DNA of 64,000 nt from a bacterium (GTDB taxonomy: Bacteria > Patescibacteriota > Saccharimonadia > Saccharimonadales > SZUA-47): assembly GCA_037138655.1 (NCBI GenBank), contig JBAXHY010000001.1, positions 6,221 through 70,220 of the forward strand, written 5' to 3'. How positions within the stretch are numbered: position 1 is the first letter of the stretch; each line of letters opens with the position of its first letter. Under the pieces are notes generated by a model. It had not been told where the DNA came from. It made no database searches and saw only the letters and a program-made list of their open reading frames with translations. Of this stretch, positions 1 to 64,000 are shown one piece after another. Made by a program: the position numbers and the translations under genes.

Positions 1-299
1 AGATGTTATTTCAGGGAACAAGCTTCCTAATTTTTTATACTTTAATTCAGAGCTTCTAAAATACAAATCAAAGGTAGTTAACGATATAGAACCTCCTCTT
101 GCCGGTTCTTTATATTTTCCTAAATAAGGAAGGACTCTGGTTGCGGTAGATTCTATACCTAAAGAATTTTCTAGGTATTGTTCTGCTAACTTAATGGCCG
201 GGCGTAGTTCGTTAGCCATATACCTACGAACACTGTTCGTCCAATATCCTGGCTGAAAATCTAACGATGCTCTAACCGAATCATTCATATTTTATTTTT

Positions 300-866
300 T
301 TACTTCTTGCGTTCTCTGTATGCACCCGTCGTTGTATCGACACTAATAATATCACCCGTCTTAATAAAAGCAGGTACGCGTACTTCTACTCCTGTTTCTA
401 GGGTAGCTGGTTTAGTAACATTACCACTAGTATCGCCGCGCGTTACGTCTTCTGTATATGTAACTTCTAGGTAGACGTTTTTAGGTAATTCTACGTTAAT
501 TGGTTTGTCGTCAAAACTTTGCAATATAACTTTATCACCTTCTTTAAGATAGCCCGAACCATCACCGACCATGTCGGCGCTAATTTCGAACTGTTCAAAA
601 GTTTCTTCGTTCATAAAGTAAAATACGTCACCCGTATTATACAAATACTGAACATTTTGCTTAGATACGTCTGCAGGTTCTAGTTGTTCGTTTCCTTTAA
701 AAGTCTGAGCTAAAACTTTGCCGTCTAACAAGCTTTTTATACGAAGATTAACTATACTACCGCCACGACCTACAACTTTTTGATTGTAATCTACAACTAT
801 GTAAGGAACGCCTTCCATCTGAAAAACGATGCCTTTTTTTAGTTCTGTAATACTGTATCCTGCCAT
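300..866 (-). CDS. efp: Elongation factor P
   Basis: 188 aa; typical EF-P three-domain length and KOW-like N-terminus (GxxxxGKG-like region, VDYNQKVVGRGGS). Confidence 0.85.
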   Translation of the reverse strand: MAGYSITELKKGIVFQMEGVPYIVVDYNQKVVGRGGSIVNLRIKSLLDGKVLAQTFKGNEQLEPADVSKQNVQYLYNTGDVFYFMNEETFEQFEISADMVGDGSGYLKEGDKVILQSFDDKPINVELPKNVYLEVTYTEDVTRGDTSGNVTKPATLETGVEVRVPAFIKTGDIISVDTTTGAYRERKK

Positions 867-938
867 TAAATTCTCCTGTTTAGCTATATTCTGAATCGTT
901 TTTTAAACTAATTATTTAGCCTAAATCTTTAAAAAGAA

Positions 939-1142
939 CTAGTTGCTAGAAACAAAAGGAAGTAATGCAATGTGTCGAGCGCGTTTAATTGCACGAGCCA
1001 ACTGACGTTGTTGCATTTCTGTAAGACCGGTTTTTTTGCGGCTTTCGATTTGTCCGTATTGGTTTACGTAACGCAATAATGTTTTAAAGTCTTTGTAGTC
1101 AAAAAATGCTACATCTGTTCTGTGTTTAAATATCTTTGCCAT
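939..1142 (-). CDS. rpsR: 30S ribosomal protein S18
   Basis: 67 aa basic protein with S18-like core (FKDxKxLxRYVxxxGxI...RxLARAIKRAR); canonical position next to ssb and rpsF. Confidence 0.85.
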   Translation of the reverse strand: MAKIFKHRTDVAFFDYKDFKTLLRYVNQYGQIESRKKTGLTEMQQRQLARAIKRARHIALLPFVSSN

Positions 1143-1323
1143 TTGGCTTCTCCTGGTTCTGTTGTTAAATTACTCTTGTGTTCATTAAAAATTGTATAGT
1201 CTAAAGGATTTTGAGCAGTGCGATCTGGGATGAAAGCCGATTTCAATCAGTTGAGCCGTACGCACGTACGGTGATACTTATTGACAATCGAACTTTCGCA
1301 CAGAGCGTGCACTCACAAATTCT

Positions 1324-1806
1324 TTAGAACGGGATGTCGTCGAGGTTAATAGGCTCATCGCCAATATCTTCGATAACTGGCGCAGCTTTTTTAGCTGGCT
1401 TTGGTGCGCTTGCAGCAGGTGCTTTATGCTCTTGGCCGCCATCTTCATGTCCGGCTTCTGAACGATCACCACCCTGCGCGCCACCCAAAAAGGTTACATC
1501 GCTGGCGTTAACTTCTACTTTAGTTCGCTTTACGCCGTCTTTTTCCCAGCTACTACTTTGTAAACGACCGTTAACTAGGCAGGGTCGACCCTTGCTTAGG
1601 TACTGGCTTACGCGTTCGCCCAATGGACCCCACGCAACTACGTCTACATAATCTGTAACTTCTTGCCAATTACCGTCAGTACCTTTGTAGCTTCTGTTTA
1701 GCGCAAGGCTAAAACTACAAATACTCTGACCGTTTGGTGTTGCGCGTAGCTCTGGATCCCTTGTTAGGTTTCCCATTAAGATTACTTGGTTAAAACTTCG
1801 TGCCAT
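1324..1806 (-). CDS. ssb: Single-stranded DNA-binding protein
   Basis: OB-fold N-terminus (NxVILxGNLTRDPELR), Gly-rich linker and acidic C-terminal tail ending DDIPF; sits between rpsF and rpsR. Confidence 0.9.
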   Translation of the reverse strand: MARSFNQVILMGNLTRDPELRATPNGQSICSFSLALNRSYKGTDGNWQEVTDYVDVVAWGPLGERVSQYLSKGRPCLVNGRLQSSSWEKDGVKRTKVEVNASDVTFLGGAQGGDRSEAGHEDGGQEHKAPAASAPKPAKKAAPVIEDIGDEPINLDDIPF

Positions 1807-1892
1807 AGTGGCATCCTCCTTACAAGAACTATGTCTTGGATGTTAATTGTATTATCAAAGTACGCCTGTTTGCCTATGCTAGTCAAGGACTA

Positions 1893-2321
1893 TTATTTAT
1901 CGTCGCGGTTGCTGCGTCGTCTTGGACGTTCGTCTTCGTCTTCGTCAGTCTTTTCGTCGTCGTCGTTTGCATGTTCGCCACGTGCAGCTTGTTTAGCTGC
2001 TTTTTCTACGCGAAGAGTTTCGGCTTTTTCGATCTTTTTAAGATCAGGACGAGTAATCAAAAAACGAATAACTTCGTCAGTGATATTAAGACTGTCGTTT
2101 AGCTTTTTAACACCACTTGTAGGAAGTTCAAGCGTGTAAATTACATACACTGCATGTTCTTGCTTAGCGATTTTATAGGCCATTTTTCGGTTGCCCCAAT
2201 TGTCAACTTTAACAATCTTGCCTTCTGATGCCGAAATCTGTTTTTCGACTTTTGCTGTTGCCTTTTCTAGATCAATTTCTAGATCAGGGTGGTAAAGTAC
2301 TGCTAATTCGTACTGTTCCAT
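1893..2321 (-). CDS. rpsF: 30S ribosomal protein S6 with acidic C-terminal tail
   Basis: N-terminal MxxYExxxxLxPDL S6 signature; conserved rpsF-ssb-rpsR order. Confidence 0.85.
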   Translation of the reverse strand: MEQYELAVLYHPDLEIDLEKATAKVEKQISASEGKIVKVDNWGNRKMAYKIAKQEHAVYVIYTLELPTSGVKKLNDSLNITDEVIRFLITRPDLKKIEKAETLRVEKAAKQAARGEHANDDDEKTDEDEDERPRRRSNRDDK

Positions 2322-2538
2322 AGTGTCCTTTCGTTAAAGGTGGGAAATGAATAATATTTGATATTTGATATTTGATAGTTAAAAATTTCAACTAGCTCAT
2401 ACTAAATATTATCTATTTATCAAAACTTCCTTTGGTTTCTAACTTACGTACCTAAGAGTCGTAAGCTGAAGTTAGTTTTTAATACTTATATTATATCTGT
2501 TTTAAGAGTATTTTACAAGAATAATTCCCGGATTAACC

Positions 2539-4773
2539 TTAGCGTAGTACGTCGTCAAATGGATGAGGGCCTGAATCTTGGTCTTGAATATCAACAGAAT
2601 CTTCTTCATCGGGTGCATCAGTACCAAACACTTCGTCCATACTTCTAACTAACACGTCACGAGGCTTGGCACCGCTTGCGCTACCAACTATGCCCTGTTC
2701 TTCCATTTGATCAATCAAACGGCTGGCACGTCCGTACCCAATGCGTAGGCGACGCTGTAGTAGGCTTGTGCTTGCCTTTTTATTGTCGATAACAGTTTTT
2801 ACTGCGTCTTCCCACATATCGTCATCGGCGCTGTCTTTGGCGCTATAGTCGGCCACTACGCCACCCTTGCCATTAAGTTGAACAGGTTGGCTAACAACTT
2901 CATCATCGTACTGCGGAGGTCGTTGCATACGTAAAAAGTCTGTAACTTTTTGTGTTTCTTCTAAGGTAATAAGCGCACCCTGGACACGCTTTGGTTTTGG
3001 CATGTCGGCTGTACTAAATAACATATCGCCCATTCCTAAAAGTTTTTCGGCTCCGGCGCCGTCAATAATTGTACGGCTGTCGATCTGACTTGCAACCGTA
3101 AAAGCAATACGTGCAGGTATGTTGGCCTTGATTAAACCTGTAATAACATCAACACTTGGACGCTGTGTAGCTAAAACCAAATGTATACCAACGGCACGTG
3201 CTTTTTGAGCTATTCTTACAATCAATGATTCTACGTCACGTGCTGCCATCATCATAAGATCGGCAAGTTCGTCTATGACGATTATGATATACGGCATTCG
3301 TTCGGCATTAGACGTATTATATTCTTCAATATTTCGTTTTTTATCTGCTGCCAATGCGCGGTATCGTCTTTCCATTTCTGACACTGCCCATTTTAGTGCG
3401 CTAATACACTTTTCGGGTTCTGTAATAACAGGAGTCAATAAGTGTGGAATGTCATTATAAATATTAAGTTCTACGTGCTTTGGGTCGACCAAAATAAGCT
3501 TCATATCGCTTGGACTATTGCGGTACAAAAGACTAGTTAGCAATGTGTTTACCATTACTGACTTACCGGAGTTTGTTTGACCTGCTATTAACACATGGGG
3601 CATTTTTTCTAGGTTGGCGACTACTGGAATACCAGCAATATCTCGTCCCACAACAAATCCAAGTTTGCCGCTGCCGCCTACTGTCTTCCACTGCTCACTT
3701 TCTAATACACTTGCAATACGAACAGTCGCCGCAGTTAAGTTTGGTACTTCGATACCTACTGCTTTTTGCCCAGGAATAGGTGCCTCTATACGTATACTTT
3801 GAGCCGCAAGACTATAGGCCAAGTTGTCGTCTAACGCTGCAATTTTACTAAGTTTAACTCCGGCAGGTGCCTTTATGGTGTACTGCGTAACGCGTGGACC
3901 AACGTTAGCCCCTTCCATTTCTACTTCATAATTAAAGTTTTCGAATGTTTCGCGAATAATATCTGCATTGCCGTTAACGTCACCTGCATTTGCTTTGTCT
4001 TGCTTTTGATTTAAAAGCGCTATTGGTGGAATTTGCCAATCTGCATCATTTGCAGCAGTCAACGCCTGATGATCTTCTTCTTTTAGCAATACTTTTGGCA
4101 CACTGTTTTTTAAACTACTTCTGCTTGTACTTTGTTCAAATGGAACACCTTCGGTTAATTTAAAGCCTTTTTCGGCGGCTTGTTCTTTAAGGTCAGACAG
4201 GTCAGTATCTTTGTCTGTATTTTTTAAATTCTTAAACGGTGCTTTTAGGACATACAAAATCGCAGCCATCGGCACGCCAAACGTCCAGCAAAATACTAAT
4301 ATTGTGGTTATTAAAAGAATTATAGCCGCTAAATATTTACTAAATATCGCCAGTCCTAATCCGCCAAATAGTTTACCTACCGATCCACCGTGGCCACCAG
4401 TCCAAACTGTAGTAGCAGTAGATGCGTTTATAGTTTGTGTAGCAAATGTAGCGTGCAGTAAAGACGATCCTGTTACTAACAACATGAGCATGCTTAATAT
4501 CTTTAAAAATGGAATTTTATGTTCTTCGGTTTTAAACTTGTATACACCCCAAAAAACTAAAGATACAGGTGCAAAATATGCCGCCCAACCAAAAACTGAG
4601 TAAACTCCGCTAAACATTCCCTTAGGCAAAGGTCCGCCCTGCCCAAAGCTACCTATAAGTAAAAACAATGCTACTACAAATAACATCACCGCCCAAACCC
4701 CACGTAAAAACATGTTAGGTTCGCGTTCTACTCTTACTTGTTTTTTGCTACTTCGTTTTTTCTTTTTAGCCAT
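2539..4773 (-). CDS. ftsK: DNA translocase FtsK/SpoIIIE
   Basis: 744 aa; N-terminal TM helices, Walker A GQTNSGKS, FtsK alpha/beta motor and C-terminal gamma (winged-helix) domain. Confidence 0.9.
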   Translation of the reverse strand: MAKKKKRSSKKQVRVEREPNMFLRGVWAVMLFVVALFLLIGSFGQGGPLPKGMFSGVYSVFGWAAYFAPVSLVFWGVYKFKTEEHKIPFLKILSMLMLLVTGSSLLHATFATQTINASTATTVWTGGHGGSVGKLFGGLGLAIFSKYLAAIILLITTILVFCWTFGVPMAAILYVLKAPFKNLKNTDKDTDLSDLKEQAAEKGFKLTEGVPFEQSTSRSSLKNSVPKVLLKEEDHQALTAANDADWQIPPIALLNQKQDKANAGDVNGNADIIRETFENFNYEVEMEGANVGPRVTQYTIKAPAGVKLSKIAALDDNLAYSLAAQSIRIEAPIPGQKAVGIEVPNLTAATVRIASVLESEQWKTVGGSGKLGFVVGRDIAGIPVVANLEKMPHVLIAGQTNSGKSVMVNTLLTSLLYRNSPSDMKLILVDPKHVELNIYNDIPHLLTPVITEPEKCISALKWAVSEMERRYRALAADKKRNIEEYNTSNAERMPYIIIVIDELADLMMMAARDVESLIVRIAQKARAVGIHLVLATQRPSVDVITGLIKANIPARIAFTVASQIDSRTIIDGAGAEKLLGMGDMLFSTADMPKPKRVQGALITLEETQKVTDFLRMQRPPQYDDEVVSQPVQLNGKGGVVADYSAKDSADDDMWEDAVKTVIDNKKASTSLLQRRLRIGYGRASRLIDQMEEQGIVGSASGAKPRDVLVRSMDEVFGTDAPDEEDSVDIQDQDSGPHPFDDVLR

Positions 4774-4857
4774 AGAAGTTATTATACCGTGTTTATGTTT
4801 AAGTTACCTAGGAACACTATACCACAAATATGTAAATTTTACAACTACTAATTGGAC

Positions 4858-6930
4858 TTAGTCTGTACGAGCGTCTTGTCCAAGCAGGCTTGCACGCATT
4901 TGAGCAAAGCGATCCTGTTGATCTTGAGCTTGCTGTTCGGGAGTTTTAGGCTGTTGTTCACTGCCGCGTGCTGGATGGTTGTCGTTGTTTTGCTTTTCGT
5001 TCTTACCACCAATAACGTTTATTACAGGTATAACAATCGGCGTACGCTGAGTTTGTTCGTACAAAAAGTGCGTGATATGATCTTTTAATTCTGCTTTAAA
5101 TCTGTCTAGGTCGATTCGCTTAAAGCGTTGACCTACGGCACGACGAAGTTCTGTTCGGAACAAGTTCATAAGCTCTTCGTTGTCACGCATATAAATAAAT
5201 CCACGACTAATAATGTCTGGGCTTGTTAGTAGTTGACCAGTCTTTTTGTCGACGGTCAAAATAACAGCGACTAACCCTTCTTCGGCCAAAACAAGACGGT
5301 CTTTAACTACAATGTTACTAACCAACGCGCCAGACTGGTCAACCAAAACGGTTCCGTGTGGCACTTCGCCAACCATGTCCATTTTGTCTTTAGTAAAGCT
5401 TAACACCTGACCGTTGTCGGCGTTAATTGTGTTGCCGCGTGGAATACCTTCTTCTACAGCAATTTCGATATGGTATTTTTTAGCTGTAAAGTCACCATAA
5501 ATTGGCACAAAAAACTTTGGCTTGGTCATTTTAATCATGTCACGGTATTCTTCTACGCTGGCGTGGCCAGAAACGTGGAGTGGACCACAACCGTCAATTT
5601 CGCGGGTTTCGTGCCTAAATACGTGTACGCCCTTGCGGTAAAGTTCGTCTACCATTGACCTAATAAGACTGTCGTTACCGCTGTAAGGAATAGGCGTGCT
5701 AGATAAAATAACACTGTCTTGCGCCTTAAGTTTTACGTGCTTGTGTTCGCCGGCACTCATACGCATAAGAGCACTGTTTGGTTCGCCTTGGCTACCAGTA
5801 CAAACTACTACTACATCGGTGTCCTTCATTGTTGCAACATTAGCAATTGGTACAAAAGTACCTTTTGGAACACGTACAAAGCCGTTTCGCACAGCCATTT
5901 CTAGCGTGCTAATCATGCTTCGGCCGTCCATAGCCACTTTTTTATTGTGGTGGACAGCAGCGTTAATAATCATTTGTACACGGTTCATATTGGTACTAAA
6001 CAATCCAACAAAGATACGACCTGGTGCGGTGTCCATAATGTCGACAAAGCTTTGTTCGATGGTACTTTCACTAGGGGTACGTCCTGGGCGTTCGGTAGTA
6101 GTACTTTCGGACAATAATGCCAATACGCCTTCGTTTCCTAGTTCTTCTAAACGTTCGATGTCTGTACGTTCGTGGTCTAATGGGTTTGGGTCTAACCTAA
6201 AATCGCCTGTATTAATAATGCGCCCAACAGGAGTGTCTACGATTACAATCGTGCTTCCAGGTATAGAGTGAGTTACTCTTACAAGTTCTACAAAGAACAC
6301 TCCGACTTTTAGTCGTTCGTGTGTGTTTTCGTTCATTATTACTGCACGAAGTTCAAAACCTTCAGGCATTGGCAAGCCAAAGTTCTGAAAAATTTCTTCT
6401 ACACGTCCAATAGTAAAACGACTTCCGTAAATAGGTGCCGGAAAAAGTGGCACAATGTGAGGTAATCCACCAATGTGGTCAAGGTGGCCGTGAGTAATTA
6501 CATAACCACGAATTTTACTTCGAATAGATTCTAGGTAGGTTGTGTCGCATATACCATAATTAATGCCCGGCAAATCTACACCAAGGTCGTTACCACAGTC
6601 AATTATAAGTGCGTCATTTTGGTATTCTAGTAGCATCATGTTTTTGCTACCACCACCATCCATACCGCCAATACCTATAATTTTTAAGGTAGCGCTACCA
6701 GTGTCTAGGTAATTTGCGCGTTGCGCTTGTTCGCTAGTGTCTGCTGTAAGATACTGATTTACTATTCTTTCGGCGTCGCTTTGAGTGCGTTTTTGTGCAC
6801 GTATAGCTTCGCCACGACTGGCACTTCGACTAGCGCTAGTAGTTGCCTGTAGCTTTGGTCTTGGCTGTCCGCCGTTTCTGTTGTTTTGAGGTCGGTTATT
6901 ACCGCCTTTATTCTTATTTTTTTGTTCCAT
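4858..6930 (-). CDS. rnj: Ribonuclease J (metallo-beta-lactamase/beta-CASP RNase) with low-complexity N- and C-terminal extensions
   Basis: HGHLDHIGG motif and beta-CASP region; about 100 aa N/G/Q/R-rich N-terminal extension. Confidence 0.85.
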   Translation of the reverse strand: MEQKNKNKGGNNRPQNNRNGGQPRPKLQATTSASRSASRGEAIRAQKRTQSDAERIVNQYLTADTSEQAQRANYLDTGSATLKIIGIGGMDGGGSKNMMLLEYQNDALIIDCGNDLGVDLPGINYGICDTTYLESIRSKIRGYVITHGHLDHIGGLPHIVPLFPAPIYGSRFTIGRVEEIFQNFGLPMPEGFELRAVIMNENTHERLKVGVFFVELVRVTHSIPGSTIVIVDTPVGRIINTGDFRLDPNPLDHERTDIERLEELGNEGVLALLSESTTTERPGRTPSESTIEQSFVDIMDTAPGRIFVGLFSTNMNRVQMIINAAVHHNKKVAMDGRSMISTLEMAVRNGFVRVPKGTFVPIANVATMKDTDVVVVCTGSQGEPNSALMRMSAGEHKHVKLKAQDSVILSSTPIPYSGNDSLIRSMVDELYRKGVHVFRHETREIDGCGPLHVSGHASVEEYRDMIKMTKPKFFVPIYGDFTAKKYHIEIAVEEGIPRGNTINADNGQVLSFTKDKMDMVGEVPHGTVLVDQSGALVSNIVVKDRLVLAEEGLVAVILTVDKKTGQLLTSPDIISRGFIYMRDNEELMNLFRTELRRAVGQRFKRIDLDRFKAELKDHITHFLYEQTQRTPIVIPVINVIGGKNEKQNNDNHPARGSEQQPKTPEQQAQDQQDRFAQMRASLLGQDARTD

Positions 6931-6957
6931 AAATGGTTCCTTAATTTTTAATATAAT

Positions 6958-7167
6958 TTAATTTCGAATTATTTTTTTGACGCCGTTTATTAGATTTCGG
7001 ATCGTCAGGTATGCGCTAACTAATGCTGCACAGTACAAGGCTATTGCACCAGAATCAATTGCCCACGAACTTAGTCCGTATGTGATTCCAGCAAAAACAA
7101 GTCCCATGACCAGCAGAACCCAAGGGTTCTGCATGGCGCTAGCGAATTGTTTATTATTTTTTGCCAT
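6958..7167 (-). CDS. Small hypothetical membrane protein
   Basis: 69 aa with two predicted TM helices; no recognisable family. Confidence 0.35.
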   Translation of the reverse strand: MAKNNKQFASAMQNPWVLLVMGLVFAGITYGLSSWAIDSGAIALYCAALVSAYLTIRNLINGVKKIIRN

Positions 7168-7480
7168 TTCCCACCTCTACGTTCAAATCTTTTAGAATAT
7201 CCAATGCCTGATTTTGACCATTATTTAACTCTAGTTTTCGAAGTTGCCATGCCGTCTGCTTTTTCATTATCCGGCGGGTAATCATTAGTGTTATCAAAAT
7301 AATAACTCCAAAACCGCCCCATCCAAACAATACGTCTTTCGATTTATCAGAATAGCTACTCATGAATATTACCACTATGGCAATAAGAAGACCGGTTATC
7401 CTGTCAATCACTATATTTCTCTTGTAAATCACTAGTCGTTCACCAGTTAAAAACTTACCCCATCTACCGTAAACTGCCAT
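7154..7480 (-). CDS. Hypothetical membrane protein
   Basis: 108 aa, hydrophobic core; lies between pnp and rnj. Confidence 0.4.
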   Translation of the reverse strand: MAVYGRWGKFLTGERLVIYKRNIVIDRITGLLIAIVVIFMSSYSDKSKDVLFGWGGFGVIILITLMITRRIMKKQTAWQLRKLELNNGQNQALDILKDLNVEVGNGKK

Positions 7481-7482
7481 TA

Positions 7483-9615
7483 TTATCCTTTTAGTTCTCG
7501 TTCGGCTTGTTTCATACTAAGGTTTAGTCGACCTTTTTCGTCAATTGCCATTAGTTTAACATTAACATAATCGCCGACTGAAACTACGTCACTAGGCTTA
7601 TTAACGCGTTCGTCACTCATTTCAGAAACATGCACCATGCCGTCGCGGCCTGGTAAAATTTGCACAAAGCAACCAAAATCTAGAACACTAACAACTGGTA
7701 CGTGCTTATAAATAGTTCCAACTTCTGGATCCTGTGTAATGTCACGAATCATTTGTTTAGCTGCTTCAATAGAAGCGCCGTCTGGACTAGAAATCATGAC
7801 TAGACCGTCTTCTTTGATGTCAATTTCGGCACCGGTTTCGGCAATAATCTTGTTGATCATTTCTCCGCCTTTACCAATAACTTCACGAATCTTGTCAGGG
7901 TTAATCTGAATAGTTTCTACACGTGGAGCGTATGGGCTAAGTTCGGCGCGTGGTCGATCAAGTGTAGTTAGCATGTGTGCCAATATATGCGCACGGCCTT
8001 CTATTGCCTGTTGTAATGTTTTTGCTAAAACTTCTGTTGGTAGTCCATGGACTTTCATATCCATCTGCATTGCAGTAATACCTTTTTTAGTTCCAGTAAC
8101 TTTAAAGTCCATATCGCCAGCAAAATCTTCGGCGTCTTGGATGTCTGTTAATATAACCACTTTATCGCCGTCTACAATTAATCCCATTGCAATACCGCTA
8201 ACAGGTGCTTTTAGCGGTACACCAGCATCCATAAGACTAAGTACGCTGCTACATGTAGCAGCCATACTAGTAGAACCGTGTTGGCTCATAATTTCGGTAA
8301 CAGTACGAATAGTGTATGGAAACTCTGTTTCTGATGGAATAACTGGTAGTAGTGCCCGTTCTGCTAGCGCACTGTGACCGATTTCGCGGCGTCCAGGTGA
8401 TCCCAATCGCTTAACTTCTCCTACTGTCCATCCTGGGGCGTTAAAATGGTGCATGTAGCGTTTTTCGCCCTGGAATTCCATAGTGTCAATCATTTGTGCG
8501 TAGCTAAGTGGTGCCAAAGTAGTAATGTTCATAGCCTGCGTAATACCGCGGGTAAACAAACTACTACCGTGAGCACGAGGCAAAAAGCTAACTTCGCTAG
8601 AAAGTGGACGAACTTCGGTTAGTTTTCGGCCATCAGGACGAACGCCTTCTTCAAGTATTCCAGTTCTTACATCTTTGTTGACAGCTGATGCATAAGCATC
8701 GTGATAATCGTTGCTTACTTTAGCAAATTCTTCTTCGCCTAGTTCTTCTGTAAAATGAGCCTTCATTCCTTCTAATAGTTCATGAAGAGCTGCATGACGA
8801 TCTTCGTACGCTCCACGAACTTTTTTACCCATTTTACCCTTAAGCCAAGCGTTAACGCTGGTTTGAATATCTTCGCTAGGAAGTGAAAGTGCATAATCCA
8901 ATGGCTTTACACCAAGTTTTTTAACAAGTTCTCGTTGTAAGTCTAATGCGGGCTGAAAAGCCTTTTGTGCAAGTTCTAAAGCTTCTACTACAAGCTCTTC
9001 AGACACTTCGTTTGCGCCAGCTTCTACCATCATTACGGCGTTATCTTTGCCAGCTACAAATAAGTCTAAATCACCTGCTGCTAATTGATCACGGCTAGGA
9101 AAAGCGACTAACTTACCATCTTCGGTACCAATTCGTAGGCCGGCCACAGGACCGTCATAAGGAGCACCGGCAATCATAAATGCAGCGCTTACTGCAATCA
9201 TAGCAATCGCATCAGGACGGAATGTTGGGTCCATGCTTAATACTGTTGCGATACCTTGTACTTCGTGTCTAAAACCTTTTGGCCATAGCGGTCTAATTGG
9301 GCGGTCAATAAGACGGCCTATTAAAATAGCTTCTTCGCTTGGTCGACCTTCGCGCTTAATAAATCTGCTGCCACTTATTTTGCCAGCTGCATAAAAGCGT
9401 TCTTCATATTCGATACTAAGAGGAAAATAATCAAAACCCTTTAATGGAGTCTTGCCTATCATTGCAGTACCTAAAATTACTGTTTCGCCGTATCGTACGA
9501 TTACGCTTGCGCTGGTTCTAAAACCAACTCTGTGTACTTCTAAACTAAGTTCTCGGCCACAAAAGTCAGTTTTTACGCTGACAATGTCTTTTCCTAATGG
9601 ATTGATTGTTGGCAT
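7483..9615 (-). CDS. pnp: Polyribonucleotide nucleotidyltransferase (PNPase)
   Basis: 710 aa; two RNase PH domains plus KH and S1 domains at the C-terminus; follows rpsO as in the conserved operon. Confidence 0.92.
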   Translation of the reverse strand: MPTINPLGKDIVSVKTDFCGRELSLEVHRVGFRTSASVIVRYGETVILGTAMIGKTPLKGFDYFPLSIEYEERFYAAGKISGSRFIKREGRPSEEAILIGRLIDRPIRPLWPKGFRHEVQGIATVLSMDPTFRPDAIAMIAVSAAFMIAGAPYDGPVAGLRIGTEDGKLVAFPSRDQLAAGDLDLFVAGKDNAVMMVEAGANEVSEELVVEALELAQKAFQPALDLQRELVKKLGVKPLDYALSLPSEDIQTSVNAWLKGKMGKKVRGAYEDRHAALHELLEGMKAHFTEELGEEEFAKVSNDYHDAYASAVNKDVRTGILEEGVRPDGRKLTEVRPLSSEVSFLPRAHGSSLFTRGITQAMNITTLAPLSYAQMIDTMEFQGEKRYMHHFNAPGWTVGEVKRLGSPGRREIGHSALAERALLPVIPSETEFPYTIRTVTEIMSQHGSTSMAATCSSVLSLMDAGVPLKAPVSGIAMGLIVDGDKVVILTDIQDAEDFAGDMDFKVTGTKKGITAMQMDMKVHGLPTEVLAKTLQQAIEGRAHILAHMLTTLDRPRAELSPYAPRVETIQINPDKIREVIGKGGEMINKIIAETGAEIDIKEDGLVMISSPDGASIEAAKQMIRDITQDPEVGTIYKHVPVVSVLDFGCFVQILPGRDGMVHVSEMSDERVNKPSDVVSVGDYVNVKLMAIDEKGRLNLSMKQAERELKG

Positions 9616-9808
9616 GAAGTAAGTTCCTTTCTTTTTTTAGTAAGGATTGGTGCTAGAAATAAGAAACAAATTTCAAATATACACTTTATTATTTAGTGAT
9701 ATATCTGTTGTTGTTTCTTACACCCAGAGGCCCGTCCTTTATTTACTTCATTCCGCGCCCGATATGTTCGGACAATAGTAGAAATAAACTAAGTTACTTA
9801 ACCGTTAA

Positions 9809-10075
9809 TTAACGGCGAAGACCAAGCTTTTTGATAAGTGCTAAGTAGCTAGCTGCGTCGTTTGCTGCGATATATTTTAATAGTTTTTTGCGTCGACCAA
9901 CCATTTGCATCAATCCACGGCGTGTTGCGTGATCTTTTTTGTTAACCTTTAAGTGTTCGGTTAATTCGATGATGCGTGAAGTTAGAACAGCTACTTGTAC
10001 TTCGGGTGCTCCGACGTCAGTTTTGCTTGCTCCGTAAATGCTAGTAATCTCTGCTTTTTTCTCTGTTGAAATCAT
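9809..10075 (-). CDS. rpsO: 30S ribosomal protein S15
   Basis: 88 aa; S15 signature (GxxxxDTGSxEVQVAxLTxRIxxLTEHLKxxKKDHxSRRGLL). Confidence 0.92.
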   Translation of the reverse strand: MISTEKKAEITSIYGASKTDVGAPEVQVAVLTSRIIELTEHLKVNKKDHATRRGLMQMVGRRKKLLKYIAANDAASYLALIKKLGLRR

Positions 10076-10136
10076 ATCTTAGTTCTTACTTTATCATATC
10101 CGTATCTGTTATGCAACAAGATTTACTAAAAACTTG

Positions 10137-10898
10137 TTACTCCGCTAATGGCTTTGTATCTGTTAATATGTTTTTTAAGATTAGCTCAAAGTCCATATTG
10201 GTCATTTTTACAGAGTTAATTAGCAAAAAATCACCTACTTTTGTACGTCGTAGATCGCTTAAATACGCTCCAACTTGCAATTTATTTCCGGCGTCCCTCG
10301 CTAGGCTTCTGATATAAGTGCCGCTGCCGACGTGAGCAACAAATTTAATAACCGGATAATTGTAATCGATTTCGCTTATCTGTTTAATTACAACTTTTCT
10401 TGGTTCTAATTTTACCGTTTCGCCTTTTCGGGCTGCCGAATAAGATCTGACTCCGCCAACTTTAATAGCACTAAACTGTGGCGGAATTTGTTCAATTTCG
10501 CCCACAAAACTCATAAGCGCCTCTTTTACTTCGTTAAGTGTAGGAATAGTCGTGCTTACCTGAGTTAAAGTGCCTTCGGCGTCGTCTGTTGTACTGTTAA
10601 ACCCAAGGTTCATAGTACATTCGTAAATCTTATCTTTTACAGTTAGTTCGGGTACTTTTTTAGTGTATTTGCCAATCGCTAAAACAAGTAAACCAGTAGC
10701 AAGTGGATCAAGTGTACCAGTATGACCTACCTTCACTTTGCGTGAAGGAGTCGCTTGTCTTTTGTCGCTAGTCGCCGGTGCTTCTGACTGAAGACTAGTA
10801 ACTAATGACTGCTGACTGCGTAGCACGCCACGAACCTTTGCAACCACGTCAAAACTTGTCCAGCCCTTTGGTTTGTCTACTAACAATAATCCATCCAT
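10137..10898 (-). CDS. truB: tRNA pseudouridine(55) synthase
   Basis: LxVDKPxGxTSFDVV and GHTGTLDPLATGLL catalytic motif. Confidence 0.9.
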   Translation of the reverse strand: MDGLLLVDKPKGWTSFDVVAKVRGVLRSQQSLVTSLQSEAPATSDKRQATPSRKVKVGHTGTLDPLATGLLVLAIGKYTKKVPELTVKDKIYECTMNLGFNSTTDDAEGTLTQVSTTIPTLNEVKEALMSFVGEIEQIPPQFSAIKVGGVRSYSAARKGETVKLEPRKVVIKQISEIDYNYPVIKFVAHVGSGTYIRSLARDAGNKLQVGAYLSDLRRTKVGDFLLINSVKMTNMDFELILKNILTDTKPLAE

Positions 10899-10929
10899 AA
10901 TCTATAGATTACAGTCTTTAGCTTTAAAA

Positions 10930-12600
10930 TTACAATTGCTGTGGATTTGAATCTATTTGCGGTGTAGGCCCGCTAGGGTTCATGTAGCTGTGATTGTTGG
11001 CAGTTGGCGAAAAGTACTGAGGCATCATCGGCGGCGGTACTGGAGGCGGCGACATAGGGTCTACGGGTGCAACAACCTGCGTTGGCGTAATTATGTTAGA
11101 TTGTTGCAGCACATCAGCTACTGCGGCCATAGGTTGAGGCAATGCGACAGCTGGCGGCGCCGGAATTGGCATATCTGGAACAATTACTTCTGGCATCATT
11201 GGAGCGTCAGCAACAATGTTTGGCGTTTCGAACGCACCTTCGTCAGCACCAACATGAGGACTATGAACGTCTTGTTCTAGTTGAGCCAGTGTATCCGATG
11301 CTTCTGTCGCACCTGCACTGCTAAGTTCTGGCAATGCATATTCTGGCATTGGCGGAAATGCCGGTTCTGGAGTCGGCATAATTAACTCTGGCTGAACCAC
11401 AGGTTCTACGACCGGACTTTGCACCGATTCAGCTTGTACTACTGGCTCGCTAGGTTGCGGTACAGTTGGGGCTGGAGCAAAAGCAGCTAAAGGATCATAC
11501 TTTTCTTGGTTTATTGGTTCTATTACTTTGTGTCCGTCGCCAGAAATGTAACTATTTTCGTTAGTTGGTTCTGGTGGATTATTTGCTTCAGACTCGAGTT
11601 TTTGCTGCAGTTCCTTGTTTTTTAATGCTTCGGCTTCGGCGGCAAGACGTATTTCTTCTTGAAGTTTTAGATTGCCCTGATCATCGATGTGAATATCGTT
11701 TTCTTCTATATCCTGAGCACCATCATCGTGCGATATTTCTATTTCTCCGTCTGGTTTAGGAATGTCTTCTATTACAGCTGGTGTTTCTAGTTCGCCAGGT
11801 TGATTCAATTGAGCATCAGAATCAGTAGGCAAAACAGGTTCTGGAACTACTTCTACTGGTTTAAGTTTTTCGGCAATTAATTGCTGATTTGCACCTGCAG
11901 CCATAAGCTGAGCACTCATTGTCATAACCTTAGGACTGGTTTTATTATTACTAAAACGATCTGTCTCAGAAACTATACCGGTTAAAAAGGCTGTAGACAT
12001 TTGGCTATCTAGCAAGCCACTCTGAAAGGATTCAGACACACTAACCAGCATCTCAGAAAGACTACTTGCAGATGCGTCGTTCCAATTAATTCCGCCAATT
12101 TCGCTAGTGACTTCCCCAGCAGATACGCCAATAATTATTGCGTCGTGCAAAATTCTACCGTGCGCAACTATCGCAGTATCAATATCGTCTTTATTTGTAA
12201 CGCCTAAAGCTACAACTACATCAACATTAAAATCACCCTGGCTAAATTCTAAATCTTTATCAGAAATACTTGTTCTGTAAGGAGTAATAAAAATTCGTAC
12301 TACTTCGTCCTCTACTTTATACCTAAGCTTGTCGGCTTTTGATTTGTCTAAAGCGATTATAAAATCTCTAAGGCTGTCTGTGTTTTGTTCGAATGTTTTT
12401 TGAGGTTGCAAAAATTGAATAGTAGAAGGCACTTCACCACTAAATACTGCAGTAGCGTGCTTACCTAACTTATTTAATAACAGGGTAAAACCTATACATG
12501 CCGACAGTTGATCTACTGTGGGATTTTTACTTACTGTAACTAAAATATTAGTCGCTTCTTTAATGCGTTCGACTGCTAATTGCTTTGGGTTTGGTTCCAT
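10930..12600 (-). CDS. NrnA-like DHH-family domain protein (catalytic motifs degenerate) with about 300-aa proline-rich disordered C-terminal tail
   Basis: N-terminal 200 aa resemble NrnA/DHH architecture and occupy the conserved position upstream of truB. The DHH and GGGH signatures are not recognisable. The C-terminal half is Pro/Glu/Val-rich low complexity. Confidence 0.45.
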   Translation of the reverse strand: MEPNPKQLAVERIKEATNILVTVSKNPTVDQLSACIGFTLLLNKLGKHATAVFSGEVPSTIQFLQPQKTFEQNTDSLRDFIIALDKSKADKLRYKVEDEVVRIFITPYRTSISDKDLEFSQGDFNVDVVVALGVTNKDDIDTAIVAHGRILHDAIIIGVSAGEVTSEIGGINWNDASASSLSEMLVSVSESFQSGLLDSQMSTAFLTGIVSETDRFSNNKTSPKVMTMSAQLMAAGANQQLIAEKLKPVEVVPEPVLPTDSDAQLNQPGELETPAVIEDIPKPDGEIEISHDDGAQDIEENDIHIDDQGNLKLQEEIRLAAEAEALKNKELQQKLESEANNPPEPTNENSYISGDGHKVIEPINQEKYDPLAAFAPAPTVPQPSEPVVQAESVQSPVVEPVVQPELIMPTPEPAFPPMPEYALPELSSAGATEASDTLAQLEQDVHSPHVGADEGAFETPNIVADAPMMPEVIVPDMPIPAPPAVALPQPMAAVADVLQQSNIITPTQVVAPVDPMSPPPVPPPMMPQYFSPTANNHSYMNPSGPTPQIDSNPQQL

Positions 12601-12753
12601 ATTTGTTTGCCTGTGCTTTTTGTTTTTTTGTTAGCTCACTTCGAACATACCATAAGCGCATACTTATGGCAAGAACGAATTTTACAAAAAACGTAAAATA
12701 AGTTACTGTTATATGTGACAATAAAAAACATAAGCAAGAAGGTAAAAACTACA

Positions 12754-13125
12754 ATGCCAATCATTAAATCAGCTAAAAAGCGAGTACGAACCGCTAAAAA
12801 AGCTACAGTGCGTAATTCTAAGACTAAAAAAGGTTTACGTGGAGCTTTAAAAGCTTTTCACGGAAAAATAACTGGCAGCACACATTCTAGTGCACAAAGC
12901 GCAATAGACAAGGCTGTTAAAAAAGGCGTAATGAGCAAAAACAAAGCTTCTCGCCGTAAGAGTCAATTAGCTAAAAAAGCTAAAGCTGCTGGTCACAAGC
13001 CAGCTGCAGCAGTCAAAAAAGCTGCTCCAGTTAAAAAGGCAGCTCCTGCTAAAAAAGCTGCTCCAGTTAAAAAAGTAGTTGCAAAAAAACCAGCTGCTAA
13101 AAAAGCAGTAGCCAAGAAAAAATAG
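12754..13125 (+). CDS. rpsT: 30S ribosomal protein S20 with Lys/Ala/Pro-rich histone-H1-like C-terminal extension
   Basis: MPIIKSAKKRVRTAKK... S20 N-terminus. The ORF-track start at 12715 is probably too far upstream. The C-terminus carries AKKAAPVKK repeats. Confidence 0.8.
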   Translation: MPIIKSAKKRVRTAKKATVRNSKTKKGLRGALKAFHGKITGSTHSSAQSAIDKAVKKGVMSKNKASRRKSQLAKKAKAAGHKPAAAVKKAAPVKKAAPAKKAAPVKKVVAKKPAAKKAVAKKK

Positions 13126-13145
13126 TTATTTAAATAGCTAACCAA

Positions 13146-13171
13146 ACGGTCACAATTGTGGCCGTTTTTTT
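13146..13171 (+). terminator. Intrinsic terminator after rpsT (possibly bidirectional)
   Basis: acggtcaca-loop-tgtggccgt stem followed by TTTTTTT. Confidence 0.7.
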
Positions 13172-13175
13172 ATTA

Positions 13176-14096
13176 CTAAATACTAAGAAAAAGTATGAAG
13201 TTTTTTAAAATATCGTCAGGATCAACACTTACAGTTTTTATTGCATGTTCAGATTCTGCTAACTTAGTGACGTAAGATTTTAGTTCAGAATAAGTACGCA
13301 TGCTTGCTAAGCTTAAACTTTTTTTAGCGACATACGGGCTAATACCCGATTCTGCGGCAATCTGATCAGAACTTTTTTGACCCGCCGTTTTAATAAGTAG
13401 CAAAATATGAAGTTGCCAAACAAATAATGCCTCTATTGCAAGCGGTTCAATTGCCTGAGCACGTTGATCGTCGTATAAATAAAATGCTCTGGCTACGTTG
13501 CCGCTAAATGCAGCTTCTATTAGATCAAAAATACTACTTAAAGGAGCTTGCTCGGTTAAAAGATCAATTGTCGTACGTGTTACCGCTACGTCATATAAAA
13601 GTAGTTTATTTAGTTCGCTAGACAGTAGTTGTTGTCCCGCCCCAACTCTAGAAACTAAGTAATTAGCATCACTAATAGCTATACTGCCGCCCCTTGCCTT
13701 TGCTTCAAGGGTTAACCAATTAGGCGCATTTTTAGCGTCAATTTCTATAAACTCTTTAAGGTCGGTTAATTTTTTTAGAGTTTTAAAAAATACACTACGC
13801 TTATCTATTTTTGGTTCTACAATAATTAATTCTGTGACGTCAGACAATGATTCAAATATCTTTTCTAAAGATTCGTTTGCTGTTTTATTTGCAGCTAAAC
13901 CTTCCATGATTATCATTCGCTTAGGACTTAAAAATGGCATGGCCGACAACACATCTAATATTTTGCCAGTTTCCCATTCGGCTACATCAATTGTTTCTAG
14001 TGCCAAATCTCCATACTCAGCAATAAATTTATTACGTTCAAGCAACAAAGCCTGACGTAGTAAAAAACTATTTTGACCAACTAAACTTTTAATCAT
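13176..14096 (-). CDS. holA: DNA polymerase III delta subunit
   Basis: 306 aa, HolA-like N-terminal clamp-loader fold; typical divergent neighbour of rpsT. Confidence 0.7.
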   Translation of the reverse strand: MIKSLVGQNSFLLRQALLLERNKFIAEYGDLALETIDVAEWETGKILDVLSAMPFLSPKRMIIMEGLAANKTANESLEKIFESLSDVTELIIVEPKIDKRSVFFKTLKKLTDLKEFIEIDAKNAPNWLTLEAKARGGSIAISDANYLVSRVGAGQQLLSSELNKLLLYDVAVTRTTIDLLTEQAPLSSIFDLIEAAFSGNVARAFYLYDDQRAQAIEPLAIEALFVWQLHILLLIKTAGQKSSDQIAAESGISPYVAKKSLSLASMRTYSELKSYVTKLAESEHAIKTVSVDPDDILKNFILFLSI

Positions 14097-14133
14097 TAAC
14101 TACTATTGTACCGTGACAAGGGTTAATAAAATA

Positions 14134-15090
14134 TTAATTATGCTTTTGGCATGTAGGACAAACATGAGTTCCACGACCCGCAACACGTATTTTTATAATA
14201 GTTGTGCCGCAATTTGGACAAGGTAAATTTTCGCGCCTAAACACGCGGGCAAATTCCATATAGCTTCCCTTTTTGCCTTCGGCATTAACGTAATTTTTAT
14301 TAGTACTGCCTCCTTTTTCTATGGACAGTTTAAGAACAAAAATAATTTCATAATGAAGCACTTTTAATTTTGAAACAGGTACGTCAATTACCTTTGTTGC
14401 AGGATGAATTTTAGCTCCCCACAAACTTTCATCTGCGTATATATTACCGACTCCCGCCAATACAGTTTGATCCAATATTGCAGCTTTGATGGTTGAATTT
14501 TTTTTACGTTGAAGTCTATGAATAAAAACTTTACTCGTAAACTCATCAGTCAAAGGCTCTGGCCCAACTTTTTTAAAAAAGTCCAATTCAGGAACTTGTA
14601 TTGTAGGCATTAAACGCATCCAACCAAATTTTCTTTGGTCATTAAAATACAGTTTTGATTTATCTGTAAATTCAATAATTACCCTTGTTGTTTTGTCTGG
14701 TAATACTCCTACAAGACTGTCACTCGGGTGTCCTGCGCCAAAATGTTCCCCGGCTTCGTTGTTCTGGGTTCTGGGTTCTGGGCTCTTGGTAATTGCACTA
14801 CCTAGAACCGAGAACTTAGAACTTAGAACTGGTTTTTTTGCTACAAAAACTAATTGTCCGGTCATTTTTAAGTGACAAACAATTGTATAGTCTGTAGATA
14901 AATCAATGAGTAATACTTTTGCTCGCCTGCGGATTCCAACAATATGTGCACCTATTAAAAATGCATTTATGTCGTTTTGCGAATTAGGAAAACCCTTAGG
15001 CCAATCAAAATTAACTGTACTAACTATTTTATTTGGCAATAATCTAGCTAATCCACTACGAACGGTTTCTACTTCGGGAAGCTCTGGCAT
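14134..15090 (-). CDS. mutM: Formamidopyrimidine-DNA glycosylase (Fpg/MutM) with about 35-aa internal insertion
   Basis: N-terminal MPELPEVETVR (catalytic Pro2/Glu3), H2TH region, C-terminal zinc finger CPNCG...CPTCQ; 318 aa versus about 270-280 typical. Confidence 0.88.
   Translation of the reverse strand: MPELPEVETVRSGLARLLPNKIVSTVNFDWPKGFPNSQNDINAFLIGAHIVGIRRRAKVLLIDLSTDYTIVCHLKMTGQLVFVAKKPVLSSKFSVLGSAITKSPEPRTQNNEAGEHFGAGHPSDSLVGVLPDKTTRVIIEFTDKSKLYFNDQRKFGWMRLMPTIQVPELDFFKKVGPEPLTDEFTSKVFIHRLQRKKNSTIKAAILDQTVLAGVGNIYADESLWGAKIHPATKVIDVPVSKLKVLHYEIIFVLKLSIEKGGSTNKNYVNAEGKKGSYMEFARVFRRENLPCPNCGTTIIKIRVAGRGTHVCPTCQKHN
14761..14831. repeat. Inverted pair of tandem heptamer repeats inside fpg: (GTTCTGG)x3 ... 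(AGAACTT/AGAACCG)x3
   Basis: Seen directly: gttctgggttctgggttctgg ... ctagaaccgagaacttagaacttagaactgg. In frame, encoding PEPRTQ / KFSVLG. Confidence 0.8.
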
Positions 15091-15364
15091 AATCTAATTA
15101 TAGCAATCTAGAGCTATCATAGTTCCAGCTTGCTATAATTAACTTAAGATGGACTTAAAAGACATACTAAAAGGACGAAACATTCCACAAGAACCACCCG
15201 AAAGCCTGGCCTTAAAAAAGTACGTCCAATCAAAATATAATGTAGCTACGCAGGTTATCATTAGCCCGCATCATTTAACATTAGTAGTACCCAGTTCTGC
15301 GTTGGCTGGAACACTAAGATTAGAACTTCCTAGAATGCTTGAAGAATGCAAAATAACTCAAAAA

Positions 15365-15943
15365 CTACACATTCGAATCAGCTAGCAATACACCTAAATC
15401 AATCTTGTATTGCATGAAATCCTCATACAATATAGAACTCATACCAACCGCTTCTGCGCCTGCGCAAAAATCTTCACGGTCGTCTATCATTACACATTCA
15501 TTAACGGTTACGCCAAGTTTATCTGCGGTATAAATATAGGCGTTTTTATCTGGCTTTGTAAATCCAACAGAACCACTTTCGACGACTGCATCAAATAGTG
15601 CGTTAAGCTCTTCGGTTGTAAATCTTCTGGCCAATCCGCCAGAGCTAACATTTGATAATACCGCTGTTTTATAACCTTTTGAACGGAGCACTGATATCTG
15701 GCTAATCAAGTCGCTATTTCGAATCTCTTTTTCGTGTCGACTTTTTTGCAACTCTTGCTCTGACATATTTAATGCTGCGGCCATTTGACGAATACCTTCT
15801 TGGTAGTCAATAAATCCCATATTTAACATTTTGACCGCATCCCACACATGTATTTGGGAATCAACTGGGTATTTTTTTACAGTATTACCCAGCCAGTCTT
15901 CTACTAGCACTCCAAAACAATCAAAAATAATAGCTTTTATCAT
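15365..15943 (-). CDS. HAD-superfamily hydrolase
   Basis: N-terminal IIFDCFGVL (DxD-type motif I) and HAD core. Confidence 0.7.
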   Translation of the reverse strand: MIKAIIFDCFGVLVEDWLGNTVKKYPVDSQIHVWDAVKMLNMGFIDYQEGIRQMAAALNMSEQELQKSRHEKEIRNSDLISQISVLRSKGYKTAVLSNVSSGGLARRFTTEELNALFDAVVESGSVGFTKPDKNAYIYTADKLGVTVNECVMIDDREDFCAGAEAVGMSSILYEDFMQYKIDLGVLLADSNV

Positions 15944-15968
15944 TAACTTTTATTATAACCGACAACTA

Positions 15969-16580
15969 CTAGTTAAGTACGGTGTATTCTTTAACAAGTA
16001 TAGTGCTATAGTCAGGAATCTGAGATTTAAACAATGCTCTTACAGAAGATCCGTTTGAACTTTGCATACTAGTACTGCTCTTTGTAGAACAAGAAGCATT
16101 CCATAGTCTGCTTATTGTCTCATCGTGATCGCTTAAACTATACACATAGCGTCTACCTGTTGCGCACGCTGCAACTTCGTCGTCACTTGCTCCAGCTACT
16201 TTATTTGTAAAGTTTGAACGTTCTAATGCGCGTAAAAATATTCTGTAAGCAACGATATTGTTAGAGTACTGCTTTTCGCTAACAACTGACTTTTGGTAAC
16301 CTTTGTAAATAGTAAATTTACGATAGTTTTGTGTAACTTCTATCTGGTAACTTAAAAACTGGTCGTCTCCAACTATAGGGCCTTCGACGTTTAATTTTAC
16401 TGCCGTACCTTCTCTTTCATAATCAGAAAGTTCTATTTTTTGTACGCTAGCGTTTGATTTTGTACTGTCGCCGCCAAAAATATTTTTAGCTATAGAAACT
16501 ATTCCCCAAGTCGAAAGAACCAGTAAGACTACCGAAATTACAGTAAAGATTATAAATCGTATTCGTGACCCGTATTCCAT
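15969..16580 (-). CDS. Hypothetical membrane-anchored extracytoplasmic protein
   Basis: N-terminal TM helix; no recognised domain; immediately downstream of the ECF sigma/anti-sigma pair. Confidence 0.4.
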   Translation of the reverse strand: MEYGSRIRFIIFTVISVVLLVLSTWGIVSIAKNIFGGDSTKSNASVQKIELSDYEREGTAVKLNVEGPIVGDDQFLSYQIEVTQNYRKFTIYKGYQKSVVSEKQYSNNIVAYRIFLRALERSNFTNKVAGASDDEVAACATGRRYVYSLSDHDETISRLWNASCSTKSSTSMQSSNGSSVRALFKSQIPDYSTILVKEYTVLN

Positions 16581-16631
16581 AATGCTTATATTATAGCATA
16601 ATTATGCTTATGATGCAATATGCTTTTAAAC

Positions 16632-17303
16632 CTACAGGTTATCGCACTTTTTATAATCAGTATTGTCGACGTTTCCGCCATTCTTTTTAATATCGTCTAA
16701 CGCCGTTCTGCATAAATCTCTTGAGGTACTAGATGGGGTTGAACCACCGCCGCCCGTAGATCCACCACCAGTTGATCCCCCGTTATGAGAAGCCGAATCA
16801 TCAATCGTAGTATTCGTGGTAGTGGTCGGGCTATTGTCTTCTGGCTTAGTGGTAGAAATTGAATCATCTGACTTTGTTGAATCCTGCTTGTTGGATATTC
16901 TGTTTTCTATTTCTTGCTTTTCTTTATTAACAATATTTAGTTTATTTTCGTCATCACTAGATTTTTTTAGCTTATTAATTTCTGACTCTCGTTGTTTTAA
17001 TAGTTGTTCGTTATATGAAGGCTGAACAAAACTTCTTGCGTCCTCAATGTTTCGTCTTACTCCGTACAATAAGTCGCCTGGCTGGCTAGCAAAAGATAGA
17101 CCGCTTACGACTATTAATCCTGCAAAAAAAGCTGCCGAAAAGGTTGGAGCAAGTCGTAAAAATAATGGCTTTTGAGGAAATATTTCATTCAACATTTGGC
17201 GTTTTTGTCGCCTACTAAGACGTGGCTCATTACCAACACTGTGCAACTTCTTTGCAAAGCTTTGTAATTTTTTAGCTGTAATTAATTTATTGTCGCTTTT
17301 CAT
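16632..17303 (-). CDS. Putative anti-sigma factor (single-pass membrane protein)
   Basis: Overlaps the 3' end of the ECF sigma gene by 17 nt; cytoplasmic N-terminus, one TM helix, extracytoplasmic coiled-coil and Gly/Ser/Thr-rich region. Confidence 0.55.
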   Translation of the reverse strand: MKSDNKLITAKKLQSFAKKLHSVGNEPRLSRRQKRQMLNEIFPQKPLFLRLAPTFSAAFFAGLIVVSGLSFASQPGDLLYGVRRNIEDARSFVQPSYNEQLLKQRESEINKLKKSSDDENKLNIVNKEKQEIENRISNKQDSTKSDDSISTTKPEDNSPTTTTNTTIDDSASHNGGSTGGGSTGGGGSTPSSTSRDLCRTALDDIKKNGGNVDNTDYKKCDNL

Positions 17304-17772
17304 ACCATAACCTTAGTTTCTTTAATGCTCTAAACTGCATAACTCGTACGTTAGCTTCGGTGTGTCCAGTCTGCTTTGCAGTTTCCTGCACCGAAGCTCG
17401 TTCAATAAAACGCCAGTGAATAATTTCACGCAGTTCATCAGATAAGCTATCAAGCGCCACCAGAAGTGTCTTAACGTCTATTTGTCTGTCGATATCTTCT
17501 GCAGTATAGTCATGCACTTCGATTTCGGCATCTTCGCTTAGACGTTCTTCGGACTTTTTTCGATAACTATCGATGATTGTACGCCTGGCAATAGTATAAA
17601 GCCAAGCTTTAGGAAATTTACCGTCAAAAGTTTCACGTTTTTCCCAAGCCTTTGTAAACACTGTGCTTACTATATCCGACGCCTTGTCTTCGTCGCCTAC
17701 GCGCCAAAAAGCAAATCGATATAAAGAATCGGCATGTTCATGAAATAATTTAGTAAATTCACGTTTGTTCAT
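17287..17772 (-). CDS. ECF (sigma-70 family, group 4) RNA polymerase sigma factor
   Basis: Region 2 (FxxxWxxxxTIARRxxIDxYRKK) and region 4 HTH (ETAKQTGHTEANVRVMQFRALKKLR). Confidence 0.85.
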   Translation of the reverse strand: MNKREFTKLFHEHADSLYRFAFWRVGDEDKASDIVSTVFTKAWEKRETFDGKFPKAWLYTIARRTIIDSYRKKSEERLSEDAEIEVHDYTAEDIDRQIDVKTLLVALDSLSDELREIIHWRFIERASVQETAKQTGHTEANVRVMQFRALKKLRLWYEKRQ

Positions 17773-17943
17773 GTACTAGTCACTATCTCATATAACGAAC
17801 AACTTCTTCAATTGTTACAAATTAACTTTTTGTTTCATAATAAGTATTACTAAAATTAACCCCCAGATATGTAACATTTTTGTAATATGCTCGTTAAACA
17901 CTATGCAAACTAACGATAAAAGAATAAATAAGGAATTATATTT

Positions 17944-18462
17944 ATGAATAAACAAGTAATTATTGGATCAGCTTTAGCACTAGGTATAATTTTGTTACCA
18001 GTTGCCGCACAAGCAAGTCGCGGATCAAACGATTCAACAAACACAAGTAGCCTGCATGACCAAGCTGAAGTTAACTCAGTTTCTAATGACGACCTATCTC
18101 ACGAAGATAACGACGACCATAAAGTAACAGTTAATCCTACTCAAGCAGATGTAGTTTTAAGTAGCACTTCATCTACTAACGCATCAGCTGCAATAGAATC
18201 AACCAAAACACTTCAAGAAGCTGTTGCTGCGGCTCAAAAACAATTTCCAAGTAAAACTGTTAAAGAATCAGAAAAAGAATCTGAAGACGGAAAACAAATT
18301 TGGGAAATTAAATTTACCGACGGAAGCAAAGTAGAAGTAGATGCAGTAACTGGTTTAGTTATTTCTTTTAAAGACGCATCTTTAAACGTAGATAATTCGG
18401 GACACGGAAACGGTCACGACAATGACGAAGACACTGATCATTCAGGCAGCAGTCACAACTAA
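17944..18462 (+). CDS. Secreted PepSY-domain protein with His/Asp-rich C-terminus
   Basis: Signal peptide (ALALGIILLPVAAQA); PepSY-like segment (KQIWEIKFTDGSKVEVDAVTGLVI); divergent from the ECF sigma gene. Confidence 0.6.
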   Translation: MNKQVIIGSALALGIILLPVAAQASRGSNDSTNTSSLHDQAEVNSVSNDDLSHEDNDDHKVTVNPTQADVVLSSTSSTNASAAIESTKTLQEAVAAAQKQFPSKTVKESEKESEDGKQIWEIKFTDGSKVEVDAVTGLVISFKDASLNVDNSGHGNGHDNDEDTDHSGSSHN

Positions 18463-18483
18463 ACCTACTAAATTAATTAATAA

Positions 18484-18510
18484 GGCGCAGTATCCACTGC
18501 GCTTTATTAA
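18484..18510. terminator. Bidirectional intrinsic terminator
   Basis: ggcgcagt-atcc-actgcgc stem flanked by A/T runs between convergent genes. Confidence 0.6.
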
Positions 18511-18512
18511 TT

Positions 18513-19373
18513 TTAAACTTTCGGCTGCTTGGTTGTTTTTTGTTTTGTATTAACTACAGGTATATCTTTGATAGTATTTATATGCTTTTTGCCGTGTCTT
18601 AATAAGTATAAAACAAATGCAATAGTTCCACATGCAACAGCAAAACTTAGCAAATAACCGCCAAATAACTGCTGCACTGCCTTTAATACCGCATCTATTA
18701 ATCCGTTAGCTTTAACATCGGCTGAACCAGACTTTAATTTATCGGCCAATTTGGCTGGCAATAATATAATTGCACCCCAAAAGACAAAGAACCAAATACT
18801 CGTATGTAAAAATATTCTGCCGATTCTTCGTAGCTTTTGACCTTTTTCTGCAACATACCATTCTAACAATAAAAGAGCTACAAACACTACTGGACCAATA
18901 ATTTTTAATATCTTTAGCCGGTCATAAGCTTTTGGTAATTTATCTAAATTACCGTCTTTATTTAGTTCTATTGGAGTAGCAAAGTTTTTATCTATATCCG
19001 TGCCTACATCTACACCACTTGCCCTTAGTTTAGCCGGAAAGTCACTTATATCTACGACTGGTTGCGGGGTTCCAAGACGCATATACGTCGCAATATTATT
19101 AGATATTAGCTGTAATTTTTCTGCAACATAATCGGACGTTACAATTTTAGAAATTTTAGCTTTCATATCTGCTTTTTCAGCTGGGCTAGCATCTTTGGTG
19201 GCTTCTTCTGGAAGTAGTTTGGCAATCTCTACTGTTACCCCGGCATCCTTTAATGAAGGGACTAATTTACTTGGATTTAAAATTACACCGTCAATAAACC
19301 AAATATAAAATGTTGCTACCAAACTAAAGACCGCTAAAGTAATCAAAAAATGAGACAATATTTTTTTAAACAT
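18513..19373 (-). CDS. Hypothetical integral membrane protein
   Basis: Multiple predicted TM helices, no family recognised. Confidence 0.4.
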   Translation of the reverse strand: MFKKILSHFLITLAVFSLVATFYIWFIDGVILNPSKLVPSLKDAGVTVEIAKLLPEEATKDASPAEKADMKAKISKIVTSDYVAEKLQLISNNIATYMRLGTPQPVVDISDFPAKLRASGVDVGTDIDKNFATPIELNKDGNLDKLPKAYDRLKILKIIGPVVFVALLLLEWYVAEKGQKLRRIGRIFLHTSIWFFVFWGAIILLPAKLADKLKSGSADVKANGLIDAVLKAVQQLFGGYLLSFAVACGTIAFVLYLLRHGKKHINTIKDIPVVNTKQKTTKQPKV

Positions 19374-19400
19374 ATGCGTATTGTAGCACCTATTTAACTT

Positions 19401-22043
19401 TTATAGTTCGCCCCAATTTTCACCAATAGATACATCGACTCTTAGGTTTACGCCAAGTTTTGGATAAATGTTTTCCATAGTGTTTTTAAGTATTTCCGCT
19501 ACGTTGTCTGCGTCTGCTTTTTTGCATTCTATTAGTATACTGTCGTGTATTTGCAAAAGCTGTGTCGCACCTTTTGGAAGTAATTTATCTACAGCGGTCA
19601 TTGCCATTTTAGTAAGATCCGCCGCTGTACCCTGAATTGGCATATTTATTGCTGCTCTAAATGCACCTTCTCTGACCATAAAGTTAGGAGATTTAGCATC
19701 TGGAGTCGGTCGCCTTCTGCCTAGTAGTGTCTCTACGTATCCTCTTTTGCTTGCTTGTTCCCTAAACACAGTTATCATTTCTTTTAGTTTTGGTCGTACT
19801 GCAAAATATTTGTCTATAAATACTTTTGCTTCGGCCATAGTTATGCCTGCACCGGCGCTTAAGCCAAAAGTACCCTGACCGTATAAAATTCCAAAATTTA
19901 CCGCCTTGGCAGCGTAGCGCATTTCTTTTGTAACTTGGTCTGATGGAATTCCATTAATTAGTGCTGCTGTTTCGGTGTGAATGTCTCTGTCATTATTAAA
20001 CGCCTCTATCATAGGTTTGTCATTGCTCATTGCGGCGGCTATACGAAGTTCGAACTGACTATAATCGGCACTGACTAATACGTTACCTATTTCTGCTATA
20101 AAACCTTTACGAATTTCTCTACCTAGTTCTGTTCTAACGGGTATGTTTTGTAAGTTTGGATCGGTACTGCTTAGTCGCCCTGTTGCAGCAATGGTTAAGT
20201 TAAAGGTTGTATGAACTCGGTCTTTTTTGTCTGCCATAGTTGGCAAAGTGTCTACGTAAGTACTTTTTAGTTTTGTAAATTCACGGTAATTAGTTATGCA
20301 TTCTATAATAGGATGCACCCCTTTTAGCTTGTCCAAAACGTCACTTGCCGTACTGTAATGTCCAGATTTTCCTTTTTTGGTAACAGATGTTGAAAGGGCT
20401 AATTTATCAAATAGTATCTCGCTTAATTGACTTGGACTACTAATATTAAACTCTTGGTCTGCAAAACCATAAATTGTTTGTTCAATATCACTTATTCTTC
20501 CTTCAAGGTCTGCGCTAAAGTTTGCAAAAAATCCTGGATTTATTTTTATACCGGCTCTTTCCATGCGCGCCAAAACTGGTATTACGGGCCAGTCGACAGT
20601 TTGGGCACACATAATAAGACTAGTTACTTCACTTATCTGTTCGCCCTGAATGTTTGCAAGAGCCGTAATAACGGACACTAATTCTGATGCTCTTGCTAAA
20701 AGTTGGTCGTTGTCTAGATCTTCTAAATTACCTTCGTAGCCTAAATCTCTAGATGCAATATCGGTTAATGTTTGTTCCCTAGCTAAGCTATTTACTATAA
20801 ATGAACCAACCAATGTATCGTGCGAAACCTCTGGGATTGATAGCCCTAGTTCTAAAAGTACTTTAAAGCTACCTTTAAGATCATGCCCAATAACTTCTGA
20901 TATTTTAGGTAAAACAATGTTCTTTACGGTACGTAAATCAACAGTGTAGACATGCTCACTATCTGACAAAATTAGTACCGTAGGTTCGGTACCATGTTTG
21001 CCAGCGCTTGTAGCATGCAAAACTACAGTTCCCTGCAATTTTAAGTCTTTTAACTGATTAGGATTAACTACATTTACAACTGGAAGTTCGTGCAAATCAA
21101 CCAACCCACCACTAATAAGCGGGCCTTTAATTGTGTGCTCTGCGTGTTGTTCGGCGGTCATTTGCATGCCGTTAGGCAGGTTGCGAAGTAAACTCCTAAA
21201 TTCTAATCTAATTAAAATCTCTTTTAGTCTGACGGCGTCTAACTTATTAACATCCATTTCTGTTAAATCTAGTTCGATTGGTGCGTCGTCATACAAACAA
21301 GCTACCTTTTTGCTCATGTAGGCTAGATCTTTTCCTGCTACTAATTTTTTAGCTAAACTGTCTTTAATTAGGCTTACATTATCGTAAATGCCGTCTAGAG
21401 TTTTGTATTTTTGAAGTAAATCTATTGCACCTTTTTCGCCTATTCCAGGAACGCCTGGAATATTATCGGATCCGTCCCCTTTAAGTGACTTTAGGTCCAA
21501 AAATTGGTCAACCCCAATACCATATTTTGCTTCAAATGCGCTTTCATCGAACCGCTCAATATTAGTAAGACCTTTTTTTAAGGCATACATATGGGTTAGC
21601 GGACCAACGCATTGCAGCATATCTAGGTCACTACTTATAAGCATTGTTTCAATACCCTCTTTGCTGGCACGCTTGGCGAGGCCGCACATAATATCGTCGG
21701 CTTCATAGTCGTCTAGTTCGTATAACGGCCAATTAAAAGCCTCTAATAATTCGTGCAAAATAGGAATTTGAGTATAAAAATCAGGGGGTGCTGGTTTGCG
21801 ACCTGCTTTATATTCAGGATAAATCTCTAGTCGTCGTCGAATGTTAGTTTTTGGTTTGTCCCACGCCACACAAACATAATCAGGTTTAAGCCTTTTAATT
21901 AGTTCTAGCGCCATAGCAGCGAATCCGTATACTCCACCGGTGGGAGTTCCGTCTTTGGTGGTAAGATTAGGCATCGCATAATAGCCTCGGTAAAAAACGC
22001 TCTTACCGTCAATTATCGCTAACTTTTTGGGTGCTTCACTCAT
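19401..22043 (-). CDS. polA: DNA polymerase I
   Basis: 880 aa; 5'-3' exonuclease N-terminus, polymerase motifs (RRxAKAVNFGILYGQG, QIHDSILIE). Confidence 0.92.
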   Translation of the reverse strand: MSEAPKKLAIIDGKSVFYRGYYAMPNLTTKDGTPTGGVYGFAAMALELIKRLKPDYVCVAWDKPKTNIRRRLEIYPEYKAGRKPAPPDFYTQIPILHELLEAFNWPLYELDDYEADDIMCGLAKRASKEGIETMLISSDLDMLQCVGPLTHMYALKKGLTNIERFDESAFEAKYGIGVDQFLDLKSLKGDGSDNIPGVPGIGEKGAIDLLQKYKTLDGIYDNVSLIKDSLAKKLVAGKDLAYMSKKVACLYDDAPIELDLTEMDVNKLDAVRLKEILIRLEFRSLLRNLPNGMQMTAEQHAEHTIKGPLISGGLVDLHELPVVNVVNPNQLKDLKLQGTVVLHATSAGKHGTEPTVLILSDSEHVYTVDLRTVKNIVLPKISEVIGHDLKGSFKVLLELGLSIPEVSHDTLVGSFIVNSLAREQTLTDIASRDLGYEGNLEDLDNDQLLARASELVSVITALANIQGEQISEVTSLIMCAQTVDWPVIPVLARMERAGIKINPGFFANFSADLEGRISDIEQTIYGFADQEFNISSPSQLSEILFDKLALSTSVTKKGKSGHYSTASDVLDKLKGVHPIIECITNYREFTKLKSTYVDTLPTMADKKDRVHTTFNLTIAATGRLSSTDPNLQNIPVRTELGREIRKGFIAEIGNVLVSADYSQFELRIAAAMSNDKPMIEAFNNDRDIHTETAALINGIPSDQVTKEMRYAAKAVNFGILYGQGTFGLSAGAGITMAEAKVFIDKYFAVRPKLKEMITVFREQASKRGYVETLLGRRRPTPDAKSPNFMVREGAFRAAINMPIQGTAADLTKMAMTAVDKLLPKGATQLLQIHDSILIECKKADADNVAEILKNTMENIYPKLGVNLRVDVSIGENWGEL

Positions 22044-22080
22044 TTACTAACAGTATACTCCTCTCTGGTGATTAGTATAA

Positions 22081-22626
22081 CTAAGCGGCAAATTCACGAG
22101 CAAATTGTAGCACGTACCCAAGCCTAAGTTCTTCGTACGTTTTTCGTCCTATAAACCTATAAACATCGCCGTCGTATTCACCTAAAACTGGTGGCATATT
22201 TAAAGACTCATTTACAGACAATATCGCTCCCGAATCAATTACATCAATCTGAACCGAATTGGCAGTAATTGGCTGCCCGTCCCTGACTCCTATTTTTATA
22301 AGAGGTGGTTTTTGAAGTGTTACCAAAAGTCTTGCTTTGACTGTTTTAATTGTAATTTCGCCGTTGTCTTCTTCTATAACAGTCAAGGGATTCGCAATGT
22401 TAGTTGGTGGTTCAAATTGATATTCCACAAGTCTGCTTGTTCCAATTTGCATCTTTAAATACGAAGTACCAAACTTGGTCATGCTAGCATCCAAATATTC
22501 TACTTCTATTCCCTGCAATAATCCCCAATATGGAATTTCGTTGCCTGCTCCTAAAGTTAACGCATCGGCAACAAACTGTAAGTCTGCTGCGATTGGGTGT
22601 TGTTCGTAAGAAATAAATTCACTCAT
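22081..22626 (-). CDS. Hypothetical protein
   Basis: 181 aa, no recognisable motif. Confidence 0.35.
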   Translation of the reverse strand: MSEFISYEQHPIAADLQFVADALTLGAGNEIPYWGLLQGIEVEYLDASMTKFGTSYLKMQIGTSRLVEYQFEPPTNIANPLTVIEEDNGEITIKTVKARLLVTLQKPPLIKIGVRDGQPITANSVQIDVIDSGAILSVNESLNMPPVLGEYDGDVYRFIGRKTYEELRLGYVLQFAREFAA

Positions 22627-22686
22627 TAAACCTATATAAAACCAAGTCGTATTTTATTGCAACTACTTGTACAATTATAAACAGAT

Positions 22687-25455
22687 ATGGGTGGGGTAAA
22701 AACAGATACGTTAGACAGTTATAGGTTAAGTACGGCCGATTCTTTGGTTCAATATCAGTCAAAAATAGACGGATTAACAGATTCCGAGGTACAACTGCGC
22801 CAAGAAAAATTTGGTGCTAATAAATTATACTCCTCAAAAAGTGACAATTTAGCAATTCGTTTTATAAGACAATTCAAAGATTTAATGTTGCTTCTACTTT
22901 TACTTTCGGCAGCTTTTTCTTTTGCTATTAACGATAAACGAACCTGCATTATTTTATTGGCGATAGTTTTTATTAATGCTTTAATCGGATTTTCGCAGGA
23001 ATATAAGGCCGAAAAAGTAATGGAATCCCTAGAAAAGCTAATAGTTCCTTTGGCTAAGGTTAAACGAGGCGGTAAATTAGGTGAACTACCTAGTGAGATG
23101 TTGATTCCTGGTGACATTATATATATAGAAGAAGGCGACAGCGTTCCTGCCGATGCCCGCGTAATAGAAGAAAACGAACTAAGTACCAACGACTTTGCGT
23201 TAACTGGCGAATCAAATCCTTCGCGTAAATTTCAACACGCAATAGAGGCTCCTGTGCCACTTTCGGACAGACACAACTTAGTATACATGGGAACAACCGT
23301 AGCGACCGGTGACGCTACCTGTTTGGTTATAGCAACTGGGGCAAATACCGAACTTGGAAGAATAGCCAGCTTAAGCAGTGGCACAAAATCCGACCCCTCA
23401 CCTTTGCAAAAAGAAATGACAATACTTGCTACTACTATAACTAAATATACCCTTGGTTTAAGCGCAATACTTGCAGCTATTGCTTGGCAAGCAGACTTTG
23501 GATTACGAGATTCGTTTATTTTTGCTATAGGTATATCTAGTGCAATGATACCCCAGGGCTTGCCTGCCGAAGTCAACACAGCACTTGCAAGCGCCGCGGG
23601 TAGGTTAGCTAAAGATCGTGCCTTAGTTAAAAAATTAAGTGCCGTAGAAACTTTAGGTGCTACAAGTGTTATTTTAACCGACAAAACCGGTACGCTTACT
23701 AAAAACGAAATGACCGTACAACAACTAATTATAGGTAAAACTGTATATAACGTCAGTGGTATTGGTTACGAAAATAACGGTAAAATAAATTCAGATAAAA
23801 ACATCGCCTTAAATAATACCGAACTACAAAACCTTAAAGACTTTTTTGTAACTGGAGCTTTTGCAAGTAACGCCAAGATTCACGAACCTGACGACACTCA
23901 CGATACCTGGTACTGCCTGGGCGACCCGACCGAAGGTGCGTTAATAACTTTAGCCAAAAAGTCTGGCATAATCATAGAACAAATAGAAAAAAGTCATAAA
24001 GAATTACGAGAACATCCATTTGATTCAGCAAGAAAAAGAATGTCCTCAATTAGGTTTTATGATGGAAACTTAACGGCATTCATGAAGGGTGCGCCTGAAC
24101 AAATACTAAAAGTATGTACCCATTATTGGGACGGTAAGTCAGTCCGAAAATTAACAGTACACGATATTCAAGATATTACCGCCCGAAACGATTTATGGGC
24201 CAGCGCCGCAATGCGTAACTTAGCCTTTGCAAAAAGAATATTTCCTGAAGACACAAAGCTAGAAAATTTAGACCTAGAAACTACAGAAAAAAATATGATT
24301 TTTATGGGCCTTGTAAGTATGATCGATCCACCCCGCGAGGAAGTACCAGAAGCCATGAAAGCAGCGCGGGCTGCAAATATACCAGTTAGTATAATAACTG
24401 GCGATAACGCTCTAACAGCCCGTGCAATAGCTGTTAGAGCAGGTTTGGCAGCTAATCCTAGCGAGCTAAAACTTATAGAAGGCGACAACCTACCAAACAT
24501 GAGCGACCAATCTGTTTTGGCGCTCATTGCTAATGGACAAGCAATATTTAGTAGAGTCGCTCCAGAAGATAAATTACGTATAGTAGAAATTGCAAAAAAA
24601 GCAGGTTTAATTGTGGCCGTAACTGGTGATGGAATTAATGACGCGCCAGCACTTAAAAGAGCTGACATTGGTGTAGCTATGGGAAAAACTGGAACAGATG
24701 TAGCCAAACAATCAGCCGATATTATTTTGTTGGATGATAGTTTTAACACGTTAGTAAATGCAGTACAAACAGGAAGAGTTATTTTTCAGAATATTAGAAA
24801 AGCCGCACTAAGCGCAATCACCAGTAATGGTGGCGAATTATTTGTTGTTTTGATTAGTTTAATTGCAAAAACTAAGTTTGGAATACCAATTGCTATTGGA
24901 GCTGTTCAAATTTTAGCAATCGATTTAATTGCAGAACTGTTCCCTATCGCTGCACTTGGCTGGGACCCCGCAGAAGGCGACTTAATGCACGAAAATCCGC
25001 GTAATTTAAATGATCATATATTAAACAAATCAAACCTATGGGACCTTGCCTGGAGCGGCGCGCTTATGGGCTCTTTTGGATACTTAAACTACATTTTATA
25101 TTTTGTACGTAACGATTTATCGCCTGCTCACTTTAGCAAGGCTACAGTAGCTTACGCTACAGCCACAACGCTTACCTACACTACTATTTGCTTGTGCCAA
25201 TTTGGTAGCATTTTTATACGTCGAATAAAGCCTGGACACAAATTACTAACTAGTTATTTATGGTCAAACAAAAAATTATTTATAGCTTTTGGAATATCTA
25301 TAACACTAATGATGTCGCTAATTTACTTACCGTTCATTCAGCCATATTTTGGTACCTATAACCTTGCATTGGGTGACTGGTTTTATGCAATATTAGCAGC
25401 TGTTTTATTTGTAACAATAAGACAAGGTGTGTTCAGACTAAAAAAACAATCCTAG
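22687..25455 (+). CDS. P-type cation-transporting ATPase (type II, Ca2+/Mg2+-like)
   Basis: DKTGTLT phosphorylation motif, TGDGINDAPALKRADIGVAMG hinge, PQGLPA in M4, 10 TM topology. Confidence 0.88.
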   Translation: MGGVKTDTLDSYRLSTADSLVQYQSKIDGLTDSEVQLRQEKFGANKLYSSKSDNLAIRFIRQFKDLMLLLLLLSAAFSFAINDKRTCIILLAIVFINALIGFSQEYKAEKVMESLEKLIVPLAKVKRGGKLGELPSEMLIPGDIIYIEEGDSVPADARVIEENELSTNDFALTGESNPSRKFQHAIEAPVPLSDRHNLVYMGTTVATGDATCLVIATGANTELGRIASLSSGTKSDPSPLQKEMTILATTITKYTLGLSAILAAIAWQADFGLRDSFIFAIGISSAMIPQGLPAEVNTALASAAGRLAKDRALVKKLSAVETLGATSVILTDKTGTLTKNEMTVQQLIIGKTVYNVSGIGYENNGKINSDKNIALNNTELQNLKDFFVTGAFASNAKIHEPDDTHDTWYCLGDPTEGALITLAKKSGIIIEQIEKSHKELREHPFDSARKRMSSIRFYDGNLTAFMKGAPEQILKVCTHYWDGKSVRKLTVHDIQDITARNDLWASAAMRNLAFAKRIFPEDTKLENLDLETTEKNMIFMGLVSMIDPPREEVPEAMKAARAANIPVSIITGDNALTARAIAVRAGLAANPSELKLIEGDNLPNMSDQSVLALIANGQAIFSRVAPEDKLRIVEIAKKAGLIVAVTGDGINDAPALKRADIGVAMGKTGTDVAKQSADIILLDDSFNTLVNAVQTGRVIFQNIRKAALSAITSNGGELFVVLISLIAKTKFGIPIAIGAVQILAIDLIAELFPIAALGWDPAEGDLMHENPRNLNDHILNKSNLWDLAWSGALMGSFGYLNYILYFVRNDLSPAHFSKATVAYATATTLTYTTICLCQFGSIFIRRIKPGHKLLTSYLWSNKKLFIAFGISITLMMSLIYLPFIQPYFGTYNLALGDWFYAILAAVLFVTIRQGVFRLKKQS

Positions 25456-26300
25456 TTTTTCTTAGACAAAATGCTGCGCTCAACTACGGTTCTAACAACT
25501 TGTCTTTTTTGGGGTTTAACCTTTTTTTCGAACACTATCAATGGGTCATTTTTAATTTGTAATGCCGTCCAATTATAGGAATCAACTGCCGTATGAAGCG
25601 GAACGGCTATTTTTTTAGGTATATAAATAAAGCCCTTATTGGCATCTGTTTGCCACTGCGCATATCTTAATAACTGGGCGTGCACAAAGTCAGCAAACAT
25701 CTTTGGTTTTGCCCTTGCTTCTTCTTCTGATAAGTTTTTTAGTCCGTAAACTTTAATATCATTAACAGGAAAATAACATCGCCCCATTTCGCTGTCGTCG
25801 GTAAGATCCCTTAAAAAATTAATATACTGCATAGCTCTGCCCTGCATTCGTACTGGTTCTAGCGCTTCTTCTGGAAGATTTAATATGCGTGCTACAAAAA
25901 GCCCAACAACTTCTGCCGTTCCGTATACGTATTCTAGGGTGTCTTTTAATGAGCGGTACTGGTGTTTTTGAATATCCCATCTCATACTTTTTAAAAACGC
26001 GTCTACCCATGCAGGATCACAACCGTGACGATGAACAATGTAAGCAATATTCGATAACGCTTTTTCACTTACAGAATCGTCTAATGGTGAAGTCACAAAA
26101 CCGTTTGCAAGTTCTGATTTTATCGTTGTCCATCTAACTTCGATATATTCAAATTTAGCTAAATTACTAGGTGTTTGGTCTACAAAATTATGTACTAAAT
26201 TTATAAATGAATACAACTTAAATACGTCATCACGCATTCCTTTAGGAAAAAATCTACTACTCCAGTAGTAAGTTAACCTTCCGTTTTTAAATATATTCAT
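25452..26300 (-). CDS. Squalene/phytoene synthase family protein (trans-isoprenyl diphosphate head-to-head condensing enzyme; CrtB/HpnD-like)
   Basis: Motifs YVYGTAEVVG (YxxxxAxxVG), GRAMQYINFLRDLTDD (GxAxQxxNIxRD), GRCYFP (GRxYLP). Confidence 0.7.
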   Translation of the reverse strand: MNIFKNGRLTYYWSSRFFPKGMRDDVFKLYSFINLVHNFVDQTPSNLAKFEYIEVRWTTIKSELANGFVTSPLDDSVSEKALSNIAYIVHRHGCDPAWVDAFLKSMRWDIQKHQYRSLKDTLEYVYGTAEVVGLFVARILNLPEEALEPVRMQGRAMQYINFLRDLTDDSEMGRCYFPVNDIKVYGLKNLSEEEARAKPKMFADFVHAQLLRYAQWQTDANKGFIYIPKKIAVPLHTAVDSYNWTALQIKNDPLIVFEKKVKPQKRQVVRTVVERSILSKKN

Positions 26301-26351
26301 GTTTATAGTATGACAAAAAAAGTGTTCGTATACTGCAGTAAAAACTACAAA

Positions 26352-27440
26352 CTACTTACTTCTTCCTAGTAAACTAGTTACAAGCAGATCTAAAAATTCT
26401 ATGCCACCCTCAGAAAAAACTCCAATACAACCTTTTAATGATTCTTTTGCCTTTGAAACATGTTCAATAGCCTTAGTCTGGGCAAAGTTTAACGCGCCTG
26501 TTTCTGTAAAAATTTCTTTACATCTAATAAATTCAATATACGTAAGTTTTTCGTTACCTAACATTTGAATCAAAAAGTTTTTGTCGCCGCTGTCGGACCT
26601 ATTCAAGGCTTCTACGGCAAGTACAGTCCGCTTGCCTTCACGAATATCATCCATAGGGCTCTTACCTGCTTCTTGCTCGCTAGCAAAAGTTCCTAATATG
26701 TCATCTGTAATCTGAAAAGCTCTACCTGCGTGCATCGAATACTCATGTACAGATTCAATAGTTTTTTTACTTGCACCAGCCAATGTCATGCCAAATTGCA
26801 GTGGGTTTAAAAAGGTGTACTGTGCGGTCTTCCATTCTAATACTTGATCCACAGCTCGCTCACTAACTTCGTCTACAACCTCATTAAATATGTCGTTTAT
26901 TTGTCCGTGACCCGTAACAATTATTGCATCGTTTAGTAACGACAGTGCCCTTAATTTAAGGTGTGCATCTGTATTTAATGAAGCAATCAGACCCTGCGCA
27001 TAATGAGAACCTATAAGTGCAGCATTTATAGCAATAGACTCACCAAAATGACCAGAATCGCCTGCTAACTGATTTTGCTTATGATAGTTTTCTAGCAATA
27101 CATGGGCGGACGGACCACCCCGGCGAATTTTGGACTTATCCATAATGTCATCTAATACCAAAATATAGGCGTGCGTCATTTCGATTGCACTTGCCGCTTG
27201 AAGTATTATTTTTTTATTACTTCCACCGCACATTTCGTAGCCAACAATCGTTAAAGCACCTCGTATGCGCTTGCCACCTCTTGCCAGAACCTGAGTATAG
27301 GCGTCTACACCTACTGCCGAATATTCGGTAAATTTTTGTACTGTCTGTTCTTTTAAATTTTTGCTATGAAAAATAATTTCATCGTCGATTTCATTTTTAT
27401 AATTTATTAATCTGGATGTATGTTCGCTTAACTTACTCAT
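26352..27440 (-). CDS. Polyprenyl diphosphate synthase (GGPP-synthase-like trans-prenyltransferase)
   Basis: FARM LVLDDIMDKSKIRRG, second Asp-rich motif FQITDDILG, GKxxGxDIREGKRT. Confidence 0.8.
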   Translation of the reverse strand: MSKLSEHTSRLINYKNEIDDEIIFHSKNLKEQTVQKFTEYSAVGVDAYTQVLARGGKRIRGALTIVGYEMCGGSNKKIILQAASAIEMTHAYILVLDDIMDKSKIRRGGPSAHVLLENYHKQNQLAGDSGHFGESIAINAALIGSHYAQGLIASLNTDAHLKLRALSLLNDAIIVTGHGQINDIFNEVVDEVSERAVDQVLEWKTAQYTFLNPLQFGMTLAGASKKTIESVHEYSMHAGRAFQITDDILGTFASEQEAGKSPMDDIREGKRTVLAVEALNRSDSGDKNFLIQMLGNEKLTYIEFIRCKEIFTETGALNFAQTKAIEHVSKAKESLKGCIGVFSEGGIEFLDLLVTSLLGRSK

Positions 27441-27445
27441 TACGG

Positions 27446-28024
27446 TTAAAGCCCTAGTGACTTAGCAATAAGTTTGTTAAATGTACTAATATCTTGACTG
27501 TCGTTTTCTATAAAAATATCGCAGCGATCTTTTACTCCAGCCAGGCTAAGAGTTGCGTGATCTCCACTGTGATCCATTTCTAAAACTTCATCGGCAATAA
27601 ACTTTTCGTAAGAATGATTGTTTTCTAAATCACCCCTACCTCTGTCTTTTGACGTAATTCGATTAAATCTAACTTTAGAATCCGCGTCTAACCAAATCAT
27701 TTTACCTTTTAGCTCGTGTAAATGATCTGCTTCGCCTGGGTTTCTTAAACTACCAGTAATAAGCCCTGCATATGCTACATCTCCGCCTTCGGATTTGTAA
27801 GTTTCTATGGCTTTATCTACAAGTACGCCAAGCCCGCTTTGTCGTCTCCACTCTGCACTAATATCGCGTAAAATATCTCGCTCTACCCCGAGCCCTCTTT
27901 TTCTGGCTTCTTCACGCAAAAGATCGCTGCTGCTTACAAACAAAAAATTATGTTCTTCGACCAAAAACTGAGCAAGAGAATCCTTACCACTGCCGTTTGT
28001 ACCCGAAAGTCCTAGTAAAATCAT
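27446..28024 (-). CDS. P-loop kinase of the phosphomevalonate-kinase(animal-type)/dNMP-kinase-like family
   Basis: Walker A LSGTNGSGKDS (the unusual GKxxSGKD form), C-terminal IFIENDS; 192 aa; 5-nt gap to the prenyl synthase gene. Confidence 0.45.
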   Translation of the reverse strand: MILLGLSGTNGSGKDSLAQFLVEEHNFLFVSSSDLLREEARKRGLGVERDILRDISAEWRRQSGLGVLVDKAIETYKSEGGDVAYAGLITGSLRNPGEADHLHELKGKMIWLDADSKVRFNRITSKDRGRGDLENNHSYEKFIADEVLEMDHSGDHATLSLAGVKDRCDIFIENDSQDISTFNKLIAKSLGL

Positions 28025-28085
28025 ATTTTTAGTTTACCACGCCCCTGTTACTAAATTACTTGTTCAAATATACTGAACAGTTAGA

Positions 28086-29204
28086 TTACTTTAGGTAATC
28101 CATCAATTTACGACTGTCTTTGTGCTTGCGCAGTTTTGCCAAAGCCTTAGCTTCAATCTGTCTAATACGTTCACGCGTTACGCTAAATTCTTGGCCTACT
28201 TCTTCTAGGGTGTGACTCTTGCCGTCTTCTAGTCCAAATCTTAGTTTAAGAATTTTTTGTTCGCGGTCAGTAAGTCCAGAAAGTAACTGTTTTACGTGTT
28301 CTTTAAGCAACTGATTAGTAGCTGATTCTTCTGGACTAATTGTATCTTCGTCCTCAATAAAGTCACCCAATACACTGTCTTCGTCGTCGTCACGAACGCT
28401 TGCGTCTAACGAGCTAATGTCCTGTTTGATTTTCATTATGTGCTCTACTTTATCAACGTCAATTTCCATCTCTTTGGCAATTTCATCGTTTGTAGGTTCA
28501 CGATTGAGTTCTTGAGTTAAACGTCGCTGAGTACGTAGTAACTTGTTAATAGTTTCAACCATGTGAACAGGTATACGAATAGTACGAGCTTGGTCAGCTA
28601 TAGCACGTGTAATAGCTTGGCGAATCCACCATGTTGCGTATGTACTAAACTTAAAGCCTTTGTCTGGGTCAAATTTTTCTACTGCACGCAATAGTCCAGT
28701 GTTACCTTCTTGAATAAGGTCAAGAAGATCAAGGCCACGACCTACGTATCTTTTTGCAATACTTACTACTAAACGCATATTAGCTTCGGCCATCTGGTCC
28801 TTAGCTTCACGATCACCAGCTACAACACGCTGAGCTAGTGCAAGTTCTTCGTCTGATTTTAATAGTGGAATCTTACCGATTTCACGCAAATACAAACGTA
28901 CAGAGTCATCTGCGATGTCGTCTAGGTACATTTTTTCGTCTATAACGATTTCTTCACCGTCTTCGGCTGTCCATTCGTCGCTAAGATCTTCCGGCTTTGG
29001 TTCGGTTACTCCTGTAATATCAATCTTAAGTTCTGCTAGTTCACCGTATAAGACATCCAAAATGTCTACGTTTTCAGGGGTGTCCGCAATAGCTGCATTT
29101 ATATCTCGTTGATCTATTTTGCCGCTTTTTTTAGCTTTTTCTATAAGATCATTTTTTGCATTTTCTAAAGATTCTGTAGGCTTATTTTTTGGTTCGTCTG
29201 CCAC
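28086..29204 (-). CDS. rpoD: RNA polymerase primary sigma factor (sigma-70)
   Basis: Regions 2-4 including [39 protein letters not shown] and C-terminal HTH. Confidence 0.92.
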
Positions 29205-29225
29205 TTGGTTTATCCTTCCTGGACT

Positions 29226-30992
29226 TTAAGAGTGTAATCTATACACTTTACTTAGCTCATCGAGCTCTTTTACTTTTATTAGCGTTTTTGCTGTGTCTGA
29301 ATCGTCACTGCTACTAAGGCTTTCTATGAGTTGTCGTTTTTTGTTTTTTATGTACTCTGTTACCAGTCGAGAAACCAAGTGTTCGGTTTGATACGAAAGC
29401 TCGGATTCCTCTGTTGTTTGGTAGAGTTCTTCAGATAGAAGTAACAACATTTTAACATAATCTGCTATGTTTCTCAAGGAATTAAGAGAAGATGGTTCGT
29501 CTGTAAGTTCATAATCTAAATTTTCTTGCAAAAAATCACTTAAATCTTGAGCGCTCTTTTCTACAAAAACATCTTTAGGTAATCCACTTAGTATCTGTCT
29601 TAGTTCTGGAAACCTTAGCGTAATTGCAAGTAAGTGTTGCCCCATAATTTTTTGATCGCGAAGTTCGCTAGCAAGTTCTACTTCATTTTTTAAAGCTTTT
29701 AGCCGTCGCACAGGGGCAACTTCTGTTTGATTAAGTTTTTGCCTAAGCGCTTCATTGCTAATATCAATTTTTTTAGCTAACACCCCTATGTAATGATCAA
29801 GCTCTACAGGATCTTTAAGTCTTCTTACTAAGCGCAGAACCACATCTGTAAATTTACGCTTTCCTACTGCACTGGTTATATCCAGCTGAGATTCATATCT
29901 GTCCATAAGCCAGTCAATAACATACTGCGGCTTATTGATCGCTTGTTGCCAAGCTGATACATCTTTTTGTATTAATTCGTCGGGGTCTTTACCGGCTGGA
30001 ATTGTTATCATCTGCAATGTAACGCCTACATCGTTGGCTAAATCTATTGCCCGTTCTGCTGCGTTTTGACCCGCACTATCTTGGTCAAAACATAGTCTAA
30101 TGTCTGACGTGAATCGTTTTAAGGCTTTAAGGTGTTGCGCTGTCATAGCTGTTCCGGCGGTTGCGACTACGTTAGTAACCCCAACTTGATGACTAGCAAT
30201 AACATCTAAGTTCCCTTCTACTATTACTACGAATCCTAGCTTTCTTATTGATTCTTTTGCTAAATGTAGGCCGTACGCCTGACGACCTTTGTCATACAAA
30301 AGTGTTGCGGGTGTATTAATATATTTTGGTGCGTTAGGATCTGAATCTAATTGCCTAGCCGTAAATCCTACTACTGCGCCCTGTTGATCGCAAAGAGGCA
30401 CCATTAATCTTCCCCTAAACATATCGCTAGTTCCTGCAGAACGCTCAGACACTAATCCTGCTTTTTTTATTTCGTCTAATGTATAAGATTTTCCTAATAA
30501 ATACGAAAGAAGTTCTTTTCCGCCCGTAGGACTATATCCAAGTCTAAATTGCAAAATTGTCTCTTTGCTAAAAGCTCGTTTTTTACGAGTATATTCTAGC
30601 GCGCTCATATTTTTTGTTAACTGAACTTGGTAAAAACGTGCTGCCGTTTCAAGTACTGCATGCATTCGTTCTTTGGTTTTTGAATTGTCTACACCGGTAC
30701 CACCAGTTTTATATTGAGTTAAATCTACGCCCGCCTTGCGCGACAAAAGTTCTAGCGCCCCCTTAAAATCAAGCCCTTCGACTTCCATTATAAAACCAAA
30801 TACATCTCCCCCTTTGCCACTACTAAAATCATGCCATATCTGTTTTTCTGGGCTAACGACAAAACTAGGAGATTTTTCGTTAGCAAAAGGACTTAGGCCC
30901 TTAAAGTTACGTCCGGCACGTTTTAATTGAACGTATTCTGCAACGACATCTTCTATGGCAAGGCGATCTTTTATATCTGCAACGGCATCCAT
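29226..30992 (-). CDS. dnaG: DNA primase DnaG (zinc-binding-domain ligands all substituted)
   Basis: Toprim and primase core; dnaG-rpoD order; N-terminal ZBD-like segment without the Cys/His ligands. Confidence 0.85.
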   Translation of the reverse strand: MDAVADIKDRLAIEDVVAEYVQLKRAGRNFKGLSPFANEKSPSFVVSPEKQIWHDFSSGKGGDVFGFIMEVEGLDFKGALELLSRKAGVDLTQYKTGGTGVDNSKTKERMHAVLETAARFYQVQLTKNMSALEYTRKKRAFSKETILQFRLGYSPTGGKELLSYLLGKSYTLDEIKKAGLVSERSAGTSDMFRGRLMVPLCDQQGAVVGFTARQLDSDPNAPKYINTPATLLYDKGRQAYGLHLAKESIRKLGFVVIVEGNLDVIASHQVGVTNVVATAGTAMTAQHLKALKRFTSDIRLCFDQDSAGQNAAERAIDLANDVGVTLQMITIPAGKDPDELIQKDVSAWQQAINKPQYVIDWLMDRYESQLDITSAVGKRKFTDVVLRLVRRLKDPVELDHYIGVLAKKIDISNEALRQKLNQTEVAPVRRLKALKNEVELASELRDQKIMGQHLLAITLRFPELRQILSGLPKDVFVEKSAQDLSDFLQENLDYELTDEPSSLNSLRNIADYVKMLLLLSEELYQTTEESELSYQTEHLVSRLVTEYIKNKKRQLIESLSSSDDSDTAKTLIKVKELDELSKVYRLHS

Positions 30993-31058
30993 ACTTATAG
31001 GTTACAGTCTTTATTGCGACAGGTACAGCATAAGCAACTATCTCGTGATATCATAAGC

Positions 31059-31679
31059 ATGATGGATCCAAACCAAATACCTCAAAATACTGGTCAATAC
31101 GACTATATTCTTAATGCTCCTACTCCTAAAAAAGCTAGTTTTTTTAGTGGCGGCAATAATGGCGGCAAAAAACAAACTATACTTTATTCGATAATATTTA
31201 TATTGGTCGTTGTAACTATTGTTGTAGTTGTACTTTCGGTTTTTATATCTGCCAATAAAAAAGATTACACTTTATATAAAAAAATTCTGGACGAACAAAC
31301 AGAAATAATTCGCATATCTGACTTAGGTTACGCAAAAGCCAGGAACGCCAGTATAAAAAATTATGCAACTTCTATTAAATCTATAACTACTAGCGAAAAA
31401 ACAGATACCCTAGCCTACCTAAAGGGCGCAGGAATTAAAATAGACGAAAAAGTACTGGCTTCTAAAAAAGACACCAACAATGACAAGATATTAGCTGCCG
31501 CAGAACAAGCAAATCAATACGACGAAAAACTTACATTAGTTTTAAATACTCTAGTAATTAGTTACCAAAAAGATATAAAAACATTAGGAAATGACGTTTC
31601 TACAAAAAATGAACGTGCGCTTATTAATACACTTCAGGCTAATGCAAAAGTTATTGCAAACGCCCAAAAAACCCAATAA
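31059..31679 (+). CDS. Hypothetical membrane-anchored protein
   Basis: Start moved to ATG 31059 to avoid overlap with dnaG; one TM helix (ILYSIIFILVVVTIVVVVL). Confidence 0.4.
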   Translation: MMDPNQIPQNTGQYDYILNAPTPKKASFFSGGNNGGKKQTILYSIIFILVVVTIVVVVLSVFISANKKDYTLYKKILDEQTEIIRISDLGYAKARNASIKNYATSIKSITTSEKTDTLAYLKGAGIKIDEKVLASKKDTNNDKILAAAEQANQYDEKLTLVLNTLVISYQKDIKTLGNDVSTKNERALINTLQANAKVIANAQKTQ

Positions 31680-31808
31680 AGTCTTCTTTCCAATAAGCAA
31701 AATCTTTCATACTTAGCGTTGGCAAAGTATGGCAAACCAACTGGGATACAAAATGGAATAAATGCGGTCGCATCCTGCGACCATGATATTTAGCTACTAA
31801 AACTATAC

Positions 31809-32141
31809 TTATTTTTCAATGACAAGATTGTAGCTATGTGTAATAAACCCTTGAACTTCTTCCCACGGTAGTTCTGCACCAAGCACTACGGTGTTCCAAT
31901 GCTTTTTGTTTAGGTGGTAACCGGGCATTACACTTACGTAAGTTTCGCGCAGTAAAATAGCTAATTGCGGGTCACATTTTAAACTTATTTGAAGAGGATC
32001 AGAATTTTCTGGTATTAAAGCAAACATCTTATCTTCGTCCCCTGCCGGTACTTTATAAACTGCGACGTCCTTACCAAAAGGATACGTTAACTTAGCATTA
32101 GGAAAACTTAAAACATACTCTTCTAGTTCTTTGTGGGTCAT
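31809..32141 (-). CDS. MmcQ/YjbR family DNA-binding protein
   Basis: 110 aa, YjbR-like sequence pattern. Confidence 0.55.
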   Translation of the reverse strand: MTHKELEEYVLSFPNAKLTYPFGKDVAVYKVPAGDEDKMFALIPENSDPLQISLKCDPQLAILLRETYVSVMPGYHLNKKHWNTVVLGAELPWEEVQGFITHSYNLVIEK

Positions 32142-32695
32142 TTTTTAGATTCAAACCAATCCAAATAATACTGAAGCTCGGCAATGCTTGCCTGTACGTC
32201 TTCAAAAGCTCTGTGCGCTGAATCTTTTTCAAATACTTCGTTGTATTTTGCCTGCATCAATACTTTAAAACTACTTACATCTAGCATTCGGTAATGCAAT
32301 TTTAGTTCTAGTTCTTTCATATGTGACCTTATAAAATTGCGGTCATTATAAATACTATTGCCTGCTAAAACTGCAGGTTCGGCACCAAAATGTTGCTCTA
32401 TAAGTGCAATTATCTCGCGTTCGGCTACTTCTATAGCTTTTGCTCCGTCCAGATTTTGAATAAAATCATCTCGGTTCTGCGGATATCCCTGCCACCATAC
32501 GTTTTTTTGAATCCTATCCAATACAACATCTTTTGGTTGCTTGATTCTTGATTCATAGGTAGCTAATGTTTGTAGATTTGCATCTGTTATTTCTACTGCT
32601 ATTTCTAATATTAAGTCTTTGTCTACATCTAGACCTGTCATTTCTAGGTCTAACCACAAAAATTTTGTCGGTAATGTTGATTTATCTATTTCCAT
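32138..32695 (-). CDS. orn: Oligoribonuclease (DEDDh 3'-5' exonuclease)
   Basis: LxWxDLEMTGLD exo I motif, YH...D exo III; 185 aa. Confidence 0.8.
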   Translation of the reverse strand: MEIDKSTLPTKFLWLDLEMTGLDVDKDLILEIAVEITDANLQTLATYESRIKQPKDVVLDRIQKNVWWQGYPQNRDDFIQNLDGAKAIEVAEREIIALIEQHFGAEPAVLAGNSIYNDRNFIRSHMKELELKLHYRMLDVSSFKVLMQAKYNEVFEKDSAHRAFEDVQASIAELQYYLDWFESKK

Positions 32696-32711
32696 AACTA
32701 ACAGTATACAG

Positions 32712-33953
32712 CTATTGACCGAGTTGTTTAGCTACAGCTAGCCAATTTAATCTTTCTTCTACGGCTTTTTGGACTACGGCCGAAGCCTTTTGTGTAATTT
32801 TTTGTGCTCCGTTTTGGTTAGCTACTGGTGCATATTGAATGCTAAGCTTAACTTTTGATAGACCTTGATTTTGAGCATTCTGTAAACATGTGTCCTTAAA
32901 ATCAAAACAAGTTTTTCCTAACGTTATCCACTTAGCAACATTATCGTCATAAGGAATTTTGATAGTTGCATCAATACTAACACCACGCTGAGTCTCTGCA
33001 TCTATTTGATCGAATATAAAGTTTCCTAGGCTGTAAACTACCAACTTACCCTTGTAAACTTCGCTATCTTGTACCCAGTGAGGATTGTTTGCAAACAAAA
33101 ATTCAGCACCGGTATCAATGATTTGGTGAGCTATAGTTCTTTGGGTATCACTAGCCTTAGCCTGATATTCGTTACCCATTTCTACAAAACCAAACACTGG
33201 CATAATGTCCGAGAATTTTTTAACTACCGCAAGTTCATCTGCTGTTGGACCACGATTGTAATTAAAATAATGCCATGCACAAAACGCAATTGGCATAAAT
33301 GATTTTTCTTCTGATTTGTCTGTTTTTTGTAGTCTAACCGGCAGAGCAATAACTTCACAAATATCCCCTAATTTAGTAGGGTCAAAGTTACCAAAATACT
33401 GAACTCCAGAATCTTTTAAATGCTGCCGTGTTTCTTCAAGTCCTGCCTGACCACCCTGGTTGTCTGTGTGATTATTTGCTAAATCAAACAAGTTAAAATA
33501 TTTTGTTAAACCAGGCAAAAATTCTGGACGGCAGTTGAACACTAAATTATTTATCTGTGTCTCATAAGGAACAACATTATTGGTAATTGGGCACTCAAAA
33601 TCTGTAGACCAACCGTCATATGCGGCTCGATTAAAAGTATCTAACTGGCTAAAGGGCTGTGCAAAATCGCCTCTGGCGTACTTTTCTACCGCCCTAGCTA
33701 TTACGACTGTTCCATTAAATAAATATCGGCCATCGACAGATGAGTAATCAACTTTTTTTACCGTATCTTTATTTACAATTTCGGGTATTTGCACTACCTT
33801 TTCTGTGCTTTTTTTGTCTTTACTAAAAAACGTAAATGCCAAATATACTAAAACTATACACAAAATTATTCCAACTACATAAAGTGCTCGTTTATTCATA
33901 AATTTATACGAACGTTTTTTAACACTTGATTGGTTTGGTTTATGAAACTCCAC
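32712..33953 (-). CDS. CapA/PGA_cap family metallophosphatase-like protein (membrane anchored)
   Basis: N-terminal TM, ANNH motif region and capsule-synthesis CapA-like layout. Confidence 0.55.
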   Translation of the reverse strand: MEFHKPNQSSVKKRSYKFMNKRALYVVGIILCIVLVYLAFTFFSKDKKSTEKVVQIPEIVNKDTVKKVDYSSVDGRYLFNGTVVIARAVEKYARGDFAQPFSQLDTFNRAAYDGWSTDFECPITNNVVPYETQINNLVFNCRPEFLPGLTKYFNLFDLANNHTDNQGGQAGLEETRQHLKDSGVQYFGNFDPTKLGDICEVIALPVRLQKTDKSEEKSFMPIAFCAWHYFNYNRGPTADELAVVKKFSDIMPVFGFVEMGNEYQAKASDTQRTIAHQIIDTGAEFLFANNPHWVQDSEVYKGKLVVYSLGNFIFDQIDAETQRGVSIDATIKIPYDDNVAKWITLGKTCFDFKDTCLQNAQNQGLSKVKLSIQYAPVANQNGAQKITQKASAVVQKAVEERLNWLAVAKQLGQ

Positions 33954-33956
33954 TAA

Positions 33957-34343
33957 TTAAGCCTTGTCTTTAGCATCTTTCTTGAACGATAAACTAAGAG
34001 AATTTATACAATATCTTTGTCCTGATGGTTGGTCATAGGCATCATCAAAGACGTGTCCTAAATGCCCCCCACATGTTTTACATACCGCTTCTACGCGCTC
34101 CATTCCTAAAGAGCTATCTTTAATCAGCACAACCGCATCGGATTCTTTGGGTTTATAAAAACTAGGCCAACCGCTTCCACTGTCAAACTTAGTATTTGAC
34201 ATAAATAATTCAGAACCACAATTTGCACACGAATAAATACCGTTTTCAGTATTGTGCAATAATTTTCCTGATCCCGGAGCTTCAGTTGCACCAGAAAATA
34301 AAACGTCTTCTTGTTCTTTTGTTAAATTAAGATTTTTTTGCAT
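33957..34343 (-). CDS. msrB: Peptide-methionine (R)-S-oxide reductase
   Basis: Two CxxC zinc motifs, GWPSF, HLGHVF, catalytic RYCINS. Confidence 0.9.
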   Translation of the reverse strand: MQKNLNLTKEQEDVLFSGATEAPGSGKLLHNTENGIYSCANCGSELFMSNTKFDSGSGWPSFYKPKESDAVVLIKDSSLGMERVEAVCKTCGGHLGHVFDDAYDQPSGQRYCINSLSLSFKKDAKDKA

Positions 34344-34701
34344 CGTTATCTCCTTTTTTATTTGGCCATCGCCAAAAAGGTTTTTCGCCCTTTATGTTTA
34401 GGACTATTGCAAAGGCAAATATTAGTGCCGCAAACCACATCATAGACGCAGCAATATATAAACTAAACATACCGTTTGGATTGCAGTTAATTACTACGCC
34501 TTTGTTTATAACACTTTTACAGTAAAGGTCACCGTCGTAAATTGCGCAAACATACACTAAAGGCGCTAAGCCAACAATAAAACAGACTAAAAGTACGGCC
34601 CAACCTTGCCATAGTTTTGGACTGCACCATCCCCATCCTGCTTTTTTAGCATTAAACCAAATCTGATTTTTTTGACTTAATTTTTTTACTTTTTTTGTCA
34701 T
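34327..34701 (-). CDS. Hypothetical membrane protein
   Basis: 124 aa, three predicted TM helices. Confidence 0.4.
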   Translation of the reverse strand: MTKKVKKLSQKNQIWFNAKKAGWGWCSPKLWQGWAVLLVCFIVGLAPLVYVCAIYDGDLYCKSVINKGVVINCNPNGMFSLYIAASMMWFAALIFAFAIVLNIKGEKPFWRWPNKKGDNDAKKS

Positions 34702-34769
34702 ATATACTTACTTTTAGACTTAAGTTTATTATGCTTATAATTATAGTCTGTTTGCATATAGCTAACAAG

Positions 34770-35975
34770 CTAACGGGCCATTAAAATTCTTTCCATCGCT
34801 ACCGCTAAAGCCGCTTCTTTAATATTCATTTTTGAACTTACCGATCTGTCAAATATGTTTATTACAGCTTCTTTTAGTAAACTATTAAGCTGTTTGTTTA
34901 CCTTATTTTTCGTCCAATGTTCTTGGTTTAAATTCTGTAACCATTCTAGGTAGCTGACTATAACACCGCCTGCGTTTGCTAATATATCTGGAATAACAAT
35001 TACGCCGCGTGCTTCTAGTAATTTATGAGCTTTATCGTCAACAGGACCATTTGCTAACTCTAAAATGATCTTTGCCTTTACTAAATGAGCGTTAGATACA
35101 TTTACTACATTACCGAGTGCGGCCAAAACTAGTACGTCTACATCTGCCGCAACAAGTTCGTCATTATTAATTTTTTGTCCTATGCCGTAATCACGTAAAC
35201 GACCCCCAGATTTTTTAAAATCTTCAAGCTCAGATGGCCAAAGGCTATTTTTTTCATATATTCCACCACTACTATCTGTAGCTGCCAGCAAGCGCCAATT
35301 TTTTTGTTCTTTTGCTGCTACAAGTCCAAAAAAAGATCCAACGTTTCCAAATCCCTGAATTGCGTAGCTAATTTTTTTATCTGACTTACCTTTTAACCTA
35401 AGATATTCAGACAGTACAATAACGCCGCCACGGCCTGTTGCTGCATCGCGGCCCTCACTACCTCCTCCAGCAATGCTTTTACCAGTAAAACTTCCTCTAG
35501 TAGTATCGCCAGAAATCCTACTATATTCATCTACCATCCAATCGATTATTCTTGGATCGGTATTTACATCTGGCGCAGGTATGTCTTTATTTGGACCTAT
35601 GTGAGGAGCAAGTTTTTGTACGTATTTTCTGGACAGCTCTTCTAGTTCTTCTAAACTTAACATTTTAGGATCAACTCTAACCCCACCTTTTGCACCACCA
35701 AGCGGAATATTAACAGCCGCAGTTTTTAAGCTCATAAGTGTTGCAAGCGCTTTAACTTCGTCGCCATCTACATCTGGGTGAAACCTAATGCCGCCTTTAT
35801 ATGGTCCCCTGGCGTCACTATGCTGAACCCTAAATGCTTTATGTTTTTGTCCGTTTTTAAGAATAATATCAAACTCGTGATGCGCGTCAACTTCTAGTAT
35901 TCGCTCTATCTCTTCGCTATTAAGACCTATCTTTATTCCGACTAATTTAATTTGTTCGTGAGTAGCATGCAACAT
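34770..35975 (-). CDS. gdh: Glu/Leu/Phe/Val dehydrogenase (probable glutamate dehydrogenase)
   Basis: GGAKGG and catalytic-lysine region, NAD(P) Rossmann GFGNVG. Confidence 0.85.
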   Translation of the reverse strand: MLHATHEQIKLVGIKIGLNSEEIERILEVDAHHEFDIILKNGQKHKAFRVQHSDARGPYKGGIRFHPDVDGDEVKALATLMSLKTAAVNIPLGGAKGGVRVDPKMLSLEELEELSRKYVQKLAPHIGPNKDIPAPDVNTDPRIIDWMVDEYSRISGDTTRGSFTGKSIAGGGSEGRDAATGRGGVIVLSEYLRLKGKSDKKISYAIQGFGNVGSFFGLVAAKEQKNWRLLAATDSSGGIYEKNSLWPSELEDFKKSGGRLRDYGIGQKINNDELVAADVDVLVLAALGNVVNVSNAHLVKAKIILELANGPVDDKAHKLLEARGVIVIPDILANAGGVIVSYLEWLQNLNQEHWTKNKVNKQLNSLLKEAVINIFDRSVSSKMNIKEAALAVAMERILMAR

Positions 35976-36043
35976 TTAATACCCCTCCTATATACATTAA
36001 TTGTACGCCGGTTAAGCAACTTATATAAACTATTGCTAAAAAA

Positions 36044-38065
36044 TTAATGTAGGGATACTTCTACCGAGCCGTCTTTGTTGTTCTTTTGAACAGGCTGGTT
36101 ATCTATTCTTGGTCGAGATTCAGTTTTAGTAGGTATTACTTCTTGTACTTTTTGCACAACTACATCTTTATTGATTGGTTCTTCGGTTTGTGTAGGTTTT
36201 TCGTTATCTACTGGTTCTTCATATTCAAAACTATTACCTTCTTCTTTGGCGAGTTTTTTGCGGTATGCCAACAAGCCTCCGACTTCTTCTACGGGTACTA
36301 TTTTTCCGTCTTGTAAAACAAAAACACTATCTACGGCAGACAAAATTGCCATATCGTGCGTAACTAATATGACCGTTTTTTCTTTGATGTTTTTTATCGC
36401 TTCTGCTACATGATTTCGTGATGACTCATCTAATGCAGATGTCGGCTCGTCAAATAATAATATTGGTGATTTTTTATAAAAAGCTCTTGCTAGGCTTATA
36501 CGCTGTTTTTGACCGCCCGATAAATCACGGTCACTGCCTATAGATAACTCTTCGTTAAATTGGTTAGGTAATGCCTGTATAAACTCTAATGCGCCCGAAC
36601 TAGCAGCTGCTTCTGTGGCTAGCTGGACATCTATAGGCTCTTCGTCTAACGTAGAAAAAGCTATATTTTCGGCGACTGTAGCACTTATAAGTTCTGGAGC
36701 TTGATCAACTAATGCAATCTTACGGCGCAAATACCCTAAATCAAATTGTTTAAGCTCTATGTCGTCTACAAAAACCTTGCCTTGGCTTGGTGCTAAGAAT
36801 CTTAATAGTATATTAAATAAAGTGCTCTTACCCGTACCTGACGCCCCTATAAGCGCTATTTTTGATCCGGCCGGAATAGTCCAAGTAACATCATTTAAGA
36901 CCGTATTTGATCCCCGATTTAAGCTTACGTTAACTAGTTTAATTTCACCTTTTAGGTTTTCTGGTCGTTCTGGGCCGCTATCCATTCGCCATTTATCGCT
37001 TACTTCGATTACGTCATACAATTTAGCAATCTGCGTTCGCTGAGTTTTCCAGCCAGCAATTGATCCGCTTAAACTTTGCAGCGGTTCTAATAAATTACCC
37101 ATATAACTAGTAAATACCAGTAAAGCACCAAACGACGTTCTACCACTAAAAACAAATGTTCCACCAATAAGTAAAACAATAGTTGATGCGACAGTATTAA
37201 TTAACGAATTAGTTGTTCCAAATAAATTACCTAGCACTGTTAATTTTACTGATTCATTATTACGATTCTTGCTTAAGTTCAAAAATCTATTTAACTGTAC
37301 TGGTTCTTTATTAAAAGCTTGTACTATGCGCACGTTTTCTACGGTTTCGCTGCTAGCTGCGTAAATTTTGTCTTCTAAATTAGTAACTACTTCGGATTGT
37401 TTTTGTAATTTTTTACTAAATATATGAGTAGATAAATAAAGTAGTGGCATAGCCGCAAACGCTATTGCCGCCAATAGTGGATTCATTATTAATAGCACTA
37501 CTATCATACCTAGCATCATTGCAACAGATCGAATTACGGTAATTACTGTACCAAAAATAAAACTAGCTACTGTACTGTACAAACCACTCAAACGATAAAG
37601 GTATTCCCCGTTTTGCATTCGGCCGGGTTCGTTATAAGGCAATACTAAAATACAACCTAAAATTTCTCGCTGTATTGCTAAATCTAGCTTTGCTTCAATT
37701 TTTTGCTGTATTAATCCTGCAACAAAACTAAAAATAGTGCCTAAGCCAAACAAAACAAAGTTCATACCGGCCACTACTAGCAGTAGTTGCTGTCTGGACG
37801 TTACCCAACTTAAATAGTTTGGTGGTGGACTGTCTCCAAAAACGCTATCGGCCAATAATTTAAATGGTATAGGCTGAATAAGCGTAAAACCTATACCAAT
37901 TGCTGCAAATATAAGTACCAATACTATGCTCATCTTCTGAGAAGCTACCCACTTGCGCAACCACTTCCCGCTTGGGTCTACTGACTTTAGCTGATCATTC
38001 ATTAGCCTAACTATAACAAAGTTATACCTTAAGACGTAAGCATAATATATTTTTATAGGTGACAC
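36044..38065 (-). CDS. ABC transporter, fused permease/ATP-binding exporter (type I ABC exporter)
   Basis: 6-TM domain followed by an NBD with Walker A GASGTGKST, signature LSGGQKQRISLARA, Walker B ILLFDEPTSALD. The true start is possibly 38002 (MNDQ...); the 80-aa C-terminal tail is acidic. Confidence 0.85.
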   Translation of the reverse strand: MSPIKIYYAYVLRYNFVIVRLMNDQLKSVDPSGKWLRKWVASQKMSIVLVLIFAAIGIGFTLIQPIPFKLLADSVFGDSPPPNYLSWVTSRQQLLLVVAGMNFVLFGLGTIFSFVAGLIQQKIEAKLDLAIQREILGCILVLPYNEPGRMQNGEYLYRLSGLYSTVASFIFGTVITVIRSVAMMLGMIVVLLIMNPLLAAIAFAAMPLLYLSTHIFSKKLQKQSEVVTNLEDKIYAASSETVENVRIVQAFNKEPVQLNRFLNLSKNRNNESVKLTVLGNLFGTTNSLINTVASTIVLLIGGTFVFSGRTSFGALLVFTSYMGNLLEPLQSLSGSIAGWKTQRTQIAKLYDVIEVSDKWRMDSGPERPENLKGEIKLVNVSLNRGSNTVLNDVTWTIPAGSKIALIGASGTGKSTLFNILLRFLAPSQGKVFVDDIELKQFDLGYLRRKIALVDQAPELISATVAENIAFSTLDEEPIDVQLATEAAASSGALEFIQALPNQFNEELSIGSDRDLSGGQKQRISLARAFYKKSPILLFDEPTSALDESSRNHVAEAIKNIKEKTVILVTHDMAILSAVDSVFVLQDGKIVPVEEVGGLLAYRKKLAKEEGNSFEYEEPVDNEKPTQTEEPINKDVVVQKVQEVIPTKTESRPRIDNQPVQKNNKDGSVEVSLH

Positions 38066-38069
38066 ATTA

Positions 38070-38098
38070 TTGACTTTTAATAAAACTTATGCTAATAT
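38070..38098 (+). promoter_or_regulatory. Sigma-70-type promoter (TTGACT-17 nt-TAATAT)
   Basis: Near-consensus -35/-10 hexamers with 17-nt spacer upstream of the 38177 small ORF. Confidence 0.55.
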
Positions 38099-38176
38099 AT
38101 AAATACCCTCCAAGTTGGCCAACAACGAGAAATAAAAAGTTAAACAAACATAAATAAAAAGAATCGAGAACAAATC

Positions 38177-38359
38177 ATGGGTACTAAACAATCATATGTA
38201 AATAAAAATGCAAACGTAGCTTTAAACACATTCTTAAATCCAACAGGTCCAAGTGACGCAGCAACAGCATCATTACGCGCAAAAAGAGCAGCCGACTGGA
38301 ACGCCTTTGTAACAAACTATCAGCACAGTCACGTAGCTGGTAAAAGCTCAGGCCGATAA
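38177..38359 (+). CDS. Small hypothetical protein (60 aa) in its own transcription unit
   Basis: ORF bracketed by a consensus promoter and an intrinsic terminator; no signal peptide, no known family. Confidence 0.4.
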   Translation: MGTKQSYVNKNANVALNTFLNPTGPSDAATASLRAKRAADWNAFVTNYQHSHVAGKSSGR

Positions 38360-38375
38360 ATACAACTAGTTAAAA

Positions 38376-38406
38376 AACAGCTCCGTTAAGGGGCTGTTTT
38401 TGTTTT
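38376..38406. terminator. Bidirectional intrinsic terminator
   Basis: cagctcc-gttaa-ggggctg hairpin followed by TTTTTGTTTT; the stop codon of the convergent photolyase-like gene lies in the loop. Confidence 0.75.
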
Positions 38407-39894
38407 GGTATTCAAAAAGTCTGCTGCGCGGTATCCTATAATACGTCGCCTATCTTCGTTCATGCGTTTTAACATAACTACAGTGGTGTTCATGTGAGTA
38501 TTTTTAGACAATGATTCGCTGTGTTTTTCTATAAAACCCCAATACAAACCGTCCCAAATATCGCACCAATCGTCTTTTTCATAATGGCTCATCTGCAAAA
38601 TATAATTACTACCACTAATATTGGGCTTTACTGTCATACCGCCCCCTTCACCGTCAGAAAACTGACTCATTCCGTAAACACCAGGAACTACTGCCCAATC
38701 GTAAGCATCAATAGTCATTTCCATAAACCATTGATAAACTTCATTTGGATTTATCTGTGATAAAAACATAATGTTGCCTATTATCATCAGGCGTTCAACA
38801 TGATGTAAATAACTACGCGCCTGCACCTTTTTAATAACGTCGTCAACTGGCGGAATTCCTGTAGTACCTTCATACCAATCCTGCGTTAGACTTCGTTTAT
38901 GCTCGTAATTATTGCTAGACCTTAAAGACACTCCTTGGGTTTGATACACCGCTCTGGTGTATTCTCGCCATCCCAATACTTGCCTTACAAATGATTCAAG
39001 ACTTGGAAGATTTACTGGTGATTTTTCGTGTCTTTGAATCGCCAAATCTACAACCTGTTTTGGAGTAAGCAAGCCTGTGTTTAATGCAGAAGAAATTGCA
39101 CTATGGTATGACCAAGGCGCTGTTCCGTCTATAGCTTCTTGGTACAATCCAAAATCTTCTAACCTATTTTTTAAAAATTCATTTAACCAAACCTCGGCTT
39201 CTTCATGGTTTGTTGCCCAGTTAAATTCCGAATCTACGCCTGGGTTATTAGGAAAGTTTTTTGCCACATAATGTCTGGCTTCTTCAACAAATTCATTACT
39301 TCCGTAAACTTCAAAAGTCGGTAATGTATGTTCTTTTGGTAGGCGTTTTCGGCTTTCTTGATCAAAGCTCCATTTTCCTCCGACTGGCTTATAGTTATCG
39401 TCAATTAATACATTAAACCGTTCGCGTTGCCACTGATAAAAATCCAAAAAAGGTTTGTTTTTTGATGAGCTTAAATAGTCTGTAACTTCTTGTTTTGTTA
39501 AATAAAAATTTGGAGTGTCTAAAAATTGAAGTTTTGGAATTTCTGGGATAGTATTAGCCGCTACCTGAAGTCTTCTTTGAAGTACATCGTCTACTACGTC
39601 AAAAACTGTTGCGCTCTCATAACCATGCAATCGCTGCAATATGTCACCACTATCTACAATATCTTTAAATTCGATATATTCTACTTCGTACCCTGCTGGC
39701 CATAAAACTTCTTTTATATAGCGCCGCATACTTGCCCTATGCAATATAAGTTTTTGCTTATGAAAAAATACTGGGTACTTTTGGTCTGTGCCAAAATACA
39801 ATGGATCTTCGATTAAAAATATAGTGCCAACGCCTTGCGGTAGATACTCTTTTTTAAATAATTGGTGAGGATAAATTAAATGTGCTGATTTCAT
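38386..39894 (-). CDS. Cryptochrome/photolyase-family protein of the FeS-BCP / COG3046 (bacterial (6-4) photolyase PhrB/CryB-like) type, apparently without the Fe-S cysteine ligands
   Basis: N-terminal pattern (IYPHQLF...FFHKQKLILHRASMRRYIKE) typical of COG3046. About 500 aa. Only one Cys in the whole protein. Confidence 0.6.
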   Translation of the reverse strand: MKSAHLIYPHQLFKKEYLPQGVGTIFLIEDPLYFGTDQKYPVFFHKQKLILHRASMRRYIKEVLWPAGYEVEYIEFKDIVDSGDILQRLHGYESATVFDVVDDVLQRRLQVAANTIPEIPKLQFLDTPNFYLTKQEVTDYLSSSKNKPFLDFYQWQRERFNVLIDDNYKPVGGKWSFDQESRKRLPKEHTLPTFEVYGSNEFVEEARHYVAKNFPNNPGVDSEFNWATNHEEAEVWLNEFLKNRLEDFGLYQEAIDGTAPWSYHSAISSALNTGLLTPKQVVDLAIQRHEKSPVNLPSLESFVRQVLGWREYTRAVYQTQGVSLRSSNNYEHKRSLTQDWYEGTTGIPPVDDVIKKVQARSYLHHVERLMIIGNIMFLSQINPNEVYQWFMEMTIDAYDWAVVPGVYGMSQFSDGEGGGMTVKPNISGSNYILQMSHYEKDDWCDIWDGLYWGFIEKHSESLSKNTHMNTTVVMLKRMNEDRRRIIGYRAADFLNTKTKTAP

Positions 39895-39924
39895 TACTTA
39901 CCATTGTGACATAAGCGTAATGAT

Positions 39925-41592
39925 TTACATAGATTCTGGTGCTTGAATGCCCAACAATTCTAAGCCTGTCTTTAAAACTTCGGCGTAGGTTTTAAGCAAC
40001 CCAACCTTTTGGGCTTCGCGGTCCGACCCAATTACTTTTTCGTTTTCATAAAATCTATTAAACACCTGGGTAAGTTCGTACAAGTAGGTACAGATATGAT
40101 GAGGCATTAGTTCGTACAGTACAACACTTATTACTTCTGGGAATTCGCTTACTTTTAGCGCAAGTGTTCGTTCGTGATCTGTAAAGTCAGTTGGCGACTC
40201 AGCTTTTTGTGTCGCTTTTTGCAAAATAGAACTTGCTCGTGCGTAGGCGTATTGTAAGTACGGACCACTGTTGCCGGCAACACTCACAGATTCTGCAGGG
40301 TCGTAAATAATGTCGCTACCAATACGCTGTTTTAAGAATGCATACTTTACAGCGCCCAATACAACCGACTTGTCGTCTTTGCCGCTTTGTTCTTGGTTAG
40401 CAGAACTTGCAGCTTCTAAAATATCTACAGCTCGCAGTATGTTGCCTTTACGGCTACTCATTTTTACGCCACCAGGTAGCTTAATAACTCCATGAGTTAA
40501 ATGAGTAGTACGTTCTGTGGCTTCTGGGTAAAAATTCGACAATACCTTCATTACTACTTTCATGTACTGTTCTATGTCGTTAGCTGTAATAATAAAACTT
40601 TGGTCAAATTTATAATCTTGCCATTTTGTTGCAGCCAAACCCAAATCTTTTGCTTCATAGGTTGGCAAACCATTACTATTCATAAATACGCGAGTATGAA
40701 GACCAAATTCTTCGCCCTTAAATACAACTGCGCCATCTGATTTTTCAAAAATGTTATCTTGCAGACCTTTGTTTACTATTTCTATACCAAGCGGCGTTAC
40801 TTCGCTTTCTGGCATATATTTTTCGAACGGCTGTATTTGAAGCTGCTCATATAATTTATCAAATCCTTCATAGCTCCATGTGCGACACGTCCAGTATATT
40901 TGCCCAAACGTGCTTTCATGATCTTTGGCTGTGTGAAGTTCGTACACTTTTTTATTTAATACAATTATTAACTGTTTAGCCTCTTCATTGGTTTCATAGG
41001 CTTCGTTACCTTCTACATACCTAGTGCTTAGCCATTCGAGTCTAGATTCTTTGTCTACGGATTGGAGTTTATCTGGATTTTCCCCGCCTAGTTCTTGCAA
41101 AATCGCCCACATAGTTTTGCCAACATGCAGTCCAACATCACCCCCAAAGTTGACTCTATGAACATTAGCACCGGCCGCTTGTAAAACATTTGCCACTACA
41201 TCACCTACAATACTGGTATACAAATGTCCGGCGTGAAGAACCTTAAAAGGGTTTGGGTCTGAATATTCTGCTACGACTACTTTGTCTTTTAGCGTCTGCT
41301 GGATTTTGGTACTGCTTTTAAGTAAATCTACTATTGCATTGTCTGCAAGACGAATGTTTAAAAACCCTGGACCTGCGACTGTTGCTTCAAAAATAGAACT
41401 ATTTGTTAATATTTCTGCAGAAATTTGCTCTGCTAATTCTTTGGGGTTTTTATTAAGTGAACCAGCAAGTTGCATAGCAACATTACTAGCAAAATCGCCA
41501 AAACGACTGTCAGGACGAGACAATACAATTTCTACATCCAATTTGTACAAATTATTTATTGCTTCTTTTAATATACTTTTTAATTGATCCAT
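39925..41592 (-). CDS. argS: Arginine--tRNA ligase
   Basis: HIGH-type motif (LHAGHLYTSIVGD), anticodon-binding DALR domain, 555 aa. Confidence 0.9.
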   Translation of the reverse strand: MDQLKSILKEAINNLYKLDVEIVLSRPDSRFGDFASNVAMQLAGSLNKNPKELAEQISAEILTNSSIFEATVAGPGFLNIRLADNAIVDLLKSSTKIQQTLKDKVVVAEYSDPNPFKVLHAGHLYTSIVGDVVANVLQAAGANVHRVNFGGDVGLHVGKTMWAILQELGGENPDKLQSVDKESRLEWLSTRYVEGNEAYETNEEAKQLIIVLNKKVYELHTAKDHESTFGQIYWTCRTWSYEGFDKLYEQLQIQPFEKYMPESEVTPLGIEIVNKGLQDNIFEKSDGAVVFKGEEFGLHTRVFMNSNGLPTYEAKDLGLAATKWQDYKFDQSFIITANDIEQYMKVVMKVLSNFYPEATERTTHLTHGVIKLPGGVKMSSRKGNILRAVDILEAASSANQEQSGKDDKSVVLGAVKYAFLKQRIGSDIIYDPAESVSVAGNSGPYLQYAYARASSILQKATQKAESPTDFTDHERTLALKVSEFPEVISVVLYELMPHHICTYLYELTQVFNRFYENEKVIGSDREAQKVGLLKTYAEVLKTGLELLGIQAPESM

Positions 41593-41765
41593 ATTAGTTC
41601 TATTCTATCTTATTAACTCAAAAACATACACGTCCAACTTCTTAAAGACAATAATATTGACTTACTTGGCTGCGGGATTTTACATAAAACTTACCTCTGT
41701 TTTAATGGTATACTTGGCTAATGGACAGATTACTAAATAAAATTGGTAGCACTGTAAGGGGCTGG

Positions 41766-42350
41766 ATGATTATTCCGGCAAAAGTATTAAATAGTCTATC
41801 TGGTGGACTCATAAAACCTAACCACATTACACTTGTTTCGTTACTTGGTCATATTTTAGTAATTTGGGCACTTTGGTACAGTCGACCTATATTAGCAGCT
41901 GTTTTATTGGCATTTTTTGGACTTATGGACAGCCTTGATGGTGCGTTAGCAAGATTGCAAAAAACAGCCTCGTTAAATGGAATGCTATACGACGCATCCA
42001 GCGATAGAGCTAAAGAAGTTCTTATATATGTAGGGCTAACTCAGTACGTTTTTGTTCATACAAACGACTTCATTTGGTTACCTGCGGCAGTTTTAGGTGG
42101 ATCGCTTGTTGTTAGTTACATAAAAGCCAAGGGTGAAATGGCACTTGCTAGTGTTAAAAAACACGATAAACAAATGCTTAACAAAATTTTTGCAGATGGA
42201 ATAGCCAGATACGAAGTCAGAATGGCAATTGTTGTTTTTGGCTTACTGGCTGGGCAAATAATTTTATCGCTATGGTTGTTGCTGGTACTTGTTGGATACA
42301 CTGCCCTGCAAAGAATTGTTCGCATATCTAGGGCTTTAAATAATGTATAA
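41766..42350 (+). CDS. CDP-alcohol phosphatidyltransferase family protein
   Basis: Signature DSLDGALARLQKTASLNGMLYDASSDR (D-x2-DG-x2-AR-...-G-x3-D-x3-D). Start moved to ATG 41766 (RBS AAGGGG), because the upstream ATG 41721 overlaps the -10 box. Confidence 0.8.
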   Translation: MIIPAKVLNSLSGGLIKPNHITLVSLLGHILVIWALWYSRPILAAVLLAFFGLMDSLDGALARLQKTASLNGMLYDASSDRAKEVLIYVGLTQYVFVHTNDFIWLPAAVLGGSLVVSYIKAKGEMALASVKKHDKQMLNKIFADGIARYEVRMAIVVFGLLAGQIILSLWLLLVLVGYTALQRIVRISRALNNV

Positions 42351-42996
42351 GGTCGACCTTCATACTCATTCTGTTGCTTCACCAGACGGAGGAATATCAC
42401 CAGAACAATATGCAAAAATATTAGAATCCGAAAAACTAGATTATATTGCAATCACCGACCACGACAGAATAGATTTTGCTTTAGGACTACAAAAAGCTCT
42501 TGGTGACCGTATTATCGTTGGGCAAGAAATAACTACTTCAGAAGGAGAGCTAATCGGTCTTTTTTTAAAAAGTCGCATTACTCCTAATTTATCTGCCCTA
42601 GAAACAGCGCATGCCATAAAAGATCAAGGTGGCTTAGTATACGTACCTCACCCGTTCGAGATTGTCCGAAAAGGCATTCAAATAGACAACCTCCAAAAAA
42701 TTACCGAACTTGTTGATATTATCGAAATTCATAATGGTCGAGCCCTTAATAACAAGCACTCATTAAAAGCAGCAACATGGGCAAAACTAAACAACAAATC
42801 TGGTGCATCAAGCAGCGACGCTCATGGATATAAAGGCTTGGGTTATAGCTACAGCGTCCTTAAAGAAGTCCCGGCAAGAGGCTCATTGGTTAGTAGCCTT
42901 AATATGACCGCATTGGCTCACAGACGCGCACCAGTCACTACATTTTTGTACCCCAAACTTAACCGCTTAGGCAAAAAAATAGGGATTAAAAAATAA
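42343..42996 (+). CDS. PHP-domain (polymerase/histidinol phosphatase-like) metal-dependent phosphoesterase
   Basis: N-terminal DLHTHS...AITDHD PHP motifs; overlaps the upstream gene by 8 nt and the downstream gene by the ATGA arrangement. Confidence 0.75.
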   Translation: MYKVDLHTHSVASPDGGISPEQYAKILESEKLDYIAITDHDRIDFALGLQKALGDRIIVGQEITTSEGELIGLFLKSRITPNLSALETAHAIKDQGGLVYVPHPFEIVRKGIQIDNLQKITELVDIIEIHNGRALNNKHSLKAATWAKLNNKSGASSSDAHGYKGLGYSYSVLKEVPARGSLVSSLNMTALAHRRAPVTTFLYPKLNRLGKKIGIKK

Positions 42997-43553
42997 TGTT
43001 AAATCATTTATTGTTTGGACTTTGGTATTTTTTACCTGCTGGTTTTGCTAATGCGGCTCCTGTTTTTGCTAAAAAAATTCCCCTGTTAAATAAGCTTGAT
43101 ATGCCAATTGATTGTCATAAATCTTTTAAAGGAAAACGTATTTTTGGTGACCATAAAACTGTAAGAGGTTTTGTTGCGGGCACACTAATAGGATCTGTCA
43201 CCGGACTGTTGCAATACGTTGCCTACTTTCATTTTGGATGGTTTCAGAATTTTAGTTTAGTTATATACACAAGTGTCTGGCAATGCCTTTTATTGGGCGC
43301 TCTGCTTGGTTTTGGTGCATTATTTGGCGATGCAGTTAAAAGCTTTTTTAAAAGACAATTTTCTGTTCCTTCCGGAAAAGCTTGGTTTCCTTTTGACCAA
43401 ATAGACTACATTATTGGGGGCTTACTGTTTGGTTCTATATTAATAGACTTGCCTCATTCAGAATACATCTGGATTGTACTGGTTTGGTTTTTAATACACC
43501 CATTGGCAACATTTATAGGATGGCTAATGGGATTAAAAGACTCGCCAATTTAA
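42996..43553 (+). CDS. CDP-archaeol synthase (CarS, DUF46)-like CTP:lipid-phosphate cytidylyltransferase
   Basis: 185 aa, 5 predicted TM helices. N-terminal FLPAGFANAAPV...FGDHKTVRGF and C-terminal GDAVKSFFKRQ...FDQIDYIIGG match my recollection of archaeal CarS signatures, but no database comparison could be run. The bacterial CdsA C-terminal PGHGG/DRxDS signature is absent. Confidence 0.6.
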   Translation: MLNHLLFGLWYFLPAGFANAAPVFAKKIPLLNKLDMPIDCHKSFKGKRIFGDHKTVRGFVAGTLIGSVTGLLQYVAYFHFGWFQNFSLVIYTSVWQCLLLGALLGFGALFGDAVKSFFKRQFSVPSGKAWFPFDQIDYIIGGLLFGSILIDLPHSEYIWIVLVWFLIHPLATFIGWLMGLKDSPI

Positions 43554-43554
43554 A

Positions 43555-44223
43555 CTAATATTTGTAAATAAATTGCGGGTAATCTTCGAGCTTTTCTAGC
43601 TTAACTTTATATGCAGCTAGTTGTTGGTTTAACGAAAATTCGTTTCCTGATGTTAGACCGTAAGTTATAAAAGGCTCAAGTACGTTAAATCCACAATATG
43701 CTAAAGTCCCGTGTAATAACGGGTATAACATTTGTTGGACTGTCGCCCTGTGTACGCCGCCGCTTTGATAATATTTTTCTTCGTCACCTACCGTTACAGT
43801 TACTCCGGCAATTTTTCCTCTGTAAAGTCCTGTGCTAAACATATGGTTAGCGTCCCATGCTGTTCCTTTTGTAAGAACGCGGTCAAACCAACCTTTTAAG
43901 ATTGCAGGTGGTGCATTCCACCAAAGTGGAAAATGAAACAAAATAACGTCTGCTGCTTGTACTTTTTGAATTTCGTCTACGATGTCTGGAGAATAAGCCA
44001 AATCTTGCTTAGAAGCAGCTTCTTGTTCGTTAAGGTAGTTATAATGTTTACCTGTAAGAGTTCTAAAATCGTATTTTTCGGCAACAGGGTTAAAACCTAC
44101 TCCGTGCAAATCCGATACAACTACGTTATGACCGGCAAGACTTAAAACTTCTTGGGCGACATTATTAAGAGCAGCTGTATACGAAGTCGGTTCTATATGT
44201 GCGTAAACCAGCAAAATGTTCAT
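43555..44223 (-). CDS. NAD(P)H dehydrogenase (quinone)/flavodoxin-like fold protein
   Basis: Flavodoxin_2-like N-terminus (MNILLVYAHxEP..S); start moved to 44223. Confidence 0.65.
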   Translation of the reverse strand: MNILLVYAHIEPTSYTAALNNVAQEVLSLAGHNVVVSDLHGVGFNPVAEKYDFRTLTGKHYNYLNEQEAASKQDLAYSPDIVDEIQKVQAADVILFHFPLWWNAPPAILKGWFDRVLTKGTAWDANHMFSTGLYRGKIAGVTVTVGDEEKYYQSGGVHRATVQQMLYPLLHGTLAYCGFNVLEPFITYGLTSGNEFSLNQQLAAYKVKLEKLEDYPQFIYKY

Positions 44224-44271
44224 GCTTACTATTATATATCTATTTGCCCAGATTAGTTCATAAACGAACAA

Positions 44272-45060
44272 TTATCTAGACGATTGTGCTCGATGAACAA
44301 TAGCTCTTACTGTGCGGCGAGGCAATAATCTTACAGCGTATGCACCAAACTTGTTTCCGGCACCATGAATAGCGACTACCTTGCCGCGCTTCATTGCCCT
44401 GTAGCCATACCTAGCAACTGTTGCAGCAGTAGGTAGTTTTTTTCCTTGTACTAATTTAGAGCCAGACATAATTGCTGCTTCCTGAAATTTACTTGCAGTA
44501 GGTCCTGGGCAAAGAGCTGTTACGCGTACTCCCTTTTTATGTAGTTCGGTAGCGATTGCCTCTGTAAAATGCAGAACATACGACTTGGTAGCATAATAAA
44601 CGGCCATTAAAGGTCCGGGCTGAAAAGCTGCAGTACTCGCAACATTTACAATGTGCCCGCGGCCTAACTTTTCAAATTGCTCTGCGTACACCTTGCTTAG
44701 ATACGTTAAAGCCATAACATTAAGATTTATCATGTCTTGTTCTTTTTGCCACGACGTAGTAATAAAACTTCCATAATCGCCAGATCCTGCGTGATTAATT
44801 AAATACATAACGTTAAGCTGTTCACTTTTAGTGTAGCCATGCAAGGTCTCTGCATTTGCTAATACCGTTAAGTCCAGTGACAATATACGAACATCAATAT
44901 TAAAACCTTCACGTAGCTCTTTAGAAACTTGCTCAAGTTCTGCCTTGCCGCGTGCAACCAAAACAAGATTAACTGCGTCTGCTGCAAATAATCTAGCAAA
45001 CTCCAAGCCTATACCACTTGTAGCACCGGTAATAACTGCATACGCATTATCATTATTCAT
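44272..45060 (-). CDS. Short-chain dehydrogenase/reductase (SDR)
   Basis: TGATSGIG cofactor motif, YxxxK catalytic region. Confidence 0.8.
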   Translation of the reverse strand: MNNDNAYAVITGATSGIGLEFARLFAADAVNLVLVARGKAELEQVSKELREGFNIDVRILSLDLTVLANAETLHGYTKSEQLNVMYLINHAGSGDYGSFITTSWQKEQDMINLNVMALTYLSKVYAEQFEKLGRGHIVNVASTAAFQPGPLMAVYYATKSYVLHFTEAIATELHKKGVRVTALCPGPTASKFQEAAIMSGSKLVQGKKLPTAATVARYGYRAMKRGKVVAIHGAGNKFGAYAVRLLPRRTVRAIVHRAQSSR

Positions 45061-45118
45061 ATTAATAACTATACCAGAGCGCTTAAGCTAAACAACTTAC
45101 TAGCGTATTTAAACTAAT

Positions 45119-45559
45119 TTAAGCACCGATAGGTTCGAAAGTCTTTTTAAGCACAGTTAATCGCATATCTGCAATCTTCCAGCGACCGGCAACTTTTTTA
45201 AAGGTGTACTTATAGACACCGCTCATTTTCATGACGTATCGTGTGTTTCCCTTAGCGGTGTAATATCTTGCTTCTACTTCGCTTTCGGCTTCAACTTCTT
45301 TTTTGCCTGTTCGTTCGATTTTCATGCCACCAATAACTTTTTGTTTGGCGCTATAATACAAGTCACGCACAATTCGACGCCAATTATATATTGCCATCGA
45401 ACTAGGTCTTTGACCTGGTAACTGATCTGTTAATGCTTCGTCGTCGATAAACGGCTTTTCTACAAAATATTGCTCTAATTTATCCCATTGACCTTGATCT
45501 TGGTAAAGTAAAACCTGGTGAATTAACTCGGTAATGTGGGTTTGTACTGCTGAACTCAT
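45119..45559 (-). CDS. NTF2-like/SnoaL-like fold hypothetical protein, CIRCE-associated
   Basis: 146 aa after the start is moved to ATG 45559 (RBS AAGAGGGGA); a CIRCE element lies 58 nt upstream. Confidence 0.45.
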   Translation of the reverse strand: MSSAVQTHITELIHQVLLYQDQGQWDKLEQYFVEKPFIDDEALTDQLPGQRPSSMAIYNWRRIVRDLYYSAKQKVIGGMKIERTGKKEVEAESEVEARYYTAKGNTRYVMKMSGVYKYTFKKVAGRWKIADMRLTVLKKTFEPIGA

Positions 45560-45617
45560 GAATGTCCCCTCTTTCTTGTCAGTTCTTATACTAACACATT
45601 TAATTGTAGTCTGAGTT

Positions 45618-45644
45618 TTAGCACTCGTCAAGTGTGAGTGCTAA
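45618..45644. promoter_or_regulatory. CIRCE operator (HrcA binding site), perfect inverted repeat
   Basis: TTAGCACTC-gtcaagtgt-GAGTGCTAA, an exact match to the CIRCE consensus TTAGCACTC-N9-GAGTGCTAA. Confidence 0.75.
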
Positions 45645-45670
45645 ATAACAGATATGTTAAACTTATTATT

Positions 45671-46138
45671 ATGGCTAATAAAGTTCGAATAATAGTAGTT
45701 GGTAAAGCGCATGATAAATTGTTCCTTGCAGCTATATCAGAATACGAAAAACGCATAAACCCGTATTTAAAAATACAGTGGTTAATAATACCTCCCAAAA
45801 CTGAAGCAACAATCGTCCAAACTGTTACCTCCGAAAGTAATTATATTCTTGCAAACTTAAAGGAAGCTGAATATGTATTTTTGCTAGACGAACACGGCAC
45901 ACAAATGACTTCAACCGAATTTAGTGCATCGCTTACGTCTGCACTGTCGGTAAGTAAGGATGTTGCATTTGTTATAGGCGGAGCTTACGGGGTTTCCGAA
46001 ACATTAAAAAATCGAGCAAACAAAATTGTTTCTTTTGGCAAGATGGTAATGCCGCATCAGTTAATGCGCCTTGTGCTTGCAGAACAACTGTACAGATCCA
46101 TTAGCATACAAAATGGAACTGGCTATCATCACGATTAA
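45671..46138 (+). CDS. rlmH: 23S rRNA (pseudouridine1915-N3)-methyltransferase RlmH (SPOUT)
   Basis: 155 aa, SPOUT knot region (VIGGAYG), start at MANKVRII. Confidence 0.75.
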   Translation: MANKVRIIVVGKAHDKLFLAAISEYEKRINPYLKIQWLIIPPKTEATIVQTVTSESNYILANLKEAEYVFLLDEHGTQMTSTEFSASLTSALSVSKDVAFVIGGAYGVSETLKNRANKIVSFGKMVMPHQLMRLVLAEQLYRSISIQNGTGYHHD

Positions 46139-46776
46139 AGATTTTGAACTGTATCAAATAACTTATATGGACTGTCTATCAAAACAGTTGGTGGAGACTT
46201 TTTAAAGCCGTCTGGCCCTGCTACGCCCCAAGAAACTCCTATAACATCTATATCGGCCTTTTTACAAGCAACCGTGTCCCTTGTCTCGTCGCCAACGTAT
46301 ACGACCCCTCTTTTATCTAGAGCAAATTTTTTAATTATTCTTTTTAAGGCTTTATCTTTTCCGAATAAAGTTTTTTCAGAAATAATAAAATCGAACAAAG
46401 GATATTGGTGTGTTTCTAAAAATTCACGCACTAAGTGTTCTTGATTACTAGTTAAAACCCCTAGCCTGTAACCTTTTGCTTTTAAGTTTTCTAGTGCTTC
46501 GATGATTCCGTCGTATGGTTTAACTTCGGACATATGCGAACGCATTTCTTTGCTTATCGTCAAAACCATCGCTGGTAGTCTAGACAGCCTGATGTTTTTT
46601 AACTTCATAGCTTTGGTGTATCCAAGATCTCTTACTGCTTGGCGAAGGCCTGGTAATTCTGACTCTTCGACTGTATCTGCTCCAAACTGTTCGGCGTATT
46701 GATTATACAATCGCACAGCCAGACCTATGCTGTCTGCCAGTGTACCGTCAAAATCAAAAATTACGACTTGTTTCAT
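46135..46776 (-). CDS. HAD-superfamily phosphatase
   Basis: VVIFDFDGTLADS motif I; start moved to 46776. Confidence 0.7.
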   Translation of the reverse strand: MKQVVIFDFDGTLADSIGLAVRLYNQYAEQFGADTVEESELPGLRQAVRDLGYTKAMKLKNIRLSRLPAMVLTISKEMRSHMSEVKPYDGIIEALENLKAKGYRLGVLTSNQEHLVREFLETHQYPLFDFIISEKTLFGKDKALKRIIKKFALDKRGVVYVGDETRDTVACKKADIDVIGVSWGVAGPDGFKKSPPTVLIDSPYKLFDTVQNL

Positions 46777-46831
46777 TTGATATTTATTATACAGCAAATT
46801 TTTTATACATTTACGGTCAAGTATAGTAAAA

Positions 46832-47557
46832 CTACTCTGCTTTTTTGAAGGCTTCTGTTCCTGCAGTGATTGGCATAACAAAACTAAACTTTTTTAACAT
46901 AGTTTCTGTTTGTGAAGGCATTGCTCTAAGTGCATTAATTTTAATGTCATACAGTTCATCTTTTAAACAAAAACAAATATCGCAATCGGTATCTTTATAA
47001 ATTTGAGGCTGATCAATGTTAAAAAACACGTTAAGTTCTTTGTCTGCTACTAGTATGCTTTTATACTGTTCTTCTGTTTGGATCGCATGATAAATTGTAG
47101 CGCTTTTTAAGGCTCTTTTATTGGCCAATCCAGCCCATTCAGAAACAGTTTTATGGTCTAAATGCCCTGTCATTCCGTCGGGCCCAAAGGTCAAAATCGT
47201 ATCTGGACTATAGTCGTTAATAAGTTTCGTAATCTTATCTACTGCACTATTTAAATCTACGTCAACGCAGCACCCATCAGAATAATCAAGCCAATGGTGG
47301 TCGTCGATTCCTAATATTTTTCTTACTTCATTAAGTTCTTCTTCTCTTATTCCGGCAAGCATGTTGGCGGGCCATCTGGATTCATCTTGTACGCCAGCTT
47401 CGCCTTTTGTGGCAGTTATAAAAACTACTTTTTGGCCATTTTGTATTGCCGCAGCCATTATTCCACCAGAAGAATAAGTTTCATCATCTGGGTGAGCCCA
47501 TATGCCCATAATTGTGCCCAGTGTAGCAATATCTTCGATTGTAGTTATAGACTTCAT
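46832..47557 (-). CDS. PIG-L/LmbE family N-acetylglucosaminyl deacetylase
   Basis: AHPDDE motif near the N-terminus, zinc-dependent deacetylase fold length. Confidence 0.7.
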   Translation of the reverse strand: MKSITTIEDIATLGTIMGIWAHPDDETYSSGGIMAAAIQNGQKVVFITATKGEAGVQDESRWPANMLAGIREEELNEVRKILGIDDHHWLDYSDGCCVDVDLNSAVDKITKLINDYSPDTILTFGPDGMTGHLDHKTVSEWAGLANKRALKSATIYHAIQTEEQYKSILVADKELNVFFNIDQPQIYKDTDCDICFCLKDELYDIKINALRAMPSQTETMLKKFSFVMPITAGTEAFKKAE

Positions 47558-47610
47558 TAATTATCATTTTAAACTAGTGTACTCAAACATCAATTATTAA
47601 TAATTTAAAA

Positions 47611-47645
47611 TAAAAACACCGGGTTTTATGCCGGTGTTTTTATTT
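47611..47645. terminator. Intrinsic terminator 3' of tRNA-Ser (bidirectional)
   Basis: acaccgg-gttttatg-ccggtgt flanked by A and T runs. Confidence 0.7.
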
Positions 47646-47735
47646 TGGCGGAGAAGGAGGGATTTGAACCCTCGATGGAGTTGCCCCCATACCGCCTTTC
47701 CAAGGCGGCGCACTAGGCCACTATGCGACCTCTCC
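47646..47735 (-). tRNA. tRNA-Ser (anticodon GGA), class II with long variable arm, CCA encoded
   Basis: Reverse complement folds as acceptor GGAGAGG/CUUCUCC, anticodon stem CCGCC/GGCGG with loop UUGGAAA, 18-nt variable arm, T-loop GGTTCAAATCC. Confidence 0.85.
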
Positions 47736-47853
47736 GTACGTGAAAAATAATACCATAGTTACTGTGCAGTTGCATTGTGGTGCATTATACATCACATTAA
47801 TTACCTTAATGCTTGCGACCGGTGTTTTTTAACAGGTACTATACATATTAACT

Positions 47854-48714
47854 ATGTCTGTTATAAAAATTGAAGATGTTTCTAAATTGTTTGGCTTTGG
47901 CGACGCCGCTACTGTTGCACTTGATGAAGTTAGCGTAACCATAGAAAAAGGTGAGTTTTTAGCAATTATGGGGCCAAGTGGCTCTGGCAAAACAACTCTT
48001 ATGAACATGATTGGGTTACTAGACAGACCAACTTACGGAAAGTTTATGCTCGACGAAAAAGATGTTTCTAAGATGCGCGTAAACAAAAGAGCAAAACTAA
48101 GAAGAGACAACATCGGTTTTATTTTTCAGTCTTTTCATATGTTGCCAAAATTAAGTGTCCTAGAAAACGTAGCACTTCCCCTTGCCTACAAAGGCGTGGG
48201 TCAAACAAAACGTTTAAAGCGTGCATCTGCAGTACTAGAACAAGTTGGTTTGTCGGACAGAGAATATTTTTACCCGCATCAATTGTCGGGCGGGCAATTG
48301 CAGCGTGCCGCAATTGCAAGAGCGCTAGTAAATAGCCCCAGTATAATAATTGCCGACGAGCCCACCGGAAACCTTGATACAGAATCTACAAGAGTAGTAA
48401 TGGAGTTGTTAAGCGAAATCCACAGCATGGGTAATACAATTTTAATGGTTACGCATAATCCTATTTTAACTAGGTATGCGTCCAGAATAATTTATATGCG
48501 CGACGGCGGTATAGTTTACGACGAAGCCAGCGACGTAGGTCAATTACCTGGCAGAGTCGAAAGAGCCCTTCAAGCTGTACGAACAAGTCGCGAAGAAGAT
48601 CGTATTGCTGGTGTTTCTGATTACTTAAAAGCAATGCCGCAAAAAAAATCCCCTAAACGCACAACTACAAAAAGCAAAAAAAGGCACAGCGCTAAACGAA
48701 GGACAAAATCATGA
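47854..48714 (+). CDS. ABC transporter ATP-binding protein (MacB/LolD/FtsE-like) with basic C-terminal tail
   Basis: Walker A GPSGSGKTT, signature LSGGQLQRAAIARA, Walker B IIIADEPTGNLD. Confidence 0.88.
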   Translation: MSVIKIEDVSKLFGFGDAATVALDEVSVTIEKGEFLAIMGPSGSGKTTLMNMIGLLDRPTYGKFMLDEKDVSKMRVNKRAKLRRDNIGFIFQSFHMLPKLSVLENVALPLAYKGVGQTKRLKRASAVLEQVGLSDREYFYPHQLSGGQLQRAAIARALVNSPSIIIADEPTGNLDTESTRVVMELLSEIHSMGNTILMVTHNPILTRYASRIIYMRDGGIVYDEASDVGQLPGRVERALQAVRTSREEDRIAGVSDYLKAMPQKKSPKRTTTKSKKRHSAKRRTKS

Positions 48715-49934
48715 ATAAAGAACACTTGAATATGGCCCTTAGTTCTATTAATGCATCCAGAACCAGAAGTTTTATGACTATGTTTGGAGTAATTATTAGT
48801 GTGTCGTCTGTAATAACTATAGTTGGACTTGGGCACGGACTACGAAACCAGGTAAGCGAACAAATTACAAAACTAGGAAGTAATTTAATAATTGTTCAAC
48901 CCGGAAAACCCAACAGCAGTAGTGCCGTAAGCCTTCAGTCATTACAAAGTGTTGCGAGCAGTCCTGAAGGCATAATAACCGAGCAAGATCTTTCGGCAGT
49001 TGCAAAAACAGCAGACATAAACTTATTAAGCCCTATCGCTACAATTACAGGCCTACCGAGTTTTGAAGAAAAAACTATGACAAATACAGTAATAGTTGGC
49101 GCAAGCGAATCTTTGCCAGAAATAGTCGATAAAAAAGTTAAATACGGTAGCTTTTTTTCTAAAGAAGATTTAGCTAAATATTATGCAGTTATAGGCAGAG
49201 GCGTTGCCGAAGAATTGTTTAACGAAAACATTCCAATCGGTAAATCATTCAAAATCAGAAACGTAGAATTTATTGTACAAGGAGTATTTGAAGAAACACC
49301 CGTTACTCCATTGTCTCCATCTGTTAACTTTAATAATTCTATTGTTATACCTTATGCAAAAGCCAAAGAAATAAGTGCTGGCAGCATGCAAATAAGCCAA
49401 ATACTAGTAACTACAAAAAGTGCGGACGTGACAGAAAAAGTGTCTAAAACTATACAATCTACAATACTAAAAAACCACGGTGGACAAGAGGATTTTAGTG
49501 TACTAAGGCAAGAGGAAACTTTGGCAATTAGTGACGGAGTATTTAGCCAATTAACTATTTTCATTGGTGGTGTTGCCCTTATTTCACTAATTGTTGGCGG
49601 TATTGGAATAATGAACATTATGTTTGCAACGGTTAGTGAACGTACGCGTGAAATTGGAATCAGAAAAGCAATTGGTGCAACAAATAAACAAATCATCGAT
49701 CAATTTATAATAGAGGCAGTGACGTTATCTGCTACTGGTGGAATTGTAGGCATAATACTATCACTCATGATTATTATTGCAATTAGATCCACCACAAGCC
49801 TAGAACCGGCAATAGTGTTACCTGTAATTGGCGCGTCTTTTTTGGTAAGCGTTGGGGTAGGAATAGTGTCTGGAATATTACCGGCTATTAAAGCAGCCCG
49901 AAAAGATCCTATTGATTCGCTACGCGGAATTTAG
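48711..49934 (+). CDS. ABC transporter permease, MacB-periplasmic-core/FtsX family
   Basis: N-terminal TM, large periplasmic domain, three C-terminal TM helices typical of FtsX; overlaps the ATPase gene by 4 nt. Confidence 0.8.
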   Translation: MNKEHLNMALSSINASRTRSFMTMFGVIISVSSVITIVGLGHGLRNQVSEQITKLGSNLIIVQPGKPNSSSAVSLQSLQSVASSPEGIITEQDLSAVAKTADINLLSPIATITGLPSFEEKTMTNTVIVGASESLPEIVDKKVKYGSFFSKEDLAKYYAVIGRGVAEELFNENIPIGKSFKIRNVEFIVQGVFEETPVTPLSPSVNFNNSIVIPYAKAKEISAGSMQISQILVTTKSADVTEKVSKTIQSTILKNHGGQEDFSVLRQEETLAISDGVFSQLTIFIGGVALISLIVGGIGIMNIMFATVSERTREIGIRKAIGATNKQIIDQFIIEAVTLSATGGIVGIILSLMIIIAIRSTTSLEPAIVLPVIGASFLVSVGVGIVSGILPAIKAARKDPIDSLRGI

Positions 49935-49936
49935 AA

Positions 49937-50971
49937 CTATTTTACAAGTTCTGCTTTTAACTTTTCTACCAAGTCTACAGGTGTAGGATCTACGCCGTTT
50001 AATATACCTACATACAAGCTAACAAAGTCGCCAAATACTACAGTCCAAACAAGCTGTTCAATCAAGGTATCCCCTTTTGCGTTAACAACATGCGCTGCTG
50101 GGCGTTTTCCCGACAATAATTTGTCTACAATTTCAAAGCGCTTAGTTACGCGGTCATTGTCAAAACTACTGCGCAGATCAACAATGCTATATGGCTTTTC
50201 GACTGGGTGGCTTGCCCAACCAATAAATTCGTTATGGCAAAATTCTGGATAACTGTTACACCATGCAACGTTTTTGGCGTTTTCGTTAAAACTAATCTTC
50301 CACTTATAAGCTGCTGGCCACAAAGTTGAGCCAGCATAAATTACAGGTGATGTACCGGCAAGCTCTAATGCAAGCTGTTTTGCCGGGTTCTTTGATGTAG
50401 GCACATCCACTAGCCAGTTTTTAACTGCTGCTTCTAGGTGATCTGCGGCTGCAAACAGTTCGGCATCCATATCTTTTGCATTAACAAACCCGACACTCTC
50501 TAAAATATCTATTAACGCCTTAAAACAATAAAGTACAGCAAACCTGGGCTGAGCCGCTTTTGGTAAAAGAATAAAAGGCACATTATGTTCTGACGCCAAT
50601 TGTTGCAACTTACCACCCCCAGCAATTACAACCAGTTCGGCACCTGCGGCTATTGCCTCATGAAAAGCGTTGACCGTTTCTTCGGTGTTGCCCGAATAAC
50701 TTGCAGCAATAACAAGGGTGTTTTTACCCACATAGGCAGGTAAATGGTAGTCAGTTACTATTTCAAATGGAACTTTGTATTTTGGCCAAGACGCAGACAA
50801 TCTGGCGGCTAATGCTGAACCTCCCATGGCTGCATAAACTACGTTCTGAACATCTTTTTTTAAATTCAAAGGCTCAAATTTTTTACGAAGTTGCTCTGCA
50901 GCATGAGAAGCAATCTGTAGCGCGCCGCTACTATCTATTTGGTTAATATATTTTAAATCATCAAGCAACAT
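49937..50971 (-). CDS. Bifunctional phosphoglucose/phosphomannose isomerase family (double SIS domain)
   Basis: SYSGNTEET motif and SIS-domain layout; 344 aa. Confidence 0.65.
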   Translation of the reverse strand: MLLDDLKYINQIDSSGALQIASHAAEQLRKKFEPLNLKKDVQNVVYAAMGGSALAARLSASWPKYKVPFEIVTDYHLPAYVGKNTLVIAASYSGNTEETVNAFHEAIAAGAELVVIAGGGKLQQLASEHNVPFILLPKAAQPRFAVLYCFKALIDILESVGFVNAKDMDAELFAAADHLEAAVKNWLVDVPTSKNPAKQLALELAGTSPVIYAGSTLWPAAYKWKISFNENAKNVAWCNSYPEFCHNEFIGWASHPVEKPYSIVDLRSSFDNDRVTKRFEIVDKLLSGKRPAAHVVNAKGDTLIEQLVWTVVFGDFVSLYVGILNGVDPTPVDLVEKLKAELVK

Positions 50972-51050
50972 ACATTCCCCTTGTGCTTTTTTTGTTGTAT
51001 ACTACTCACTATAAACTATAATCTATAAACTATCGATATTGGGGGTGGGA

Positions 51051-51533
51051 ATGTTCGGACAAAGAGACACAAGCAGTACAGACGATGCGAATCAACAAAG
51101 TAGCACTCCAGTTTTGCCAATGCCTGACTATAATTCTCAGATGCCGGCGAGCCTGCCCGTAACTACAGCTCCGTCAGTTCCAAATTTTGACATACCAGCA
51201 CCAGAACAATTAAGCTCACCTGTTACTAACAGCCCGCAACCACCTGTTCAGACAAGCCCAGAAGTCACATCAGATATTACGCCCGAAGATTTAGTAAGTA
51301 TGAAGCAAGAGGCATTGCAACACCTTCAGCCACTAGTAGACACCCTAGAACAATCACCAGAAGAAGAATTTAGGACAATAATGATGATGATTCAGGCAAC
51401 TGACGATAAAAAAATGTTAAAAAAAGCACTTGAATCAGCTAAAAAAATTAAAGACGATAAAATTCGTGCGCAAGCAATGCTAGATGTAATTAACGAGATT
51501 AATTACTTTACTCAAACTTCTCAGGCAGAATAA
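51051..51533 (+). CDS. Hypothetical Pro/Ser/Gln-rich protein
   Basis: Strong RBS GGGGGTGGG before ATG 51051; low-complexity N-terminal half, helical C-terminal half. Confidence 0.4.
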   Translation: MFGQRDTSSTDDANQQSSTPVLPMPDYNSQMPASLPVTTAPSVPNFDIPAPEQLSSPVTNSPQPPVQTSPEVTSDITPEDLVSMKQEALQHLQPLVDTLEQSPEEEFRTIMMMIQATDDKKMLKKALESAKKIKDDKIRAQAMLDVINEINYFTQTSQAE

Positions 51534-51538
51534 ATATA

Positions 51539-52036
51539 TTAGTTTTTACTAATTAGAATTTTTCGGTAAGAACAAAAACCAATAATCGTGACTAGGGCAA
51601 ACAACCCTGCCGACAAGCCAGGGCCAGTATTTGGCACATTTGTAGCTGCCGACACTGCCTTTTTATTAATAGCGTCTGTCTGACTTGGCGAAACACCTTG
51701 AGCCGGAGTTATATAGCCACTAATACTAGTTTCTACAACCGGTACAGAAACTTTTGCTGTTGGTTGTTCTACTTTTATGACATTACCGTCGTTTTTAGTT
51801 GCGTTATCGGTGTCTGCTACTAGTACGGTTGCTACCGAGCTTGATTTTTTGTTGTTTAGTTTTCTGTAGACCCATCTACCCCCAGAAAAAAGTCCAACAA
51901 ATACTGCAACAGTAATAAATAAGCTAGTAAACGCTAATAGCCAAGCAACGCTGGTACTTTGCTTATTTTGTGTAGAATAAAATTCCTGAAGTTCAGGAAT
52001 TTGAGTTGTGGTATTTTTTTTACTAAATATCGACAT
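51539..52036 (-). CDS. Hypothetical surface protein with sortase-like sorting signal
   Basis: N-terminal TM/signal, C-terminal VPNTG followed by a hydrophobic stretch and a basic tail (YRK). Confidence 0.4.
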   Translation of the reverse strand: MSIFSKKNTTTQIPELQEFYSTQNKQSTSVAWLLAFTSLFITVAVFVGLFSGGRWVYRKLNNKKSSSVATVLVADTDNATKNDGNVIKVEQPTAKVSVPVVETSISGYITPAQGVSPSQTDAINKKAVSAATNVPNTGPGLSAGLFALVTIIGFCSYRKILISKN

Positions 52037-52276
52037 GACTTTAATATCTCCAATTAATGCCTATCATTTAAATATACAATACTACATTGATACCATTTTT
52101 GCAAATCTGGCTACAAACCACACTCTCTTGTACTAAAAAGGGGTCTTGTTTCCCAAGCCATGAATGGTCATTGTTTATGACCTTCCGTACCTTTTTGGAC
52201 AATTGAGGGTGGCTTAGCGCTGCAATTCCCTCATGACACAAAAACTTTATGTTATAGGGGAATTGCGGTGGGATGG

Positions 52277-53317
52277 TTAGGATACGAATCGTAAAAGGCC
52301 CAACCTGCGCAACAGGCTATCGAGTCTTGCAATAGCTCCATCATCGCCCTTATAGGCGCCTATTACGTCTGCTACCATTCGTTCAAATCCCTTACTGTCG
52401 CTGGTATTGTCAATAGCCATAGTAACTACAGTAAAATCATATCTGTCGGCAGACTCAGCTGCCCCAGAACCGCATTTTACCTGCACGCGAGTTACTGCAT
52501 CGCCCCTGTTAATAACAACATCGTGGGCTACTCTAGTGCCAATATTAGGTGGCATTCCTGCTCGAGGCTTGTCTTCGCGTTCATTAGCAAGACGAACAAA
52601 ATTATTAGAATCTTCGCCTTCGTTTTGCCAAAGTTTAAATTGTGCACTTGCCATAACGGCAAATTCAAACAATTTTCCGTCACCTACTCCGTCATCTTTT
52701 TGTTCGCCAGGAAGAGGACGTTTTTTGCGTTGCTCTATTACTCGCTCTAAAGCCTTTACTCTCCACGACTCCTCACTATCAGCTACCCTGGTACGTTCGC
52801 CTGTTCTTGTTTGAGAAATTTTAACTAGTTGTACGCCCCTTCTAGAGAGCTCGTCCTTAGTTGTACTAATTCCCATAAAAGCATCTACTTTTTGAGCTCG
52901 TGTGCTTAATGGATCATTACAAACTGAACTTTGTAACGACAGTACGAAACGCAATAAACTGTTGCTATATTCATATTCCACAACTTGTTCAGGGCTTGCT
53001 CCCAAAGCAAGAACAATGTCGGACATCATCGATACAGCCTCTAGCTTTTCGCTAGGATTAGCTACAATACCAGCCATACTAACAAGGTTAGCGTTTAACC
53101 TAGCAGACAACTCACCTGCTGTTTCGCCTAGCTTAGGTTCTAGTAATGTAGTTGCCGCAAGGTTAAGTAAAGGCGCTGCGTCTTCAGGATTAAGTTCATA
53201 ACAGGGTCCCATTCGGTGATATTCTGCCGCGGCTTGTTCGCGACTCATTAGTTGCACAGCCTCAGGTTGTGCTTCTTGAATAATTTCTAGTGGACTTGGT
53301 TGAATCGTATCTGTCAT
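52277..53317 (-). CDS. Hypothetical protein, locally GC-rich
   Basis: 346 aa ORF whose composition is visibly more G+C rich than its neighbours; no family recognised. Confidence 0.4.
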   Translation of the reverse strand: MTDTIQPSPLEIIQEAQPEAVQLMSREQAAAEYHRMGPCYELNPEDAAPLLNLAATTLLEPKLGETAGELSARLNANLVSMAGIVANPSEKLEAVSMMSDIVLALGASPEQVVEYEYSNSLLRFVLSLQSSVCNDPLSTRAQKVDAFMGISTTKDELSRRGVQLVKISQTRTGERTRVADSEESWRVKALERVIEQRKKRPLPGEQKDDGVGDGKLFEFAVMASAQFKLWQNEGEDSNNFVRLANEREDKPRAGMPPNIGTRVAHDVVINRGDAVTRVQVKCGSGAAESADRYDFTVVTMAIDNTSDSKGFERMVADVIGAYKGDDGAIARLDSLLRRLGLLRFVS

Positions 53318-53395
53318 TGTTTTATGTTTGTGTTTTATGGTTTACTATGACATAATAGCATTAAGTACACATTTTGTCAATAAAGTTAAGGAACT

Positions 53396-53689
53396 ATGAA
53401 AACGTACAGCGTCTTCCCAGCACTAATCGAATCGGACGTCGCTAATATTGAAGTTGGCGAGAATTTTATTGTATTGGCCACACCTGATTTAGTTGCGTTC
53501 TCTAAAGATTTTAACTTTGATAATGTAAGTCGTTTTGTAATACGCGCAACTAATAAAGAAGTCGATAATATCCACGCCTTTGTAGGGGGGCTTGTTCTTG
53601 AACCGCCTGTTCACATGGGGCAAAAAGCAGTTCTTACTGTTTCTTGGCTAAACAGTAAGGACTTCCGTAGTATATTAGACGTTCAATAA
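53396..53689 (+). CDS. Hypothetical small protein
   Basis: 97 aa ORF divergent from the GC-rich gene. Confidence 0.35.
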   Translation: MKTYSVFPALIESDVANIEVGENFIVLATPDLVAFSKDFNFDNVSRFVIRATNKEVDNIHAFVGGLVLEPPVHMGQKAVLTVSWLNSKDFRSILDVQ

Positions 53690-53690
53690 A

Positions 53691-53725
53691 AAAACGCCCC
53701 TATTATGAGGCGGATTTTTATATTA
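53691..53725. terminator. Possible bidirectional terminator between the 53396 ORF and groEL
   Basis: Short GC stem (cgcc/ggcg) flanked by an A run and a T run. Confidence 0.35.
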
Positions 53726-53734
53726 TTTTCGATT

Positions 53735-55402
53735 TTAGTAGTCGGCGCCCATGCCACCCATACCAGCGGCTGCCGCTGATTTTGGTTCTGGTACTTCTAC
53801 TACTAATGCACCCATAGTCATGCCTGTTCCAGCAATACTAACCGCATTTTGAATCGCTTCACGCGTTACACGCTTCGGGTCAATAATTCCTTTAGCCTTT
53901 AGGTCTACTAACTTAGCTGGATCGTTAACATTAACGCCAAATCCTTGTTTACCTGACTTAACTTGCGGTAACCATTCGTCTGGGTTAATTGCAGAGTTTT
54001 CCATTAATATACGAAAGGGTTGTTCTAGTGCGCGCTTAAGCAAAAACTTGCCGTTACTGTAAGCGACGTTATCTACGCCAACAATTAATTTTTCGTCCTG
54101 GACTATAAGTTCGGCAAGATTAACCATAGTTACGCCACCACCTGCCACGATTCCTTCGTCTAATGCGGCTTTAACGGCAGCAACTGCATCGTCTACTCTA
54201 AACTTCTTTTCTTCTATTTCTGTTTCTGTTGCTCCGCCTACTTTAATAACTGCAACCTTGCCGCCTAGTGCTGCCGCGCGCTTTACTAAAGGTTCGTTGC
54301 CGTAATGCGTGTCTGGTTTTTTAGAATCAACTTGAGCCAAAATATGCTTAATACGAGACTTAACATCTGCCGCACTTCCTGCGCCTTCAATTATTGTTGT
54401 GCTGTCTTTACCAACAATTACTTTACGGGCACGACCAACAACTTCTAGCCCAACCGTATCAAATGTCATTCCAAGATCTTCGGTCACTACGGTCGCGCCA
54501 GTTAGTATTGCGATGTCGTTGAGCACTTCTTTACGTCGGTCGCCAAACTCTGGAGCTTTTACAGCAACAGCGTTAAATACGCCCTTTAGTTTGTTTAAAA
54601 TTAGCGCGCCAAGTGCATCACCTTCTACATCTTCGGCTATTAAAATAAGATTTTTTTCGCCTTTTGCTGCCAATTTTTCTAGAATTGGCAAAAATTCTTG
54701 GATATTGCTAAGTTTTTTGTCGGTTATTACAATTGCTGGCTTGTCATATACAGCCTGCATTCGCGTACTGTCGGTAACCATGTATGGACTTACAAAACCT
54801 CTGCTAAATGTAAATCCTTCTACTACTTCGTGTTCTAGATGTAGTCCCTGACCTTCTTCAACAGTCACTACGCCCGATTTACCAACTTTGTCCATCACAT
54901 CAGCAATTAGTGCACCAATTTCGGCGTCACCTGCGCTAATAGTTGCCACTTCGGCGATGCGGCTCTTTTTGCCTTCTATACTTTCGGCCATACCGTTTAG
55001 TTTTTTAAGTACATCTGTCGCTGCTGCTTCTAGACCTTTTCTAAGTAGCATTGGGTTATGACCTGCTGCTATTAGTTTATTTGCTTCGTTTAAAATATGG
55101 TAAGTCAAAACAGTAACGGTAGTAGTACCGTCGCCTGCAACGTCGTTCATTTTGCTGGCCGCTTGCTTTATAAGTTCGGCACCTACTTTGTAGCCCAAAG
55201 TTTCGTCGTCAACGTCTGCAATCTCTACACCTTTTGCTACGGTAACACCGTCATGAGTAACCGTTGGCGAGCCGTAAGTTTTGCTAATAATTACGTTACG
55301 TCCCTTTGGTCCCATTGTCGTTTTAACTGCTTCGTACAAAATACGAGCTCCGCCTAATACTCTTCTGCGCGCATCTTCGTCATAAAAAACTTTTTTAGAC
55401 AT
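53735..55402 (-). CDS. groL: Chaperonin GroEL (60 kDa)
   Basis: 555 aa, equatorial ATP-binding motifs (DGTTT), C-terminal GGM repeats. Confidence 0.95.
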   Translation of the reverse strand: MSKKVFYDEDARRRVLGGARILYEAVKTTMGPKGRNVIISKTYGSPTVTHDGVTVAKGVEIADVDDETLGYKVGAELIKQAASKMNDVAGDGTTTVTVLTYHILNEANKLIAAGHNPMLLRKGLEAAATDVLKKLNGMAESIEGKKSRIAEVATISAGDAEIGALIADVMDKVGKSGVVTVEEGQGLHLEHEVVEGFTFSRGFVSPYMVTDSTRMQAVYDKPAIVITDKKLSNIQEFLPILEKLAAKGEKNLILIAEDVEGDALGALILNKLKGVFNAVAVKAPEFGDRRKEVLNDIAILTGATVVTEDLGMTFDTVGLEVVGRARKVIVGKDSTTIIEGAGSAADVKSRIKHILAQVDSKKPDTHYGNEPLVKRAAALGGKVAVIKVGGATETEIEEKKFRVDDAVAAVKAALDEGIVAGGGVTMVNLAELIVQDEKLIVGVDNVAYSNGKFLLKRALEQPFRILMENSAINPDEWLPQVKSGKQGFGVNVNDPAKLVDLKAKGIIDPKRVTREAIQNAVSIAGTGMTMGALVVEVPEPKSAAAAGMGGMGADY

Positions 55403-55405
55403 AGT

Positions 55406-55675
55406 TTAAGCCTTTACCTTTGCATATACGTTTTCTTCTTTTACTAAAATATATTCTGTTGATTCGATTGTTACTTCGGTGTTGCTATATCCGCCGTAAA
55501 CAACGCGGTCCCCAACTTTTACATCTTTAACGTCTTTACCTACAGCTAATACTTTAGCTATTTTTGGTTTGTCGGCGGATTTTTCTGGCAAGTACAAACC
55601 GCTGGCAGTCTTAGTCTTTACTACTTCTTGCTCTATAACAACATAATCCGCTAGCGGAACTAAAGGTACACTCAT
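55406..55675 (-). CDS. groS: Co-chaperonin GroES (10 kDa)
   Basis: 89 aa, mobile-loop and beta-barrel pattern, immediately upstream of groEL. Confidence 0.92.
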   Translation of the reverse strand: MSVPLVPLADYVVIEQEVVKTKTASGLYLPEKSADKPKIAKVLAVGKDVKDVKVGDRVVYGGYSNTEVTIESTEYILVKEENVYAKVKA

Positions 55676-55753
55676 ATTAATCCTCCGATTTTAAGTTAGA
55701 AACGGTTGGTAAATCTCGCATTTTCACCAACCTCCACAGCTATATTAGCTTAG

Positions 55754-55780
55754 TCTAGCACTCACTATATATGAGTGCCA
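55754..55780. promoter_or_regulatory. CIRCE operator upstream of groES
   Basis: CTAGCACTC-actatatat-GAGTGCCAG, a close match to TTAGCACTC-N9-GAGTGCTAA, 79 nt upstream of the groES start. Confidence 0.75.
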
Positions 55781-55808
55781 GTATAACGGTCAATACCTCT
55801 TAAAAACT

Positions 55809-55830
55809 AAAAAACCGCACTAATATGCGG
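55809..55830 (-). terminator. Intrinsic terminator for a minus-strand transcript ending just upstream of the groESL promoter
   Basis: On the minus strand: ccgca-tattag-tgcgg followed by TTTTTT. Confidence 0.55.
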
Positions 55831-56600
55831 ATAAACAAACGAAGTGATAAATAAGAGAGATTGTAATTGAGTGTGAAGGTGGAGTGGGGGTTGCTAAAAA
55901 GCGATGTTGATCGATTTAAATCGTTCATAATCTTTTATTTAGCAATTCCCCACTCCGTATCGATACTATAAGCATCAATCCTTCCGCGTACAGCAATTTG
56001 CAGTTCGATGAGTGGTATTGAACAACACAGCAAATTTACTGTAAGCCTATTTTCATTTTTACCCCCAAGAGGTAGAAGTTAAAACAGATTCACCCGCTAC
56101 GCGATGCTTCCTCCGTGTGCCCGAACATCTTCTAGGTCAAATTTAGCCAGACTTTCGGCGACACGAACGCGAATTGCGTCTATGTTCCCCCGGCCTTTGG
56201 TTGGCGTAAACAAAACCTCGCATGACAGTCCTTTGTGGACCTTGCGGGCATCCGGCGAGCGCGTCGGTTCGTTGCTTTTAACGAACCTGTTATTCAACTT
56301 GGCGTGCTGTCGTTGCCTTTCATGCCTTTTTGTTCGGGCCGGCTTATCATCTATGTAGCTTTTCAAGGCTACCCCCATTCCTGGATTGAGTGCATCGTTT
56401 CACAACGAGGCAGTCTTATGCATTTGCTCTAGTCTCACGACAGTGCACGCTATTATTAACCGTTTAATAACAACGTGCACTGCCCTGGATTTTTTATACA
56501 ATCTCTCTTATTTGTAAATGAACAGCCATCGCTCGTGCGATAACACAGCGTTTATCTATATTTGACAAACTTGTTAGTAAATGTACTCCTACAAATCTTA
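55831..56600 (-). ncRNA. ORF-less, GC-rich, highly structured region (candidate structured non-coding RNA or degraded element; identity unresolved)
   Basis: About 750 nt without a credible ORF in a genome that is otherwise more than 90% coding. GC is well above neighbours. Long-range complementarities are present (gtgcccgaac/gttcgggc 217 nt apart; ggagtgggg...ccccactcc hairpin with a nested cgatttaaatcg palindrome). A minus-strand promoter-like TTGACA-17-TACATT lies near 56580-56606 and a terminator at 55809-55830. Confidence 0.3.
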
Positions 56601-56682
56601 ATTGTCAATTTTTTTAATCTGTCAGAACACAACTATTTGCCATACAAGTTTTGATAACGTGGGTTTTGATACAATATAAACT

Positions 56683-57543
56683 ATGTCTTTAATAAACAAA
56701 CATGTGCTTATGAGCGGAACAGATTATTTTGACGATGGCTATGCCATTAATGCTCATATGGACGACAAAATACCCGTTGACCGGGTAAAAGCAGCGCAAG
56801 AACATGCCAAAATAGCAGAATATATGCAAAGTGCGGGCATAAAAGTAAGCAAAGTCGCAGCGCCAAAAAACTGCCAAGACGGAGTATATACCGCAAACTG
56901 GGCGCTAATTCATGGCAATACTGCCGTTATGGCAAACTTACCAAATATACGCGAATCCGAAGAATCTTATGCCGAAGATGTTTTAAAAAATATAGGCTAT
57001 AACACAATTAAATTACCTAAAGAAATTCATTTTAGCGGACAAGGTGATGCTTTGCCGTGTGGTAAATATTTGTTTGTAGGAACAAATTATCGAACCAGTC
57101 CAGAAGCGCATAAACTGCTTGAACAACACCTTAAATTAGACGTAATTGGGCTACAAACGGTTCCGCAAACCAACAGCAACGGCAGCCTGGTTATTAACAA
57201 AGTTACCGGCTGGCCAGACAGTTTTTTTTACGACCTAGATCTTGCTTTGGCAGTAATTAACCAAAATACAATTGCCTGGTGTCCTGAAGCATTTACTGCA
57301 GAATCTTGTAAAAAAATAAAAGACCTAAAAGATCTAATTAAAATAGAAGTTAGTCTAGACGAAGCTATGAACGGCTTTGCTTGCAACCTAGTGTCTACCG
57401 GAAAATCTGTAATTATGAGTAGTCATGCACCGATTCTACAAAAAGCATTATTAGACTTAGGATTAACAGTTTATTGTCCTGATGTAACCGAGCTTTTAAA
57501 GGGTGGCGGTTTTATTAGGTGCACAACTCTTACACTAAATTAG
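56683..57543 (+). CDS. Amidinotransferase-superfamily protein (DDAH/arginine-deiminase-like guanidino-group-modifying enzyme)
   Basis: 286 aa, C-terminal GGGFIRCTTL with a Cys nucleophile typical of the superfamily; an extended -10 (TGaTACAAT) 8 nt before the ATG suggests a leaderless mRNA. Confidence 0.55.
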   Translation: MSLINKHVLMSGTDYFDDGYAINAHMDDKIPVDRVKAAQEHAKIAEYMQSAGIKVSKVAAPKNCQDGVYTANWALIHGNTAVMANLPNIRESEESYAEDVLKNIGYNTIKLPKEIHFSGQGDALPCGKYLFVGTNYRTSPEAHKLLEQHLKLDVIGLQTVPQTNSNGSLVINKVTGWPDSFFYDLDLALAVINQNTIAWCPEAFTAESCKKIKDLKDLIKIEVSLDEAMNGFACNLVSTGKSVIMSSHAPILQKALLDLGLTVYCPDVTELLKGGGFIRCTTLTLN

Positions 57544-57550
57544 TATTAAT

Positions 57551-58045
57551 TTAAGCTGTTATTTCTTGGTGAACCCAAAATAGCAATTTTACAAAATCAT
57601 CGGCTGTGTTCCATAAACGCTCCATTGTTCTTGGAGCATATTCACAACCAGAATTGGTGACTAGACTATTAGAACCAAACTGAAAAACTACGCTGGGAAA
57701 TTCTGAATTTAGTTCTTTTGTACTAATAGCTGCATTTTTATATAAATTAATGGTCGCTACTTTGGTTAAATTTTTTAGGTCAGAATTAACCGCTAAAATC
57801 GTAGAATCCCTAAGAGCTAACGTCAAAGCTGTACTTTTTATGCCCGTATCTTCGTCTGTATCGGTGCATACTAATGTGTCGCTAAAATGTTTAGTTACTA
57901 ATTTATGGTTCAGAACTAGATAGTTTGCTAGCCTAAGTGTTCTTAAGGCTATTGTATGAGGAATATCAGCAGGCGTATTTATCGCATCGACGTTATAAAT
58001 GTCCACAAAAGGTTCGCCTTCTAAAAACGGCTGGTCAATACTCAT
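57551..58045 (-). CDS. Hypothetical protein
   Basis: 164 aa; start overlaps the murE-like stop by 4 nt. Confidence 0.35.
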   Translation of the reverse strand: MSIDQPFLEGEPFVDIYNVDAINTPADIPHTIALRTLRLANYLVLNHKLVTKHFSDTLVCTDTDEDTGIKSTALTLALRDSTILAVNSDLKNLTKVATINLYKNAAISTKELNSEFPSVVFQFGSNSLVTNSGCEYAPRTMERLWNTADDFVKLLFWVHQEITA

Positions 58046-59415
58046 GATTTATTTTTCATTTTTAGCGATATCGCTGATTTAGCAACAGACACTTCGTCGT
58101 ATTCGCGTTTAAGTACACGTTGTTTATCTCCGTCGTTTTGCGGTAAATGTCTAAGTTCTGCGGCCTTTGGACCATTATACAAAATTGATTTTTCGTGACC
58201 TTTGCCAAGCAAAATAACCAAGTCACCTTTTTCTGCTAAATCAATTGCCTTTTTAACGGCTTCTTCTCTTTTTAAAATACTAAACAGGTCTTTATTCATT
58301 ATTTTTCCGGACTCTTGTGCACCATCACAAATCTGATCCAATATTTTTAGCCCATCTATGTCACGGTCATCTTCTTCTGTGGCAATTACAATATCGCACC
58401 ATTTACCGGCAATTTTACCTTGTTCAGAACGCTTAGCTTCGTCTCGTCTACCGGCGCTTCCAAATGCACATATTAATTTTCCTTGTGTTAGCTTTTTTAC
58501 TTCGGCTAAAATTTTATCAAAACTTTCGGGAGTGTGTGCGTAGTCTACTATAACGTCAAAGTCTTGACCCTCGTCTACCTTGGTCATTCTTCCTTCTACT
58601 TCGTGAAGACTAGCAATTCCGTTTTCTATTTGATCCTTACTAAGTCCAAGCGCCCTGCCCACGCCAAGTGCTGCCAAGCTGTTATATACGTTAAAACTAC
58701 CAGGCACATGACAGTCAATTTTATAATATGTATCACCTGTTCTAACGCTATAACTACTGCCCGCTGGAGTCATAAATATATCTGTTGCTAATAATTCACC
58801 CTGTTGAATACCGTAGGTAATAGAATTTTCTATGTCTTTTTTAAAATATTCTGCAACTTTATCGTCAGCATTTATTATTCCAATTCTTAAGCCGTTTTTG
58901 TTTTTATTAGTCTGTTTAAACAAAAGCCGTTTTGCGTCACGATATCGTTCAAAGGTTTTATGATAATCCAAATGTTCATGACCCAAATTAGTAAAAACTG
59001 CAATGCTATATGGCACGCCCCAAGTTCTGTGCTGCGCAAGTGCGTGCGAAGTAGTTTCTAAGATTAAATAATCTACTTTGTTGGCTTTGATTTTTTTAAT
59101 TTTTTGCAGTAAATCGCGTGAACCCATAGTAGTTAACCTGGTTGGATTTGCGATTTCGCCCCTTCCGTCACCATAATCAATACTAATAGTCGTCATCATA
59201 GCTACTTTAGAGCCGGATTCGCGCAACATTTGTGCTATTAAGGCACTCGTACTGGTTTTACCATCTGTACCGGTTACACCTATGACCTGAAGCCCTTTAG
59301 CAGGAAACCCCATAACCACGTTCCATACAACCGCTTCGGCCCAGTGCCCCGCCGGCTCTATGCTCATGAATAATTTTGTTGGTACAATTTTTTTGACCAC
59401 GTCGCGTAAACTCAT
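58042..59415 (-). CDS. murE: Mur ligase, MurE-like (UDP-MurNAc-L-Ala-D-Glu:diamino-acid ligase) with short N-terminal domain
   Basis: GVTGTDGKTST P-loop, ETTSHAL, DYAHTPESF, and GSAGRRDEAKR...IATEEDDRD in place of the meso-DAP-specific DNPR motif. Confidence 0.7.
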   Translation of the reverse strand: MSLRDVVKKIVPTKLFMSIEPAGHWAEAVVWNVVMGFPAKGLQVIGVTGTDGKTSTSALIAQMLRESGSKVAMMTTISIDYGDGRGEIANPTRLTTMGSRDLLQKIKKIKANKVDYLILETTSHALAQHRTWGVPYSIAVFTNLGHEHLDYHKTFERYRDAKRLLFKQTNKNKNGLRIGIINADDKVAEYFKKDIENSITYGIQQGELLATDIFMTPAGSSYSVRTGDTYYKIDCHVPGSFNVYNSLAALGVGRALGLSKDQIENGIASLHEVEGRMTKVDEGQDFDVIVDYAHTPESFDKILAEVKKLTQGKLICAFGSAGRRDEAKRSEQGKIAGKWCDIVIATEEDDRDIDGLKILDQICDGAQESGKIMNKDLFSILKREEAVKKAIDLAEKGDLVILLGKGHEKSILYNGPKAAELRHLPQNDGDKQRVLKREYDEVSVAKSAISLKMKNKS

Positions 59416-59511
59416 AAGTTACAGTATACTCAACTTGCTCAAAATGGCGCAGTCTTACTATTTTTAAAACTTAATTAAAGGCTTTCGCTTGCAGACACAT
59501 CTTGGACTTCT

Positions 59512-60369
59512 TTATCTAGTCCTAAAAATAAATCTTCTTGCTTGTTCTTTAACAATTTTAGCTATGCCTTCAGTGTCGTCAACGTGCATACCTAAGTATT
59601 TATTTTGTAATTCTTCTTGGCTTAAACCTTGCAATTCTGCATCGTCAATTTGTGTAAATTCTACAGAATCGGCTTTTTGTTCTGGAATATTAGTCTGCTC
59701 GGGCTTAACTACCGGTGGATATGTTCCGTAACTTTCCTCATTATCTTTAGTGTCTGTAATTTTTGGTTTTTCTGGTTCAGCGCTTTTGGCAATATCTTCT
59801 GTTACTGGAGTTGGTTCGGGTACTAGCATTTCGACTAATTTTTTACCCAAATTTGCTATTGGTTCTTTAAACGACACAACTTCTGGTTGTTTATTTAAGA
59901 TGTTAAGCTGAAGTTGTGCGTGTTGGCTTTTAGCAAATTTTTGAAAATCTGACAATAGCTTAACAACGTCAGAACCGCTTTGTTTTGCAGCGTATTTTTC
60001 TGAATCACGAACTGTCTGTACTAAGTTTGTCCAATTAGACTCGTCGCCCGATGATACTTTTTTAGACATTTCGTCATAAAGTTCTTCGATGCTTACCAAT
60101 GGCTTACCTTCGGCATTTAAATATTCTCTTACTTTTCTTTGTTTTGCAGATTTTGGAGGCTCTAGTATTGGTTCTTTAGTAGTTAGGTCTTTGGCATCTT
60201 CTGGCTTTACAGAAACTATATCGTTCGCCTTGTCAGAAAGCGTATGGTCTGGCAAAAGCAAGTGTTCGGCTGGTACACCTAATTCAACTAACATAGTGTC
60301 TAGTTGTTCTGGCGTTGCAGTCATTGCGTCTAATGTTTGTGTTGCTGGAACTGATTCGTTGTTCATATT
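59512..60369 (-). CDS. Hypothetical acidic protein
   Basis: Start moved to ATG 60369 (RBS AGGA); Glu/Pro/Lys-rich and likely disordered. Confidence 0.4.
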   Translation of the reverse strand, partial: NMNNESVPATQTLDAMTATPEQLDTMLVELGVPAEHLLLPDHTLSDKANDIVSVKPEDAKDLTTKEPILEPPKSAKQRKVREYLNAEGKPLVSIEELYDEMSKKVSSGDESNWTNLVQTVRDSEKYAAKQSGSDVVKLLSDFQKFAKSQHAQLQLNILNKQPEVVSFKEPIANLGKKLVEMLVPEPTPVTEDIAKSAEPEKPKITDTKDNEESYGTYPPVVKPEQTNIPEQKADSVEFTQIDDAELQGLSQEELQNKYLGMHVDDTEGIAKIVKEQARRFIFRTR

Positions 60370-60519
60370 TTTGTCCTGTTTATTTTTGCTTAAAAACTTA
60401 TTTATTTTATGTTTTAATAGGCTTATAATAGCAAAATACTTATGTTTTGTCAATATGTACTGAAGCTACTTTGTAGTTTACACAAATGAGTTTTTTACAA
60501 TATTTGGTAAACTAATACA

Positions 60520-61605
60520 ATGATAGTTCTTGGTATCGAATCTAGTTGCGACGAAACCGCGGCAGGAATTGTAAGTATTAGTGACGACTTAGTTTGTACT
60601 TTGCATGCTAACGCCGTTCTTACAAGCATGGATCTGCACGCCGCTTACGGTGGTGTAGTGCCCGAAATCGCCGCCCGCGAGCACATTAAATCCATCAACC
60701 CTGTAATCGAACAGGCTTTTACAGAAGCCGGCATGACATGGGACGACATAGACGCCATTGCCGTTACTAATGGCGCTGGGTTGGGCGGAAGCCTTTTGGT
60801 AGGTGTAATTACTGCTCGCACGTTAGCAATAATTAAAAACAAACCACTGTATGCCATAAACCATGTAGAAGCCCATGTGTACGCTAACTTCATTACAAAA
60901 ATAGGAGATATTAAACCTCTTACCCCCTATTTACTACCTCCCACATCCCCCGTGTTCCCTATGTTGGCGCTTATTGTTAGTGGTGGCCACAGTCAACTTG
61001 TATTGTTTAACGATCATTTTGACTACAAATTACTAGGTCAAACTCAAGATGATGCAATTGGCGAAGCTTTTGATAAAGTAGCAAAAATCCTTGGACTGTC
61101 CTACCCTGGTGGTCCAAGCGTGGGAACAAAAGCTTTAAAAGGTAATTCAAAAGCGTTTAGCCTGCCCAAAGCAAAAATGCCCAATAAATACGACTATAGT
61201 TTTTCTGGATTAAAAACAGCCGTTTTAAGGCAGGCCCAAGCGATGTGCGGTAAAGACTTCACTTTTCCTAGTTCTAGCCTTCCAGATGCACTTACAAGCG
61301 CGCAGAAGGCAGATATTGCTGCGGTGTTTCAGCGTATCGCCATAGAAACAGTGGTAGACAAAACAATAATGGCATATGAAGAATTTCAACCAGCAAGCGT
61401 CGTCATCGGGGGTGGCGTTAGTGCCAGCACCGAACTTAGGCGCCAATTGGCTGATCGATTACCAATTGAAATAAATTATACTGACCCAAAGTTATCAACC
61501 GACAACGGCGCCATGATAGCCACTCTCGGTGCATTTAAAGCAAAATTAGCCGCCCTACCAGCCGACCCATACAATTTAGACATAAACCCTAACCTGTCTA
61601 TGTAA
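60520..61605 (+). CDS. tsaD: tRNA N6-adenosine threonylcarbamoyltransferase
   Basis: MIVLGIESSCDETAAGIV N-terminus, Kae1/TsaD metal-binding His pair (HVEAH), 361 aa. Confidence 0.9.
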   Translation: MIVLGIESSCDETAAGIVSISDDLVCTLHANAVLTSMDLHAAYGGVVPEIAAREHIKSINPVIEQAFTEAGMTWDDIDAIAVTNGAGLGGSLLVGVITARTLAIIKNKPLYAINHVEAHVYANFITKIGDIKPLTPYLLPPTSPVFPMLALIVSGGHSQLVLFNDHFDYKLLGQTQDDAIGEAFDKVAKILGLSYPGGPSVGTKALKGNSKAFSLPKAKMPNKYDYSFSGLKTAVLRQAQAMCGKDFTFPSSSLPDALTSAQKADIAAVFQRIAIETVVDKTIMAYEEFQPASVVIGGGVSASTELRRQLADRLPIEINYTDPKLSTDNGAMIATLGAFKAKLAALPADPYNLDINPNLSM

Positions 61606-61902
61606 CTAAAGTTCGGGGTCTAATGGCATCGCCAATCGACCAATTTGTTCCCTGGTTAGCGGGTTGTCGCTTCTTAGCCCTACTGGCAGTTCAAGACACA
61701 TTTGTGCTAAATCTTGTAAGCCTTGTATGACGCTACTTGCTTCTTGGGGTGTAGATATACCAAATAACACCTTTAGGTGATCTGGTTCTTTGCCAAATTT
61801 TACGTGACCTTCAAAATAATCCAAAGCTGTGTCTGGACACATGCCGTATCTGGCAGGACAATCACTACAAGAATCGTTTACAATTCTCTGCTTTTCGTTT
61901 TT
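61606..61902 (-). CDS. Hypothetical protein
   Basis: About 98 aa from MKNEKQ...; two Cys pairs (CSDCP, GMCPD); no family recognised. Confidence 0.35.
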   Translation of the reverse strand, partial: KNEKQRIVNDSCSDCPARYGMCPDTALDYFEGHVKFGKEPDHLKVLFGISTPQEASSVIQGLQDLAQMCLELPVGLRSDNPLTREQIGRLAMPLDPEL

Positions 61903-62209
61903 CATTACTATCAATATACCATAAACGTTATGATATGTCAATATTGCTAACGCTTACCCTTCCCTGTTAATATTAATTCTGAAACAAATAGAGCGAATGA
62001 ACAAACCACGTAAACAATGTGGTTAGAACATTTTAAAGTAGTGGGACAAAAAGTAGAGATTAATTAGTGAGGGCTTTCACATGAAAGATCTTGTTTGTTG
62101 ATTTGTGCTTTTTCACGTGAAACACCACTGTTAGATACATGTATTACTTCCCTACTATTCTGGTATACTAAAGGGGAAGTTTTTTATTTTTTGAAGAAGG
62201 TGAATTTAA

Positions 62210-64000
62210 TGCAATTACCAAAAGTCTACGAGCCGAATCTTTACGAAAAAGATATTTACGAATTATGGGAAAAGTCAGAAGCTTTCACTCCTGTATTTAG
62301 GCATGGTAGCAAGAGTGCTTTTAGTACTGTAATGCCGCCGCCAAATGCAAACGCTAATCTTCATATTGGTCATGCGCTAAATTACGCCTTAATAGATATT
62401 TCGGCCCGTTATCACAGATTAAAAGGGGATTCGACTCTAGTTTTACCAGGCGCAGACCATGCAGGGTTCGAAACTCAAGTAGTTTACGAAAAACACTTAG
62501 CCAAAGAAGGCAAAAGTCGTTTTGACCTAAGCAGAGAAGATCTTTACGACGGCATATACAAGTTTGTGCAAGGAAATAAAGATAATTTTGAAGGACAACT
62601 GCGTAGCCTAGGGGTTAGTTGCGACTGGTCTAAATTTACATTTACTTTAGACGAACAGATTGTAAAAACATCATACATTACGTTTAAAAAAATGTGGGAT
62701 GATGGTCTTATTTACAGGGGTGAAAGACTAGTTAATTACTGCACAAACCACCGCACTAGTTTTGCAGATATCGAAGTCGTATACGAAGAAAAAACTAGTC
62801 CTTTGTATTACTTAAAGTACGGACCTTTTACGCTTGCTACAACAAGGCCTGAAACTAAATTTGGCGATACTGCGGTTGCAGTTCACCCAGACGACGAACG
62901 ATACAAACAATACGTTGGCAAAGTAATAACAGTAGAGGGAATTGACGGTCCTTTTGAACTGCGGGTAATTGCCGACGAAATGGTCGATCCACAGTTTGGA
63001 ACAGGGGCGGTAAAAATAACGCCAGCACACGACTTTAACGACTTTGAGGCCGGACAAAGACATAATCTTGAAGCTATTCGCGTTATTAATCATGACGGAA
63101 CGCTAAACCATTTAACTGGTAAGTTCGAAGGTATGACCGTAGCCGATGGACGAATAGCCGTTGCCGAAGAACTTAAAGCCAAAGGGCTACTAGAAAAAGT
63201 AGACGAAAACTACCAAAACAGGGTAGGGACATGCTATAAATGCGGAACCGTTATTGAACCAATGTTAATGGATCAGTGGTTTATAGACATGAAAAAGCTA
63301 GCCGAACCTGCCATTAAATCAATTAAATCATCTAAAATTACATTTTACCCTGCGTCTAAAAAAGAACAGGTAATTACCTACCTGCAAAACGTGCGCGACT
63401 GGAACATTAGTAGGCAAATTGCTTGGGGTATACCTATTCCCGCTTTTCAAAATATTAACGACAGCGACGATTGGATTTTTAACGAGTCTGTAGATCAAGA
63501 GATTATTCATTTAGACGGCAAAACATACCGTCGTGATTCAGACGTATTCGACACTTGGTTTAGTAGCGGGCAATGGCCTTTTGCTACCCTTCGCTACCCT
63601 GAACATTCAGATTTTACAGATTACTATCCTACAAGTTTAATGGAAACTGGCGTAGATATTTTGTACCAATGGGTGTCTAGAATGTTATGCCTAGGCCTGT
63701 ACGTTACCGGCAAACTACCGTTTAAAGATGTTTATTTGCACGGCATGGTCAGAAGCGAAGACGGACGCAAAATGAGTAAAAGCATTGGTAATGTTATTGA
63801 TCCTAAAGACGTTATAAGCTCACACGGTTCGGACGCACTTAGAATGGGTATTATAGCTGGCCGAAGTGCAGGGTACAGCGCGGCTTACGCACCAAGTAAA
63901 ATAGATGCTGGCAGAAATTTTGCCAACAAGCTTTGGAACATTGCTCGTTTTATATCTGACAAATTAGGCGAAGACACCAAAGCTTTAGACCTAAATCCTA
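62210..64000 (+). CDS. valS: Valine--tRNA ligase (5' portion; continues beyond window end)
   Basis: HIGH motif PPPNANANLHIGHAL, class-I editing/CP1 region, KMSKS (KMSKSIGN) at about 63770; RBS GAAGAAGGTG before ATG 62210; no stop before 64000. Confidence 0.9.

Follow-up and report, generated by a model that had tools for sequence, protein, structure and literature searches.

The dehydrosqualene synthase of S. aureus, CrtM, acts with CrtN in a C30 pathway. Residues D48 and D52 of CrtM are metal-binding Asp residues (PMC13304436), and another protein of SQS_PSY fold, YisP from Bacillus subtilis (3we9), is a farnesyl diphosphate phosphatase according to PMC10148934, which cites Feng et al. (2014). 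Bacterioruberin/carotenoid genes (lyeJ, crtD, cruF) were reported in Lake Baikal Patescibacteria, one Saccharibacteria genome included (PMC9948471), and a module of C10–C20 isoprenyl diphosphate synthases (IDS) was described as typical for freshwater CPR classes (PMC9166423). A sequence-only reading of the locus studied here had held that such small genomes are not known for this chemistry; with carotenoid genes already published, that view is outdated. NCBI and JGI already annotate such proteins as phytoene synthase and phytoene desaturase.

The DNA analyzed here (the window, 64 kb in full) comes from a freshwater Saccharibacterium (Ca. Saccharimonas/Saccharimonadales), and a 98%-identical locus in the databases carries the label Ca. 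Saccharimonas. The features of the block are as follows.

29226–30992, minus strand: dnaG, DNA primase, 588 aa (Pfam Zn_ribbon_DnaG, DNAG_N, Toprim, DnaB_bind)
28086–29204, minus strand: rpoD, primary sigma-70 factor, 372 aa (Pfam Sigma70_r1_2, r2, r3, r4)
27446–28024, minus strand: P-loop NMP-kinase-fold protein (UPF0200/AdkA-like), 192 aa (Pfam AAA_17, AAA_18)
26352–27440, minus strand: short-chain trans-isoprenyl diphosphate synthase (IDS; CrtE/IdsA-like), 362 aa (PF00348)
26301–26351, minus strand: IDS-crtB spacer of 51 nt, where a crtI of about 1.47 kb stands in relatives
25452–26300, minus strand: CrtB orthologue, SQS_PSY protein, 282 aa (PF00494)
22687–25455, plus strand: P-type cation ATPase, 922 aa (Pfam Cation_ATPase_N, E1-E2_ATPase, Cation_ATPase_C)

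The three same-strand genes claimed to follow dnaG-rpoD are thus confirmed as ORFs at these coordinates, with intergenic gaps of 61 nt (rpoD/kinase), 5 nt (kinase/IDS), and 51 nt (IDS/SQS_PSY). The order dnaG-rpoD-kinase-IDS-SQS was found repeatedly (34 Saccharibacteria-type loci). The upstream anchor of this conserved block is dnaG, seen upstream in 34 of the 49 Saccharibacteria-type loci; rpoD is 80–95% identical in relatives, and the kinase gene is retained between rpoD and the IDS gene across many loci. The ATPase gene, convergent with crtB and overlapping it by 4 nt at the stop codons, is the downstream boundary, at which relatives have a lycopene-cyclase-domain gene.

At the same site, dozens of Saccharimonadales MAGs hold IDS-crtI-crtB-lycopene cyclase, a pigment operon frequent among free-living relatives, and by this gene context the SQS_PSY gene is a CrtB (phytoene synthase) orthologue. 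A CrtI-family gene (TIGR02734, 462 bits, cut-off 238) either separates the IDS gene from the SQS gene or adjoins the latter, both in 21 Saccharibacteria-type loci and in 13 loci of other phyla. The exact position of the IDS-crtB spacer is occupied by a CrtI-family ORF of 485–497 aa in L016, L020, L022, L027, L028, L041, L046, L050, L074, L077, L082, and L086, and a PF18916-type cyclase-domain gene follows crtB in 15 of the relatives' loci. Between rpoD/IDS and polA, L088 has crtI, a second amine oxidase, Caroten_synth, SQS_PSY, and Lycopene_cyc, also read as crtI-crtD-cruF-crtB-cyclase. In the 64-kb window, tblastn with CrtI, CrtD-like, CruF-like, and cyclase queries gave no match, no HpnE-type gene was found, and Pfam hits on those long ORFs that were scanned or annotated revealed no further isoprenoid or carotenoid gene. 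Since our view is limited to 64 kb of the genome, crtI or a cyclase gene could lie elsewhere, as in L089, where crtI is 11 kb away from crtB.

The assignment of the third gene to the head-to-head synthase family was borne out by the domain search (SQS_PSY, PF00494, 1.7e-37) and by the three quoted motifs (YVYGTAEVVG, GRAMQYINFLRD, and GRCYFP). Against the NCBIfam CrtB, HpnD, and HpnC equivalogs the protein scores 74–82 bits, where the cut-offs are 250–550. The AF2 model (pLDDT 90.5) has a TM of 0.8 to CrtM-type structures. The first Asp-rich motif reads FINLVHNFVD, as opposed to the family consensus FVRVVDDxVD, so that R34 is replaced by Asn (codon aat) and D37 by His (codon cat); in the alignment to 5iys and CrtM, 'lvHNfvD' stands against 'raDDliD', with N34 at the position of CrtM R45 and H37 at that of CrtM D48, the leading Asp in the DxxxD metal-binding motif of helix 3. 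These replacements went unnoticed in the earlier reading. Loss of the Asp-rich motifs had been named there as evidence against an active enzyme; what we find is that the first motif is altered and that the second (RDLTDD) is intact, together with Q158, N161, Y126, R174, and GRxYFP. R34, D37, D41, N161, D165, and D169 are all kept in 164 of 194 family members and in every one of the 33 crtI-linked members. The window CrtB departs from the residue conserved in at least 95% of the family at 9 of 64 such positions, 7 of these departures being conservative, and its ORF has no frameshift or stop codon.

The altered residues are not an assembly artefact, because the independent sister-strain MAG L007 shares both N34 and H37. 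Between the two strains crtB differs by 6 nonsynonymous and 17 synonymous changes (dN/dS 0.085), and neutrality is rejected (binomial test, P=5e-8, for two strains with dS of about 0.1); the gene is therefore maintained and not drifting. In the same strain pair the neighboring genes have dN/dS of 0.02–0.06. A dN/dS of 0.085 is equally expected for a still-active enzyme.

In a tree of CrtB homologues built by neighbor joining only, the window falls in a clade (A) with sporadic changes of catalytic residues in P0003, P0014, and P0015. Most clade-A relatives, P0002 (79% identical) among them, have the canonical residues although no crtI lies beside the gene, and so CrtB may act independently of crtI in this clade. 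In the adjacent clade B (25 sequences), no member retains N161 and 84% are without D37; with most metal-binding residues gone, its proteins are still full length, with a conserved core and about 56% mutual identity. Among the best 120 CrtI clusters listed, CrtI and CrtB share a contig in 8 of the 18 intact-clade contigs of at least 20 kb and in none of the 9 clade A/B contigs, one of which is 555 kb long (Fisher P=0.026, an indirect test).

The IDS was correctly read as a trans-prenyltransferase with an intact FARM: polyprenyl_synt (PF00348) matches at 7.8e-54, and the FARM is DDIMD without insertion, with Tyr at −5. The second motif, DDILG, had been called modified; it fits DDxxG, which is the subfamily norm (DDLLG in 3lk5) and is found in all related loci. 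Every NCBIfam equivalog score is below its cut-off (GGPP_syn 158.8 vs. 500), and of the PDB entries, C. glutamicum GGPPS (3lk5) matches best, at 3.6e-37. The enzyme appears, by its motifs, to be intact and of the FPP/GGPP range. With a dN/dS of 0.037 against the sister strain it is under strong purifying selection, and it would provide the short-chain prenyl diphosphate that essential processes need, for instance to prime the synthesis of the undecaprenyl carrier lipid.

The P-loop kinase, previously counted as part of an isoprenoid cluster, is syntenic with it, but none of its matches points to an isoprenoid role. Its Pfam matches are AAA_17 (3e-13) and AAA_18, and the NCBIfam archaeal (d)CMP kinase model scores 36.9 bits, below the cut-off of 102. 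The family profile matched 3lw7 (AdkA-like) and 3h0k (SSO1041) in the PDB over the full length (E about 4e-18), the closest matches being Sulfolobus AdkA-like/UPF0200 proteins. Its substrate is probably a nucleotide, and the protein would be a nucleotide-kinase-like neighbor outside the pathway.

We lean toward the view that this region is a reduced carotenoid island, in which the pathway is truncated, CrtB is catalytically compromised or repurposed, and the IDS is intact. The ancestral unit downstream of dnaG-rpoD in environmental Saccharimonadales would have comprised the IDS (a CrtE-like GGPP supplier), a desaturase (CrtI), a phytoene synthase (CrtB), and a protein with a lycopene-cyclase domain, CrtD-like and CruF-like genes being added in some genomes. 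In the lineage of this organism, neither the locus nor the rest of the window has a desaturase or cyclase gene, and R34N/D37H would abolish or strongly reduce canonical Mg2+-dependent head-to-head condensation. Since purifying selection continues to act on crtB, the protein most probably retains some residual or altered function, which might be to bind or hydrolyze prenyl diphosphates or to form phytoene at a low level. That a C40 pigment pathway operates here seems unlikely.

It is rather unlikely that a working GGPP synthase supplies an active head-to-head synthase forming phytoene (C40) or dehydrosqualene/squalene (C30), the product being a membrane lipid or a precursor for enzymes encoded elsewhere. 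The full-length ORF with its high-confidence CrtM-like predicted fold, the intact second Asp-rich motif, Q158, N161, Y126, and GRxYFP, the low crtB dN/dS, the adjoining intact IDS, and the catalytically complete nearest clade-A relatives without adjacent crtI are all consistent with such an enzyme. His and Asn are able to bind metals or phosphate, and activity with an HxxxD motif is therefore possible. However, both R34 and D37, invariant in crtI-linked homologues, are replaced, the latter being equivalent to a metal ligand (CrtM D48); the window has no desaturase, cyclase, or HpnE-type gene, no clade A/B CrtB contig has CrtI among the best 120 clusters listed, and the equivalog scores are far below their cut-offs. 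We consider it improbable that crtB is a functionless, recently inactivated relic heading for deletion and not yet disrupted, as the absent partner genes, the two lost key residues, the nine departures from conserved positions, and the reductive nature of saccharibacterial genomes might suggest, since the ORF is free of frameshifts and stops, the same ORF is kept in an independent strain with 6 vs. 17 changes, most departures are conservative, and the more degenerate clade B has remained full length and mutually similar, which is unexpected under neutrality and deletion bias.

Slightly less probable again is that the IDS, alone or jointly with the CrtB-like protein, works with the CarS-like/CDP-alcohol transferase operon in making isoprenoid ether lipids or other prenyl lipids. 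The CarS-like operon noted earlier at 41.7–43.6 kb does exist, with PF01864 (2.1e-32) and CDP-alcohol phosphatidyltransferase (CDP-OH_P_transf, 1.3e-10) genes 15 kb from the IDS locus, and GGPP is a possible IDS product. However, the two loci are not adjacent, the IDS of relatives goes with carotenoid genes and not lipid genes, and beyond these two, no Pfam family of prenyl-glycerol (ether) lipid synthesis or of other prenyl or isoprenoid-lipid metabolism was hit among the window's long ORFs that were scanned or annotated. The PF01864 match is overlapped by a weaker CTP_transf_1 (CdsA-type) match, so that CDP-diacylglycerol synthesis is an ordinary alternative for the CarS-like gene.

As a proposed reduced carotenoid island, the locus can be compared with several known systems. 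Its CrtB is of the same family (PF00494) as that of bacterial and archaeal crtE-crtI-crtB-crtY operons, with a fold TM of about 0.8 to CrtM and 5iys, and its orthologues at the same site have a GGPPS-like IDS before them and CrtI and cyclase-domain genes beside them, whereas the window locus is without crtI and cyclase and has N34/H37 in place of the Arg and the first Asp. In structure and in sequence alike, S. aureus CrtM (2zco, 3w7f) and the Enterococcus hirae protein 5iys match best. The second DxxxD of CrtM and the equivalents of its Q165, N168, and Y129 are conserved (residue roles, PMC13304436), but His stands for D48 and Asn for R45, and in contrast to the CrtM/CrtN C30 pathway the relatives of this crtB are accompanied by CrtI and cyclase genes of the C40 type. 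YisP (PMC10148934) offers a precedent for an SQS_PSY fold in which head-to-head condensation is gone and a single prenyl diphosphate is the substrate. It was recovered in the fold search (TMt 0.75), and phmmer gave no match at E<=0.01, so the likeness is in fold only; a YisP-like phosphatase activity is our conjecture by analogy. The IDS shares the insertion-free FARM DDxxD and the second motif DDxxG with its best PDB matches, the actinobacterial short-chain trans-IDS (C. glutamicum GGPPS 3lk5, M. tuberculosis FPP synthase 8f8f), at an identity of only about 30–35%. The Lake Baikal Patescibacteria (PMC9948471) belong to the same phylum-level group as the window, and L088 has CrtD-like and CruF-family (PF04240) genes beside crtB and crtI; the window lineage, without the accessory genes lyeJ, crtD, and cruF, stands at the reduced end of this series.

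The gene block that comes after dnaG and rpoD, with its neighbors, is laid out as follows.

29226-30992, dnaG
28086-29204, rpoD
27446-28024, minus strand, P-loop protein of 192 aa, here called the kinase (Pfam AAA_17, 3e-13)
26352-27440, minus strand, trans-isoprenyl diphosphate synthase (IDS), a polyprenyl synthase of 362 aa (PF00348, 7.8e-54)
25452-26300, minus strand, SQS_PSY protein of 282 aa, gene crtB (PF00494, 1.7e-37)
22687-25455, plus strand, P-type ATPase, convergent to crtB

The three ORFs lie where the sequence-only reading had placed them, all on the minus strand, and Pfam searches bore out the families of all three. The gaps after rpoD, the kinase, and the IDS are 61, 5, and 51 nt, and a simple scan of the minus strand from rpoD to the end of the SQS_PSY gene gave no terminator-like site. 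The stop codons of crtB and the ATPase share 4 nt (25452–25455), leaving zero intergenic space, and the same overlap is found in two related loci, L002 and L003.

For the SQS_PSY protein, NCBI has an identical MAG entry under the name ‘squalene/phytoene synthase family protein’. Its relatives in species-representative genomes come mostly from Saccharibacteria, Saccharimonadales, or Patescibacteria MAGs, and remoter ones (about 40–45% identity) from Spirochaetaceae, Chloroflexota, and some archaea. The order dnaG-rpoD-(kinase)-IDS-SQS_PSY is found in 34 of 49 Saccharibacteria-type loci, many of which carry a gene of about 490 aa exactly within the gap between the IDS and SQS_PSY genes. The gene encodes a phytoene desaturase of the CrtI family, scoring 462 bits for TIGR02734 (cut-off 238) and 607 for the CrtID equivalog (cut-off 640). 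A crtI gene adjoins the SQS_PSY gene in 34 of 80 related genome-scan loci (L007–L086), non-CPR bacteria and archaea included, and in 15 loci a gene with a lycopene cyclase domain (PF18916) lies directly 3′ of it. The set crtI-crtB-cyclase occupies the dnaG-rpoD-kinase-IDS...polA site in at least 14 loci, and the full island is found at that site in L088, an 881-kb Saccharibacteria contig with the order dnaG-rpoD-kinase-IDS-(NUDIX)-crtI-second amine oxidase-Caroten_synth (PF04240)-SQS_PSY-Lycopene_cyc, and polA further on. The L088 island spans 8001–13031 (JGI contig Ga0620607_000005); its second amine oxidase is CrtD-like and its Caroten_synth protein belongs to the CruF family.

Since CrtI and lycopene cyclase genes stand beside the SQS_PSY gene at the syntenic site of relatives, this gene is a crtB orthologue, and the same context makes the IDS the CrtE-like enzyme that supplies a carotenoid island of the C40 type. 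The window cluster is isoprenoid in origin and is predicted to be a reduced carotenoid operon. A squalene route through HpnC/HpnD/HpnE found no support, as the relatives have a CrtI that passes TIGR02734 (HpnE, 57 against 283) and lycopene cyclase genes. The nearest non-CPR relatives of the Saccharibacterial CrtB (39–45% identity) are from Spirochaetaceae/Spirochaetia MAGs (L042–L044, L048–L052, L055–L069, L073), many of them from soda-lake sediments, with the gene order crtI-crtB-IDS; a lateral-transfer link behind this likeness is possible.

The partner genes are missing from the window. In its 64 kb, tblastn gave no match for CrtI (threshold E ≤ 1e-3), the CrtD-like oxidase, the CruF-family protein, or two cyclases, and a Pfam map of the non-nested ORFs of at least 100 aa (precomputed hits and three direct scans) gave no further isoprenoid or carotenoid gene. 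In a neighbor-joining tree, window CrtB belongs to a clade A (P0002–P0015, 71–79% identical), which is adjoined by a clade B of 25 sequences with longer branches, and no crtI is found near the loci of either clade. When co-residence was inferred by matching the size of the longest contig per CrtI cluster with that per CrtB cluster (best 120 CrtI clusters listed; contigs of at least 20 kb), CrtI was on the same contig as CrtB for 8 of 18 in the intact clades versus 0 of 9 in clades A and B, one contig of 555 kb included (Fisher's exact test, P = 0.026). This suggests that the clade A/B lineage lost carotenoid desaturation.

Window CrtB is a clear member of PF00494 (130 bits, cut-off 26; residues 10–266), yet it misses the equivalog cut-offs for CrtB (NF042419, 74.4 against 480; NF045921, 67.1 against 500; NF045686, 50.1 against 550), for HpnD (TIGR03465, 82.4 against 278.6), and for HpnC (TIGR03464, 62.1 against 250.45). 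Its first Asp-rich motif, with N34, H37, and D41, is altered (FINLVHNFVD against the family's FVR[VI][AV]D[DN]xVD), the codons at the altered residues being cat and aat. The protein consequently is without the helix-3 DxxxD and the preceding Arg expected of a competent head-to-head synthase (R45 and D48...D52 of CrtM, the Staphylococcus aureus dehydrosqualene synthase), and the remaining catalytic set, Y126, Q158, N161, R164, D165, D169, R174, and Y176, is intact. R34, D37, D41, N161, D165, and D169 are all kept in 164 of 194 non-redundant family members, and in all 33 of the scored crtI-linked ones. The reading of the cluster as isoprenoid stood; its head-to-head enzyme, in a reduced carotenoid operon, has two residues changed that every pathway-linked relative keeps. 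The further change D38N is not a catalytic loss and means nothing, since crtI-linked homologues naturally have either D or N there.

A sequencing or assembly error behind H37 and N34 was ruled out by L007, the locus of an independent sister-strain MAG (label ‘uncultured Candidatus Saccharimonas sp.’; DNA 95–97% identical to the window locus). Its CrtB has both residues, with D38 still in place, so the changes are real and older than the split of the two strains. Between the window and L007, the dN/dS ratio is 0.085 for crtB (6 nonsynonymous and 17 synonymous changes, dS 0.106), 0.059 for the kinase, 0.041 for the ATPase, 0.037 for the IDS, and 0.018 for rpoD; comparisons with L002 and L005 are uninformative, as dS is saturated. 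The nonsynonymous share of the crtB changes is 6 of 23, against a neutral expectation of about 80% (P = 5e-8). The crtB gene is not drifting but is kept by selection.

Most clade-A members are canonical, with single catalytic-residue changes in P0014 (D37N), P0003 (R34Q/N161Y), and P0015 (N161H). Clade B (P0016–P0026, P0031, P0036, P0038, P0064, P0076, P0082, P0091, P0097, P0098, and P0110–P0114; loci L008 and L012) has lost N161 in 25 of 25 sequences and most of the Asp-rich motifs, with D37 gone from 84% and D41 and D169 from 64%. Its proteins, full-length at 262–310 aa and with about 56% mutual identity, share a conserved core of D25, W98, Y124, Y126, G127, E130, Q153, R155, A156, Y176, Y213, Q217, and P253, and they are candidate pseudoenzymes. 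The ‘DGFVD’ of P0019 was considered degenerate and then discarded as such, D37 and D41 being intact and only N161 missing. In the clade-B genome of L012 (9288–10816), the degenerate crtB comes immediately after the kinase, without an IDS between them; the IDS is thus not always kept at the site.

What does window CrtB do? On balance, the protein is probably compromised or repurposed, kept for another role next to a housekeeping IDS. That it is still an active synthase would accord with the intact remainder of its catalytic set, but set against the invariance of R34 and D37 among the scored crtI-linked homologues we consider it unlikely. That the gene is a relic awaiting deletion would accord with the missing desaturase and cyclase genes; against the low dN/dS between the two strains, it is highly unlikely. 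For a compromised or repurposed CrtB, a wider and more tentative proposal, which we hold rather doubtful as it stands, is that in the clade A and B lineage, with its seeming loss of desaturation, the CrtB scaffold is kept over tens of percent of divergence while the Mg2+/diphosphate-binding residues erode, giving a pseudoenzyme or a neo-functionalized protein. Window CrtB (R34N and D37H, rest intact) would then be an early step of the transition. The eroded protein might, for example, bind prenyl diphosphate as a partner of the neighboring IDS or regulate that enzyme, or it might be a YisP-like prenyl diphosphate phosphatase.

The IDS is intact and strongly constrained even beside a degenerate CrtB (L005, L008, L078). 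It matches PF00348 with 183 bits, and its first Asp-rich motif (FARM), DDIMD, is intact, as previously claimed, without insertion and with Tyr at −5. The second motif, DDILG, had been taken as modified; DDxxG is instead the norm of the subfamily, present in every related locus and in common with the GGPP synthase of Corynebacterium glutamicum (3lk5). The FARM pattern, too, agrees with 3lk5 and with all related loci. All NCBIfam equivalogs fall below cut-off (NF041003 GGPP_syn, 158.8 bits against 500; NF045685 CrtE, 79.9 against 460), which leaves the product as either C15 or C20. The top NCBIfam match, an encapsulin cargo polyprenyl transferase, reaches 180 of the required 450, and the IDS is not a member. 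Tyr at −5 and a FARM without insertion fit a product of C20 or shorter, and the C40-type neighbors in relatives suggest GGPP. We infer a putative use of the IDS beyond pigments, most simply the priming of undecaprenyl-PP synthesis.

The kinase had been counted as part of the isoprenoid cluster, which is not upheld: it matches no isoprenoid kinase family, such as isopentenyl-phosphate kinase or phosphomevalonate kinase. The models that pass their cut-offs are all generic P-loop ones (AAA_17/AAA_18), and adenylate, UMP-CMP, and (d)CMP kinases are matched weakly. A profile of the family (alignment A2) finds in the PDB, over the full length and at about 4e-18, the Sulfolobus AdkA-like/UPF0200 proteins 3lw7 and 3h0k (SSO1041); the kinase is nearest to these archaeal proteins and not to bacterial Cmk or Adk. 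It is a neighbor with a nucleotide kinase fold, without detectable tie to isoprenoid metabolism. An identity as cytidylate kinase, proposed from the PF02224 match of the L088 neighbor, did not hold up, as the L088 protein is 18% identical and poorly aligned and finds no other locus by tblastn.

The CarS-like operon is also present at 41.7–43.6 kb, where it had been noted.

41721-43553, plus strand, three-gene unit: CDP-alcohol phosphatidyltransferase (PF01066, 1.3e-10), PHP-domain protein (PF02811), and CarS-like protein (PF01864, 2.1e-32)

These genes are what favors an ether-lipid route fed by the IDS. However, nothing else of an archaeal-type lipid pathway was found in the Pfam map of the window, the CarS-like protein also has a weaker match to CTP_transf_1 (CdsA-type cytidylyltransferase), and the conserved partners of the IDS are carotenoid genes. 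We regard such a route as extremely doubtful, and a link between the cluster and ether lipids is conjecture; the unit could provide an archaeal-type or CdsA-replacing step of CDP-lipid activation.

Elsewhere in the window, a photolyase-related protein is encoded at 38386–39894 on the minus strand (DPRP PF04244, 5.6e-40, with FAD_binding_7), and a homologue is also close to the locus in L004. The gene suggests a light-exposed habitat, which fits an ancestral photoprotective pigment pathway. Conserved ORFs without a Pfam match lie at 22081–22626 (minus), 18513–19373 (minus), 51039–53317, 57551–58045 (minus), and 59512–60453 (minus), with sizes of 181, 286, 164, 165, 346, 164, and 313 aa; the 181-aa ORF (22081–22626) is syntenic in relatives, between the ATPase and polA.

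Head-to-head prenyl chemistry had been presented as not known from such genomes. Bacterioruberin (carotenoid) genes were, however, reported in Lake Baikal Patescibacteria, one Saccharibacteria genome among them (PMC9948471). For freshwater CPR classes except Gracilibacteria, Saccharimonadia being one of those covered, only a C10–C20 isoprenoid module was described (PMC9166423), and for rhodopsin-bearing Saccharibacteria the absence of blh alone (PMC9296517). Literature searches on phytoene synthase, squalene, or crtI in Saccharibacteria returned no relevant paper, and one for Patescibacteria with phytoene led to PMC9948471. The one mildly novel aspect is that CrtB homologues with eroded catalytic residues are retained by selection in a Saccharimonadales lineage. 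If true, it would present the stepwise dismantling of a pigment pathway in an episymbiotic, genome-reduced bacterium at one conserved chromosomal site, related genomes forming a series from the full island through crtI-crtB-cyclase and crtB alone to crtB with eroded catalytic residues, and it would offer a natural set of CrtB variants under selection without the canonical active site. The CrtE-CrtI-CrtB-cyclase set in many environmental Saccharimonadales, the L088 island included, bears on the source of the retinal precursor in rhodopsin-bearing Saccharibacteria. Eroded CrtB homologues should not be annotated as ‘phytoene synthase’ by automatic transfer.

The AlphaFold (AF2) model of window CrtB (pLDDT 90.5, pTM 0.88) has the all-alpha class I isoprenoid synthase fold of CrtM and SQS (Foldseek TM 0.79–0.83 against 8is8, 5iys, and 2zco). 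H37 aligns with the leading Asp of ‘raDDliD’ in 5iys, and in our own register against the CrtM sequence we take it to correspond to D48 of CrtM and N34 to R45. The counterparts of CrtM Q165, N168, D172, D176, and Y129, that is, of the second Asp-rich motif and the Q/N/Y residues, are kept in window CrtB.

What the first reader, a model, noticed from the sequence alone, without database searches (positions are those of the whole stretch)
38386..39894. FeS-BCP/COG3046-type photolyase-like protein that has lost the [4Fe-4S] cysteine ligands
The N-terminal pattern (HKQKLILHRASMRRY and others) and the roughly 500-aa length identify the bacterial (6-4) photolyase/CryB family. Its known members bind a [4Fe-4S] cluster through four conserved Cys in the C-terminal catalytic domain. 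This protein contains a single cysteine in total (in ...YEKDDWCDIWDG). It therefore cannot bind the cluster, and it represents an iron-sulfur-free variant of the family, or a cryptochrome-like derivative, in a small genome.
Basis: partly seen in the sequence, partly recalled or inferred. Interest (0 to 1): 0.55.

Follow-up and report, generated by a model that had tools for sequence, protein, structure and literature searches.

The report
Iron-sulfur-free photolyase homolog in Saccharibacteria
This gene encodes a light-dependent DNA-repair-type flavoprotein of the bacterial (6-4) photolyase family that lacks the iron-sulfur cluster, but that cluster-free subtype is already described (for example in Prochlorococcus), so the finding is real and mostly ordinary; the one unusual point is that a tyrosine needed for binding damaged DNA is replaced.

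Summary
Window 38386-39894 (-) is an intact 502-aa ORF with one cysteine (Cys444). It belongs to the prokaryotic (6-4) photolyase / FeS-BCP family: Pfam DPRP E=5.6e-40, PDB hits PhrB/CryB E~1e-60, AF2 model TM 0.89 to PhrB.

Of the four PhrB ligands, Cys350 is Pro349. Cys438 and Cys441 lie in a 10-residue deletion. Only the Cys454 position may survive, as Cys444, which is C/S/A in relatives. The protein cannot hold a [4Fe-4S] cluster.

This is not new. About 30% of the family is reported to lack the cysteines (PromaPL, 'subgroup M', cyanobacterial Phr2). The query shares the same Pro, the same deletion and the W-C-[D/E]-x-W-D-G-L motif with Prochlorococcus and Synechococcus orthologs (40% identity). 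All 270 nearest database proteins also lack the motif.

The gene is under strong purifying selection (dN/dS 0.05, like the adjacent argS) in a Saccharimonadia-type (CPR) genome.

One extra point: the lesion-binding Tyr424 of PhrB is Asn425 here. Among the syntenic Saccharimonadia orthologs, Tyr424 and catalytic His366 were lost repeatedly, while FAD-site residues and evolutionary rate stayed constrained. That hints at a drift towards a cryptochrome-like role or a changed substrate.

Verdict: new member of a known kind, modest interest.

The parts
38386..39894 (-). CDS, 502 aa: Fe-S-free (PromaPL/Phr2-type) member of the prokaryotic (6-4) photolyase family
   Evidence: ORF. Pfam DPRP + FAD_binding_7. 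PDB phmmer E~1e-60 to 9hnk/4dja/3zxs/8ijy/7ykn. AF2 pLDDT 89, pTM 0.91. Foldseek TM 0.89 to 4dja. dN/dS 0.05.
39217..39879 (-). N-terminal DPRP (antenna-binding alpha/beta) domain, residues 6-226; includes the FHKQKLILHRASMRRY motif (39718-39765) and Lys48 (= PhrB Lys47)
   Evidence: PF04244 E=5.6e-40, profile positions 2-224 of 224. Lys48 and His45 are >=95% conserved in relatives.
38686..38976 (-). Core of the FAD-binding helical domain, residues 307-403 (GWREY ... DAYDW)
   Evidence: PF03441 E=1.4e-08. Arg368, Asp396, Asp399 and Trp389 are conserved in all relatives.
38848..38850 (-). Pro349, at the position of Fe-S ligand Cys350 of PhrB
   Evidence: Pro in 119/120 close homologs, 133/150 representatives and 77/77 genome loci.
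38800..38805 (-). His364-His365 (= PhrB His365/His366; the catalytic His is retained)
   Evidence: H366N abolishes repair in PhrB (PMC4619345).
38620..38622 (-). Asn425, at the position of the lesion-binding Tyr424 of PhrB
   Evidence: Gap-free local alignment KPYAASGNYI / KPNISGSNYI. Y424F abolishes lesion binding and repair in PhrB (PMC4619345).
38539..38589 (-). Remodelled former cluster site, residues 436-452 (SHYEKDDWCDIWDGLYW): 10-residue deletion that removed Cys438/Cys441; invariant Trp443; sole Cys444 (38563-38565), a possible vestige of Cys454
   Evidence: Cys444 is C 86 / S 22 / A 9 of 120 in close relatives; Trp443 is 120/120. Model pLDDT is 95-98 over residues 431-450.
38373..38401 (.). 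12-bp hairpin flanked by A-run and T-run, overlapping the stop codon: terminator-like, between the convergent phr gene and the 60-aa ORF
   Evidence: pattern match only; sequence read.
39925..41592 (-). argS (arginyl-tRNA synthetase), ending 30 bp upstream of the photolyase-like gene on the same strand; possibly co-transcribed
   Evidence: Pfam. The argS-phr adjacency is conserved in relatives. Co-transcription is inferred, not shown.

Best explanation
The ORF encodes a member of the already-described iron-sulfur-free subgroup (PromaPL / cyanobacterial Phr2 / 'subgroup M') of the prokaryotic (6-4) photolyase (FeS-BCP/CryPro) family. It sits in a Saccharimonadia-type CPR genome.

Shown: it has the two-domain photolyase fold. 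The cluster-binding loop is deleted. Cys350 is Pro. The former cluster site is a short helix-turn-helix carrying an invariant Trp443. The FAD-site residues, the catalytic His (His365), Leu369, Arg368, the electron-transfer Trp389 and the Mg2+/lesion Asp178 are all retained. The gene evolves under purifying selection as strong as the neighbouring argS.

Inferred mechanism: the protein binds FAD (and probably an antenna cofactor in the conserved N-terminal pocket), is photoreduced via Trp389, and uses blue/near-UV light to act on UV-damaged DNA. Most likely it repairs (6-4) photoproducts, as PromaPL does weakly in vitro.

Caveat: the Tyr needed for high-affinity lesion binding in PhrB (Tyr424) is Asn425 here, and Asp254 is Glu253. 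Repair efficiency or substrate may therefore differ. I rate the classification at about 0.9 and actual (6-4) photorepair at about 0.5.
For: Family and fold: Pfam DPRP 138 bits plus FAD_binding_7. The top PDB sequence hits are all prokaryotic 6-4 photolyases, E from 1e-60 to 2e-51, while the next class (E. coli CPD photolyase) scores 6e-3. Model pLDDT is 89 and pTM 0.91. Foldseek gives TM 0.85-0.89 to 4dja, 8ijy, 3zxs, 9hnk and 7ykn, against about 0.55 for other photolyase classes.

No cluster: Cys350->Pro, Cys438/441 deleted, one Cys in total.

Membership in the known Fe-S-free clade: all 150 representative clusters scoring 288-649 bits lack the motif, whereas PhrB scores 205 bits. Prochlorococcus and Synechococcus orthologs share the Pro, the identical deletion and the WC[DE]xWDGL motif. 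BLASTP to a Prochlorococcus ortholog gives 40% identity over the full length, E=7e-125, and the ex-cluster stretch (residues 436-452) aligns without a gap.

Literature: the Fe-S-free clade and PromaPL activity (10.1101/366252); subgroup M (PMC9178010); Phr2 of Synechococcus RS9916 gives light-dependent UV survival in E. coli (PMC9426592).

Functional gene: dN/dS 0.05, compared with argS 0.05, ABC transporter 0.07 and gdh 0.04 for the same genome pair.

Catalytic residues retained.
Against: Tyr424 of PhrB is reported conserved in all 464 FeS-BCPs examined. Y424F raises the lesion KD from 13 nM to 18 uM and gives 0% repair (PMC4619345). The query has Asn there, and Glu replaces the Mg2+-site Asp254.

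PromaPL activity in vitro was very low, 0.012 versus 405 min-1 for PhrB. The authors of PMC9426592 suggest that Fe-S-free Phr2 may instead be CPD photolyases.

No biochemical data exist for any Saccharimonadia member. No solved structure of any Fe-S-free member was found in the PDB searches.
Confidence: 0.85

Rival explanations
1. Cryptochrome-like or otherwise repurposed flavoprotein. The protein still binds FAD and responds to light but no longer binds or repairs (6-4) lesions. It would act as a light or redox sensor, or on another substrate, in a Saccharimonadia lineage that is shedding the repair function.
For: Tyr424->Asn425 and Asp254->Glu253 in the query.

Among the 120 closest homologs (those with a taxon name are Candidatus Saccharimonadales/Patescibacteria), Tyr424 is kept in only 83, against 76/77 in loci that are almost all from other phyla (Fisher p=2e-8). 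His366 is kept in 99, against 143/150 representatives (p=1e-3). The losses are scattered over the NJ tree, so there were many independent events.

The columns that are >=95% conserved in canonical members but degenerate in His-lost members are D179, Q253, H366, V402, G409, M410, Y424 and N429. Of these, D179 (Mg2+-dependent lesion binding), H366 (catalysis), M410 (contacts His366) and Y424 (lesion binding) have documented roles in PhrB; the rest lie next to them in sequence. Meanwhile 114 other columns stay >=95% conserved, including FAD-site Arg369/Asp397, Trp390 and the N-terminal pocket.

The His/Tyr-less versions occupy the same argS-phr-ABC locus. Their dN of 0.16 matches housekeeping neighbours (0.13-0.34) with saturated synonymous sites. 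They are therefore functional, not decaying. RsCryB, in the same family, has documented signalling roles (PMC9178010).
Against: The query itself keeps His365, Leu369, Met409, Asp178 and Tyr431, so it is at most an intermediate. Most eukaryotic (6-4) photolyases have Thr, not Tyr, at the Tyr424 position (PMC4619345), so a non-aromatic residue there does not by itself exclude repair. No partner or output domain is evident, and the neighbourhood is housekeeping genes.
Confidence: 0.25
2. CPD photolyase. The Fe-S-free branch of this family repairs cyclobutane pyrimidine dimers rather than (6-4) photoproducts.
For: The authors of PMC9426592 propose this for Fe-S-free Phr2. Synechococcus phr2 gives about 10-fold light-dependent survival to UV-B/UV-C-treated E. 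coli lacking phr and lexA, where CPDs are the dominant lesion. In Saccharimonadia relatives that lost His366, the commonest replacement is Asn (9 of 21), which is the CPD-photolyase counterpart residue according to PMC4619345.
Against: PromaPL repaired a (6-4) substrate in vitro. The query keeps the (6-4)-type His365/Leu369 pair rather than the Asn/Met of CPD photolyases. The closest structures are all (6-4) enzymes.
Confidence: 0.1
3. Artefact or pseudogene. The missing cysteines reflect sequencing or assembly error, or a decaying gene.
For: None found.
Against: The ORF is intact. The same residues occur in independent assemblies at 98% identity. dN/dS is 0.05. The signature is shared by several hundred proteins across phyla.
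Confidence: 0.01

Closest known systems
PromaPL (Prochlorococcus marinus MED4, Q7V2P7 / WP_011132061) and cyanobacterial Phr2; 'subgroup M' of prokaryotic 6-4 photolyases
   Same: Same family and same Fe-S-free subtype. The query is 40% identical over the full length to a Prochlorococcus ortholog. Both have Cys350->Pro, the identical 10-residue deletion of the Cys438/Cys441 loop, the W-C-[D/E]-x-W-D-G-L motif with one residual Cys, and Tyr391->Phe. At the PhrB Glu403 position the nearest Fe-S-free representatives mostly have Met, and the query has Val.
   Different: The Prochlorococcus and Synechococcus loci, and 76 of the 77 loci overall, keep Tyr424 and Asp254. The query has Asn425 and Glu253. 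The host is a Saccharimonadia-type CPR bacterium rather than a phototroph.
Agrobacterium PhrB (4DJA), Rhodobacter CryB (3ZXS), Caulobacter, Vibrio and Synechococcus elongatus 6-4 photolyases (FeS-BCPs)
   Same: Same two-domain fold (TM 0.85-0.89), the DPRP N-terminal domain, catalytic His366, Leu370, Arg369, Trp390, Asp179 and Tyr430.
   Different: Only 25-28% identity. No [4Fe-4S] ligands. Tyr424->Asn, Tyr391->Phe, Glu403->Val, Trp342->Tyr (with Trp340 adjacent). The D-loop His43 is Phe and the floor residue Ile51 is His, so the antenna cofactor is probably not bound as in PhrB.
NewPHL / short photolyase-like (SPL) proteins
   Same: Another photolyase-family lineage in which some subgroups have the four Cys and others do not (PMC8476157).
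   Different: [quoted passage not shown]

Membership tests
Prokaryotic (6-4) photolyase family (FeS-BCP / CryPro; Pfam DPRP + FAD_binding_7) | N-terminal DPRP (PF04244) domain | tested here: met
   E=5.6e-40, 138 bits against a cut-off of 22.1, profile positions 2-224 of 224.
Prokaryotic (6-4) photolyase family (FeS-BCP / CryPro; Pfam DPRP + FAD_binding_7) | C-terminal FAD-binding helical domain and overall fold as in PhrB/CryB | tested here: met
   PF03441 34.8 bits against a cut-off of 27. phmmer E~1e-60 to 4dja, 9hnk and 3zxs. AF2 model TM 0.85-0.89 to all solved family members, against about 0.55 for other classes.
Prokaryotic (6-4) photolyase family (FeS-BCP / CryPro; Pfam DPRP + FAD_binding_7) | Catalytic His366 with Leu370 (PhrB numbering) | tested here: met
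   His365 and Leu369 are present.
Prokaryotic (6-4) photolyase family (FeS-BCP / CryPro; Pfam DPRP + FAD_binding_7) | Lesion-binding Tyr424 (reported conserved in 464/464 FeS-BCPs; Y424F is inactive) | tested here: not met
   Asn425 in the query and in its 98% and 80% relatives. Role of Tyr424 from PMC4619345.
Prokaryotic (6-4) photolyase family (FeS-BCP / CryPro; Pfam DPRP + FAD_binding_7) | Mg2+/lesion-binding Asp179 and Asp254 | tested here: inconclusive
   Asp178 is present. Asp254 is replaced by Glu253, which keeps the carboxylate on a longer side chain. Role from 10.1101/366252.
Prokaryotic (6-4) photolyase family (FeS-BCP / CryPro; Pfam DPRP + FAD_binding_7) | Light-driven repair of (6-4) photoproducts; FAD binding | not testable with these tools
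   Needs recombinant protein, UV/vis spectra and repair assays.
FeS-BCP subtype proper (iron-sulfur-containing) | Four Cys ligands (PhrB C350, C438, C441, C454) with spacing 86-89 / 2 / 12-15 | tested here: not met
   Pro349 at C350; a deletion spans C438/C441; only Cys444 lies at or next to C454; one Cys in the whole protein. Spacing rule from PMC3204975.
Fe-S-free subgroup (PromaPL / Phr2 / 'subgroup M') | Absence of the four Cys while belonging to the prokaryotic 6-4 photolyase clade | tested here: met
   Definition from 10.1101/366252 and PMC9178010.
Fe-S-free subgroup (PromaPL / Phr2 / 'subgroup M') | Shared derived characters with Prochlorococcus/Synechococcus members (same indel, same replacements) and closer similarity to them than to Fe-S-containing members | tested here: met
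   Identical 10-residue deletion, Pro at C350 and the WC[DE]xWDGL motif. 40% identity, E=7e-125, to a Prochlorococcus ortholog against 25-28% to PhrB/CryB. Fe-S-free representatives score 288-649 bits against 205 bits for PhrB. A full ML phylogeny with many Fe-S-containing outgroups was not done; only an NJ tree rooted on PhrB.
Cryptochrome (photosensor without repair activity) | Loss of repair activity with retention of FAD photochemistry; a signalling output | not testable with these tools
   Only indirect evidence: Tyr424 is lost in the query, and His366/Tyr424 are lost in constrained orthologs.

The most novel reading that the evidence does not exclude
In Saccharimonadia (CPR bacteria) the Fe-S-free photolyase ortholog at the conserved argS-phr-ABC locus is repeatedly turning from a DNA-repair enzyme into something else: a cryptochrome-like light or redox sensor, or an enzyme with a different lesion specificity. 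Lesion-pocket residues (Tyr424, His366, Met410, Asp179/Asp254) are replaced many times independently. His366 often becomes the CPD-type Asn, and Tyr424 recurrently becomes Asn. The FAD site, the electron-transfer Trp, the antenna domain and the overall substitution rate all stay under housekeeping-level constraint. The window's protein (His kept, Tyr424->Asn, Asp254->Glu) would be an early or intermediate stage of that transition.
Probability: 0.25. Interest if true: 0.6.

Novelty: new member of a known kind. Interest (0 to 1): 0.3.

Why it matters
The headline claim, an iron-sulfur-free FeS-BCP-type photolyase, is already in the literature, so it changes nothing for the field. It adds two modest things.

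First, the cluster-free subtype is common and strongly conserved in ultra-small, host-dependent Saccharimonadia. In such genomes an enzyme that needs neither Fe-S assembly nor a complex repair pathway would plausibly be a cheap way to handle UV damage.

Second, this lineage offers a natural series of orthologs that have lost the residues shown by mutagenesis to be essential in PhrB, yet remain under purifying selection. That series could be used to ask how photolyases become cryptochromes, and what the Fe-S cluster and Tyr424 really contribute.

No solved structure of any Fe-S-free member turned up in the PDB searches here. A compact, well-predicted protein like this one would be a reasonable target.

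Tried and rejected
1. Sequencing error or pseudogene. Rejected: intact ORF, independent assemblies, dN/dS 0.05.

2. Independent, lineage-specific loss of the cluster in this genome. Rejected: the same Pro, deletion and motif occur in Prochlorococcus, Synechococcus, Bacteroidota, Planctomycetota, Actinomycetota and others.

3. Cys444 as a functional residual ligand. Rejected as essential: it is C/S/A among close relatives and C in only 57/150 representatives.

4. Finding the PromaPL sequence or names via cluster look-ups of AT-rich representatives gave no taxon names. The supplement of PMC9178010 held nothing useful. The link to Prochlorococcus was made through the genome-contig scan instead.

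5. Literature on photolyases in Saccharibacteria/CPR: no paper in the held library combines the terms.

6. Rfam scan of the window: only one tRNA, no riboswitch or rRNA that would help with taxonomy or cofactor regulation.

7. dN/dS for the more distant pairs could not be computed because synonymous sites are saturated (pS 0.77-0.93). I compared dN with neighbouring genes instead.

8. The conservation figure for His366 in the 77 genome loci is biased, because the scan pattern contained 'HH'. I used the phmmer representatives for that comparison instead.

9. The antenna pocket (Glu37/Arg108 ceiling, D loop) was only partly assessed, because I had PhrB residues 41-504 only.
Full report
**1. Observation**

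The ORF lies at window 38386..39894 on the minus strand. It has an ATG start, encodes 502 aa, and has a stop two codons upstream of the start.

The protein has exactly one cysteine, Cys444, in YEKDDWCDIWDG. A low cysteine count is not in itself striking in this genome. Long ORFs of the window hold 0.6% Cys, so about 3 are expected here and Poisson P(<=1) is about 0.2. The argument must therefore rest on positions, not counts.

**2. Family**

Pfam finds a full-length DPRP domain (PF04244, E=5.6e-40, residues 6-226) and FAD_binding_7 (PF03441). NCBIfam gives only weak sub-threshold hits to classical photolyase and cryptochrome models.

Against PDB sequences, the eight best matches are all prokaryotic (6-4) photolyases: Caulobacter 9hnk, Agrobacterium PhrB 4dja, S. 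elongatus 8ijy, Rhodobacter CryB 3zxs and Vibrio 7ykn. Their E-values run from 1e-60 to 2e-51. The next class, E. coli CPD photolyase, reaches only 6e-3.

An AlphaFold2 model built from 63 homologs has pLDDT 89 and pTM 0.91. It superposes on those same structures with TM 0.85-0.89, against about 0.55 for other photolyase and cryptochrome classes.

**3. The cluster ligands**

PhrB binds its [4Fe-4S] cluster through Cys350, Cys438, Cys441 and Cys454 (PMC3204975).

- Cys350 corresponds to Pro349 in the query.
- Cys438 and Cys441 lie in a loop (CDTCRYDPKERLG) that is simply absent, a 10-residue deletion.
- Cys454 aligns with, or one residue from, the sole Cys444.

With one possible ligand left and the loop gone, the protein cannot hold the cluster. 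The remodelled segment (residues 431-450) is predicted with pLDDT 95-98 as a short helix-turn-helix. It contains Trp443, which is invariant in 120/120 close homologs and present in 140/150 representatives. Trp443 replaces Ala453 of PhrB. I infer, but could not check on coordinates, that it helps fill the former cluster cavity.

**4. Not an artefact, not specific to this genome**

All 120 closest database proteins (55-98% identity) show Pro at the Cys350 position (119/120) and the same deletion. Those with names are Candidatus Saccharimonadales or Patescibacteria.

An exhaustive phmmer search of 1.84 billion cluster representatives gave 150 top hits at 288-649 bits. Every one lacks the four-Cys motif and has the deletion. 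PhrB-type proteins score only about 205 bits. Named members of these clusters include Actinomycetes, Henriciella/Hyphomonas and Doudnabacteria.

A scan of GTDB species genomes returned 80 loci, and 77 of them yielded a full protein. These span Saccharibacteria, Planctomycetota, Verrucomicrobiota, Bacteroidota, Actinomycetota, Prochlorococcus and marine Synechococcus. All 77 have Pro at the Cys350 position, and all 21 loci whose ex-cluster stretch I inspected show the same deletion.

**5. Already known**

The preprint 10.1101/366252 states that about 30% of the proteins in the FeS-BCP group lack the four Cys and form a single clade. It showed weak, Mg2+-dependent (6-4) repair by the Prochlorococcus representative PromaPL. 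PMC9178010 calls the group 'subgroup M' and proposes that FeS-BCPs be treated as a subtype of 'prokaryotic 6-4 photolyases'. PMC9426592 equates PromaPL with cyanobacterial Phr2. It reports that Phr2 of marine Synechococcus lacks the Cys, and that phr2 of strain RS9916 gives light-dependent UV survival to E. coli.

I tested membership directly. The query is 40% identical (E=7e-125) over its full length to the Prochlorococcus ortholog in L052. The alignment runs without a gap through the ex-cluster region: MSHYEKDDWCDIWDGLYW against MSNFKSGPWCEIWDGLFW. Both share the single residual Cys.

The residual Cys is variable. It is C 86 / S 22 / A 9 of 120 in close homologs and C in 57/150 representatives, so it is best read as a dispensable vestige of Cys454.

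The 'loss' is therefore ancient and clade-wide. The window's protein is a new member of a described subtype.

**6. Is it functional, and what does it do?**

Against two independent assemblies carrying a 98%-identical protein, dN/dS is 0.05. This equals the adjacent argS (0.05) and is similar to the ABC transporter (0.07) and glutamate dehydrogenase (0.04).

Retained residues, in PhrB numbering, are: catalytic His366 (His365 here), His365, Arg369, Leu370, Met410, Trp390, Tyr399, Tyr430, Asp179 and Lys47 of the antenna pocket.

Clade-wide differences from PhrB are Tyr391->Phe, Glu403->Met/Val, and Trp342->Tyr with an adjacent invariant Trp340.

The most likely mechanism is that of an FAD-dependent, light-driven photolyase. 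This step is inferred.

**7. The unusual detail**

Tyr424 of PhrB was reported conserved in all 464 FeS-BCPs examined. The Y424F mutant loses lesion binding (KD 13 nM to 18 uM) and shows 0% repair. H366N is likewise inactive (PMC4619345).

The query has Asn425 at this position. The local alignment is gap-free: KPYAASGNYI against KPNISGSNYI. It also has Glu253 in place of the Mg2+-site Asp254. Its 98% and 80% relatives share the Asn.

Across the 120 Saccharimonadia-type homologs:

- Tyr424 is kept in 83, against 76/77 in loci that are almost all from other phyla (Fisher p=2e-8).
- His366 is kept in 99, against 143/150 unbiased representatives (p=1e-3).
- The losses are scattered over an NJ tree, which implies many independent events. 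Asn is the commonest replacement at both sites.

The degenerate versions are orthologs. They sit in the same argS-(DUF5665)-phr-ABC transporter-...-DnaG-RpoD neighbourhood as the window's gene. They are constrained: between two genomes whose copies lack both His and Tyr, phr dN is 0.16. The neighbours give 0.16 (ABC), 0.13 (RNase T), 0.25 and 0.34, with synonymous sites saturated.

Eight columns are >=95% conserved in canonical members but degenerate in the His-lost ones: D179, Q253, H366, V402, G409, M410, Y424 and N429. D179, H366, M410 and Y424 have documented lesion-binding or catalytic roles in PhrB, and the others are their sequence neighbours. A further 114 columns stay >=95% conserved in both groups, including the FAD-site Arg and Asp residues, Trp390 and the N-terminal domain.

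This is the signature expected when a photolyase is repurposed rather than decaying. The query is at most an intermediate, because its His is kept. Most eukaryotic (6-4) photolyases have Thr at the Tyr424 position, so Asn does not prove loss of repair.

**8. Context**

The gene starts 30 bp after argS on the same strand. It ends in a 12-bp hairpin flanked by A and T runs, shared with a convergent, conserved 60-aa ORF. The 64-kb window otherwise holds housekeeping genes of a small genome. I found no second photolyase among the 40 ORFs scanned with Pfam, which cover most but not all of the window's long ORFs. No Fe-S assembly genes or riboflavin genes were found either.

The taxon is inferred from the homologs' names and from the best GTDB hit (Candidatus Saccharibacteria, 51% identity). 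No rRNA is present in the window.

**9. Verdict**

Novelty: new member of a known kind. Interest is modest, at 0.3. The most novel reading still open is recurrent repurposing of the enzyme in Saccharimonadia. I give it a probability of about 0.25 and an interest of about 0.6 if true.

Noticed in passing
window 25452-26300 (-) and 26352-27440 (-): A squalene/phytoene synthase (PF00494, E=1.7e-37) sits directly next to a polyprenyl synthetase (PF00348, E=7.8e-54). This is a possible carotenoid or other isoprenoid pair in a reduced CPR-type genome. It may relate to light exposure, as the photolyase homolog does.
   Followed up: no
window 38177-38359 (+): A 60-aa ORF runs convergent to the photolyase gene and shares its terminator-like hairpin. 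It is conserved in relatives: 97% identical in L083, and a 48-aa version with the shared motif FLNPTGPSDAATAS...DW..FV.NY in L081, whose phr is 80% identical. A weaker 49-aa version is in L088. It was not scanned against Pfam here, and the gene calls on relatives' contigs list no Pfam family for it.
   Followed up: partly
L081 1239-1499, L087 1318-1581, L088 7589-7852 (relatives); absent from window 39895-39924: Most relatives carry an 86-87-aa DUF5665 gene on the opposite strand between argS and the photolyase gene. The window and its 98% relatives have only a 30-bp spacer there.
   Followed up: no
window 41721-43553 (+): A cluster of CDP-alcohol phosphatidyltransferase, a PHP-domain protein and a CarS-like CDP-archaeol synthase homolog (PF01864, E=2.1e-32), divergent from argS. 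The cluster is syntenic in relatives.
   Followed up: no
relatives P0015-P0023, P0027, P0031, P0032, P0072 and others; loci L086-L088: Intact, syntenic, slowly evolving Saccharimonadia orthologs lack the catalytic His366 (N/Q/S/P/A/D) and Tyr424 (N/A/S/K/G). Degenerate representatives also occur in Doudnabacteria (P0150) and in the verrucomicrobium Persicirhabdus sediminis (P0246).
   Followed up: partly
window 10930-12600, 15969-16580, 16632-17303, 18513-19373, 22081-22626 (all -): Five sizeable ORFs (181-556 aa) have no Pfam match at E<=1e-5. The 223-aa ORF overlaps the end of an ECF-type sigma factor gene (17287-17772), which suggests a possible anti-sigma partner.
   Followed up: no
window 14134-15090 (-) and 19401-22043 (-): Other DNA-repair and replication genes are in the window: Fpg/MutM glycosylase and DNA polymerase I. 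No uvrABC genes and no second photolyase were seen among the ORFs scanned.
   Followed up: no

What the first reader, a model, noticed from the sequence alone, without database searches (positions are those of the whole stretch)
41700..43553. Archaeal-type CDP-archaeol-synthase (CarS)-like gene in a tight bacterial operon with a CDP-alcohol phosphatidyltransferase and a PHP phosphatase
Three translationally coupled genes lie behind a TGgTATACT extended -10 (41707-41715), with overlaps of 8 nt and ATGA. Gene 1 carries the D-x2-DG-x2-AR...G-x3-D-x3-D signature of CDP-alcohol phosphatidyltransferases (PgsA/PssA, or archaetidylinositol-phosphate/archaetidylserine synthases). Gene 2 is a PHP phosphoesterase, a plausible phospholipid-phosphate phosphatase. 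Gene 3 is a 185-aa, 5-TM protein. Its N-terminal (FLPAGFANAAPV...FGDHKTVRGF) and C-terminal (GDAVKSFFKRQ...FDQIDYIIGG) blocks match, from memory, the DUF46/CarS family that makes CDP-archaeol in Archaea. It lacks the length and the C-terminal signature of bacterial CdsA. Every other gene in the window is unambiguously bacterial (sigma-70, DnaG, SSB with DDIPF tail, PolA, FtsK). A CarS-type enzyme in a cell-wall-bearing bacterium with a reduced genome would either be the missing CDP-diacylglycerol synthase of this lineage or a hint of ether/isoprenoid lipid head-group activation. Together the three genes would form a complete activate, transfer and dephosphorylate head-group module of a kind not described for such bacteria.
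Basis: partly seen in the sequence, partly recalled or inferred. Interest (0 to 1): 0.85.

Follow-up and report, generated by a model that had tools for sequence, protein, structure and literature searches.

The report
Archaeal-type lipid head-group cassette in Saccharibacteria
A reduced-genome Saccharibacteria (CPR) bacterium carries a tightly packed three-gene cassette built around an archaeal-type CarS enzyme, and comparison with relatives suggests it turns scavenged lipid into phosphatidylinositol, which gives a testable handle on how these lipid-auxotrophic bacteria build membranes.

Summary
Three overlapping + strand genes (41721-42350, 42343-42996, 42996-43553) encode a CDP-alcohol phosphatidyltransferase, a PHP phosphoesterase and a 185-aa, 5-helix CarS-family protein.

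- **Source:** a freshwater Ca. Saccharimonas MAG. NCBI already names the protein "CDP-archaeol synthase".
- **Distribution:** the subfamily is widespread in CPR and separates cleanly from the sampled archaeal CarS.
- **Conservation:** of 65 related loci with enough flank, 59 keep the transferase and 57 the PHP gene next to CarS.
- **Added neighbours:** Levybacteria-type loci add a DAG-kinase-family lipid kinase and inositol-3-phosphate synthase. Transferase-CarS and PAP2-CarS fusion proteins exist.
- **Gene 1:** it belongs to the inositol-phosphate (PIPS/AIPS) branch and keeps both phosphate-binding arginines.

Best reading: PA to CDP-DAG (CarS-like), to PI-phosphate (gene 1), to PI (PHP), working on scavenged diacyl lipid. 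The ether-lipid reading is disfavoured but not excluded. All functions are inferred. I could not check whether the genome lacks CdsA. I rate this a new variant of a known kind, of moderate to high interest.

The parts
41706..41714 (+). TGGTATACT, an extended -10-like motif 6 nt upstream of the g1 ATG. It is a possible promoter of a leaderless or near-leaderless transcript. Unverified.
   Evidence: Read directly. It is not listed by the consensus scan, which found no excess of promoter-like sites.
41721..42350 (+). g1: integral-membrane CDP-alcohol phosphotransferase of the inositol-phosphate-using branch (AIPS/PIPS-like). Proposed reaction: CDP-DAG + myo-inositol-1-phosphate gives phosphatidylinositol phosphate + CMP.
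   Evidence: PF01066 at 42 bits. Best NCBIfam models are archaetidylinositol-P synthase at 90 bits and PIP synthase at 63 bits; pgsA scores 19. The family profile against PDB gives M. tuberculosis PgsA1 at 103 bits, E 1e-28, full length. Invariant R167 and R198 align with Mtb R155 and R195, the residues shown to bind the inositol-phosphate phosphate (PMC4634129).
42343..42996 (+). g2: soluble PHP-family metal-dependent phosphoesterase with a basic amphipathic C-terminal helix. Proposed role: phosphatidylinositol-phosphate (lipid head-group) phosphatase.
   Evidence: PF02811 at 30 bits and PHP_C at 19 bits. AF2 model pLDDT is 95. Foldseek hits are PHP phosphoesterases 3e38, 2anu, RNase AM and Cv1693. 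Invariant residues include H7 H9 D15 H40 E62 H103 D159 H161. Residues 200-217 have the highest hydrophobic moment in the protein and a net charge of +6. The gene is adjacent to CarS in 57 of 65 assessable loci.
42996..43553 (+). g3: CarS-family 5-helix membrane cytidylyltransferase of a CPR-specific subfamily. Proposed reaction: CTP + phosphatidate gives CDP-diacylglycerol + PPi, a functional analogue of CdsA.

Best explanation
The three genes are a conserved Patescibacteria (CPR) phospholipid head-group cassette.

- **Step 1, inferred.** The CarS-family membrane enzyme (g3) uses CTP to activate phosphatidate to CDP-diacylglycerol. It does the job that CdsA does in other bacteria. The phosphatidate comes from scavenged lipid. 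In relatives, a DAG-kinase-family lipid kinase encoded in the same cluster would supply it from diacylglycerol.
- **Step 2, inferred, with good sequence support.** The AIPS/PIPS-type CDP-alcohol phosphotransferase (g1) transfers the phosphatidyl group to myo-inositol-1-phosphate, giving phosphatidylinositol phosphate.
- **Step 3, inferred from context only.** The soluble PHP phosphoesterase (g2), docked to the membrane by its basic amphipathic C-terminal helix, removes the terminal phosphate to give phosphatidylinositol.

Shown here: the family and fold memberships, conservation of catalytic and substrate-binding residues, the conserved gene order, and the fusions. Not shown: any enzymatic activity, the nature of the lipid tails, the source of inositol phosphate in this genome, and the absence of CdsA.
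For: **CarS identity.**
- Pfam 113 bits, full length.
- The only significant Foldseek PDB hit is 5GUF.
- Catalytic-core residues are shared with archaeal CarS: P14 N19 P37 D39 R48 G51 K54 T55 G58 D112 K119 R120 D134 Q135 D137 H168.

**Conserved linkage.** Of 65 CPR loci with at least 2.5 kb of upstream sequence, 59 have the CDP-OH transferase, 57 have PHP and 55 have both within 3 kb of CarS. Junctions overlap. CarS identity across these loci falls as low as 43%.

**Pathway-completing neighbours.**
- Levybacteria-type loci read MIPS(+) CDP-OH(-) PHP(+) DAGK_cat kinase(+) CarS(+).
- The kinase scores PF00781 at 63 bits, the YegS/BmrU lipid kinase model at 99 bits, and hits PDB DgkB and DAG kinases.
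- MIPS scores PF01658 at 76-118 bits and TIGR03450 at 471 bits.
- A second DAGK_cat type flanks the cassette in Saccharibacteria-like loci.

**Fusion proteins.** Three separate 50%-identity clusters fuse CDP-OH_P_transf to CarS. One fuses a PAP2-like phosphatase (DUF212) to CarS.

**g1 specificity.** The profile hits mycobacterial PIPS at 103 bits, RsPIPS at 90, AF2299 at 73 and DIPPS at 66, against PSS at 30. R167 and R198 align with the two inositol-phosphate-binding arginines (PMC4634129).

**Contrast with archaea.** Archaeal CarS genes sit among mevalonate-pathway genes, without a transferase or PHP.

**Literature.**
- CPR lack complete lipid synthesis yet have fatty-acid-based membranes (PMC7242380).
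- The PIPS pathway needs a phosphatase. It was unidentified in 2015. In Bacteroides it is a PgpA-like enzyme encoded in-cluster with PIPS and MIPS (PMC9246714).
Against: - No activity data exist for any bacterial CarS-family protein that I could find.
- Purified archaeal AfCarS strongly prefers DGGGP over phosphatidate and cannot complement an E. coli cdsA mutant (PMC9385802). A diacyl substrate therefore requires a specificity shift that is only suggested by CPR-specific substitutions and inserts.
- The window has no MIPS and no DAG-kinase homologue, so the inositol-phosphate and PA sources in this genome are unknown.
- g1 and g3 score below NCBIfam equivalog cut-offs: 90 against 180, and 132 against 148.
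- The PHP fold does not reveal a substrate. The nearest structures are uncharacterised phosphoesterases, RNase AM and a pAp phosphatase.
- Some loci have CDP-OH, CarS and MIPS without PHP.
- A canonical CdsA may exist elsewhere in the genome.
Confidence: 0.6

Rival explanations
1. Genuinely archaeal-type chemistry. The CarS-like enzyme makes CDP-archaeol, or another CDP-activated isoprenoid ether lipid, and g1 makes archaetidylinositol phosphate. The bacterium would carry or remodel ether/isoprenoid lipids, self-made or taken from archaeal neighbours.
For: - Both membrane enzymes score best against archaeal models. CarS PRK04032 gives 132 bits. The AIPS model gives 90 bits for g1 and 153 bits for the Levybacteria-type transferase, against 63 and 96 for bacterial PIPS.
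- Archaeal CarS discriminates against PA.
- The window encodes a short-chain (GGPP/FPP-type) prenyl diphosphate synthase and a squalene/phytoene-synthase-family enzyme at 25452-27440.
Against: - No G1P dehydrogenase, GGGP synthase or UbiA-type DGGGP synthase was found in the window ORFs scanned against Pfam or recognised among the recurrent gene clusters of the 80 loci.
- The in-cluster kinases are of the bacterial DAG-kinase/YegS family.
- Archaeal CarS genes sit with mevalonate genes, and the CPR ones never do in the sample.
- CPR lipidomes are reported as fatty-acid based.
- The CPR clade differs from archaeal CarS at conserved positions (R57 for E, WFPF for APLL) and carries two inserts.
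Confidence: 0.08
2. The cassette makes phosphatidylglycerol. In this reading g1 is a PGP synthase using glycerol-3-phosphate and the PHP protein is the PGP phosphatase.
For: - PG is the generic bacterial anionic lipid and also needs a synthase plus a phosphatase.
- No MIPS is present in the window.
- In one Dojkabacteria locus (L013) a typical PgsA-like transferase (PF01066 at 125 bits) lies 2 kb from CarS.
Against: - g1 scores 19 bits on the pgsA model against 90 on AIPS.
- The family profile hits only inositol-phosphate enzymes strongly in the PDB.
- Both inositol-phosphate arginines are invariant.
- MIPS is encoded in or beside the cassette in 9 related loci.
Confidence: 0.12
3. The CarS and transferase steps are as in the best explanation, but the PHP protein is not the terminal lipid phosphatase. 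It could be a phospholipase-C-like phosphodiesterase or PA phosphatase that generates DAG from scavenged phospholipid. It could instead clear a reaction by-product such as PPi or a nucleotide.
For: - In Levybacteria-type loci the gene order PHP, DAG kinase, CarS matches a route from phospholipid to DAG to PA to CDP-DAG.
- From general knowledge, PHP enzymes include phosphodiesterases and nucleotide phosphatases. The nearest structures are RNase AM and a 3',5'-bisphosphate nucleotidase.
- Several loci with transferase, CarS and MIPS lack PHP.
Against: - The PIPS route always needs a phosphatase, and in Bacteroides it is encoded in-cluster.
- A PAP2-type lipid-phosphate phosphatase is fused to CarS in another lineage.
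- In Saccharibacteria the PHP gene is translationally coupled between the transferase and CarS without any kinase.
Confidence: 0.2

Closest known systems
Archaeal CDP-archaeol synthase CarS (A. pernix 5GUF; A. fulgidus AfCarS)
   Different: - Only 27-38% identical to archaeal CarS.
- It belongs to a separate CPR clade (50/50 bootstraps).
- It has inserts at residues 25-30 and 82-96.
- It has R57 for E and W130-F-P-F133 for A-P-L-L.
- It scores below the NCBIfam equivalog cut-off.
- Its neighbours are the PIPS-like transferase, PHP, DAG kinase and MIPS, whereas archaeal CarS sits with mevalonate genes.
- The likely substrate is diacyl phosphatidate rather than DGGGP. This is inferred.
Bacterial CDP-diacylglycerol synthase CdsA (T. 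maritima 4Q2E; PF01148)
   Different: 185 aa and 5 helices, against about 260-290 aa and 9 helices. There is no full-length PF01148 match. It is not a CdsA family member.
Bacterial PI pathway via PIP: mycobacterial PgsA1/PIPS, and the Bacteroides BT_1523 (PIPS), BT_1525 (PgpA-like PIP phosphatase), BT_1526 (MIPS) cluster
   Same: g1 aligns over its full length with Mtb PgsA1 (103 bits) and keeps the CDP-AP signature and both inositol-phosphate arginines. The logic of a synthase plus in-cluster phosphatase plus MIPS (in relatives) matches the Bacteroides cluster.
   Different: The phosphatase candidate is a PHP-fold protein, not PgpA-like. The CDP-DAG supplier is CarS-type and encoded in the cluster. 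g1 is closer to archaeal AIPS models than to bacterial PIPS models.
Archaeal archaetidylinositol phosphate synthase (AIPS) pathway
   Same: It is the best-scoring NCBIfam model for g1 and for the Levybacteria-type homologue (90 and 153 bits). It uses the same acceptor, inositol-1-phosphate.
   Different: Scores are below the equivalog cut-off of 180. The donor lipid is probably CDP-DAG. The host is bacterial.
Soluble bacterial DAG kinases and lipid kinases (DgkB, YegS, BmrU). Relevant to relatives only.
   Same: The kinases inserted between PHP and CarS in Levybacteria-type loci match DAGK_cat and YegS_C, and PDB DgkB, YegS and BmrU.
   Different: No homologue lies in this window. Their lipid substrate is untested.

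Membership tests
CarS-like / CDP-archaeol synthase (Pfam PF01864) | Full-length match to the family HMM above the gathering score | tested here: met
   113 bits against a cut-off of 22, covering residues 1-184 on profile positions 1-174 of 175.
CarS-like / CDP-archaeol synthase (Pfam PF01864) | Five-transmembrane-helix fold of ApCarS with a cytoplasmic polar cavity | tested here: met
CarS-like / CDP-archaeol synthase (Pfam PF01864) | Conserved polar and catalytic-core residues shared with archaeal CarS | tested here: met
   29 positions are at least 85% identical in both the CPR and archaeal sets, including D39, R48, K54, T55, D112, K119, R120, D134, Q135, D137 and H168. I could not map them to published mutagenesis because Ren et al. 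2017 is not held.
CDP-2,3-bis-(O-geranylgeranyl)-sn-glycerol synthase, exact function (NCBIfam equivalog PRK04032) | Score at or above the curated equivalog cut-off | tested here: not met
   132.4 bits against a cut-off of 148.
CDP-2,3-bis-(O-geranylgeranyl)-sn-glycerol synthase, exact function (NCBIfam equivalog PRK04032) | Genomic co-occurrence with the isoprenoid ether-lipid pathway (G1PDH, GGGPS, DGGGPS, mevalonate genes) | tested here: not met
   None was found in the window ORFs scanned against Pfam or recognised among recurrent neighbours in 80 loci. Archaeal CarS loci do have mevalonate genes.
CDP-2,3-bis-(O-geranylgeranyl)-sn-glycerol synthase, exact function (NCBIfam equivalog PRK04032) | Converts DGGGP + CTP to CDP-archaeol | not testable with these tools
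   This needs an enzyme assay.
CdsA / phosphatidate cytidylyltransferase (Pfam PF01148) | Full-length HMM match and a roughly 9-TM, 260-290 aa architecture | tested here: not met
Inositol-phosphate-using CDP-alcohol phosphotransferases (PIPS/AIPS) | CDP-AP signature DxxDGxxAR...GxxxDxxxD and P(D/N)xx(T/S) | tested here: met
   D70, D73, G74, A77, R78, G87, D91, D95, P33 and T37 are invariant or nearly invariant in 20-64 homologues. The motif definition is from PMC4634129.
Inositol-phosphate-using CDP-alcohol phosphotransferases (PIPS/AIPS) | Two arginines that bind the phosphate of inositol phosphate (Mtb R155 and R195) | tested here: met
   Invariant R167 aligns with R155 in ERPER, and R198 with R195 in VQRL, in the profile alignment to 6h53.
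Inositol-phosphate-using CDP-alcohol phosphotransferases (PIPS/AIPS) | Score at or above NCBIfam equivalog cut-offs (AIPS 180, PIPS 170) | tested here: not met
   90 and 63 bits for g1. 153 and 96 bits for the Levybacteria-type homologue.
Inositol-phosphate-using CDP-alcohol phosphotransferases (PIPS/AIPS) | A source of myo-inositol-1-phosphate (MIPS) in the same organism | tested here: inconclusive
   There is no MIPS in this 64-kb window. MIPS is encoded in or next to the cassette in 9 related loci.
PgsA (PGP synthase, TIGR00560) | Score at or above the equivalog cut-off | tested here: not met
   19 bits against a cut-off of 109.
PHP-family metal-dependent phosphoesterase (Pfam PF02811) | HMM match above gathering and the PHP barrel fold | tested here: met
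   29.9 bits against 26.4. The model has pLDDT 95. Foldseek E-values of 1e-11 to 1e-8 to PHP phosphoesterases 3e38, 2anu, 7ug9 and 9etk.
PHP-family metal-dependent phosphoesterase (Pfam PF02811) | Conserved His/Asp/Glu metal ligands (HxH at strand 1, and so on) | tested here: met
   H7, H9, D15, H40, E62, H103, D159 and H161 are invariant in 45 homologues. Assigning them as metal ligands rests on general knowledge of the PHP family, not on a structural superposition done here.
Lipid head-group (PIP/PGP) phosphatase | Hydrolyses the terminal phosphate of PIP or PGP | not testable with these tools
   Only context supports it, together with a predicted basic amphipathic C-terminal helix. It is unrelated to the known PgpA, PgpB, PgpC and BT_1525 types.

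The most novel reading that the evidence does not exclude
The CarS-like and AIPS-like pair really handles archaeal-type (isoprenoid, possibly ether-linked) lipid. On this reading, Saccharibacteria and other CPR activate archaeol-like lipid phosphates, taken from archaeal neighbours or built from their own GGPP, and make archaetidylinositol-type lipids. They would be natural bacteria with archaeal head-group chemistry in their membranes. The evidence disfavours this reading but does not exclude it, because no substrate was tested and the rest of the genome was not seen.
Probability: 0.07. Interest if true: 0.9.

Novelty: new variant of a known kind. Interest (0 to 1): 0.6.

Why it matters
CPR/Patescibacteria are reported to lack complete lipid synthesis, and the origin of their membrane lipids "remains elusive" (PMC7242380). 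This cassette points to a concrete and widely conserved step that they do encode: re-activating scavenged diacylglycerol or phosphatidate and attaching their own head group, probably inositol.

If that is right, three things follow.

1. An enzyme family treated in the literature I read as the archaeal counterpart of CdsA would be the working CDP-DAG synthase of a large bacterial radiation. That bears on arguments about the "lipid divide".
2. A PHP-fold protein would be a new, non-homologous type of PIP phosphatase. That step was long unassigned in bacteria and is known so far only as a PgpA-like enzyme in Bacteroides.
3. Epibiotic Saccharibacteria would have an autonomous lipid-remodelling step that can be tested by genetics, complementation and lipidomics.

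It also warns that the database name "CDP-archaeol synthase" on thousands of bacterial proteins is probably a functional over-annotation.

Tried and rejected
- **Literature.** Ten full-text searches found no paper that describes CarS-family genes in CPR or a PHP-type PIP phosphatase.
  - The two papers holding both "CDP-archaeol synthase" and "Patescibacteria" mention them in unrelated contexts.
  - Coleman 2019 does not treat CarS.
  - The Cell 2023 Saccharibacteria genetics paper says nothing on lipids.
  - Kantor 2013 says only that lipid pathways are incomplete.
  - The ApCarS structure paper (Ren 2017) is not held, so catalytic residues could not be matched to mutagenesis data.
- **CdsA membership.** Considered and rejected.
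- **Recent horizontal transfer.** Considered and rejected. GC content is uniform. The neighbourhood is syntenic across Saccharibacteria, with ArgRS upstream in 26 loci. The CPR clade is clean and its internal divergence (0.82) is as large as that of the sampled archaea (0.88).
- **PHP substrate from structure.** Sequence search of the PDB gave only marginal hits. The fold search gave generic PHP enzymes. No substrate inference is possible.
- **Promoter and terminator scan.** Nothing above chance.
- **Lipid genes in the window.** All ORFs of 100 aa or more not overlapped by a longer annotated gene were screened. There is no cdsA, plsX/Y/C, MIPS, DAG kinase, G1PDH, GGGPS or UbiA. Only a prenyl diphosphate synthase and an SQS/PSY gene were found.
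- **The 314-320-aa protein in the kinase slot** in four loci has no Pfam, NCBIfam or PDB sequence match.
- **Soluble CDP-inositol/DIP-type product.** Considered and set aside, because CarS is a lipid-groove membrane enzyme.


Full report
**1. What is in the sequence**

- g1, 41721-42350, 209 aa
- g2, 42343-42996, 217 aa
- g3, 42996-43553, 185 aa

g1 and g2 overlap by 8 nt (ATGTATAA). The TGGTATACT motif is real but lies at 41706-41714, one base off. It is 6 nt before the ATG and has no -35. The consensus scan finds no more promoter-like sites than in shuffles, so I treat the promoter as unverified. The cassette is bounded by a divergent ArgRS gene upstream. Downstream, a convergent flavodoxin-fold gene has its stop 1 nt after the g3 stop.

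The rest of the window is ordinary bacterial housekeeping with uniform GC.

**2. Family assignments**

g3:
- It matches Pfam CarS-like over its whole length (113 bits, E 2e-32). It matches CdsA only locally (35 bits, residues 53-124).
- The NCBIfam CDP-archaeol-synthase equivalog gives 132 bits, just under its cut-off of 148.
- The only PDB sequence hit is A. pernix CarS 5GUF, E 9e-12, end to end.
- An AlphaFold model (pLDDT 94, five long helices) has 5GUF as its only significant Foldseek hit, with TM-scores of 0.71/0.82.

g1:
- It is a CDP-alcohol phosphotransferase (PF01066, 42 bits).
- Its best NCBIfam models are archaetidylinositol-phosphate synthase (90 bits) and PIP synthase (63 bits). 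pgsA gives 19 and pssA 14.

g2:
- It is a PHP phosphoesterase (PF02811 at 30 bits, PHP_C at 19 bits).
- Its confident model (pLDDT 95) resembles uncharacterised PHP phosphoesterases, RNase AM and a 3',5'-bisphosphate nucleotidase.
- The fold confirms a metal-dependent phosphoesterase but says nothing about the substrate.

**3. Whose genes these are**

The exact proteins are consecutive NCBI entries MEI7631737-39 from a MAG. They are named "CDP-alcohol phosphatidyltransferase family protein", "PHP domain-containing protein" and "CDP-archaeol synthase". A 99%-identical locus belongs to an uncultured Candidatus Saccharimonas MAG.

The other 79 best loci are almost all Saccharibacteria, Levy-, Roizman- and Dojkabacteria or unclassified Patescibacteria. 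A few bins carry other phylum labels. The family is large:
- 3331 homologues in the 90%-clustered collection.
- 1648 clusters at 50% identity with E of 0.001 or less, 857 with E of 1e-10 or less, and 100 with E of 1e-30 or less.

**4. Relation to archaeal CarS**

I recovered archaeal CarS sequences by searching with the ApCarS sequence. CPR and archaeal proteins are 27-38% identical. They share 29 positions that are at least 85% conserved in both sets, including D39, R48, K54-T55, D112, K119-R120, D134-Q135, D137 and H168.

The CPR proteins differ in these ways:
- inserts at residues 25-30 and 82-96
- R57, where archaea have E
- W130-F-P-F133, where archaea have A-P-L-L

In a neighbour-joining tree of 71 CPR and 55 archaeal sequences, the two groups are separated by a single split in 50 of 50 bootstraps. 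Within-group divergence is similar, 0.82 and 0.88. This argues for an old, vertically kept CPR subfamily and against a recent transfer. The caveat is that the archaeal sample is biased towards relatives of A. pernix and the tree has no outgroup.

**5. The cassette is conserved and extended in relatives**

I clustered the ORFs of all 80 loci. Of 65 loci with at least 2.5 kb upstream of CarS:
- 59 have the g1-type transferase within 3 kb
- 57 have PHP
- 55 have both
- 15 have a DAGK_cat lipid kinase

Junctions are nearly always overlaps or gaps of 4 nt or less.

Levybacteria-type loci read LysR(-), MIPS(+), CDP-OH(-), PHP(+), lipid kinase(+), CarS(+).
- The kinase scores PF00781 at 63 bits plus YegS_C, and the YegS/BmrU lipid kinase model at 99 bits. 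It hits PDB DAG kinases, BmrU, YegS and DgkB.
- MIPS scores PF01658 at 76-118 bits and TIGR03450 at 471 bits.

Two Saccharibacteria-like loci read CDP-OH, CarS, MIPS. A second DAGK_cat type flanks the cassette in five loci.

Archaeal CarS genes sit instead among mevalonate-pathway genes (AcnX, UbiD, GHMP kinases), with no transferase or PHP.

Among 50%-identity representatives there are fusions:
- Three separate clusters are single polypeptides with an N-terminal CDP-OH transferase and a C-terminal CarS.
- One cluster fuses a PAP2-like phosphatase (DUF212) to CarS.
- All four carry the bacterial-type insert and an xFPFDQ-like motif.

**6. Which head group**

A profile of the g1 family hits the following in the PDB:

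| Target | Bits |
|---|---|
| M. tuberculosis PgsA1 (PIP synthase), full length, E 1e-28 | 103 |
| R. salmoninarum PIPS | 90 |
| AF2299 | 73 |
| IPCT-DIPPS | 66 |
| Choline/ethanolamine phosphotransferases | 26-41 |
| PS synthases | 30 |

In that alignment, the invariant g1 residues R167 and R198 fall on Mtb R155 (ERPER) and R195 (VQRL). These are the two arginines shown by mutagenesis to bind the phosphate of inositol phosphate, and they are conserved in all PIP synthases (PMC4634129). Together with the MIPS neighbours, this favours inositol-1-phosphate as the acceptor. The window itself has no MIPS or DAG-kinase homologue, so for this genome the supply is unknown.

**7. Mechanism proposed**

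- **Step 1.** Scavenged DAG or PA is converted by the CarS-like enzyme, using CTP, to CDP-DAG. In relatives a kinase would first convert DAG to PA.
- **Step 2.** g1 combines CDP-DAG with inositol-1-P to give PIP.
- **Step 3.** PHP dephosphorylates PIP to PI.

Steps 1 and 2 rest on family membership, conserved residues, synteny and fusions. The diacyl nature of the lipid rests on the bacterial-type DAG kinases, on the absence of ether-lipid genes in everything I could see, and on published CPR lipidomes (PMC7242380).

The PHP role rests on four points:
- its position in the cassette
- the universal need of the PIPS route for a phosphatase, which was unidentified in 2015 and is a PgpA-like in-cluster enzyme in Bacteroides
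- the PAP2-CarS fusion
- a C-terminal segment, residues 200-217, with the highest hydrophobic moment in the protein and a net charge of +6, suggesting interfacial membrane binding

The main counter-evidence is that archaeal AfCarS prefers DGGGP and cannot replace E. coli CdsA (PMC9385802).

**8. Rivals**

- **Archaeal-type lipid substrate.** It is supported only by the archaeal affinity of both membrane enzymes and by a prenyl diphosphate synthase plus SQS/PSY gene pair elsewhere in the window.
- **PG synthesis.** The g1 scores and the conserved arginines argue against it.
- **A different PHP role**, such as PLC-like generation of DAG or clearance of a by-product. This remains open, because the gene order PHP, kinase, CarS in Levybacteria also fits it.

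**9. Novelty**

The gene family and its database name are known. A generic PA to CDP-DAG to PG/CL/PI route was already predicted for one soil Saccharibacterium (PMC6031116). In ten full-text searches I found no description of any of the following:
- the CDP-DAG synthase candidate in CPR being CarS-type
- its near-universal coupling to an AIPS/PIPS-like transferase and a PHP phosphoesterase
- the kinase and MIPS extensions
- the fusion proteins

I therefore rate it a new variant of a known kind.

**10. Limits**

No activity was tested. The rest of the genome, and CdsA in particular, could not be screened. The literature library is incomplete. The tree is distance-based with limited archaeal sampling.

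Noticed in passing
window 25452-27440 (- strand): A short-chain prenyl diphosphate synthase (26352-27440; PF00348 at 183 bits; GGPP-synthase model at 159 bits, below cut-off) sits directly upstream of a squalene/phytoene-synthase-family gene (25452-26300; PF00494 at 130 bits; HpnD 82, CrtB 74). This is an isoprenoid head-to-head condensation pair in a reduced CPR genome. It could make a carotenoid or squalene-like lipid, and it keeps isoprenoid chemistry on the table.
   Followed up: partly
window 46135-47557 (- strand): A HAD-family phosphatase (46135-46881) overlaps a PIG-L/LmbE-family de-N-acetylase (46832-47557; PF02585 at 105 bits; BshB2 77, MshB 63, Mca 56, all below cut-offs). The pair lies 2.6-4 kb downstream of CarS. 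PIG-L follows CarS directly in 18 of 80 related loci, and HAD is present in 11. The pairing recalls GlcNAc-inositol(-phosphate) or GlcNAc-PI processing and may link to the inositol lipid. This is untested.
   Followed up: partly
L020, L034, L053, L057, L072, L078, L079, L032 (Levybacteria-type loci), about 800-7600: The extended cluster carries a LysR regulator, MIPS, CDP-OH transferase, PHP, a DAGK_cat lipid kinase and CarS. It is followed by two tandem GH130 mannoside phosphorylases, or in L032 by a GT2 glycosyltransferase and a 674-aa membrane protein. This hints at mannosylated inositol lipids.
   Followed up: partly
L013:4067-5011, L038:4043-5005, L050:4028-4990, L069 (about 4067-4978): A conserved 314-320-aa protein occupies the slot between PHP (or an epimerase) and CarS where other lineages have the lipid kinase. 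It has no Pfam, NCBIfam or PDB sequence match. It may be an unrecognised lipid kinase.
   Followed up: partly
P0414, P0440, P0445, P0471 (representative proteins): There are natural fusion proteins. Three clusters fuse a CDP-OH transferase to CarS (330-353 aa) and one fuses a DUF212/PAP2-like phosphatase to CarS (340 aa). I could not inspect their genomic context or organism.
   Followed up: partly
window 43553-43555: The CarS gene and the convergent flavodoxin-fold/NAD(P)H-dehydrogenase-like gene (43555-44271) end 1 nt apart. There is no room for a terminator, and none was predicted.
   Followed up: no
L002:2981-3724 and 22 other loci, between ArgRS and the CDP-OH gene: A DUF1361 membrane protein (PF07099 at 110 bits) lies immediately upstream of the cassette, divergently transcribed, in 23 Saccharibacteria loci. 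It is absent from that position in this window.
   Followed up: no
window 10930-12600, 52277-53317, 59512-60453, 18513-19373 (- strand): Several sizeable ORFs (556, 346, 313 and 286 aa) have no Pfam match at E of 1e-3 to 1e-4 or less. They were not examined further.
   Followed up: no
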